DNA of 64,000 nucleotides, taken from the NCBI GenBank assembly GCA_051294905.1, contig CM119384.1:5394001-5458000 (forward strand). Direction: 5' to 3'. Positions 1-64,000 of the stretch are shown here, piece after piece. A program made the position numbers and the translations under genes. Source of the stretch: Botryllus schlosseri (lineage: Eukaryota). Every line of letters begins with the position of its first letter. Position 1 is the first letter of the stretch. The notes under the pieces are model-generated. The model was not told the origin of the DNA. It worked only from the letters and a program-made list of their open reading frames with translations, and made no database searches.

Positions 1-140
1 TGTCTGGATAACATACATGTTGAAGTATAAAAGCAAGTGCCTTCAATTTCCGGAGATCAAGCTACACAATATGGCATTTTTACGGTCCACCGTATTTTTT
101 ATTAACGTTTACTTATCACGCAAAGTGTTTACACCGTGTC

Positions 141-3100
141 CTATACAACTTCTCCGTATCGCTCTTCGACTAAACTACGGGCCTTATAATATGGGGGATG
201 GTGTCGTACCATGCTATTTTCTAAAACGTGCTGTTTGAGAAAACAGAGGATTAGTATCGCTTTTCATATCAATACTATCATGATGTGGATGAATGCTTAT
301 GATATCGAAAATTGGATACCTGTTGGTATGCATCAATATCAATCAAGCTCGTCACCTTTCGCATAGCTCAATTTTCACCGTTTTACAGTCCATTTGAACG
401 AACTAGGATCGTTTTCACAACTACTTACTTACTTGAGTACTTTTAAAGTAAGCCAATTCTACTTCTACTCCAAGTAGTTCTAGATTGCTTATGGAAGAAG
501 TACTTCTACTCATACTTGAGTAGATTTTTCCGTCGCTACTTCTACTTCTACTTGAGTAGCTTTCTTGACTACTTTGACCACCTCTGTATGTATGTAACCC
601 CTACAACAGTAATGCCATCAAATTTTAGCAGTGAACAAAATTGAACATACATGCTAATACACACATACCACTTGCTCCATTCTTGATTGACCTTCGAAAA
701 ACAGAGTCTTGTCACCGTTGATGGTTTTGGCAAGCAGCTTCGTTTGCTTTAACAGCTCAGAATTTAAAACGACTTCTTTGATACTGATAGTATTCAGTTT
801 TACGCTTTTAGACAGCCGTGACAGCAGCACCTGTATAAGATCACCGACAAATTCAGTTTCGGTTTGATCTCCATTCTGTGTTGATTGATAATTATGTTAT
901 CCAATAGAATAGGCCTACAGTCGAATAGCTTTGAAGTGTGATTTGTGGCACTGATACGACACAACACTACAAATGCTTAAACTTTGTTCTGTCGTCTGGA
1001 ACCGTACAGGCTATGTCTAATTGGGCATCGAGGTCATGATAGCTATCTAGCCATTCTAGAATATGTACCGAAAAAGCAACTCCAGAGTACGAGTTCAACA
1101 ATGTAGTTATGATGTCTCAAATTCCATGGTACTGATCAAAGCATTTTCCTAAGTGATGTCATGTTTTCGAAGGTACAGAGCATGTTTTTGCAGGTGTAAA
1201 ACGGACCAAACCTGATTTCCTAATCTCTTATACATATATTTATTAGAACGCCAAGTCATGCTGCGCACTTTTAAATACGAAACGCGAGATCGTGATTATA
1301 GTGCCAGCAGTAGATGCATTCTTGTTTGTTATTAGTGCTAAAAGACATAAGTATCACACTCACACCTTAATTGCTTTAACACTGAGCGGATTTCGGTCTA
1401 GTATCAAATGCTCGAGGCCAGAATTGGTTTTTCCCATCCTCTCTTTCCGTTGCTTTTTCCTCTTGGTAATCGTGACACCTCCGGAAATCCCGTTCGCCAA
1501 TTGCTCGGCTCCGTATCCGCAAATATGATTGACAGCGAGCGACAGAAAACGGAGGGTAGAATTTTCTTTTAAGCTGTGACCCAACAGCGCTGCACCTTCA
1601 TCTCCGAGGCCGTTCCATGACAAATCCAACGCTAAAAGAGCGGTGTTGATCTGAAAGATATAATTGTAAGCAGGAACTTAACTGCCCCACCCCGAATCCC
1701 CCAATGGGGGGGGGGGGAGCGAGCTCGAAGGGGGCCAAACAATATTTCGTGAATTAACATAAATCATACAGTATTTTTTTTTAAATTTATGCTACTTTTT
1801 CAAAATAATTTTGTCAAATATCTTGATTATTGGGTACGCAAAGGTACGCATGATTTATAAAAATGGGTACGTTAGCCTCGGCCATTACCGCGCCACGACG
1901 CACCAAGACATATGAAGTTACAGGTCATGTAACATGCGACTCCAAGAAGTGTGCCAGAACGATGAGCAGCGAGAAGACCTTGGCCGAAAAGGACTGCCCC
2001 TGTGCTGACCGAAAAATTCGATATATATATATATACTAGACATAGATGTTTAATTCGGCGCCGAAATTGCTGGGAACATTATTTGCCAGTAAAGAACTAC
2101 CAATTTTAGTTTACCACGTTTTGGTGATTTCAATATCTTTTGATATTGCAGATAGAAGGTCACTAAATAGCATCATGTAACGAAGTCATTATACCAACGG
2201 GTACGCCCGAAGATGTTTAATTATTATTTAGGGGTCCTACCTTTTCCAATACACCTCACTAGATCAGCTCTACCGGTAAATCTGATTACATGAGCAGAGA
2301 GAGAGAGGATAAAAATTGATAGCAATATGCAATTCCCGATCATATTGGCCGATTCAGTCGACACAAGCCCAGAGGTGGTCAAAGTAGTCAAGAAAGCTAC
2401 TCAAGTAGAAGTAGAAGTAGCGACGAAAAAAATCTACTCAAGTACGAGTAGAAGTACTTCTTCCACGAGCCACCTAAAACTACTTGAAGTAGAAGTAGAA
2501 TTGACCGACTTTAAATCTGCTCAAGTAAGTAAGCATAGTATATTAAATGTTGGTACTCCGTGAAAACAGCCCCGAAATTCCTCAGGCTATCTTTCGTATT
2601 GGGGGATTAAACTACTTCTACTTGACAAACTGAAAATAGCGAAAAGTAAGTAAGTATATCACAAATTATTACGAAGTAGAGGTAGAAGTAGATAAAACCA
2701 GATCTACTTGAGTAAGTACCAGAAGTAGAGGAAAACTACTTAGTACTTCAAAAAAGTAGAAGAACTTCGTTACTGACCACCTCTAAATAGCCTGAGGGGG
2801 GTCTGGGGGCGAAGCCCCCAAAAGTTATGGGGCCCACGACCAACGTTTTTTGGGGGGGAGGCGGACGAAGTACTGTTATGGTCCTGATTACACGGTAGAT
2901 TTGCGATGTACGCCTGCAGAAAATTGCCATTATCGGAATCACATAGAAATGATTACATGAAAATATGATGTCACAGTTTCAGGCACACCGACTTCATAGT
3001 TGATGTAGTAATAGAATGTTTTTCGAGTGTACGTGATTAATATCACCCAACCGTCAAAAGTTGCTGACACTTGGGTCAATATCATTCACAGGTAGGACTA

Positions 3101-6100
3101 AGTGTAAATAAATGTAATGAAATATCATTCTGAAACGGGAATGCATTTAAACTAATAAAGGAATTGCGCTGGGCGTTGGCATATAAACAAGGCAAAATCG
3201 TTATGCCAGAAACATGATCTGGTATGGTTAACGCAGCCTGCGCTGTGCTGTGATCTTTGTTTGTAAGGTATACATGGTGTTTGTCGACTACTATATTATG
3301 GCCATTTACACCAGGCCAATTTTCATCATTTTCATTCTGTAGCTGCTCACTTCTTGGCTTTTATAGAACACCGCTCACACGAATGAGATAGCGAGGAGGA
3401 GCCTAGATAAACGACAAACAGTTATTTAGGAATAATGGAGTCGAGTTCGGTCGGCCTCGAACCCGTAACCCATTGGTGTTGCAGCTGTGGATTATACCGC
3501 TACGCTATATCGCCACATCATGTGCTGTGTAGTGTTTAAGCATTAATCAAGTCTTATCTAGGCTCGGCATATCATGATTGAAAAGATAGCTTACATCAAG
3601 CCCAGCTGCTATCGCCGCCGCGCCTTTTTTATGAATACGATTCCATGCCAAATTCAAACTTGTTAAAGACTTGTTATCCATGAGCATTGCCCCGAAAGCT
3701 TCCCCTGAAACAGATAGCCGCAATGAAACAACATCATCAGGGCTATATCGCGACAAAATTACCAGCTTCGTCGGCAAAATCGTTATGGCTAACGTCCAGT
3801 GATCTAAGACTGCCATTGACGCGAAGAACTTCCGCAAGGAGCAAGGCTTCCTGCGTATGAAATGACACTGTCCAATCCCTATAGTCAATTAATGTGCACC
3901 ACTCTATAAAAACATGCAACTATAAGGGTAACTAATCTCGTCTGTAAAAAAACATCAATCAATACACACATCAATCCTACAACGCTAAATGAAATATAAG
4001 TTCTATATATCCCTGTATGAAGTGCACTATAATGAAATTATTATTTTTACCAAGTTGGCAATCGCCATACCTTGTCGCGAAGGTGATTTTCTTTCAAGCA
4101 TAATGTAGTGAGATGACGATTGTGTAGTATCACCTGCGCAAAGTATCTGCCGCCATTGCAACCGAGACAATTCCCGCCGAGATCAAGTCTATATATTTGC
4201 GTGTTTATTCTGAAAACAAGAACGGCGGTTCGATAACAGCACGATTGTCATCAGGCGCGTAGGAAGAGCGGGCATTTGCATTCGGAATTGGGCTGTTGGA
4301 GATACTGATACATTGTAATCAAGACCGAAGATACATAGCCTACCTTGCCCTAATTTTGGACACTGTGTGTTGGCTCGCAATGTATATTTGCGAATTACGT
4401 CGCACTCGCCGTGGGCATACATTAGGTTTACCAGTTACCATATGTACATTGTACGTATAAGTCCATACGAGCGGTTCTTTCAAGAGTCGATTCTGAAAAA
4501 ATGACCTTTTTATATTCTTTGTAGTCAGTCCATCAATATTAGCAGTAAATTTTCCAGATTTCCCATATTAATGAATACTACTTAATCTTCTGCGACTTGT
4601 AGAAACCGTGTTCTTTTTCGTATCTCAGAATATATGGTAACCCTCATAGCATACATGTCAAATCGCCTGGTATGGAATGTTAGGTCCCGATCAAAACCAT
4701 ACTTACACTGTGTCGTATACCATACATCCTTTCACAACTGGTAGTTGTTTACAAACCGCTACCATAACTGGTGCTGATCCAGTGTTCAGTCCAAACTTAA
4801 AGCTTGAGGACACGCGGATTAATTGGCAACGCCACATTAGGCGTGGATCAATATAGTAGTGGTGTTATAGCACACAATCGCAAGCGATATTGGCTCGTTA
4901 TTCCATTGTTTCTGCTACTATGGTTAACAATTAAAACACGAGTGGGAGGTATTTGTACCGATACGGTTTGGCGATGTTAAATGAGCAATTAGCATTGTTG
5001 AAATATATCCCTTTCCAAATACTGATAATAAGTTGCGAAGATTTATCCATAGAACAATAATTCAATTACGATAGAAAGGGTAGTAGAGGGCGCAGACAAA
5101 AACAACCCGGAGACAATTCATTCATATAATAATGTGGATCAACAAAGTTCTGATTTGGAATGTAATAAAAGAAACATCATTATTGTACAGCCCATATCGC
5201 TCATTGCTTTTGTTCAACTAGTCGCGCTTAAGGCTTCGAGTTACCCGACGAGACACCGTAAAAACTGATTGCTTACTGCCTTACTATATCGTCGCAATGC
5301 AAAGTTTTGATATGTGTCATGATATACATGACACCCGACGCAGCAGACTCTACGCCGCGATACAGTAATCTCATAATTGGTCTTTGTATTGGGTGTTTAT
5401 CGGTAAATTTCAGGCATACGTCCACATCAATCAGACGCGAGTTTGTCACTTCGGATAATACGAGGCGATTGTTTTGATTTTTCTGCATAAGTGCAGTGTA
5501 ACGAGCTATAGCCACACCTCGATATTATAACACACCCCGCGGCGAAAATGAGTGATCGAACAGAACCCCATCTGCATAGACGTGGAAGGAAAATTATCAC
5601 CAGCTCACTAAAGACATAAATTGCCGACAATGTAACATAGACATTAAACAAAGACTACTCAAAGTCGTTTCAACACCTTCCTATCTTTTCATTATATCCA
5701 AACTTTTTTTTGTGGTGTATTGAACTGATTAAAATTGCTAATAAACCGAAACCGAACGACTTGGAGGGGTGTGTCGGCGACATATAGTTTTACCTTACAA
5801 AATTAGCCAAGCGCTTTGCCGCCTTGTCGTCAATACCGTTGTTAGCCAGATCCAAGTCTCGGACGAATTCGCTGTGGCGCAATCCTTCGGCGAGGGCGGA
5901 AGCGTTCTTCGCATTGATATAGCTTCAAAATATGGCACATTCTTAACAATAATTGACATCTTTTCGGACGAATTTGTTCGGAGTTGATATTTCACCTGTG
6001 ATTCACGCGAAATTGTATGCTCTCTCTGTCGAGTTTTCGCTTTAGTGTTTGCGATGGACGAGTTCCTGAGTGTAAGAAATTGTTTTGAGGCGATTTGATT

Positions 6101-7584
6101 ATAGACAGTTGTGGTGTGATAAATTCGATGGTAAGCTTTTCCGGACGGTGCCCTTGTCATGCTTGCGATTAGTTCAATGCTGGCGTCAGGAATGTATGAC
6201 TAGACATACTTCGTGTATACTCGGAAGCCCCTTTACGGAACCTAATATTTGCAAAAAGTAGCCTATTCTGAAAGATCAAACGCTATGCACTCGACGCTCG
6301 ATGTAACTTACTTTTCTTCTCGCAGGCGCGTTCGTAATACCACGACCCTCTAGCATCGGGAGGTTCAATTTCGGGTTTAAAATATGCGTCCTCCAAATCC
6401 GTATCGTACTCTTCTGAATCTGGATTCAGCTCATCAAGAAAATCATCAAATGTCATTGAAGACTCGGGTCGTTTGATTGAATCGCGGCTTAGTAGCTTCG
6501 ATCTCACCCATTCCCAGTCTGTCGTCGCTGAAAGATAACAAAGCCTTCAAATGCCGAGACTTTACAAAGTAAACATTCCCCAGTTATCAGGACATGTCGA
6601 CATAATGGTGTCTGTTATATAGAAGATAGCTCACATGTCCATTCGAAAATTAACCATTAGCATAAAAGTATTTTCTAATCAGTTCAATATGGATCTAATC
6701 AAACTTTGACAACTAGATAATTCTAGTTTCATTATTACAGTAATTAGAGTGAAATGCCGCCATTATCACGATTATGAGAATGAGCTCTGGTTGGATATAA
6801 ACTGAACTTGATTTTTGTTGCATTTTTGTCTAATTAGGAATTTAAACCAATTTCCAAATTTTCGCGAATTCAACAATTTAATTATACATTGGAAAATAAC
6901 CATGTAGCTATAATTCTAATCCAATTTTGAAAAGTTGAAAATTTATCTGTTGTCCAACGATAGTTCCAATTACGGATATGTAGTCGGAGCACAAGTTTTA
7001 AAGTGATGTGACGATAGAATATATGTGTAAGTTTAGCCTATGTATAGTTTGAAATACGAACAGGGAACTGTACCGGGTCTGAGTGGAGAACGACGTGGGC
7101 TGGATCTGGACGCAGTCTTGTATCTTGAGCCTGTTAATCGATTCGGGAAATCTGTTGGTGAGATTGTTCGTGTGAGTCCCCTGTTGATTGTGACTTCGTG
7201 TTCTTCCCAAAGTTCTTCGCCGCGATTAGTACACTCCGGAGCGGTTGCTGGTGGCAGGCCTACATGTCTCATAGATGGGCCAAGGTGGAATTCCGGTTGG
7301 GCTGGGCCGTTTTCCTCCTCTGGCAAGGATAACGTTTCTTCCAAATCTTCCACCGTGGCTTCTTCAACAACTATCACGGGAAGTGTTGGCCTCACGTTGG
7401 TTGGGGCAGAAACGACACCACGCCTATCTGGCTTCCTTCTTGTCTCGATTCTCGCCGTAACTACCTTTCTGGGAGTTAACGATTTCAAAGCCTGTTGCTG
7501 TCTTCGAACTGTTCTCCTTGCAGCGTGACTGAGTGTTTCCAAACCTTGACGGGAAATGTATTGCATTGAATCTCCATTTGTCAT
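141..7584 (-). CDS. LRRC74: Leucine-rich repeat protein, LRRC74A/B-like (about 599 aa, 10 coding exons)
   Basis: Hand-assembled exons (- strand): 7584-7074, 6527-6312, 6065-5996, 5922-5794, 4209-4071, 3850-3763, 3704-3595, 1650-1366, 830-669, 230-141 (TAG). All introns are GT-AG, phases are consistent, total 1800 nt. RNI-like 28-aa LRRs (e.g. LAEVLRVNGSLRSLDVSHNDFADEAG, LDLSWNGLGDEGAALLGHSLKEN) follow an EEYDTDLED acidic motif and a YERACEKK segment that I recall from LRRC74 proteins. AATAAA on - strand at 98-103. The start Met and last exon are less certain. Confidence 0.75.
2370..2785. mobile_element. MITE with CAGAGGTGGTCA TIRs and AGTAGAAGTA arrays
   Basis: TIR CAGAGGTGGTCA / TGACCACCTCTA. 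Further copies or fragments at about 415-586, 10601-10896, 12764-12890, 22960-23200, 36200-36325, 38250-38400, 42072-42271, 52740-52850, 56867-57121 and 61130-61309. Confidence 0.8.
3430..3514 (-). mobile_element. tRNA-derived SINE head
   Basis: Minus strand GGCGATA-TAGCGTAGCGG (A box) ... GGGTTCGAGGCC (B box) without a complete cloverleaf. A second decayed copy at about 23985-24040 shares AACCC-GTAACCCATTGGTGTT-like sequence. Confidence 0.55.
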
Positions 7585-7685
7585 TGTATTACTGAATGCA
7601 TCCAGAGAAGGACGATGAGTAACACACCCTAACATCGTATATTGACAGCTAAGCGGCGCTCGAAGTAAAACACGAATTGTATACC

Positions 7686-7697
7686 GTCGCTGGTTAC
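7686..7697. promoter_or_regulatory. Weak X-box-like motif upstream of LRRC74-like gene
   Basis: GTCGCT-GGTTAC: half sites with no spacer and one mismatch, about 100 bp upstream of the ATG. Confidence 0.25.
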
Positions 7698-10040
7698 AAG
7701 ACACTGTAACAATGCGATCGACTGGATAACTTGAAGGATATTTATCGAACTCAAAGGGAACTGCCAGACCACAGAATCAGCTGTGACGAAATTGCTTGTA
7801 AGCGTCATCTAACGACTGCATTTGACAATATCCGTTCCGAGCCTCTGCCTTATTTTTTGTTGTTGACCAAACAGAGACGATCAGTCGGTCACTATAATAG
7901 CATGAGGTACATAACGTTACTGTGGTCAAGCAATGACAATAACTTATATTTCAGTATGACTGCCTCTTGCGTGTACGACTGCTCAAGTGCCCAGTGCCCA
8001 TGTTTGATTGAAAGACTACTCCAAATCCTTTGCACTCCTTCCATTTAAAAAAAAATAATTTATCGCAATCTTGTAGTATTGAGAAACTGAACTGAAGAAC
8101 CAAAGGCGACTCGAAAATACCCTGCCATACTAAAGTGCTTATTGTAGCTCACAGACGGAACTAATGATTTGAGTTACGTCGAGGGCTAGTGATAGGCTAC
8201 AACAAAATTACGAGGTGTGTGTATGAACTATGAAGGTCTGGCCGAGTCGACCGACTGCATTTTTTACAGTGCCGAAATCTTGCGATGCTTATTTACGGTA
8301 GTATCGGAGATTCGAGGTATAATGTGCAGGTGTGTATCATTTAATTCTTTCCCTTAACGAACATTTAATACAGTCAGCTGGTCCTGTATATCGTACAGAC
8401 AGTGAACTGCGTAGCCTACTTGTTTGATGCGTGTGTGATAAGTGGGGCGATTTTTTTCACCTACAAACGGAAGATTTTGGCCTAAAAAATCAAAACTTTG
8501 ACATTTTTTGACATTAAAAACTGAATTTTGGCCAAATTTTGACCTAACGGATGCAAATTAGGTGTTTTCCCACATAATGTTAGAATTGTAACACTTATTT
8601 TCATTTCAGGTTCGAACTGTCTGTCCTTACGAAGTTGTTTGGCCTGAAAAAACGTTTTTGACTAAAAAACTGGCAAATATTTTAATGAAAAAACTTTATT
8701 TTAACGAAATCTGGCACTTTGAAGAATTCCAGTAGTTACATCACGTATTACGGTAAAGATAATTAAAATTTGTTGTTGGAGTAGCCTACAACGAAAGATA
8801 CTGTCCTACATTCTCGGGTAGAATGGAGAAAGAACGTTTAACAGTAGCAGTTTTTGACTGACAACACTATGAGGTTGTGCGTGCGTACACTAGTGGCGAC
8901 ACACCGTGTTGCTTCATTCTGACAATGGTGTCAACATCGCAATTTTTCATAATCCGCTTCTTTATATAGGAACCATGCAATGCCCACGCAGTTTTGCTTC
9001 AGTTAGGATATTGCGGTACCTTGAGTATAACACCATGTCCACCTATTTCTTTTATTTAAATGTTTATGATTATTCACAATTAGCAGATAATTGGCCGTCT
9101 GCAACGGTAGGCCTATAAAGTAGGTTACAAGCTGTAAAATGTCAAATGATAAGTTCACCGGCAGTACAAAATCTACCATACAAACGAAATGCAGGTTGTA
9201 TTTTTTTTGACTTTGTAAACAATATTGACATTTTTTGACCTAACGCTACAATTTTGACATGTCAAAAAATCGCTCTAGTGATCAGACTAGACGACTTCCA
9301 TGGTCGTATAGATCATTCATATCCGATACCAATAATGCTGTGCATACTTATTTTTTGTGTCATCTTTGCTGTGGTGTGCTGAGTTTCGGATAGATACGAA
9401 TATAACAACTATCTCACTCTCATTACCCCAATAATTTCAATTCAAGCAAGACTTGTCGACGATGTCCGATAGGCAAGGTAATTAAACGACGGACAATACC
9501 GTTCGCACGACACAAAACGATGACTCATAGACTTGGGTAGATATCTTGTTTGTTTGCAATGCCAATTAAATCGTGCACCAAGGTGAATGTTCAATTTGCA
9601 AGTGTTGATTACGGCATTTTAAGACTTATCGCTTCTGATCTGGTAATACGAACCTATACGTGTCGCACATGCACTGTATCATCGGACGGACTCGATGTCA
9701 ATCGGCCAGACGTTTGATCCCTCAAATCGGACTATTGGCTATTGGAGCATACTCTACCTAACGAAATCCCTGCCATCGAATACGTACACCGCAGCATCTG
9801 TTTTCACACTCGACCTATTTTTTTGCGTACAGAACAACAAACCCTATCAATGTGATAGTAAATCGCTCACAACACAGCTGATGAACACGTATTGGAAGGC
9901 CATCAGTACACACAAAGTCACTTTCAACGATAAAAATCACGGATCAGTGTGCGTTAACGCGGGGCTTGAACGGAAAAAGTCAGGAAAGCGGCATTAAAGT
10001 GCTGGTATAAAGAGTACGAAATTCGCCACGGCGCGGGCGG

Positions 10041-19376
<9,336 letters not shown>

Positions 19377-20034
19377 CACTCCTGAAAATGAAACACACAG
19401 CATAGATGTACCAATCCCTTATTGAGTACCTATCATGAATGCGTCAGTGCGGCATGGACATGATGCAATGCTAGAAAAATATCTTTAAAATCCAGAACAC
19501 GATCTTTGCCACACTTTTAGCTATAAATTTATGATGGAAAGAACTTTCAATTGAATTGATTGCGGATTAAATTGGAATATACACGGGGGAAGTAAATTGT
19601 ATCAAGTAACGGTACCTAGTAAAGCGGATATGATACTTCGGAAAGGGATCTAATCGTCTTTAATTGTTGTATTGAAGAAAAGCATGATGGTTCCACTGCT
19701 ATGTTCCTACACACTACACCACACAACTAATCATATAGTGAAAAATTATGTCACTGTAACTGTACTTTAGTTTAGGTTGGTTCAGTTTTAGTAACACTTG
19801 CGATATATATAATGTAAAGGTAGAAAGGAGTCCACATGAGTTTAAATAGTCAATCAAGCACCAACGTTGGCCAACATAAAATAATAAATATAAAATAATG
19901 TTAATGTATACTGAATGAAAAATAACATAAGCATGCATAAAATTTACAAGCAATGTGTATGCATTGTCATGTGTTTTGTTGGTAACAAAATTTAAATGTT
20001 AAATCGTGATAACAGTGTACAATTGTATACTCAC

Positions 20035-20200
20035 GAGATGAGTTGACTGACGCCGGGGAAGGAGCTGTCGATACTTCCGACATATTTTCCTTTTATGAAT
20101 CGCAATACTCGATATTCCTCGAAATTTTGGAAATACACGAAAAATAATTCCCCAAAGAACGTAAAACCACTGCGCTGCTCTGCACCAAAACAAACATCAC
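20035..20200 (-). other. CFAP100: Putative non-coding first exon of CFAP100
   Basis: Minus-strand donor GTGAGT at 20034 and a TTTCAG acceptor immediately before 19381, 5 nt upstream of the ATG. An X-box-like motif lies just upstream. The 5' boundary is approximate. Confidence 0.45.
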
Positions 20201-20211
20201 TGATCCGTGTT

Positions 20212-20226
20212 GTTGTTAGTAGCGAC
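20212..20226. promoter_or_regulatory. X-box-like motif upstream of CFAP100
   Basis: GTTGTT-AGT-AGCGAC: two RFX-like half sites with a 3-nt spacer, immediately upstream of the putative first exon. Confidence 0.4.
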
Positions 20227-21243
20227 CACCACTAAGAGTACTATTGAGTTACTACGGACAATTTGTCATCGAATATTATTTAGCTAATTTCTTGAAATAT
20301 TTCCCTAAGCTCAAAACACCACAAGATCAATGAAATGAACAGATCAGAAAGATGTAAAATAACTTGGAAAAGTCTTTCCATGTAACACACACGCAGGTAA
20401 AAAGAATGCCTCAAAACTAGGGATATACAAATTAAAAACACAAGCGCCGGCTAGTATTGATTAGGTTGTCGAATGACACATTCAGAGAATGGTTTTCATC
20501 ATTTGTTACTCATGTAAATACTGATTGCAGCAATGATGCAGTATTAACAATGTCTGACTCGAGTTGCCGCGCATTGTGTAACCCTAATCGAAAGTTTCCA
20601 AATTTACATGAATACTAGAAGAGGTGCACCGTGCCACCTTTCATGACCATATTGGTTTGGACAGTGCCATCAGCCAGCGGTTGAATTCAGCTGTTCGCAC
20701 CGGTTCTGTAGAACTGTCTGACGAAATAGTTTTTATGAGCGAACCTCCGTTAGCATTACTGGATACTGTCAATCACCTTTTGTAATAGAATCGGCTGAAA
20801 AAGTTGACTTTTAAGATGGAATTTGAAGCCTACCATTATATCCACTACCCAACCCATAGCCCTTCCATACCAGTAGCTCGGAGTGTGAAGTTTGCCGTCA
20901 GATGACTGGAGAATAGAGCAAAATTTTATGTAATTTTTCGCTGCACAACGTCAGAAGACTGAATTTTCCATATTTGTTTATTAAATTTCATAAGCTAAAA
21001 TAGAAATCACTTATGGATGAAGAATGAGAACAAAATAGCAACATAATGTGATGCGATATTGAATATATAAACATTACAGATACACCAAATTCGTTCATGT
21101 CTGCAGGACATGTATGTACCGAAGGACTTTTGTTCGCTAGTGATTGCATTGCTGTATTCATATTACGGATGAAATCAGAAGTCATTCTGTACTGCTCGTG
21201 CATTCAGACGCTGTAATATCTAAATTTGCATTTCTTTTAGCTT

Positions 21244-25962
<4,719 letters not shown>

Positions 25963-26070
25963 TTTCGATCCTTCCTCCACTTGTTCGTAAAAGAGTTCGT
26001 TCGACAGGATATCTTAGATTTCTGAATCTCCACGAGTGGGAGCAATGTTTACAAAACTGTTTACTGAAGT

Positions 26071-26084
26071 GTCGTTATGGAGAC
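26071..26084. promoter_or_regulatory. RFX X-box
   Basis: GTCGTTATGGAGAC fits the 14-bp X-box consensus RTHNYY-WT-RRNRAC exactly. It lies 109 bp upstream of the ANKRD42 ATG, in the divergent ANKRD42 / ZDHHC-TTC21B interval. Confidence 0.65.
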
Positions 26085-26821
26085 TTGAAAAACCAATGAC
26101 CCTCAACGATAAATTATAATGTAAACTTGCATATCTAGGTATGAAATCAATAGAATTTCATTTAATTATTCGAATATTCATCGAATAATTAGGTTTTATC
26201 TCCATTTCAACAACTGAAATGTTGATGTAACTAGAAGTGAAAGTTTTTGATTTGTTCACTCAAACGTGATGAACGACCTCGATGATTCTAAATATTTTGG
26301 ACGACAAAACTTTTCAACGCTTGATCATATGAGTTTTGGGTGGTAATAGTATCATTGACAATTGACAGGTTGGCGTATGCCTATATATCGCTAAAAATGT
26401 TGACTAAGTTTCGTGATACTATCGAATAAAAACATTAAGTTCGATAATCGTGTTTATCTACTTCATATTTATGAGCGCATGCTTCTTAAAACATCTTTCC
26501 GGACATTTTTGGCTGGCCGATGAACGATAGTTATGGTTATAGCTGGAGTAGCCTTTGGTTAGTATTGAAGTTAGGGAGAAAAGCCGTAAAATCGAAGCTC
26601 ATTATTCAGCAAAACCCCAAACCTAAACCAGTCCAGAGCTACCCTGATCCTCCTGTATGGAATCTGTGTCCTGTGTTCACACAATCCTTTATTATTTTTA
26701 TTTTTTATTAAATTACTTTGGAGAATCATCGCTGATGATCAAATGATAATTTAGGCAAAATGTACCGAGATTTCAGTAGATGACCCAAGCTATAAATTCT
26801 ATAACCTTAACCATTATGAAT

Positions 26822-26908
26822 AGCTTCTTGGAGGTACAGAACTTCAATGTGCAATTGATTAGTATATTCATATTGAAATGAACCCGAAAATTTTCGGCTG
26901 GCACTCAT
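26822..26908 (-). mobile_element. 5'-truncated PLE tail remnant upstream of the ZDHHC ORF
   Basis: AGCTTCTTGGAGGTACAGAACTTCAAT...AACCCGAAAATTTTCGGCTGGCACTCAT matches the family; truncated within the hammerhead core. Confidence 0.75.
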
Positions 26909-27100
26909 TCTGCCATTATCATTGGTCAGCTAACAATGTTTGGAAACAACCGAAGGAGCATCAAAATTAATCGATTATTATGCCTCCATCATGTAAATTG
27001 CAGTTTGTACCAGTTATTTTTTCTTATTATACCAGGTTTAGCAACTCAGAAATATTATGGGCATTTGATCTCTCATAAGAAACTATCACAGAATAATAGA

Positions 27101-28030
27101 ATGGCAAGCACAAGCGACATATGCGGTCGATTCTTCCGTTGGATCCCATGCGTCTTCATTATCGGCATCGTATTCTGGTCGTATTACGCCTACGTTGTGG
27201 AATTATGCGTCTTCACGATCGAGTCAACAGTAAAGAAAGTTTTTTATCTTATATTCTATCACTTTTTCTTCGGCATGTTCGTCTGGTCGTACTGGCAAAT
27301 CATTTTCACCGACGTCATGACACCGTCAAGCGGATACACCATCCCCCAAGAATACCACGCCAAGATATTTCAAACAGAAAACGAAGACGAACGCCAGGAG
27401 GCGTTAAAAGATATCATCTCGAGAAATAATCTCACAGTGGTGACGCGCGACGCGAGAGGCTATATTCGGTACTGTCACATCACAAAGACAATCAAACCCG
27501 ACCGATGCCATTACTGCTCAGTCGTGAAGAAATGCGTGTTGAAAATGGATCACTTTTGCCCGTGGGTCAACAACTGCGTCGGCTACAGCAACTACAAGTT
27601 CTTTGTGTTATTTTTATTCTACGGATTCCTGTACTGTCTCTACGTGTCTTGCACGGATTTGGAGTATTTCATAAATTTTTGGCAGAATTTAATGTCGGGC
27701 AGCGCAAAGTTTCATATCTTGTTCTTATTCTTCGCGTCGATTATGTTCGCCATCAGTTTGATCGGGTTGCTCGGCTATCATTTGTTTCTAGTCTACAAAA
27801 ACAGGAGTACCCTCGAGTCTTTTCGAGCTCCCGAGTTCAATTACGGAGCGGACGAAAACGGTTTTAACATTGGCGGGATGAGAAATTTCGAGCAAGTCTT
27901 CGGAGAGAGGAAGGTACTTTGGGGTGTGCCGATTTTTACGAGTCTCGGTGACGGCATGTGTTATCCGACTAGGCTTCTGTCAAGCTCCAGCGAGTTGAAC
28001 TTGGTCAACGGTCCGGGGGAGGATGTCTGA
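27101..28030 (+). CDS. ZDHHC2/15/20-like: Intronless palmitoyltransferase of the ZDHHC2/15/20 clade, DHFC variant (309 aa)
   Basis: Uninterrupted ORF from [16 protein letters not shown]. Four hydrophobic TM segments, [49 protein letters not shown], a TTxE-like STLE motif, and a PaCCT-like [14 protein letters not shown] motif. Confidence 0.9.
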
Positions 28031-29550
28031 ATGATCAAACGGTTGATATGTGACAGGCTTACATTAAGTCGGACTATCCGGTTGCACTGAATAATTATGT
28101 CTGTACCTTGAGATTTGATAGCTTCTTTTCAATCGAAAATTAGGCCGGAATCCTCGTACGGTACATTCATCGTTGAATGTTGTTTCTATTTTTTGGTCGT
28201 ATTCTCACATATGACATCATCTCATCTGATAGCATGGAGATTTTTGGTTTATCTTGGGAATTTTATGTTGTTTTGTAGCTGTATATCGATCTGAGTTGCT
28301 CTATCCATTCAGTTCACACCTGGCTTTTGGGACTTATTTCGTAACGAAATAACCTGGCGTGTTCAATGTAATGGGATGAAAATCGTATTGATTTACTCTG
28401 AAACAAATTGTTGCTTGCCATGTGGTAGGGATTACAGTGGTTTAGACTGGGAACCACCGTTACTGCCAAGTTGTATATTAAATCTTTTTCTGTAGCCTAT
28501 CAATATTAATTAAGTGCTTACTATTCTTCAATTTTGTGTGAACTTCGTTTTGAAGAACCTCTCTTTACATGCTGTTTGTGAACTTAACAGGCACACAACT
28601 TTATAGATATTAACCCGGCGGGCTTGTGTTAGTTTTATCTGGTAAAACGCAATTACATGTATCATTGATGTTTAGTGTGTGCATGAAATATATTCATATT
28701 CTGGGGTCGGGCACTCAACGTTAAATGAATTGCACCTTTTACCAAATCTGATGCTTCCCTTTGCCATTCTGAGACGTTACCGAGGATTCGTTGGGTTATT
28801 TTACCGGGAACTGTTATATTTTCGTGTTCTGGTTTCTGGTTTCATGCCTTCTTGTGTTTCGAGAGGTACGGTAGCCTATTATTATATATCTGGACTATAT
28901 AGAAGGCAATTCTGTGTGTAAGTATGTAATTACAAAGGTTGATATTGCTACAATAGATTTAGTCTAAAATGTTTCCGCAGTCTGCGAGAATCACGGGCTA
29001 GTTGTTAGCTTAGAACCACTCATCTAGCTTGATTGGATGAGTTTACACATAATATGATGGGTTGATTGAACTCCTGTCCACCATGAAATGAGGATTGCCA
29101 TCTATGTACATTCATATTATAATATGATTCTATTATTATTGAAACAGAAGTCAAACTTGACTCTGATTGATTGATTGATGTATAGGCCTAGGATGCTTGT
29201 ACCACACCGCTATAATTCCATGTAAGTGTCCAGAAATGATATTTCGGTAACAGTGGGTTTTGATAAAAACTGCAATTACATTTTTCTAAATTTAACACAG
29301 CCTAGTTGCTATGAAGCTGTAATGCAGTTGATTAGAAATGCAGTTTGAATTTCATGATAGGTCGTGGCTCTCAGTTCATGTACATTTATTGTAATTCAAC
29401 CTTGCCGAGCATCTTTTCTGAGTTACTTACATGGAGTTTGGTCTTGATTTTGTTCCTACGATGGTTTGTTATGATGCAATTACAATTGTATGTTTGTTTA
29501 TATCAGGCACATTCTCGCTTTAGCCGTAACCTCATATAGTTGTGCAGACG

Positions 29551-32500
29551 ATGGCTGAAGATGATGTTGAAACCTTGGTAGGTATATTGTCATATAAAAG
29601 TGAAAGTTCGTTTTCTGGATCTAATCAATACTTCATCGTTTCTCAGTAGTTTTTTGGCTTTGTAGTGACAGATTTAGATTGATTTTCTGTTGTTTATGAT
29701 GTTTTCCTCGTAAATAAAGACCTAGGTTATCTAACCCTTTTGTGTCCAACAGTGTTGGGATCAAGTCACTACCTTCGAGTCACGAGTCAATTCGAGTCAT
29801 TGCACATTTTGACTCGAGTCAAGTCAAGTCAATCGATTTTCGAAAGTGACTCGAGTCAAGTCAAGTCAGTCGATTTTCAGAGGTGACTCGAGTCAAGTCG
29901 AGTCAAGTCAAGTCACGAGTCAAGTCACAATTCAAGTCAAATTGCCTTTTCGAGGTATGAGGCGTGATTACGTCATTGTATTTTGCTAGCTGTCTGAAAT
30001 ACAGATTGAGTGGTCATTGATTTTGAACCGATGAACGAATATAGAGTTAAATATACACGCAAGTAAGGCGCTGTATCGCCCGCATATAAGTAGAACTAAT
30101 AAACTACGAAAGTAATTGCACAGCCTCAGTTTATAGTTACCAGCCAAAATAGAGAATAGAGAAACGAATTGATAAGATGCAATACGTTACCGTTTTGCAT
30201 ATTGATATGATACAATTCGAGCCTGCGCCAATGGCTGTGGACTATATAAACTATTTCCGACTTCAATTTCAATAAAACAAAAGGTTTGGTCAAGTTAAGA
30301 ACAAGGAACAGAAATATACATTTAGCTATTAAATTACTTTACTTTATTATAGAGTACGACAACGTATGCTGTCAGCTTCGATCACTTCGTTTGCGATCAA
30401 CATATTTGTGAGAGAACAATGGAGGCTCGGTAAAACACACGATCATTGAATGATTGGTCGCTCTCACGGGCTACGCCTGCGTTGCGCGAACAATCCGAAC
30501 ATATGTAAAATACAGTGATTTTTATCGACACCGATTACTTGATGATGACTTGAAATTGACTCGTGAATTTTGCTCCGAGTCACGAGTCAATCCACATTTC
30601 TGATACGCCGAGTCAAGTCAAGTCAAGTCATTTTAGCAAAGTGACTCGAGTTAAGTCAAGTCATACGAAAAAGTGACTCGAGTCTGACTCGAGTCAAGTC
30701 ATGACTCGAGTCATCCCAACACTGGTGTCCAACAGGAAGTGAGTAACATTATTGAGATTTTTGAGATAGAGGTTTTATGGATTTATTTCACCGAGCTGCT
30801 GCTATATTTAATACATATTTGTCTATTTTTTAAGTACGGTCACTATTTGTTATGAATCAAATGCGAAGTAATCTGAGACATGGCTGGCAGTATGGTTTTC
30901 TGTCATTTTCATGGTGTTAGTCATCATCCGATGCTGTTAGTATACTTTGTTAAAAATTTGTATATTTTCCTGTACAGGCTGTTCTCAACTATTACATGAC
31001 AGAGGGCTACTATCGTCGCGTTCAGATGGAAACCATGAATGCAATACGAAAGTACGGTTCCGATCCCGTGCTCGGTTTATACAAGGGGCTCAGCATGCTG
31101 ATGGAAGGTTTGTATATATACGTATTCTACTTGAAAATGGTCGAATCAAAATGTCATGACTCGATTATCTGGATGATTCGATTCCAAGTTGAGTATTAAG
31201 CTTCGAGTGGAGTCGAATATTCGAGTATTATGATCTCATAACGTTGATAACGACTCTGAAACGGCTCAAATACGTGTAAGTTTAGGGTTGGCTCTTTTCA
31301 TAACATTTTCAAATCTCAGTTTAAACATAATTCATAAATATAATAAGGGTAGCTAATAGCTACGGCCTGCACCATCGTGAGAAAGTTGTCAGATGCCCGT
31401 TTAAACTTGTGTTTGAGTTCAAAACATCTTGATGATTATGGCCTATGAGCATAAATATCTGGTTATACTTTTAATTAACCAGAGGTGGTCAAAGTAGTTA
31501 ACGTTGATACTGAAAGAAAAGTTGAAGTGACAATTTCCAAGAATATCAGAACTACTTCAAGTGAAGAATATCAGAGGTCTGAAAAATTGGTATTTTCAGA
31601 AAGTGGGCTACACTTTCAAAATTACTAGATGTATGTTTGTGACGGCTAATTACACTGCAATTGGTGCTATTTTAAAAATATATATTCAGTTGCCATAATG
31701 CAGGAGCTAATTCATGTGGTACCTATGACACTTTCACTCATAGTCATAAATGATGCAAATGTATTCCCAAATTACTTTTCAACTTTTAATTTTTTTTAAT
31801 CAAGTAATTAAGCCTGAAAAACTGTTCAAATAGAAGTAGAAGTAGTAGTAGTAGTTTAACTATAACCGCTTGACTAGGTAGTCAAACCGACTTCAGTACT
31901 CCAAAAATTGTGAATTACTTCGTTACTGACGACCTCTGTAATTACTAATTAACTAACACTGAACTCTCCAGTTTCAACTTCGTGATGGAGTCATGCGGTT
32001 ATGGTTTAGGGATATACCTTTGTAAACCAATTTTAAAAAATTCCCAAGGTATCTCGCATGACTTGAAACACAAGCACTTGAGTGCGGGCTAGTGTGCGTT
32101 CCTGTAGTAAACTTTGGGCAGGTCTGAAGTACAGTATCATGAATAATAGATGGATGTCACTTTCAATATACTTGTGTTAGGGGAACGTTGTACAAGTTCT
32201 AACGTTGATTAATAATTTGTCTTGCTTCTGTCTTGTGGTATTATGACAGAAAAAATATCGTACAATCGCAGTACTGTAACTCAATTTCAAAGACAGGTAA
32301 ACACTTCAGTGGGCCTACCATTTTTCAATATATCAAATCATCAGATCAATACGTTGTTGCCAGGCTATCGATTTTATCATCCAATTAATCCGGACTGAGA
32401 TCTCTTGGTATCGCTTGATGGACTTGAGTAGTCGGACATGAATTTTTTGGTCACCTCTTGCATTTACACGCGCAAGTGCAGATTTTGTGATCTTAACCAC

Positions 32501-35500
32501 ACTTATTCCGCAATACAGCCGACAAGACTACGTCCGACCCGGAAGCCGGTTTGTTTTTATCACTTCGAGTAGCCACTCTTTGCTTGGCACGTCAGATGTT
32601 AATTTATGATTGATATTTTCTTTCTACCCAATCAATTTATTTTCAGCATGTCACCATTCTTGAATTTATCCAATTCTTTTCATTTCTTTTGTCTTCGTCC
32701 AGTATATTTCATTCCTATTTGTGGTTGAAGAATCTAATGGTGCATTCGTACAGTATTGAACACATTAGCTGTAGTGCTTTTGTTGTCGGTCCTGCTTGTG
32801 ATTTTTCGGTGAGATTTTCAATGTAATTTCAGTACAGGTATATATATTTACTCTTGAAAACAAGCACTATAAAATTGATCATAAAGTGCGAGAATGTCTG
32901 GTGTGGTATGGTTGATGAGGTTGTTTATTTTAAGGGCAGGTAGATCAACAACATTTGGCTTGGTTTCGTTTCACTGGTCACCGGTCACAGTCAGATGATG
33001 ATTACTTCTTACTATCTCGTGTTTCCTTGGATCTAAATTTTAGCATTCTTAATAGAGTTCCATTCTAGTGAAAAGTTATTTTCTTTGCTTGTGTGATTTT
33101 TCACATTACTTGCTTCTACAACCATTGCCACCAGGCTATTTAAAAAAAAAACGAATCCTATTCGTCAATCTGCTTTGCTGCCATAAAACCTACAATATCA
33201 TATGATTTTATCTACTTCAGTTTGCATGCTTAGCATTTTTTCATTTCCAATCATGCAATTCGGTTAAATTGAAGGCAAATTAAACGTATGCTATTTTCTA
33301 TATACTGTCTCTTTCTGGCATGCGATATACGGGAGGCATGCGTAATTTATCTCTGATTGCTAATGCTGCTTAACGCTCTCATATTTCTGTGTAAAATAAT
33401 TACTGGACCTTGCGTATCTAATATGCCTTCTTGAAATAATAGGACTGTCTGTTTGCGTCACTTTACTGCACTGAAACGTCAATAAGGTGTGCAGGACTTA
33501 CAAACATTGAAAAACATTGAATCATGCGATGTTATTCAGGGAGAATACAAGAATCGATGAGGGAACTGGAAGGAATTCGAGACAGGCCCGACTTGTCTCT
33601 CGCAAGCCTACTTGCTCTTGTCATTGCCCATCGATTGTCGAAGAATATTGGTGAGTTTCCATTATATAGTTTGTGTAACCCAAAATTTCTCCAATTTTCT
33701 CTCAGCCCAGCAATAAAACACTGTCATTTGAACTGCATGCTTTGGCCTGCACATATGATATGGTTAGTATCTTGTTATATGTCCAATGTGTATGCTATGA
33801 AGAATCTAGGTTAAAGTACTTAAATACTGATTCTTATAATTAGAGAGATAAACCCGCTATGATTATATCTATTAGTGATTACTATTATAACCTTTGATTT
33901 CTAGGAATTGTTTGCCGTATGTTACCTACTATACAGAGCACAGCTTTCGATATTCACAGATCGGGAAGCCGTGAACGAATTGGAGGCTAGAATGAAGAAC
34001 GAACGTCGTGCGGCCGGAGAAAAGACGTATTACTTTGCCGGCTTGACCTTGTGGTTGTTGAATAAACCAGAAAAGGCGAAAGATTATGTTGATAGGCTGT
34101 TGAAGAGTTCAGATGCTCCAGGACAGGTACAATCGCAATATCCTCTGTCCATGGCATATTTTTATGATTGTTTTCTTTTTATTGGATGATTGTACGGTGT
34201 GTCTGTGCCAGGTGAACAACTTCAGTGATATGTTCATAGCACTTCTTTTATGCTATTGGCTGCAGCCATAGTGTGAATATTAGTAGTATACTATTGGAGA
34301 TAATTATTAGAAACTTTCTATCTGGAAAAATTCAACAATCTAGGAGAGGAATTTGGGTGAAGGGGTCAGAAGACAATGTTTTTAATGTTTGCACTTTGAG
34401 GCTAAATTTTTGTTACCTATATATTATGCACTTAGTAGCTAGTGCTGTGCTAACCAAAGTTTTACTTAAAATGGTCCTCGTCAGACCGAAGCCTTCTCAG
34501 TGCGTTTTCGGTGCTATTATACAGTCGTCTGCAAAATTTCGAAGCAAATATATCACACTATTCGGGTATAAGTAACTAGGATCGCTATTGTAGGGTCTCA
34601 TTCTCAAGGGATGGATGGAATTGACATCGGAAAGAGATTCTATTGTGAAGAAATCTGTCAAATCGTTTGAAGAAGCGTTGTCACTCAACAGCAAAGATCC
34701 GTGGGCATTGCTGGGAAAAGCGAGGTGGTGTCTTGGGTTCTTTTTCCTGTTTTTCGAAGATTTCTACGTATTTTGTGGTATGTCTCCAGAGTTTATAAAG
34801 TGAGGCATAAATATAAGCCTGCGATGGAGTTTCTGAACCAAGCTATCGTCGCGTACCCAAACTTCACCCCGGCCTACGTGGAGAGGATGCGTGTGCACAT
34901 GGCTCAGAGAGATTGGGATCAAACGTTGGATGCTGCTTCCAGGTTGGGTGTATACTAATTTCTATCATGCACGGGCTCGGTGTGATTTACAACTTTATCT
35001 CGGCTTTTAGCACTCATAGCATTCGCAAATGCGCTTATTTGATGAGCTACTTGAAGGTACAGAACTTCGATATACGATTGCAGTATATTCATATTAAAAT
35101 GAACCCGAATATTTTTGGCTGACACTCGTCAGGGGTAGTCTCTACTAGTTGCTGAGGATTACCCCTGACGAGTGTCAGCCGAAAAGATTCGGGTTCATTT
35201 CAATATGACTATCCTATTGAAATGTGCTAATGCACACTTGCGGTTTTTACAAGGCCGTTTAATAATCGTTTGGAATTAGGTCATTGTAGCGGTACAAATA
35301 AATCTCGGCTTTTGATGTTAGATTCTAGGGTAGTGTTTTTTGATTGTTTTTTATTGGTTCTTTAAAAAAATATCATCACAATTTGAAGCATCATGTGGAA
35401 TACATCCGTTCCTGATTTAGTTTGACTGCGTTCTTACCTCTGTCTACGGTACATACTTGATTATGGAAAATTGGTAAGCAATATGATTCACAGACTCATT

Positions 35501-38500
35501 TGCTAAGTAGGAATTAAACTCTGTTTAAAATTGCCACTTGTGAGTTTTATCAAGTGGAAACAAAAACAAATTTGCAGTTCAAATGTCAACAGAAGGTCCA
35601 CACGAGTCCTTGAAACAATGTTCAGTCAATTGCAACCAAAAGCAAGTTGGGATTCAGCGAGCTGATTTCGAAGCAAGAGTGCGTTCAATACTGTTCGTTC
35701 GGTATTTCCAGGCTGCTAAGTCTCGATTCTCGACACCCGGAAGCGCTGAAGACTCAAATTATCCACACTCTGGCACTAGAAGGAAGAGCAAGCGATGTCG
35801 TCACCATGACGGGCGATCTTATTCAGGTAGCTTCGAAAAAGTTTGTTTCCGGAATTATCTTTGTCTCTGCATGTTGCATTGTAACTCTGTAGTAGATGTT
35901 TGTGGCCATCATCGTCTTCTATTTTCGATATATTCCTGGCTAACGCAAACATTCACATACATCGTCTTACGCTGCTTTTCTGAAGTTAGAGAGCGTCTTA
36001 AACACAAATAATTTTATTTCAAATTTCACCGATCTGTATTGCAACCACGTCAACCACTAATCAAGAATCCGAGATCTCTGTGCCTGATCAATCTTTTTGC
36101 TTTCAGTGCTGGATAATAATGTATGTGCTAGACCAGGGAATGTGCATTGACCTTATTGGCCGAAATACCATATCAGGCATTGCGATGATCCTTACAATAT
36201 ACACGGATAAATTAGTCACCGTTGGTACACCGGTAGAAGTAGAATTGACGGCCAAGTTAGTGCAAGTAGTTGAAACCTACTTGAGTACGCCGAAAAGTAG
36301 AAATACTTCATTCCTGACCACCTATGGGTATAAGATTGAACAGAACTCCAAAACTCATTATGAATAATGCGTCGTAGTGCTGTCGGATTGGACATTGGAG
36401 ATATTAAATTTCATTGCCAACATAGTATAACAAAACTTGTGCCTAGTGTACATCTTTTCGACGCTTATTTTTGTTTTCTCAATACAGATCATTGACCGGT
36501 TCGAACCTCAGAACACATCCTTGTACGTCAAGTGCGGCCGGGTGTTTTCTCGAATGGTGAGCCGCTATCATGTTCAGTTTTAGGCGCAATGTTAATTCCA
36601 ACCCCTTGCTCAGTGCGGTAGAAACTTGCCTGTGCTGAATCAGACTTTCACGCTGCTCGAAAGGGCCTTGTCGGTGGAGACTGCGCACGCGGAATACACA
36701 AGCGAACTCGGATATCAGTATTTTCTGCAGGTTGGTTGCAAGAATAGACTGCACTACGGTGTAATCATTGTGTCCTATATGGTGTCGACACAGGCAAATC
36801 TCACGCCTCAGTGAAATTGTATCACGTCACAATTTCCATTTGGCTACAGGCAATTTGACAGTCAATTTTGACCGGCTTGCCGAGCATTAAATTTGGTAAA
36901 ACAGGTATCAATCGAAAGCTGACTCTGCACTGATTACGAAAATATAATTTTTTTTCCGCTCGTGGCCCTGGAACTCCCACAATGAGCCTCGAATTTTTCA
37001 TTGTGATGGAGATTGGCATTGGGACGCAACAATGCGGTCTGGCGAAACGAGAGAGTAGCTCAAGAGAAAAAGAGTCAGACAGCATTGTTCAGCATTGTTG
37101 CGTCCCAATGCCAATCTCCATAACAATGAAAAACTCGAGGCTGATTGTGGGAGTTCCAGGGCCACGAGCGGAATAAAATTTATATTTTCGTAATCAGTGC
37201 AGAGTCAGCTTTCGATTGATACCCGTTTTACCAAATTTAATGCTCGGAAAGCCGGTCAAAAATGACCGTCAAATTGGCTGTAGCCAAATGGAAATTGTGA
37301 CGTGATACAATTTTATTGAGGCATGAGATTTGCCTGTGTCGACACCATATAGGACACTATGGTGTACTGCATGCGTTGGCAGCCATGGCCTGATTTTGTG
37401 CGATGCTTAGCTCGCCTATAATATCGATATTATATAATCTGTGACTGGTGGAATGGAAATATTGATGTATGTTTTCATCATGGTAGTAGGGACTCAGAGG
37501 ACTGTAATCTATGACTGCTGGAATGGAAATATTGACATATGTAAATAAATACCTTTCTGGTGTTTCGATGCAGCCTTTCTGGCCTTTTTGCTCTTTTTCT
37601 GACATCATTAAGGTTACCAAAAGATGTTGATACTTTATTTTCACTGTCCACGGATGACATTGCTCGGTCGTTTGTTTAAAACTGTGTTTGCATCACAACT
37701 CGTAATTTGCTTTCATTTCGGGGTATTTTCTAGCCTCAGGAAAAGTTAATTTCTCTCCTTTTCTGGTGTATAAGATAAATGATCGATTAACCATCGATTG
37801 ATCTGTGTGCACTGTGCAGAACTCGCGCTATTTACTGAATCTCCGAATAATCTGTCTTGACATGAATGATCCTTGTTCTTGAAAGTGTGAATCAAAGTGG
37901 TGGTTATCCGGCTTATTTACTTGTGCTGGATTAGCAATATGACCACATAATTACGTTGATGGTAATGCGGTTTGTACATATGCTTGAATCATGAGAATTA
38001 TGAGGTTCATATAAATTGACCGCTAAGCAATGATTTCAATGTCTTGCTACTGCGGGTGCAATAGAAAGTGTTTTTTTGATATATTTGTATCGCATTTCTG
38101 AGTGAAATTTGTGGAAAAGTGGTCGAAAGAGCCCCCGTACCATGGTAACTGAATATGTTTTATTTAATCGCCCCTATTTACAGCGTCGATAGTTATTTTG
38201 TGTTAGTCGCGAGGAACACCCTGTAATTTCTAAAATAGCCACCTGCAAATCGACCGCTAAAATTCACCCATCGATCAAATCTACTCTTTGAAGCTACGCA
38301 CTCGAGACTTTAAATATCTACTTTTACTTCAAGTAGTTTTGACGTGTCTTTGATATCGCTGTAATCAAGTAGATATTATTTACGGTTGTACTACTTCTAC
38401 TTCTGACTCTTGAAGGAACTCAATACACAATTAAATAATATTTGATATTGAAATAAACCTGAATATTTTCAGCCGACATTTGTCAGGGGCTGATGAGTGT

Positions 38501-41500
38501 CTACCAAAAATATTCTGGTTTATTTGAATATGAATATATTATTCAATTGTATGAGGAAGTTCTGTACCTTCAAGAGACTCTTCAAATACATCTACCAAGC
38601 CTGACTGCTTTAACTGCCTCCCGCAACAGGGTGCGATGTAATGGCTTGAAACTACGGCTCGCGTTAACTTTGCAGGGGAAAATGAAAGAAGCGTTCAAGT
38701 GTTACCAGGCGGCGATGAACATTGATAATGCGAGCGTTCCAGCTTTGACTGGCGCGATGCGTTGTCGGTTGCTGTCCGACGAACACACGGCGAAACACAT
38801 CGGGTATTCCTTGGAGGAGGTCGCCAACAGCCTGACGTTTCTGAACGAAGTGCAGCAGTCTGTTCAGCCTTCCTCTGTAAGTTTTGCCTTTTGGTCACGA
38901 TAGTTGAAGACGCAAGTCTGACCAGGTATAGAACCGAATGAACGTAAAGTTGACGATTAAATCAGGTTGTCATACATATCAAACTACTGATGCTTCGTCA
39001 ACGCTCTTTTATGGCGGTGAGGCAGCCTGTCCGAGAACGGCACATTGCAAAAGATTTGTTAGAATATGACAGGGTTGTAACCAAGTCACGAGGCTCCGAG
39101 TCACAAGTCAATCTCATTTTTATAGTTTGTACTCAAGTCAAGTCGAGTCATTTTTAATTCACCACCGAGTCAAGTCGAGTCCAAGTCAGCGATCGGAGGG
39201 TCGAGTCCGAGTCGTGGTATCAATGGTATCAAAAATCGCCTTGATTTACTTGCGCCACTGGAAGATAACATATTCCCACAAATAACAGCAAATCAAAACT
39301 TGCGAACGCTATCCATTAATGCTTAAGAATGCATAAACATGTATCCAACGTCCGTATACGACTGGTAATTACTGTGAATTTAGTAGTAGCCTACGATCAC
39401 ATGGTAATAATGTTCTGCGGCCCGCAGCACTTTTTGATGTTAAAATGCGACCCGTCGAATATGGGCAGTTGAGAACCCCTGCAATTTAGTCACACCAGAG
39501 TTTGCACCCTTAAATACTGTACTGCACTGGATAGGATGTAGTATATTTTTATTCTCGATGTTTACACCAACTCAAGATATATATATATACACACGGTCTG
39601 TGCATATGCACACAGCACACCAATAGTGCATGATGTGCATATGCCGCTGGACAAGGAAGGTGAAGATATAGCCTTGTAGAGCTTTCCGAATCTTGCACCA
39701 CCCCGGCGTGCTATCCCTGTAATGCTAAGCGCCAATCGGGGATATTATGGATACCAGTATTACCGTCATGGATATCGTGCGTTTCCCGAATCCCCATAGG
39801 CACATTTATCAAGCAAAGCTCCATGTTTGCATTACTGGTGCGAGTGCTATGCTGCACTGTGCTTTTGACGATTGATATGGCCCTAAAGTAATCATTGTTT
39901 GATTTGATTTTTTCAGGAACTTCTCTATCTGACTGCTGTGTATTCGCGGATCACTAATAAAAGCAGCGACGAGTGTTTGAAGTATTTATCGAAGGCGATT
40001 CGAACTCACTTTGAGAATATCAAGGTGAGTTTACGAACCTACCGTGCTGTGACGTCAGTGATTCGTGGTGTTCTGAAGTGAAATTCAGTCACCGTCGCTT
40101 GTATATTGTGATTTTACAAATTTTCAAGTAATTTTTTGGGGATTCAAAGAGAACTCTATTTTCTATTTTCAGTCCATACCGTTTGGTACAGAATACTTGA
40201 TAGCGTTGAATCCGGACTTTGTCTTGGAAATAGTGAAGGAATTGCTTAACATGGGGCCGTCTGAGGTGAGATTCTCCTTGACATATGCTTTTTGGTAATA
40301 TCAATAGTTATGTTACTGTTGATTGCCTTTAGCTGACTGAGATTCGCTCTCAAAATAACTGCGTAACAAAGGTGGATTCACCTGAAATTTGTTTAATTTG
40401 CACCAGCTCATCATTCCCGTGATTCTTTGGTGCACAACGGTCTTGTTCGACAGCATCCTATAGTGTAGTAGTTGAATAAAATTGAATAAAATTATTGCCA
40501 ATGTGTCTTTCAGTAACACGGTGTAGTGATGGTAATGTGTACAATGTACATAGTTGCACAACTAGAAAATTTTGTGCTTTTATAAATTAGATTAGCATTA
40601 GAATAATAGCTATACAATGTTTTAAAATTAGACTAGAATTAGAATTATAGCTACACAGTTCTTTTTCAAATTAGAATTAGAATTACTGAATTTGCGAAAA
40701 CTTGGAAATGGTACCAACCAAGTTAGTTCTTCATTTTCGTAAGCACGAGAATAGCTCCTGTAGCGTCTTCATGATAGCCTGAAACTTGATTTGAAATGAT
40801 GTTGCTGGAGTCTGGATGCGTAATATCTTTTTGTGTCGTCACAAGGCGATAACGCAAGGAGAGGCGATACCGGTTGTTCTGAGAGAGTGCGCCGGCGTCT
40901 TGAACGAAGTCTTGAAATCTTTGCCCGGAATGATGGACGCCCTCTACCTGTTTGCGAAAGTCAAGTTTTTGGCAGGTGAATATAATCTATCAGTTTGAGA
41001 TGTATCGAATACGTAACTGAATAGTCACGGCCTACTTAACTGTATGCCGTAACGAAATAGACTTGAAATGATTGAAATATTTGATACATACATTGTTTTT
41101 GATTGATTCCAAACCTTGACGCTATATAGCTGAACAGTGAACATAATGACTCGGACTCGGGTCAAAACACTATGTCTCGGACTCGACCCTCTACTAGCTG
41201 ACTTGGATTCGGAATTGACTCGGTGGTGAATTGAAAATGACTCGACTTGACTCGAGTCAAAACTATAAAAGTGAGAGTGACTTGTGACTTGGTTACAACC
41301 CTGCCTTCGGCTAGGTACCTCAAAGAATAATTCAGCGCCTCCGTGTCAAATGTGGAATTGCTGTTAAAACAGATTCACATCAATTACCAGATATGTTGTA
41401 AGTGGTCGACGTTGGTTCTCCAGTAGAAATAGTCACGTCATGACAAGTGCACAGTAGGGTTGTTCGAAAAAAACTTTTTTTTCCAAATCTCACTCGCCTA

Positions 41501-44500
41501 GTGACTAAATCGTCAGGTTGTCCAAGAAAACGATGCACACCAAATTTGACTCAATTCCAACCAGTAACGGCCGTGCAATCTTGAATTGAAATTTTTAAAT
41601 TATTATTAAAAATAAAAAAAAATAAAAATTCTCAAATTTTTCTGTCAACCCCGTGAAATTGTTGAGCTGTCTTCAAAGACGATGCAAAACAAATTTCAGT
41701 CAATTCCGACTAGTAGAAGCGGAACTATTTGAGTTTTTCGTTGATAATCCCCGGATCAAGGATAATCCGAGAATTATCAACGAAAAACTCGAATAACTCC
41801 GCTTCTACTGGTCGGAATTGACTCAAATTTGTTTTGCATCGTCTTTGAAGACAGCTCAACAATTTTATGGGGTTGACAGAAAAACTTGAGAATTTTTATT
41901 TTTTTATTTTTAATAATAATTTTAAAATTTCAATTCAAGATTGCACGGCCGTTACTGGTTGGAATTGAGTCAAATTTGGTGTGCATCGTTTTCTTGGACA
42001 ACCTGACGATTTAGTCATTAGGCGAGGGAGATTTGGAAAAAAAGTTTTTTTTGAACAACCCTAGTGCACAGTAGAAGTATTGTAGCGCTTCCCGAGTAAG
42101 GAAAAATGTAAGTATTCTAGGCATAGTTTGACCGAAAATCTGAAAGTTTTCAAGTAGCTGAAAGTAGTCATCGTAGTGTTCAAATTATATCCACTCAAGT
42201 AGTGCAAGTACGCAATACCTGAGTACTCCAAAAAAGTAAAAGTAGGCCTACTTGGTTACTGACCACCTCTGTTGATTACAATTGGGTTTTGTAATTGCGA
42301 TCTTCATTATTTCAATTAGTGTGTCAGCATCAGCATGCCACAATGTGCCACTAACAAACTAGGCCTGCGCTCAGTTAGACTTCAAAATCTGGGCCAGCTC
42401 TCTCATACGAGCCAGCATGTTGAATTATAATGTAGAAAAAGGTGATGTAGCAAATATCAAAGTTTTCATTGCCGGTGGGCCTTTTTTTCATGACGATGAG
42501 CCCTGGCCTCTGGTATGAGCATTTTTTGCAATACCTTGAATCTTTTTATGTTCTCCACAGTTATATTATGTGACATATTGTGTATCGCATTGTTTTCGAA
42601 CAGATTGAAATTTATTCCACAGGCGAATCCGATGCGGCCATGGCGACTCTGCAAAATTGTCTCGACCAAGACTCTTCGTACGGCGACGCTCATTTGTTGA
42701 TGGCGCGCATTTACCAGGAGCGCGGCAACAATGCGCTCGCAGCGCAATTTCTCGAGTCTGCTCTCAGTCACAACTTTGAGGTGAGATCGGGGTTTGCCGG
42801 TAAAGTGGGGTGGCATTGAATTTTATATCGGGCCATACTAATCGTCACATTTTGGTGGTAATCATCATGGATTAGTTCAAATCCCTGGGAAAAATTAATA
42901 ATATATACACGAGATGGCCCAAGGGAAATATGCATAGCCCGAAAATCGATATCACCGGGAAAGTTTTTGTGATATTAACCTCCCGGGATTTGTCTGTGTG
43001 ACCTTGTGTTTATTTTTACAAAAATATTCGAAACATATGAAAAATTATTTTTTTCGAGACTCCAACACCTTCGCGTCGTATTTTTACGGAGATGAAATCC
43101 CGGGCTCACCAAATATGTAATTAGATATTAGCTCTGTTTATGTATATCTAATCGAAATTTAGGCAAAATGTCAATTATTGCTTATTTCGTTTTGTCGAAT
43201 GTATAGTAGTTATTAGATGTACTTTTTGCCCCCAAACGTCCCTTGTCTATGAAAATGGCCCCCCAAGGGGTACGATCGCCCACTTTGAGAAACTATGTTC
43301 GAGATGTATCGAGTTTCATAGCGGAATGGATGAAGACATTCGCTCCCGAATAGCACTTTGATCTATTCCCCTATGGGACCTGATGCTAAGAACAAATACA
43401 AATCTAATCCCGGGCGTTGCACCGTACATCCGGCTTGGCTCGTGTTGGAGAATATCTCATTTCGTTTAATCTCGGTACATTCACACCACACTTGCTCTGC
43501 CTGCCTCATCTAATGGGTTATCGCTTCCGCTTGTATCTAAATCGTCTTCCCAGAAAAGTGTCTGTTATATTGGTGCCGTAACCTGGAACTCTCTACCAGT
43601 AGATTTCAGAAATTTACCTGACCATCTCTTTAGATAATAGACATTATCAGAAATATATCTCAAGATAAGTATTGATTAGATACCGATATTGCAGTTGCTG
43701 CCTTGTATTGTGAACTACCAATATGTATGTACTGCACGAGTGTACTCTATTGTAGTTTTATTCATTTCACTGGTGTGACAAATAAATGAATCTATCTATC
43801 TATCATTTCTCCGCAGATTCGTGACCACCCGGTTTACCATCTCATCAAAGCCAGAACGCTGATGACGGGCGGGCAGCTGGCGGACGCCGTGCAGACTTTG
43901 AAGTTGGCGCTGGCTCTGCCGGGCGTGAAAAAGCCTCTGTCGGCCGCTCAAAGACAAGGTGATTGTCGGCCGAATGTTTTTGTCTGCAGTTTGTTGTCTT
44001 TCATGCAATCTGTCACCGTCGTTTTTTTACATGACCACATATGTTTTTTGGCACCCGGAAACCCGACGTTTACAGCTTTGCCGAAAACTGCAGATTGCCA
44101 CCGACATCTTACTGAAGTAATTCCATGTTACAGGAGCTGCGTGTCACATTCAAAATAAAAAGGGTGACCCCTTATTCTGCAAACCTACAGCAATCTGAGC
44201 CTTCAGAGAACAATAGAGTGTAGACAGTTTTCTACTCTCCCGAATAGCATGTCATTTCCAATCATAATATTATTACATTCTGCATAGCTGATTTGCATTA
44301 GCTTTAATAGATATTGATGAAAAATTGCACTTATTAAATTGAAAATATAGTATCGTTGGAGGGAGAGCCAGAGAGTGTTGTGGTCTTGTTTGAGAAGGGT
44401 GATCAGCTGTAATATCCCGTTGTTGAAAATCTGCTTTTTCTGACATTAATCCTACTAGCTTCACATGTTTTTAATGACTAACTTTACCGTTTACTCTTCA

Positions 44501-47500
44501 GGTAAACGAAATGCCGTTGTTGCTACCGACAGGTTGGCTATCTTTTTGGAACTGGTACGGGCTCACCAGCTGAATAATGAACAGGTAAGCATTGTGTTGC
44601 TATACTGTGAGTTCAATCAATTGCGACAGGATGGAAATAATAACGTTTAGTTGATGCTTTGCTCATAGTTATTCAGATTTCTATGCCGAAATGAACTGCA
44701 ACAGTTTTCAGTGAATATCATCACGCTGTCATTCTTCCCTTTTACAGCACGAAGCTATAAAAGTAATGCAGGACGCGATAAATGCTTTTCAAGGAACTTC
44801 AGAAGAGGTGAGGTTACGTGGGGGACACGACTGAACAAATCGATTTCTTATGTCACATCCAATACGCAGCGTGACCCATATACAGACATGTATGCCGTGT
44901 TTGAATTGCATTAGTCTGGGCGTCTCCCTGCTAAATTATTGAAATCAAATGCGTAATCTGGGGAATTGAGAGCTTTTTCACGAAGTCATGTTCTGAAATT
45001 GCCTTGGACTTGGTAGTAGCTGTTTTTATGTTTGGTATGCCATCGTAAAGATTTAACAAATCTTAAAGTTTACCATAACACAAGTTTTAAATATATACTC
45101 TATTCTCTGTGCTAATAATTGTTTCAAGAACTTCCCAATGGTGGCTTGAAAATATCCAGTGAGTGTTAATAATACCTTGTTCTTATCAGATTCGTGTTAG
45201 CATCGCCAATGCGGACTTGTCTCTGCAACGCGGAGAAGTCGAACAAGCGTTGAGCATGCTGAGAGATATCAAGCCCGAGCAATCGTACTACGTGCAAGCG
45301 AAAGAAAAAATGGCAAACATCTTCCTACATCACAGGAGGGACAAAAGCCTCTACATCGGCTGTTACAGGTCAGGGTTCTAATGACTCGAGTCGCGATTTT
45401 TCGGTGACTCGACTTGATTCGAGTCATTTTTTTCGAGTGCGTAAAATGACTCGACTTGACCGTGCATGACTCGAAGTCGTATGACTCGAGACTAGGACGC
45501 CCAAGACGTACATTTCATTGTGACTTTGAAGAATAGTAAAGTTCCACATTATCGGTATTTCGTCCACCAGTCCCGATACTTGGAAAATAGGGTCAGAAAC
45601 TGTTAAAACTGCGGAAAATTACCATATTATGACTGCGAGCCATTCTATATCACCGGAGCAGAGTTAAAAAAGTGGAGTGGATTGAACTGAAAACTGAACA
45701 GTGAACATAATATAATGACTTGGACTAGGACTTGAGTCATAACATGAGTCAGACTCGACCCTCTACTAGCTGACTTGGACTCGGACTTAACTCAGTGATG
45801 AATTGAAAATGACTTGACTTAACTTGAGTCATAACTATAATAATGAGATTGACTTGTGACTCGTAACCTTGTGACTTGGCTGCAACCCAGTTACAGGTAT
45901 TCGATTTTGACTGTTAATCGCAGCAGTAGGTCAAATGCTGAAGCTGCCGGTTTCAACGGTGTGTGTGTGTGTGTGTGTGTGTGTGGGAAACTAAGAATCG
46001 TACATCTTGTCGCCAGATTGGTTTACACAAAAAGGCCCATGTTTGGTTTCGCAACGACCATGCAACTGAGACCTGGTCTTTTTTCGAAACTTTTATATGA
46101 AATAGGATGTCCTTATATAGTGAAGTGTCTCCTTGCAAATTCTTTCAAATCATAATCATATTCTATAATATTCATCCACGCAGGCATACAACATACAGTG
46201 CGATACCTGAGACGCATTGGGATGTTATGAACAGATAGCAGAATGTCAAAACGACTGAGCACGGTCCATCAATGTAGCATCCATCTCCGGCTATTGGTAT
46301 TGCTAGAGATTTAATTCACAACGTTCTCCATTTTTGTGTTGTCTTTTTGTGAACAGGGGATCATTCGAGTGTAAGAGCATAGTGTCCTATATGGTGTCGA
46401 CACAGGCAAATCTCACGCCTCAGTGAAATTGTATCACGTCACAATTTCCATTTGGCTACAGGCAATTTGACGGTCATTTTTGACCGGCTTGCCGAGCATT
46501 AAATTTGGTAAAACGGGTATCAATTGAAAGCTGACTCTCCACTGATTACAAAAATATAAATTTTATTCCGCTCGTGGCCCTGGAACTCCCCCAATCAGCC
46601 TCGAATTTTTCATTGTTATGGAGATTGGCATTGGGACGCAACAATGCTGTCTGGCGAAACGAGAGAGTAGCTCAGGACGTAACAATGCTGTCTGGCGAAA
46701 CGAGAGAGTAGCTAAAGAGAAAAATAGCCAGACATCATTGTTGCGTCCCAATGCCAATCTCCATAACAATGATAAATTCGAGGCTGATTGTGGGAGTTTC
46801 AGGGACATGAGCGGAATAAAATTTATATTTTCGTAATCAGTGCAGAGTCAGCTTTCGATTGATACCTGTTTTACCAAATTTAATGCTCGGCAACCGGTCA
46901 AAAATGATCGTCAAATTGCCTGTAGCCAAATGGAAATTGTGACGTGATACAATTTCACCGAGGCGTGAGATTTGCCTGTGTCGACACCATATAGGACACT
47001 ATGGTAAGAGTCCAGATAAACCTCGGACACTTTGAAACACCCTTACATTCCGAACTTGAACGGCAATCTTTAGTATTGCTAATAGCGTATAAACCAACCC
47101 CCAAATCTCTGGCAGATTAATATATGCCCGTTTTACACATTTAAATATCCCTGGAAGTGGGATGTATCTGACCGCATCTGTAATCTTGCATGCTTGCATG
47201 CGATGCTGCACCGGTTCGAGACCGTTACCACGGTCTGCATTTTTTATTTAGGGAGCTGGCTGTGAAGCAGCCGTCCGCACACACAAAGCTATTGCTCGGC
47301 GACGCCTACTTGAGTATACAGGAGGTAGGTGTAAGTTACAACGTTCGTCTGCGGTGAATTTTCAAGATCTTTTCCTCTCAGCCCGACAAGGCGATCGACA
47401 TTTACGAAAAAGTCATGTCAGAAAGTCAAGACGACGGAACGTTGGCCAGCAAGATCGGACAAGCGCTCGTGAAGACGCACGACTACAGACGGGTATGTGA

Positions 47501-50500
47501 TTGTGTCTTTTTCGCAGATGGGGGGGGGGGTCACTTATGTGGTTCCTACACTTTTTCGGAGTAATCAAACGTCAGTCGCTTACTCCCACTACTTATTTAA
47601 GGTTCACGACTACTTCCAATTCCAAGTTCAGTGAGTAGAGGGTCGAGTCCGAGTCCAAGTCATTATGTGCATTGTTCAGTTTTCAGTTCATTCCTGTTCA
47701 AACCCCCTTTTTTAACTGCACATTAGAATAGAATGGCTCACATTCATAATATCGTAATTTTTCTCAGTCTTAACAGTTTCTTACCCTATTTTCCAAGCAA
47801 ATTACCAATAATGTGACAACTTCACTATTCTTTGAAGTTAACAAGGAAATGTCTGTCTTGGCCGTCCTAGTCTCGAGTCATATGACTCGGTTTGAGTCAT
47901 GCTCCTGCTCAATGACTCGAGTTGAAGTTGAGTCAATACACAAATTGACTCGAGTCGAATCGAGTCATTTTACGTATTTGAAAAAAATGACTCGACTCGA
48001 GTCAAGTCGAGTCACCAAAAAATCGTCACGTCGTCGTCACTTTTGGGAGGGAAGTGCTATAATAACCCATGTCGCCGGATATGTTTTCGAAAATTGAGCC
48101 TGTTTGTAGTGTTACCCTCCACAATGCGTTGGTCACGATTCTTCTGCTATATCTCAATTCAAAAGACGCCGCATGCAATTAGCTACTAATATTTTGCGAT
48201 GCTGTGACCAAACCTACTCTCTGAAACTACTTGCTCGAGTATTTGTGTACGCAACGCATGTCTTGGAAATCGGTAATTGTGCTTTATAATTTAGTCTAAA
48301 TTGTCACCCCATTTTACATGGCACACTAAACTGAACTTTGTCGTTACTGCTGCCTTTGCCGGGGATGAAAGCAGAGAATGTACCTTCAACACTCAGTTTT
48401 GAATGTTACAGAGTTGTGAACGTATCTATGTTTGTTTCAGAGTCCTCATTGTGGATTTTTGTGCACTGATTAAACCGGGGGTGGGCAAACTTTTGAGCTC
48501 GCGGGCCGCATTCAACATCTGAATCCATTCGCGGGCCGCACTATATAAAATTGGGATTATAAACTAAAACGCAATATTGATATTTGATGATATATATGCC
48601 ATATTTGATTATATATATGCCATATTTGATTATATATATCATGTTAGCTTCAAACACGCTTCTACTATGTGTAGATAAAATATAAATATCCCAATTCTAA
48701 GCATACAGACAACGAATCTACCTAAGACACGCCCAAATCGTTTTTTATAAGCACATCAGCTTCTTTGAGGTACAGAACTTCAATATACAATTGAATAGTA
48801 TATTCATATTGAAATGAACCCAAATATTTTCGGCTGACACTCGTCAGGGGCAATGGTCAGCAACTAGTAGAGAATTCGCAAGAACAGCGTATATCATCAA
48901 TCGTAACACAAAATATGACGTCACCAGCACGAATACGAGAGCGTTCAATGTACTATTTTTAGATGATACACGAACTCTTTTTGTTGACACAGCCTTGGCT
49001 GGTGTATTTTGATAAAAGTCGACTCCAAGGCACACAAATGAAAGTGTGAGCGACCCTTTCCGAGTATGCCAAATCTGTCGTCTCGATAATTTTTCGCACA
49101 AGCGGGATTATCCAACAAGTGTTGGCCAATTGCAGAATTTATGGCCTTTGATTGTTCCGCATCAATCTTGAGCGGGTGAGTTAAGGGTGAGCTTTTCACC
49201 GAGCGTGTTCTAATGAATCTAGGGACATGCTGATTTATGCGTTCCTGCAAGCGCTATGACGTTCTTCCCACATAGCCACAATCACAGTGACACTTAAATT
49301 CGTAAACTACATTGCTTTGCTGAAGTGCGGGTAGCACGTCTTCACGTGTTGCAGGGAGCAGTTGCGTTGTTGTGAAAATCACGTTGGTCTTCACTGTGTC
49401 ATAACACTTATTGACCGCTGAAATCAATTGCTTTTCAAAGCGGGTGGAAATAGGCCCTATCCAAGGTAGATGCATGTAAACATCTTTGGTTGTTCGTTCG
49501 GTAGGCTCTGTTGACTTTTCTGCATTGAAATGCGGCATAGAGAGGAAAGTAACGCATTTCAATGCAGAAAAGTCAACAGAGCCTACCGAACGAACAACCA
49601 AAGATGTTTACATCCATCTACCTTGGATAGGGCCTATTTCCACCCGCTTTGAAAAGCAATTGATTTCAGCGGTCAATAAGTGTTACGACACAGTGAAGAC
49701 CAACGGGATTTTCACGACAACGCAACTGCTCCCTGCAACACGTAAAGACGTGCTACCCGCACTTCAGCAAAGCAATCTAGTTTACAAGCTGGCTGATCAC
49801 GAGTATGACAGGAATAAGGAAAAGATCAAGCTATCAAATTTTTTTTTATTCGAGCTCAACTTCGCGCCCCCTTCAGATGCTTTCACGCCCCCGAAGGGAG
49901 CGCGCCAATCAGTTTGAAAACCACTGTCTTAGAATTATGATGTTGAAATATACTAAGAAAAAGTTATTCAAGTCTCTGCATTTATCCGATTTATAGTACT
50001 CATTTTATCACTATTTTTAAAAAGTTTCTTTGGACTCTCGCGGGCCGCACAGAACGGTGTTGCGGGCCGCATGTGGCCCGAGGGCCGTAGTTTGCCCACC
50101 CCTGGATTAAACCATCACTTTATCCTTCGATATAGCGCTTGATTTACCATGTTTGAGAGTTGATTAATGGATAATTCCAAACGAGAAGATCAATTGTTAT
50201 TAGTCCACGACGTACGTGATGACAATCAGCTTGAAACTCGTGTAATTTTTGTTGTTGTTATTTAAACCACTTCCAGGTATTTACATGTTTTGAGATTTAA
50301 TTTGTATAAATAATCCCGTCGTTGCGGCCATCACTCTCGGCGCAGTGACTTGTAAAGAAATCTTGCACTAGATCATGTAATTTGGTGCTTACTGTAACAT
50401 CAGCGATGTCCGAACCCTTATCCAAATTTTGTGTGATTTATTTTGCATCGAAATGTCTCTTATCAAGAAGGGCTTCTGTGTATGTCGCAGGCGATCTCGT

Positions 50501-53500
50501 ACTACGAAACCGCGTTGAACAACGGAGGCCGGCATCATTTGAGGTTTGAATTGGCGGAGTTGCTGCTCAAGCTGAAGATGTACGGCAAGGTGGAGAAGAT
50601 TTTGACAGAGGTTAGCCGCTTTGACAGTTGGGCGACTATACAGAGACACCTAAAATATGCGGTAATATATGTGAAAACGGGATTTCGACGGAATTGAAGG
50701 AAAATTAGCAGCATGAAATTCACACAGGAAATACTCAATGCCGGAAGGTTGACTAAAAACGTGGGAGCGGGTCTCAATGGAGTCCAGTCGGAAAAATCAT
50801 TATATTTGTATATATTGCAAGATATCTACTTTGTCCCACCTCATAGCTACCTAACTAAAAGATCTATTGACTACTCAGGGCCTATTATTTGGAACGCATT
50901 ACCACAAAATATCCGTGAATTGCCAGACTTTGCTTCTGTCATTTGTTACCATAGTTTAATGAAAATGAGAGTCTCTCTCTCTCCCTCACACACACGCTCT
51001 TACGTTACCGATTTTAGATTCCAGACGACGACCGCTCGAAAGGAGAGACCGAACTCGAGAGAGCGATGTTCGACACCAAGAGGCTGCTCCTTCTCTCCTC
51101 CTTTTACGCGGAAAGGGGCGACCACGAGATGGTAGCGCAATCTCTCACGCGGGCCAGAGATAAACAGGTGGGCGTGGCGGAGGCCGCAGTGTTTTGTTAT
51201 GATTGCGCGGATGCCGGAGCATGGATGTTTTTGAGTGCTTTTTGCTTCTGAATCCCTTCTGCGGCGCCCGTCCAATTTTCAGGGTTACAGAAGCTGAAGG
51301 CGCGCCGTAATCTCTTTAGGATTTGTACCGAGCTTTGTACTCAAATATTCACTTGATGGAAATCCACGGTCACGCTGTATAAATAAACAATGGTTTTCTC
51401 TTGCTGTATCTGTCAGTCATGATTAGGTCGGTTTGTCAAGCTGTGCCGGTGACTCAGTTGTTTTGTGGGCGCTGATCTGTTGATGTTTGTATGGATACTT
51501 TCGGTGTGCGTTGTAAGTTTGGCAAGGTAATGAACGAATGACTTGTATTCGAGCATCCCTATCATCGCCGTGGTCTCTGTTCTTGCTGGCCAAATAGACA
51601 AGCTGCCGTATGCAATGAGAATGAAAACGAGTTTGAGTTTCTGAGCTTCAAACTTTTTTGCCCAGTATCAACCAGAAGAGGGTCTCATAGATACAGAACA
51701 ATATATAATTGACTAATATATTCACTCCTCCAACTGCATGAGCTATTTCAATAAGAATGTATTGTTCAATTGTATATTGAAGTTCTGTACCTCCATTTCT
51801 TCAAGTTTTCAGATCCATTTTTCAAACTGATTGAAAATCAAGTTTTTGTAAAGTTTCGTCATTTTTTAGCCATATCTTGGCTGTTTTTATGGGTGTAACA
51901 TTGTTTATAAGTTCACCATGGCCTAGATGTGTCCGAAATAGAATGTGAACTTGGCGTTAAGTTAATTTTCTTGAAATGTGTAACATGGACATGAGCTACT
52001 GTGATTCCGTCGCGACGATATAATATTCAATGGCTGGTGTATTGAAGTTTTTTACCTCCAAGAGTAATACTGTGAAAACAATTCTATTCAATATTCATAT
52101 TGAAATAGCTGTTCGGGGTATGAATATATTCAATTGTATCACGCGATACACTCACAATCGCAAATTCAATCTAACGGCTAATGGTTTTGAAAAATGCTGC
52201 GTTGTTTAAATTATTTGAATATTTTAAGTAACTTTCAGCAGCTGTGCTGCACAAGCTATTTAAGACCTAGCACTCAATGCCCAGTGTGGTCAACTGTGTC
52301 AACTATAGGTGCTTTCACACAACCTTGCCTGTTTTTGGTATAGCCGTAATGTGTGTGGTTAACGAGGCGTGGCAGCCGGCGACTTGTAACTTTACCCACG
52401 CGAGGTTCAGGTGTCGCGAGTACTGCACAAATATTGACTTTTGTCTGTCTGAGTCATAATTTTGGTGTCAGGTCTGAGGTATCCGTTACAAAAATATCTC
52501 GGGGGTTTGATTACTTTGGGATCAGTCTTTTGTTATTTTGACTCGTACAACGACCGCAACTGTCCGGTTATGTTGACTGTTCCTTGAATAACCGCTTTTA
52601 AGTCATCCGAGGAATTGTATTCAACGTACATTGAGTGTGACTTTGTGTGGATAGGATGGCCCTCTGTGTAAATCGCTGTTGATCAGTTTGACGTGGATTG
52701 GTTCAAATCTGCCGCACGTTGTATGGAAGGCAGATGTGTTCAACAACAGAGTACTTCTACCGTTTCGAAGTACTCAAGTAGGTTTTGTTTCCCTGTACTA
52801 CTCAAGTAATTACGGCTTTATGCAACACTACTTGATTTTTATGAAATAGAGTAGAAAGTTGTTTAAAATTACATCTTGCAATTGCCAAACCTGCAGCTTC
52901 CGATTATATGATGAAAGATTGCAGCCCCTCAACTCAAGGTTGTAATGACTCGAGTCTCGATTTTTTTATGACTCGACCTGACTCGGGTCATTTTTTCAAA
53001 TGCGTAAAATGACTCGACTCGAGTCGATTTTTGTATTGACTCGACTTATACTCGAGTCAATGTGCATGGCTCGAACCAAGTCATATGACTCAAGACTAGA
53101 ACGGCCAAGACGGTCTTTTCATTGTAAGATCGAGGAATAGTAAAGTTACCACGTTATTGTTATCTTGTCTATCAGTCCTGATAGTTGGAAAATAGGACCA
53201 GTAACTGTTAAAACTGAGGAAAATTACGATATTATGAATGCGAGTAATTCTATATCACTCGAGCAGAGTTGAAAAAAGTGGGTTTGACCAGACTAAGCTG
53301 AAAACTGAACAGTGAACACAATGACTTGTACTCGGACTCGGTGGTGAATTGAAAACGACTCGACTTGACTCGAGTCAAAACTGTAAAACTGTGATTGACT
53401 TGTGACTCGGAACCTTGGGACTTGGTTACAACCCTGCGTGAAATATAGTTTTTGAAATTTCCACTGTAATAGTAGGCGTCTCTTTATCAACGCCATTCTT

Positions 53501-56500
53501 GTGAATTGAATGCCTACCCTTAACCTCAAAGACACACGTTGATTTCGCTCGCAGAACTGGTTGTATCTGTAAAATGCGGAATGAGCAATTTCATTATGCC
53601 AATCCTCAAATGTGTGACCAATGTTAAAATAATTTCATTTAATCTTTGTGTAACGTATATTGACACGTGCACAACTGCACATACACACGACTGACACGAG
53701 AACCTGATGTTGGGTATGTAGGCTACCGATTTCGGCCACTTATGGTGCAAGAATTTAACTATCTAGTCGAGTGCGAAGATTGCCTATGCTGGAAATTGGC
53801 TGGCCTATTGACTTCAAAACTAGGTCAACTACCGGATTTCAGTGGAAATAAACATACAAAGTGCTCGCAAGCTCGTAACAAACGCAATTGCTTATATGAC
53901 TTTAGTGGAAGACTTTCATTAACTGCTCTTCTCGCTACTGTCAAGGTTATTAATTGCCAAATGCCATTTATTGATGTGCTGTGACTCAGATAGATGTTGT
54001 ACGCATATGCCCGGTGCCCACTGTGTTTGTATTGATATACTAACATCCATGGACCTTTTCTCTTTTTAATTGGCTCGTATATTGCCTGTATGAAATGGGA
54101 TTTATCGGGGACGAATGAGCAATTGACCATATAATACGGTCACTTGGTGGGCATTTATATGAATAGTCGATGAGAAGGAAAATGTAATGTGCGGAAAAGA
54201 CAAAAGACTTACACACAACCTAGGAACCTTTGCAAATCTGTAATTGATGAATCTGGCACACAAGTGACCAGAATATTCTAACATCGACTTGAGTTCCTTG
54301 GCCCTGATTCAAGATTATCAAATTCAAATTGAACGAAATAAATCATGGCCACGTAATAAACACTCGAGATTGGAGCAGACTAGCATTGAACAAACCGCTG
54401 ACGGCACTTCAAAGTCGGCAAGTGATCGTGCATCAAGTCTCTTGTCATTTCAATATACTGTTTTACCCGGTGTGTATATCGCTGATGGCTATTTCTCATC
54501 TAATTGACATCAATAATCGACATAGCTAATACGTTTGACGGATTACAACCGGCTAATGATAGCACGTCGATACGTATTTTCTGCCTAGTACCACCTCTCG
54601 GCAACCGGATGAGTACTTCGAATATGGTTTTGATGAGCGGTTGTTCATTTAACGTCCCGCCAAGCAGGGATTATGACCTCGGTGAAGTATCTGTAACACC
54701 GGGACCGGGCACGTTCTGTTGCGTTGAGATAATGAAGATTAATCATGTGGATTTTATGTCATATTGAAGCCATGGCGACTGTTGGTGTTGATCTTCGCAA
54801 CTGGCCGAGCCTGAGTGTTAATTGCTTAGTATATTGACATTGTCTTTGTTGTAACGTATTATCAGTATTGTTTAAAAGATTAATACGATGTCCCTTTTTG
54901 AGGGATAAGTATGCTTGCGAATCAGCTGAGTGTAACAAGCTGTACTCTTTTGATAGTTGTTTCAAATTTGTCACTGCAGGTCTAATGTCTATCTCTAGTT
55001 AATTAACAAACTCCTTCGCAGTGTGCTTTTACACCTTGCTCAGTAAACAATTAGGGAAAAAACGCTTACCTTGACTTCAACTAAGTGTGTCATGATTAAT
55101 TAGTGTGTGTAAGCCTACTGACTTGTCTCGATCTTGCATCATAACAGATTGAGGTCTTGAAGTAGCTCTGATCCCGATTTCTTGAAGCAAGGCCTGTTAT
55201 TTTGAGTGAATTCTGATTCCTGCTGAAATTAACGATGTTAGGAATGCGAAACGTTTCTTTATATATGTTGTTACATAATGTACATGGAGCAAAGTAATGG
55301 ATGGCCTCAGGTGTTGGTGTTTTTATGGATTAACGTACTGCTCAATGCAACTGATCCTTTGATTTATGCACAAGTCATTACTGTATAATGTATATAGCTA
55401 TTTGTAAATAACTCCGTATGATTCCAGGCCCGAGTTTTGAAGCGAGTGCAATTGGAGCAGCCCGAGTCTGTGTCGGCTCAGAAAGAGCTTGCTGCCAACA
55501 TTTGCTGCAAGCTGGCTGATCACGAGTATGACAGGAATAAGGACAAAGATCAAGCTATCAAGTTTTATAAGGAAGCTCTGATTTACTGTGATAACGATGT
55601 TCAGGTGAGTGAATTTGGCGTAAAATGAAATTCACTTGCGTATGGGCCATTCACAACTAATTAAAACTCTTTAATCTGGATCATATTGTGTACAATCGGG
55701 GCCCGTGTGTGTAATTGGTCTTTGTAATGTTTTTAATGTTTGCTTACTGAAAAAAGCGCCATTACCCATATTGTTTTACCTGCCATAGCACCATCTCAGT
55801 GGTGTTAGGCTATGGTAACTTACTTGAGTTTACATAAGGAAATCCACCTATTTGCATCAGGAATAACATATCTGTAACATAACTTGCTTAGAAATATCTA
55901 AAATGTTGCCGAATAGACAAAAAGAGTTTATTTCCACAAAATAAGTGAAAATGTGTCATCAAGCTGGTCACATATACAGTCGTATAAAGGTCTTTGAAAT
56001 ATTATTAAAACTATAAATATATGTTGTAAAAAAGTATAATTCAATGACATCTATAGCAGTGTATGTGAATATAATATACACTTCGCTTGTAATAACTTTT
56101 CTACTCAAGGCAACGAAAATAGCATTCTTTGACCTCTGTTTCAATCGATATGTTGGTTTGTTTTCAGGCTCTGCTCCAAATAGCAAAGCTTTTTCTGCAG
56201 AGTGGCGATCTGGACATGTGCCAACAGTACTGCATGCAGATCCTAAAGCAAGTCGAAACGACGGGACATAGCGAAGCCAGTATGGTCAGTAAATGTGGAT
56301 TTCGATCAAAATGTCCCATCTTGTCGCCTAAACACCGTGTTCCAGAGAGATGTAGCAATGGCTTTCTTTTCTACGGCAGATGATGGCTGACATTATGTTC
56401 CGTAAAAACTCCTACGACGAAGCGATATATCATTATCAAAAGCTGTTGGAGGCCAAGCCGGACTATTACGAAGCCCTGGCGAGGCTTATCGGCCTGCTGC

Positions 56501-59500
56501 GGAGGTCCGGCAGGCTCGAGGACGCTCCCGGGTACTTGGGCATTACCGAAAAATCCGATGACGAGAAAGTAACCGGCGATGACATGTTCAATTCTAAATC
56601 TGGGACTTCCAATGATCCCGGGTATCATTTCTGTAGAGGATTGTACGAATGGTTAGTATGTTTGCTTTGAAGCCACTATATCTGCTCTCTGACCATCAAG
56701 ACCCAGTGAATACTACGGTATTATTACCCAACTGAGTTTAGGCTGCTAATGCAGATTTACCCTCGCACAAGGGTGAGTTGCGACAAGCTTAATTGACCAT
56801 TAAGTTTAAATTTACTGTCGATACTAGGACCCCAAAACTTTGACGTTGAAAATAACAATTCAAATCCAGAGGGGGTCAGTAACGAAGCACGGCTGTTTTT
56901 TTGGAGTGCTCAAATCGTTACGTATTTAGGCTACTTCCCTCCTACCTACCTTCGATTAACTGGGAAAAGTATGTTAACAATTGACCAAAACTACTCTTTG
57001 AAAGTGCTTAGAGTAATTTTAGCATGCCTTGGCAATCGATGCTGTTACTTGTAATTAAGTAGATTTACGACCTTGCTTGTGCATCTACTTAGCACCAACG
57101 CGGACTATTTTGACCAACTCGTCTCAAATACCACCGAAACGTATATTGACGGTGTGGTTCAGGGGTCTCAAACACACGTAATGTGCGGCCGACTACAGAT
57201 GCAAGTGCAGAAACTATATTTGAAAATGTAGAAGGCGTGAATCGCTTCCCAGTAAATCATATTTTCACGGCGGGTGTGGAATATCATTCCGCAAGGTCCT
57301 GTCAAAGAATGCCTACTTAGAAATACATTGAATATCCCTATTATTGATGCTGCAGCGCTTAGCGTCAGCAAAACCTAGGAAATTGGCCCGTGAGCAAATT
57401 TGAGTGTGAGACCTCTGGTGTAATTGATGATACGCGGTCAGAAACCAGAATCGATAAAGAATCTGGATGTTTTTGTTCGCAGTGATGAGAAATATCTCAA
57501 AGTGTTGACTTTGATCACGTTGATATTTGCCACAGGTACAGCGGTAGAGCGAAGGAAGCGTTGCAGTCGTTCAACATCGCACGTCGAGATGCCGACTGGG
57601 GGGAGAGGGCCGTCGAAAACATGATTAAAATTTGCCTGAACCCAGATCAAGACACTGTCGGTGGAGAGGTGTTGGAAAATGTCGACAACGGGTGAGTGCA
57701 TGCAGACCAAGTTTTACGAGCACAAAGGCAAATCTGGCCTCTGTCATTTAGGGCTATCGTACGGACTTATTCGCGGATTGAGACACCGTCTCATTGGTTT
57801 TTTCTTGTCCATATTGGAATATACCGGATTGTTTTCGGCTGACTCTTGTCAGGGGTAATCGTCAGCAACTGGTAGAGAATTCAAAAGAACTTTGACGTTG
57901 ATATTATGATTGCCCCTGATGAGTGTCAGCCAAAAATATTCGTTTTTTTAAAAATATGAATATGTTATACCGTTGTATCCAGAATTTCTGTACCTCCAAA
58001 GAGTCTTCAAACACTTTACATTCTACGTGCAGTCTTTTACATCGACCCCTACCACGGCGTTGTGTCTGAATATTCAGGAACAACGAAAAACTGTCTGCCG
58101 CAGAAGCCGGTGTGGCCACCGCGGAAAGACTGATGAAAGAACTCATGAAGACCCCGCCTTGTTCTCCCGCGGTCAAGTTGAGGAGGGAGATTCTCTCGAA
58201 ATACATCCAGCTCAGCAAGAGAAGGAGACCAGAGGTGGAAAGCGCGGTGACGGCTTTAGTTGATATTCTCAAAGACGAGGTGAGATTTGGAATTACATTG
58301 TAATTTGCTTTGAGACGGCGCTTGTGTGTGCTGTATTTCTATTGTTGGGTTTTCCTCAGCGGGTTCGATTCCATAAACCACCGTTCTTCACCTCACCCGG
58401 TATCTGCATGCTAATAGTAACTAACGCATTGATCAAGGATGGGCAATTATTTTCCTCCGTGGGCCAAATCAGAAGTAGAAAATACGTTGGCGGGCCGAGT
58501 GAAAATTTTTAGCTATATTCTGCAGCTTATTTTAATCTTCTTATTAAATTACACCGTGAATAAATGCTGCTCAGTGAATGTGTTGATGTTAGGTGATGAG
58601 AAAGTGACGGTTAATTTAAAAAAAATATCTATTTGCCATCATGATTCGAAACAATTTAAACAATATACATTTTAACGCTTTAAACCCCTATTCACGTTCT
58701 TCTATTAAGACTCGAAAACAGTGGTTCTCAAACTTTTTAGGCTCGCCTTCCTTTGTGATAGTGAAAAATTTCTCGCCCCCTTATCATGATATCACAAAAT
58801 ATTAAAACTGCAACCACAATGCTAGCAATCCCAGCGAAAAGTTTGTGGCATGGACGGCTATGGCTGTTGATGAGAGAATTCTCAAGTATGAAAGTAGGAG
58901 AATACACGGTTCTATATATCCCTGATTGACTTGTTTTACTAATTTGGGATTTGGAAACGCATCACACAACAATTTGAAATACATGCCGTATAATTTTTAA
59001 CGTGACAATGGCAACAAAGAAGGTTTGAACTAAACTGTATGGAAAGAGTGATTTCTTGTGAATTTAATTGCTACTCATACTTTGCCGCATTGCCCTTATT
59101 TTGAATCTGGATTATGCAGGGGCCGGTGTAATCGTGCCATATTAATGAACAGGCTTCAAAGTAAATGAATTTCCTGTTGAGTTGATACAGCCTATGGCGT
59201 TAGTCATTCAAAATATGATGTTAGGCCTTTCGCGGGCCGCACAGAATAGCTTCGCGGGCCGCACTTTGCCCAGGGTGGCATTGATGGTTTAACAATAATT
59301 TCAGCAAAGAATCTTCTAGGTACGGTACTTCAGTATCAGTATACAACTGAATAGTATATTCATATTGAAATAGACCCAAATATTTTTGGCCAACTCTTGT
59401 AAGGGGTAATCGTCAGCAACTAGTGGAGAATGGAAGAGAACATTGTATGTGATAGTTGATATATAATGTTCTCCCTGATCAGTGTCAGCTGAAAATATTC

Positions 59501-62500
59501 GAGTTTATTTCAACGTATATATATTTATCAGGTTCAGCAAAGTACCTCTGAAGGTGTCGCTATAATTGTAAAAAATAATATTGCCGTACCAAAGTTTATG
59601 GAATTCGATTCTAAATGCAGGAGCTATCGGGAATGCACTTTTGAGACTTTCAAGATCTTTATCGTCATAATATAAGTCGGATAATTTTGTTATTGTCTAT
59701 GCTAGCCGACGGATAAAAATTTGGGAGAATCTTAATGAATAATTCATTGACGACACTGCGATAACACGACGAATCTGTATTCGCATCCAGTTTCCATTAT
59801 CGAATTACAGCACTATCGCAGTGTCTGACAGCACTAAAGCAGTGTGCTGAACGCTATAGCAACCGTGCCTAATCAGACGCCACTTTCTCAACCGAGAATT
59901 TGTTTTCACTAGATAAGGCAGCAACGAGCACTACCTTTTTACAACAGCTCGTACATTCATAGCCGCCATCCCGGTATAATATTACCATTTAATCACCGTT
60001 ATCTAGAATCAGATATGCGCTAATGCATTTATAATTTCTCTGTAGCGAGATAGTATCCAGTGTCAACTCTCAATGGCGGTGGCGTTTCAAATTCTGAAGC
60101 AGACGCCGAAAGCCAGGAACCAACTGAAAAGAATTTCTAAGGTGAGCGCTCGCGAATGCGTTATGCGGTTGTCTCTCCCGCACTAACCTCTTTTTTGTTA
60201 TTTCATTTTTAATTGATGCAAATTTCATTTGCACTCAGCACCGACATTGACTAAGACGACTATAACAGATTATTTCTGCCTGCATTGTCCAACTAATTGC
60301 TTGAAAATGACCCTGTATGCCACTCTTTATTTGGTCTATTCAACGTATTTTTACAAATCATATTTACACACATGCCGATTTATCCTCACCCCCTACAATC
60401 TTGCTATACATTGTTGGGAGGGGGAGCCTAATTCCTATCGATAGATTAAAGGCAATTCTGTCAGCTTCTAACAGAATTCTGCGATACAGCATACATGGTT
60501 ATCACAGAATTATTGAAAATAGATTCTTGATGATTAATCGGAGGTGCGAACGAAAAATTCGATAATTTTAAGTTCTGAAATGGTATGTACTTCAAACGGG
60601 GAATGCTGAAACCAAGGTTTAAAAATGTCGCAAGGTTTTATGGGAGGAATCCTGTCTCCTGTTGCTATGACCTGAGTGGTTGTAGTTTGGAGCTAGAAGG
60701 GCTAGGACATTACCTGCCTATTCCTGTGTCTTTGAATGAGAGAACTACACCGTAACGCCTCTTACTTCATCAAGTAAATGACATTCGACACAGTTATTTA
60801 CTCCATCAACTGAATGAATTATGGCACACTATTTCAGCCTGCCTGGACGTGGAGACGGCTTGCCAAGAGTCATCCATGATGGTAATCATTGTTTGCGTTA
60901 CGGTCGAAATGTACTTCAAACGAGGCGTGCTTGGAAATCAGACTGTTGCTCCTCTCAAGATTGCCATAATTTAGGTGTTTTGAATTTAAGAACACGGCAC
61001 AATTGCAAGATGCATCTTCGTGACTAACACGAAATGACTAATCAGTACGATCTTCAAAGATATTTACATGTACCGTGATATGGGGACTATTTGATGTGAT
61101 TTTTTCGACATTTTTACGCATAAAAAGGATCCAGACTTGTGACAAAACTACTCTCTACATTTCAAAATGCAAAGCGGAAAAATGCCTAGAAATCTGTTCA
61201 AGTCAACTTAGCCTGCCCTAAAATATAACCACTTGAGTAGGAGTGCAATTAGGAAAAACCTAATTGATTGCGATACTGGTAATGTACTCCAAAACAGTGA
61301 CCACCTCTGCCACTGACACACATCCGATGACCCGGACACAAAATTTACAGCATAGTCGTAATTGTTTGTCTTCTGGCTGAGCTGTATTTCGTTAGTTAGC
61401 TGTAATTTGGCTGTTATGCATTGACACCATATTCTTGGGAACGATCTGCTCCAATAATTTCAATTTTGGGAGTGTTAGTTTTTATGGTGGGGTGATGCCT
61501 GTTAAATTACTCAGCGTGACACTGCTTCAAGTGAGTGAATACGGAATATGCACAAAAACGGTGTCTTTAGGTCAAACCAAATGGCTTAAATCGCGTGATG
61601 CCATCAAATCTGCCGTAACATTGGTATTTTAGATCACATGCATTTCTGAACACTTGCCAGCATTGATAAAATGCATCTTTCTCTTTCCAAAATGTCCTTT
61701 TTTTCTGGTATTCCACCCCATTTTAGAACTTCTGTTTCAGGAATCTCTGAATTCTCCCAAATTCAGATGTAATTTAGTCGATGCTAAATTTTTATCGCAG
61801 ATTTTAATGCCACAATAAACCATGATGGAAGAGACATCAGTAACCTGCGACCTACATCTATGCTAGTAGTAGCAATGACGTTATAGTCAAGCTTAATCGT
61901 AAGGATACGGTAGCTGAAAAACCGCGGACTGTAAAGAATTATATGACAATTGGTTATGATCACAATATGACGTCACCATTATGATGATCACAATTTCTAA
62001 TAGCATGTCCTAGATTCCATGTATTAAGGCATGGACAAAGTCACTTCAGTATTTTGCATATAGAAATTATTTCATATTGTGCTAGACAGTCTCTCTTGTA
62101 TGTCTATGTAAAATAGATATCCACTATCCACTCAGGCACAAATTAAACCACAATTGCAGTGGCTTAAAAGAACTATCGTACTTACAAGGGACAAAACGAA
62201 CTTATGTCCTTGCTGTAGATGCAGTGGAATCTGGAAGATGGTGATGATTTTGAACACGCTTGGCTGCTCTTGGCGGATTTGTTCATTTCTGCGGGGAAAT
62301 ACGAACAGGCCACCGACTTGCTGAAGAAATGCATCCAACATAATAAGGTGACTGCTGCCATCTTCTTGGCTGTAAGACCAAACAAACTCCAAACGTCAGA
62401 TGTTCTTGTGATTTGATACATCCAAATTCATTAATTCCACTTTGCTCGGAAGCAGAAGTAAGAGGTAGACCTACGTCACAAAAGCTACTGTTGGATCATG

Positions 62501-63412
62501 AAAGGTCATGAGATTGGATATTTGTAGTGTTCAACTCTCTAGTATGACTTGGTTGGCAGCATATTTTAGATTTTGCTCAAGACCCACTGATGTCGACTAC
62601 TTCATTTTGATCTAAAAGCAAGGTTTTGAACCAAAATCAAGGTGTATGTGGAATTTGTTAGACACATTATCACAGTACATGCGGCAAGTGTGGGACCCAC
62701 AAAAAGGATAAAAATTTTCCCTATCCAAAAATTGTTTGTTGACTGAAAAAGTGAGTTTTGTATACAAAATTTTGATGCGCGAAGCAGGGTTGTAACCAAG
62801 TCGCAAGGCTCGGAGTCACAAGTCAATCTCACTTTTATAGTTTTGACTCGAGTCAAGTCAAGTCATTTTTGATTTACCTCCGAGTCAAGTCCGAGTCCAA
62901 GTCTTTGCGTTGACTGCTCAGTTTCAAGTTAAATCCAGTTTTTACAACTCTGTTTGGTGATGTCCAATGGTAGCATTTAAAATATACTAACTTCCCGCAA
63001 TTTCAACAGTTTCTGGTCACATTTTCAAGTACCAGTACCAATCGGCGAAATACCAACATTGTGGATACTTAACTATTTTTCGAACTTACAATGAAATGTC
63101 CGTCTTGGCCGTCTGAGACTCGAGTCATTACAACCCTGGTGCAAAGTGCAGTAATTGCTCTGCAAGAGAGTTTAATCACGGTCTTCCGAATTTTGGCTTG
63201 CTTTGGTCATTTTGCATTTACCACTGCTGACTTCCCACGTCGTGTACTGGTACTGGTGCTCTCTGAAATGATGAACTGCATTCTCTTTCAGTCGTGTTGC
63301 AAGGCGTTTGAATATCTCGGACACATCCAGGAGAAAGAGCAGTCCTATAACGAGGCCGCCAAGAGCTATCAAAAGGCTTGGCTATATGGAAATTGCAGCA
63401 ATCCCAGCATCG
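29551..63412 (+). CDS. TTC21B: Tetratricopeptide repeat protein 21B / IFT139 (IFT-A), 30 coding exons visible; last exon beyond the window
   Basis: Exons (+): 29551-29577, 30978-31107, 33540-33650, 33960-34126, 34594-34724, 34790-34942, 35712-35826, 36488-36556, 36614-36730, 38676-38876, 39917-40024, 40173-40265, 40846-40975, 42623-42780, 43817-43958, 44502-44584, 44748-44807, 45190-45368, 47252-47324, 47382-47492, 50491-50610, 51018-51167, 55428-55604, 56168-56284, 56380-56651, 57536-57691, 58078-58279, 60046-60141, 62219-62347, 63292-63412. All GT-AG, phases consistent, about 1300 codons colinear with recalled human TTC21B ([49 protein letters not shown]). Confidence 0.95.
29750..30724. mobile_element. 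hAT-type MITE with GAGTCAAGTC arrays (975 bp)
   Basis: TIR CAGTGTTGGGAT / ATCCCAACACTG; perfect 8-bp TSD GTGTCCAA (29742-29749, 30725-30732). A related left end lies at about 16296-16760. Confidence 0.9.
31480..31938. mobile_element. MITE with CAGAGGTGGTCA TIRs (hAT-like)
   Basis: CAGAGGTGGTCA / TGACGACCTCTG; flanks TAATTAAC vs TAATTACT (6/8), consistent with a decayed 8-bp TSD. Confidence 0.8.
35045..35210. mobile_element. Head-to-head inverted pair of PLE tails; + copy has an intact hammerhead core (35161-35194)
   Basis: The minus copy (about 35045-35137, G12A) abuts a plus copy reading ACCC-CTGACGA-GTGTCAGCC-GAAA-AGAT-TC-GGGT. Confidence 0.8.
36766..37361. mobile_element. Palindromic MITE, CAT...ATG termini, 7-bp TSD (P-superfamily-like)
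   Basis: Long inverted arms (GTGTCCTATATGGTGTCGACACAGGCAAATCTCA...); flanks GTGTAAT / GTGTACT (6/7). Second copy at 46378-47003. Confidence 0.8.
38405..38590. mobile_element. Degenerate inverted pair of PLE tails
   Basis: ...GAATATTTTCAGCCGACATTTGTCAGGGG joined to CTGATGAGTGTCTACCAAAAATATTC...TTCTGTACCTTCAAGAG. Confidence 0.7.
41455..42063. mobile_element. Fully palindromic 609-bp hAT-type MITE
   Basis: About 295-bp near-perfect inverted arms starting TAGGGTTG; perfect 8-bp TSD GTGCACAG (41447-41454, 42064-42071). Confidence 0.9.
43460..43803 (+). mobile_element. 3' end of a CR1/L2-type LINE with AATAAA and (ATCT)n tail
   Basis: Translates to ...[37 protein letters not shown], resembling the SF-Y-GA--WNSLP C-terminal motif of CR1/L2 ORF2; ends AATAAATGAATCTATCTATCTATC. 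Confidence 0.7.
45371..45890. mobile_element. hAT-type MITE (GACTCGAGTC family) inserted at the TTC21B exon 18 donor
   Basis: Termini CAGGGTTCTAA / CTGCAACCCAG; perfect 8-bp TSD TTACAGGT (45363-45370, 45891-45898). Confidence 0.88.
45959..45984. repeat. (GT)13 microsatellite
   Basis: Read directly from the sequence. Confidence 0.95.
46378..47003. mobile_element. Palindromic MITE, CATAG...CTATG termini, 7-bp TSD (P-superfamily-like)
   Basis: Perfect 7-bp TSD GTAAGAG (46371-46377, 47004-47010); about 260-bp inverted arms; same family as 36766-37361. Confidence 0.85.
48476..50104. mobile_element. Non-autonomous hAT (Buster/Charlie-type) element containing the nested PLE insertion
   Basis: TIRs CGGGGGTGGGCAAAC / GTTTGCCCACCCCTG (1 mismatch). 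Perfect 8-bp TSD GATTAAAC (48468-48475, 50105-50112) with central TA. CGCGGGCCGC subterminal repeats. Confidence 0.88.
48758..49534 (-). mobile_element. Penelope-like element fragment: linker plus GIY-YIG endonuclease (one in-frame stop) and hammerhead-bearing 3' tail
   Basis: Translation ...[19 protein letters not shown]...[37 protein letters not shown]...SAIGQHL...[14 protein letters not shown]...KIVH* shows the GIY-YIG motif (VVY...YVG.T) typical of PLEs. TAG at 49254-49256; ORF stop at 48945. Hammerhead core on - strand at 48851-48818. Confidence 0.9.
50820..50945 (+). mobile_element. CR1/L2-type LINE ORF2 C-terminal fragment
   Basis: [33 protein letters not shown] resembles the same C-terminal LINE motif. 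Confidence 0.6.
52935..53436. mobile_element. hAT-type MITE (GACTCGAGTC family)
   Basis: Termini CAAGGTTGTAA / TTACAACCCTG; same internal sequence as 45371-45890; no TSD recognisable. Partial copies at about 39070-39230, 41130-41303 and 47630-48030. Confidence 0.8.
57825..58002. mobile_element. Inverted pair of PLE tails (cores mutated)
   Basis: Minus copy TTTTCGGCTGACTCTTGTCAGGGGTAATCGTCAGCAACTGGTAGAGAATT faces plus copy CCCCTGATGAGTGTCAGCCAAAAATATTCG...TTCTGTACCTCCAAAGAG. Confidence 0.75.
59310..59552. mobile_element. Inverted pair of PLE tails (cores mutated)
   Basis: Same head-to-head arrangement. The plus copy reads CCCTGATCAGTGTCAGCTGAAAATATTCG. Confidence 0.7.
62785..63138. mobile_element. 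hAT-type MITE (GACTCGAGTC family)
   Basis: Perfect termini CAGGGTTGTAA / TTACAACCCTG. Flanks GCGCGAAG vs GTGCAAAG fit an 8-bp TSD with two CpG-type changes. Confidence 0.85.
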
Positions 63413-63834
63413 GTATGATTTTGTGATCGTGCTGTGACTGAATAACGACTCAGGGAAAATTGATCAGCTGAATCAGCTGACTCCTGACATGACTTTGTCG
63501 CAGTATGTGCCGCAGTGCTGGTAGTCATAAATTTGGCTATTGAACCAGCTACTTATGCCGAGTAAATACACAATTTGATGTCTTAGCCTGATTGTGTCAT
63601 CGCTTATCTTGTGGTACTATTCATTTGACTATGCAATGAGTACATATACATGTATTGTACAGTGTACAATGTACAGAGAGAATACTATCGGTACCTTTTT
63701 TCTGTAGGGAAGAGAGATATGGGGAGTTTAAAGGTCATTTTTGTACCCACTATGTGATAAATTCTGCATTTATATGTAGAAGTTTGTATGTCATAGCCCA
63801 GCACATGCCCCCATAGGTTTTTGCCATGTATGGT

Positions 63835-63856
63835 GAGAGAGAGAGAGAGAGAGAGA
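63835..63856. repeat. (GA)11 microsatellite
   Basis: Read directly from the sequence. Confidence 0.95.
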
Positions 63857-64000
63857 CTGCACCATCGAGACGCTACGACGAAAGAGATGTGATACCACCA
63901 TTTTTTTCCTCCGTGGACGTGGACAACCATTGTTAAAAGCTGCTGTTCTACACTTATTATTCAAATTAACATCTTTTTCAGTCAATGTGAACGTTTTAGC

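What the first reader, a model, noticed from the sequence alone, without database searches (positions are those of the whole stretch)
48758..49837. PLE insertion with a 233-bp foldback fused in frame to a captured copy of a downstream TTC21B exon
Seen: the minus-strand PLE (48758-49534) is followed by an 18-nt spacer and a plus-strand duplicate of its own 5' part (49553-49785, mirroring 49302-49534, about 6 substitutions). This runs straight into CAAGCTGGCTGATCACGAGTATGACAGGAATAAGGA-AAAGATCAAGCTATCAA (49785-49837), identical except for one deleted base to TTC21B exon 23 at 55508-55561, 5.7 kb downstream in the same gene. The junction is in frame (QSNLVY|[11 protein letters not shown]). Inference: two-ended, twin-priming-like PLE integration in which one cDNA began on the host gene's own nascent RNA and then template-switched to PLE RNA, or a locally templated repair patch. 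This would be a rare snapshot of cis host-exon capture by a PLE.
Basis: partly seen in the sequence, partly recalled or inferred. Interest (0 to 1): 0.8.

Follow-up and report, generated by a model that had tools for sequence, protein, structure and literature searches.

The report
Retrotransposon insertion carrying a nearby exon piece
A broken Penelope-like retrotransposon in an intron of the cilia gene TTC21B/IFT139 was inserted as two copies facing each other, and a 58-base copy of an exon lying 5.7 kb downstream in the same gene was sealed into one end; the two-copy layout is ordinary for these elements, but picking up a piece of the invaded gene itself is an unusual single case.

Summary
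(1) The 18-nt "spacer" is not a loop. It is Penelope-like element (PLE) sequence continuous with the plus arm. The insert is therefore a minus copy (48758-49534) and a plus copy (49532-49785) that overlap by 3 nt (GCG). (2) The exon copy runs 49785-49842 (58/59 matches to 55508-55566). (3) The insert is bounded by a probable 8-bp target-site duplication, TTTTTTAT (chance 0.3%), and lies inside a hAT-type MITE that has its own perfect 8-bp duplication.

Head-to-head pairs are the norm for this PLE family: 6 of 8 inserts in the window have them. This matches published biochemistry showing that a PLE protein nicks and extends both DNA strands. This locus is unusual only because its plus arm stops 530 nt short of the PLE 3' region, and an exon-23 piece from the same gene bridges it to the target.

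A simple snap-back hairpin is excluded. A single two-ended integration is well supported. Whether the exon piece was copied from TTC21B RNA (favoured, about 0.5) or from local DNA during repair (about 0.3) cannot be settled from one locus. The in-frame junction means nothing: it is a 1-in-3 chance, and a frameshift follows. I rate this a new variant of a known kind, of moderate interest.

The parts
48468..48475 (.). Left copy of the 8-bp target-site duplication GATTAAAC of the host hAT-type MITE
   Evidence: Identical 8-mer at 50105-50112, with TA at positions 4-5 (nnnTAnnn)
48476..50104 (.). Non-autonomous hAT (Buster-like) transposon (MITE) in a TTC21B intron that hosts the PLE insert. Terminal inverted repeats are CGGGGGTGGGCAAACT / CAGGGGTGGGCAAACT, with subterminal GCGGGCCGC repeats. 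About 528 bp without the insert.
   Evidence: 22-nt inverted repeat. The same terminal sequence occurs in more than 120 metagenome contigs, with conserved CA at -2/-1 and TA at -7/-6. Only about 70 terminal nt are shared.
48741..48748 (.). Left copy of the probable PLE target-site duplication TTTTTTAT
   Evidence: An 8-mer shared by the 20-nt flanks; 0.3% of random position pairs in this window do as well
48749..48757 (.). 9-nt filler AAGCACATC between the TSD and the PLE 3' tail; origin unknown
   Evidence: Not part of the PLE tail consensus; unique in the window
48758..48790 (-). PLE 3' 'tail' extension of the minus copy, about 10 nt short of the family consensus end
   Evidence: Alignment of tails of window copies and L122; the tail concept is from PMC8557442 and PMC11167929
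48791..49534 (-). 5'-truncated PLE copy (linker + GIY-YIG endonuclease region + 3' UTR), equal to L001 positions 1075-315. It has one in-frame TAG at 49251-49253.
   Evidence: 84% nt identity to the independent copy L001 and 96% to L123; ORF pieces; BLASTP to the C-terminus of the RT-EN protein P0109, 7e-18
49532..49534 (.). 3-nt overlap (GCG) where the two PLE copies meet head to head
   Evidence: Both alignments to L001 include these bases
49532..49785 (+). Inverted second PLE copy, equal to L001 positions 294-547.
   Evidence: translation [13 protein letters not shown] versus P0001 GMERKLTQFNAEK
49785..49842 (+). Sense copy of an internal 58-59 nt of the TTC21B exon at 55508-55566. It shares 1 nt (C) with the PLE arm and 1 nt (T) with the TSD.
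49842..49849 (.). Right copy of the probable PLE target-site duplication TTTTTTAT, followed by T (ATT motif)
   Evidence: ATT/AT-rich cleavage preference is reported in PMC11167929
50105..50112 (.). Right copy of the hAT MITE target-site duplication GATTAAAC
55428..55605 (+). Source exon of TTC21B/IFT139 (178 nt). The copied part is 55508-55566, internal to the exon, 80 nt from its 5' end and 39 nt from its 3' end.

Best explanation
This is one old integration event of a Penelope-like retrotransposon into an AT-rich site (TTTTTT/ATT) of a hAT MITE in a TTC21B intron. Both nicked target strands were used as primers, as is usual for this family. The top-strand end was extended on PLE RNA from the 3' tail to element position 315, giving the minus copy. 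The opposite (reciprocal) end did not start at the normal PLE start site. It first copied 58 nt of a TTC21B transcript, beginning at the U-run of exon 23, and then jumped (1-nt overlap) to PLE RNA at position 547 and copied it to position 294, giving the plus copy. The two cDNA 3' ends paired through GCG/CGC, and each was completed on the other. All parts then decayed neutrally (about 1.3% per arm). Shown: the anatomy, the strand orientations, the overlaps, the TSD and the cis origin. Inferred: the order of steps, and that the exon template was (co-transcriptionally spliced, locally tethered) RNA rather than DNA.
For: Two separate copies rather than a hairpin: the plus copy starts 21 nt further 5' (L001 294) than the minus copy (L001 315), and the 'spacer' is PLE sense sequence. 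Family habit: 6 of 8 PLE inserts in the window are (-)(+) head-to-head pairs. In the other five, the plus arm's outer end lies in the PLE 3' region, at L001 1057-1076 in the BLAST alignment or extended into the 3' tail. TSDs of 12 and 10 bp flank two of them. One event: the 8-bp repeat TTTTTTAT encloses both arms and the exon piece (chance 0.003). With L001 as outgroup, each arm carries 3 derived changes. The exon copy carries 1 substitution and 1 deletion in 59, which fits the same age. Biochemistry: a purified PLE protein cleaves and extends both strands at AT-rich/ATT sites without needing homology (PMC11167929). Cis origin: the source exon is 5.7 kb away in the same gene and is the only such patch in 64 kb. 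RNA favoured: the piece is sense on the strand expected for a cDNA primed from the right flank. It is also wholly exonic, although only 9.5% of the local 18 kb is exon: a random 58-mer is wholly exonic with p=0.05, and only 7 of 238 TTTT sites are exonic. Its orientation is antisense to the main copy, as in L1 twin-priming chimeras with cellular RNAs (PMC13174262).
Against: The piece crosses no splice junction, so an RNA template is not demonstrated. The exon-enrichment argument rests on one case that was flagged partly because it is exonic. No empty site or second assembly of the locus could be found, so the TSD, though unlikely by chance, is a low-complexity T-run. A 9-nt filler of unknown origin sits at the other junction. 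The near-coincidence of the two arms' 5' ends (294 vs 315) is not explained by independent priming, unless both templates shared a 5' end or a strong stop.
Confidence: 0.5

Rival explanations
1. Same two-ended integration, but the exon piece is a DNA-templated patch. While the intermediate was being sealed, a free 3' end invaded nearby duplex DNA at exon 23, copied 58 nt, and rejoined the target at the T-run (microhomology-mediated template switching / polymerase-theta-type end joining).
For: Junction overlaps are minimal (1 nt C at 49785; T at 49842 within a T-run), as in end-joining with templated inserts. The template is close in cis (5.7 kb). There is another short filler at the left junction and a 21-nt stuttered filler at the plus-arm end of the pair at 12319-12339. 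Diverse templated insertions at L1 insertion sites are reported (PMC11702581).
Against: A random local DNA template would be wholly exonic only about 5% of the time, and in this orientation only half of the time. The 3' end in question sits in an RT complex known to extend both strands on RNA.
Confidence: 0.3
2. Two events: an ordinary head-to-head pair with a full plus arm (a roughly 760-bp near-palindrome) was inserted first. The unstable palindrome was later broken, the outer 530 nt of the plus arm were lost, and the break was repaired with a patch copied from exon 23.
For: In the other five pairs, the plus arm's outer end lies in the PLE 3' region. Long palindromes are known to be unstable (general knowledge). 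The present 233-bp repeat is predicted to fold at -433 kcal/mol as RNA.
Against: The right breakpoint would have to fall exactly at the insert/TSD boundary, leaving the 8-bp duplication intact. The divergence of the exon copy is no lower than that of the arms.
Confidence: 0.1
3. Self-primed snap-back: a single cDNA folded back on itself with an 18-nt loop and copied itself. This is the classical foldback reading of the inverted repeat.
For: Near-perfect 233-nt arms. Self-priming has been proposed for PLEs (PMC3846280).
Against: The 18 nt are PLE sense sequence attached to the shorter arm. A copy made from the longer (tail-bearing) cDNA could not contain positions 294-314, and a copy made from the shorter arm could not extend 530 nt beyond it. 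Three of the six pairs in the window show the same 'wrong' polarity.
Confidence: 0.05
4. Assembly or library artefact (chimeric foldback read).
For: Inverted PLE structures are known to trouble assemblies (PMC8557442). No second assembly of the junction was found.
Against: The arms differ at 6 sites, 3 derived in each. The exon copy carries its own deletion and substitution. The insert has a TSD. The geometry matches five other inserts in the window.
Confidence: 0.03

Closest known systems
Canonical head-to-head (inverted 5'-truncated) insertions of endonuclease-positive Penelope-like elements, with 'tail' and variable TSD (Arkhipova 2006; PMC8557442; PMC3846280; PMC11167929)
   Same: A 5'-truncated copy with an adjacent inverted copy, 5' ends facing. 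The tail is at one outer end only. The target is AT-rich. The TSD is 8-12 bp. The junction overlap is short. Both strands are extended by the element's protein in vitro.
   Different: Here the second arm does not end in the PLE 3' region. It stops at an internal position (L001 547) and is bridged to the target by 58 nt of a host exon.
LINE-1 twin priming and twin-priming chimeras with cellular RNAs (Ostertag and Kazazian model; PMC13174262; PMC11702581)
   Same: A second reverse transcription starts from the reciprocal end of the break. The foreign RNA-derived piece is antisense to the main element. The TSD is preserved. There is microhomology at the internal junction.
   Different: The element class and endonuclease differ. 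In classical L1 inversions the two segments do not overlap, whereas here 251 nt are present in both arms. L1 chimeras use abundant RNAs in trans, whereas here the source is the invaded gene itself, 5.7 kb away.
Host DNA capture by Penelope elements in Adineta vaga (PMC3846280)
   Same: Non-element host sequence is enclosed within a PLE insertion unit bounded by TSDs. Template jumps are invoked.
   Different: Those captures are long spacers or whole intron-containing genes between pLTRs, moved in trans. Here a 58-nt internal exon fragment from the same locus sits at the reciprocal-end junction.
Templated insertions at double-strand-break repair junctions (polymerase theta end joining, MMBIR/FoSTeS; general knowledge)
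   Same: A short patch copied from a nearby sequence in cis, with 1-4 nt junction overlaps.
   Different: Such patches show no expected preference for exons or for the sense strand, and they are not tied to a reverse-transcription intermediate.

Membership tests
Penelope-like element, endonuclease-positive, C-terminal GIY-YIG type | PLE-type reverse transcriptase upstream of the endonuclease | tested here: met
   Absent from this 5'-truncated copy. It is present in the family: P0151 (same 90% cluster as P0001, which is 89% identical to the window piece) aligns 48% over 374 aa with residues 475-832 of the 836-aa P0109, including YVDD. P0109, P0121, P0130 and P0080 hit Pfam RVT_1.
Penelope-like element, endonuclease-positive, C-terminal GIY-YIG type | C-terminal GIY-YIG endonuclease domain | tested here: inconclusive
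   The motif [18 protein letters not shown] is visible in the minus-strand ORF, and the C-terminal piece matches the end of P0109 at 7e-18. However, Pfam GIY-YIG gave no hit on the window pieces and only a sub-threshold hit on P0109 (18.2 bits against a cutoff of 22.6).
Penelope-like element, endonuclease-positive, C-terminal GIY-YIG type | 5' truncation, adjacent inverted copy, and a 30-40 bp tail at one end | tested here: met
   6 of 8 inserts are head-to-head pairs, and a tail of about 45 nt beyond L001 position 1075 is present on one arm.
Penelope-like element, endonuclease-positive, C-terminal GIY-YIG type | Variable-length TSD at AT-rich targets | tested here: met
   8 bp TTTTTTAT here (p=0.003), and 12 bp and 10 bp at two other pairs. 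No empty site was available.
Penelope-like element, endonuclease-positive, C-terminal GIY-YIG type | Hammerhead ribozyme motif in the terminal repeat | tested here: inconclusive
   The boxes CUGAYGAG ... CGAAA-AUAU-UC-GGG are conserved in all copies. No Rfam hammerhead model matched at gathering score or at E<=10, and the minimum-energy fold is not a three-way junction.
Classical LINE-1-type twin priming | Two oppositely oriented cDNAs inside one TSD, joined by microhomology | tested here: met
   3-nt GCG overlap at 49532-49534; the TSD encloses both.
Classical LINE-1-type twin priming | The two segments are adjacent, non-overlapping parts of one RNA | tested here: not met
   L001 positions 315-547 occur in both arms, so two templates, or a region copied twice, are required.
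Self-primed snap-back (hairpin) cDNA | The loop lies in the orientation of the templating arm, and the copied arm is not longer than its template | tested here: not met
   (see the rival explanation).
RNA-templated host capture (retro-chimera) | The captured piece shows RNA marks: exon-exon junction, poly(A), or sense-only and exon-only bias across cases | not testable with these tools
   The piece is internal to one exon. There is only one case in 64 kb, and no genome-wide data were accessible.
hAT superfamily (Buster-like) non-autonomous element, for the host MITE | Terminal inverted repeats starting CA(G)GGG, and an 8-bp TSD with central TA | tested here: met
   TIRs at 48476 and 50104, and a perfect TSD GATTAAAC. 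Consensus over 148 ends: CA at -2/-1 and TA at -7/-6. The nnnTAnnn rule for Buster-type hAT is from my own knowledge of the literature. No transposase was examined.

The most novel reading that the evidence does not exclude
The reciprocal-end reverse transcription of a Penelope-like element was primed on co-transcriptionally spliced RNA of the very gene being invaded. This would show that PLE integration can occur in an actively transcribed gene in the germ line and can stitch a piece of that gene's exon into its own intron. It would be a cis route to exon-fragment duplication, distinct from the trans capture of abundant RNAs by LINE-1.
Probability: 0.45. Interest if true: 0.65.

Novelty: new variant of a known kind. 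Interest (0 to 1): 0.45.

Why it matters
The way PLEs integrate is still poorly understood. In vitro work shows that both target strands are extended, but natural products that record what the second end can copy are rare. This locus preserves such a product, with a defined target duplication, two cDNA arms and a foreign 58-nt piece whose source is known to the base. If the piece is RNA-derived, it shows that the second PLE reverse transcription can start on a non-element RNA with almost no homology and then jump to element RNA, and that local nascent transcripts are available at the integration site. That would point to a mechanism for exon-fragment duplication within genes. If the piece is DNA-derived, the locus is an example of templated repair during retrotransposition. 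Either way it is a single anecdote until a genome-wide survey is done. A side effect is that the insert places a 233-bp near-perfect hairpin, matching the PLE endonuclease region, inside the TTC21B pre-mRNA.

Tried and rejected
- Rfam at gathering score on the whole window, and at E<=10 on 48700-49000: no hammerhead. There was only a sub-threshold mir-7360 match in the PLE tail, taken as chance.
- Exact look-up of the three ORFs around the junction in the 15-billion-protein collection: absent.
- Homology search with the junction-specific C-terminal 56 residues of the 143-aa ORF: nothing. So there is no independent assembly of the junction.
- Scan of metagenome contigs with the MITE terminal repeat, to find an empty site: more than 120 contigs carry the same termini, but they share only about 70 terminal nt. 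No empty site was found, and none is from this genome.
- Search of all fetched loci for the exon copy, the exon, or the MITE interior: no hits.
- Snap-back hairpin model: rejected on the polarity of the 18 nt and on arm lengths.
- 'In-frame fusion' as a meaningful feature: rejected. It is a 1-in-3 chance, a frameshift follows 36 nt later, there is no start or splice context, and the longer minus copy carries an in-frame stop (the short plus arm itself has no stop).
- Origin of the 9-nt left filler: unique in the window and not PLE.
- Pfam on the window's PLE pieces: no family. Identity was established through relatives instead.
- Species identity was not pursued.
Full report
**1. What is in the sequence**

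The inverted repeat is exactly as described. The arms are 49302-49534 and 49553-49785, 233 nt each, with 6 substitutions and 18 nt between them. Directly after the plus arm, 49785-49842 matches 55508-55566 at 58 of 59 aligned positions, with one deleted base and one G>A mismatch at 49838.

A self-BLAST of the whole window shows this is the only strictly two-copy short patch, apart from two transposon-related pairs. The window contains no N.

The source lies in a 178-nt coding exon (55428-55605, + strand) of the TTC21B/IFT139 orthologue. Pfam ARM_TT21_4th scores 7e-15, and human TTC21B residues 862-917 in PDB 8fgw_D score 5e-16. I did not verify the exon number.

**2. The element is a Penelope-like element (PLE)**

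The minus strand of 48758-49534 encodes the linker and endonuclease region. The motif [18 protein letters not shown] is followed by an in-frame TAG and a further 101 codons. Pfam does not recognise these short pieces.

Homology to relatives establishes the identity:
- The 94-aa piece has 951 relatives among 1.84 billion representatives, the best (P0001) at 89% identity.
- A member of P0001's cluster (P0151) aligns 48% over its whole 374 aa with residues 475-832 of an 836-aa protein, including the RT motif YVDD and the C-terminal endonuclease.
- Four long relatives hit Pfam RVT_1.
- The window's C-terminal piece matches the end of that protein at 7e-18.

All copies carry conserved CUGAYGAG...CGAAA boxes in the 3' region. 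No Rfam hammerhead model matched, and I could not draw a canonical fold. That defining feature therefore stays inconclusive.

**3. The '18-nt spacer' is not a spacer**

P0001 is encoded on a 1213-bp ENA contig (L001). This is an independent copy of the same family, about 85% identical at the DNA level.

Aligned to L001, the minus copy covers L001 positions 315-1075 (window 49534-48791, plus a tail to 48758). The plus copy covers L001 294-547 (window 49532-49785).

The 18 nt therefore belong to the plus copy. They read [13 protein letters not shown] in the plus frame, against GMERKLTQFNAEK in P0001. The two copies meet with a 3-nt overlap, GCG, at 49532-49534.

This matters for the mechanism:
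- A cDNA that folds back and copies itself leaves the loop in the orientation of the templating arm.
- It also cannot make an arm longer than its template.
- Here the shorter arm reaches 21 nt further 5', and the longer arm extends 530 nt further 3'. A simple snap-back is excluded.

With L001 as outgroup, three of the six differences are derived in each arm. Both arms have therefore decayed equally, by about 1.3% each. The exon copy's one substitution and one deletion in 59 nt fit the same age.

**4. Boundaries and context**

The 20-nt flanks share the 8-mer TTTTTTAT (48741-48748 and 49842-49849). Only 0.3% of random position pairs in this window share an 8-mer. Two other PLE pairs in the window have 12-bp and 10-bp duplications.

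This probable target-site duplication encloses the following, in order:
- a 9-nt filler of unknown origin (48749-48757);
- the minus copy;
- the plus copy;
- the exon piece.

That argues for one integration event.

The whole insert lies in a non-autonomous hAT-type element (48476-50104). Its terminal repeats end in GGGGTGGGCAAACT, and it has a perfect 8-bp duplication, GATTAAAC, of the nnnTAnnn kind. More than 120 metagenome contigs carry the same termini but unrelated interiors, so no empty site could be recovered.

By eye, TTC21B exons lie on the + strand on both sides of the insert. The insert is in the intron between the exons at about 47382-47492 and 50491-50610. Two further exons lie between it and the source exon.

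**5. How unusual is the layout?**

Mapping L001 onto the window gives eight PLE inserts. Six of them are (-)(+) head-to-head pairs: 11939-12318, 35082-35222, 38431-38546, 48791-49785, 57810-57963 and 59348-59513. L001 itself begins with an inverted PLE piece.

In the five other pairs, the plus arm's outer end lies in the PLE 3' region, either at L001 1057-1076 in the BLAST alignment or extended into the 3' tail. One arm of each pair carries the roughly 45-nt tail.

This is the published PLE anatomy (PMC8557442 and PMC3846280). It also fits the finding that a purified PLE protein cleaves and extends both target strands, at AT-rich/ATT sites, from two internal start sites whose interval is the tail (PMC11167929).

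The foldback as such is therefore ordinary. What is special is that this plus arm stops at L001 547 and is joined to the target by host exon sequence.

**6. Mechanism**

The simplest reading uses only sense RNAs as templates:
- The top-strand 3' end (...TTTTTTAT) was extended on PLE RNA to position 315.
- The bottom-strand 3' end (...ATAAAAAA) was extended on a TTC21B transcript, starting at the GUUUUAU of exon 23, for 58 nt.
- It then switched, with a 1-nt overlap, to PLE RNA at 547 and ran to 294.
- The two cDNA ends paired by GCG/CGC.

The orientation fits this. The exon piece is sense on the + strand, as expected for a cDNA primed from the right flank. It is antisense to the main copy, like the twin-priming chimeras of LINE-1 with cellular RNAs (PMC13174262).

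The cis origin is hard to explain by a randomly packaged mRNA. It points to RNA tethered at the locus, or to local DNA.

The exonic origin gives modest support to spliced RNA:
- Only 9.5% of the local 18 kb is exon.
- A random 58-mer is wholly exonic with p=0.05.
- Only 7 of 238 TTTT sites are exonic.

This is one case, and it was noticed partly because it is exonic. The fragment crosses no splice junction. I therefore give about 0.5 to the RNA version and 0.3 to a DNA-templated patch made while the intermediate was sealed. I give 0.1 to a later palindrome-triggered deletion repaired with a patch; this is disfavoured because the right breakpoint would have to coincide with the TSD boundary. 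I give 0.05 to a rescued snap-back and 0.03 to an artefact.

One feature is not explained by independent priming. The two arms end within 21 nt of each other in the element, which suggests a shared template 5' end or a strong stop.

**7. Claims that do not hold**

The in-frame junction (QSNLVY|[11 protein letters not shown]) is real, but it has a one-in-three prior. The frame is lost at the 1-nt deletion 36 nt later, and there is no start or splice context. I attach no meaning to it.

**8. Consequence worth noting**

Transcribed as part of the TTC21B intron, 49295-49795 is predicted to form a 233-bp hairpin of -433 kcal/mol. This is a possible source of double-stranded RNA matching the PLE endonuclease region. 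I did not test it.

**9. Novelty**

The following are all known:
- head-to-head PLE inserts;
- host DNA enclosed in PLE units (PMC3846280);
- twin-priming chimeras (LINE-1);
- templated repair patches.

In the papers I searched, I found no description of a PLE insert whose reciprocal end carries a fragment of the invaded gene's own downstream exon. That search is not exhaustive. I rate the finding a new variant of a known kind, of moderate interest, pending a genome-wide survey.

Noticed in passing
window 48468-50112: The PLE insert is nested in a roughly 528-bp hAT (Buster-like) MITE with a perfect 8-bp TSD GATTAAAC, subterminal GCGGGCCGC repeats, and a 21-nt tandem repeat (48580-48642). The same terminal sequence occurs in more than 120 JGI metagenome contigs from other organisms, with conserved CA and a central-TA target.
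   Followed up: partly
window 11939-12318, 35082-35222, 38431-38546, 57810-57963, 59348-59513: Five further head-to-head PLE pairs, most only 100-200 nt long. Their TSDs include ACTATGATTATT (11889/12340) and TTCAGCAAAG (59300/59533). The pair at 11939 has a 21-nt stuttered AT-rich filler (12319-12339) between the plus arm and the TSD. Solo copies lie at 14816-14994 and 26812-26906. Tail-only fragments lie at 15251-15313, 51745-51795 and 52018-52063.
   Followed up: partly
window 59221-59290: The end of a second, related hAT-type MITE (GCGGGCCGC repeats, terminal TTTGCCCAGGGTGG) lies about 20 nt from another PLE pair. Two of the eight PLE inserts are thus in or next to this MITE family. This is possibly just a shared AT-rich target preference.
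   Followed up: no
window 36766-37361 and 46378-47005: Two copies of a palindromic repeat (arms about 270 nt, 95-96% complementary, 56-71 nt apart), 9.6 kb apart. One is upstream of the exons at 47.2-47.5 kb. This is an unclassified foldback-type element.
   Followed up: no
window 41467-42052: Nested inverted repeats (160-nt arms at 96% and 147-nt arms at 92%, the latter 8 nt apart). This is another foldback-like structure of unknown family.
   Followed up: no
window 48791-48880 (minus strand) and all PLE 3' regions: The boxes CUGAYGAG-UGUCAGCC-GAAA-AUAU-UC-GGG are conserved, and an upstream GCUGAC is complementary to GUCAGC. This is hammerhead-like, but no Rfam model recognised it. The minimum-energy fold pairs GCUGAC with GUCAGC and buries the CUGAYGAG box.
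   Followed up: partly
L001:1-43, L122, L123: L001 (ENA ERZ23491602) begins with an inverted PLE fragment, so it is a head-to-head pair in another assembly. L123 (ENA ERZ650156) holds a solo copy 96% identical to the window's copy, which suggests that sample contains the same or a very close species. L122 is 99% identical to L001 and carries a full tail.
   Followed up: partly
window 48761-48815: A sub-threshold Rfam match to mir-7360 (23.4 bits against a gathering score of 47, E=0.032) falls in the AT-rich PLE tail. It is probably a chance hairpin.
   Followed up: no
window 2369-2784, 12681-12819, 22956-23218, 31479-31937, 52730-52786: Many copies of another MITE-like family, with ends CCAGAGGTGGTCA... 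/ ...TGACCACCTCT and internal GTACTCAAGTAG motifs, are scattered through the TTC21B introns.
   Followed up: no
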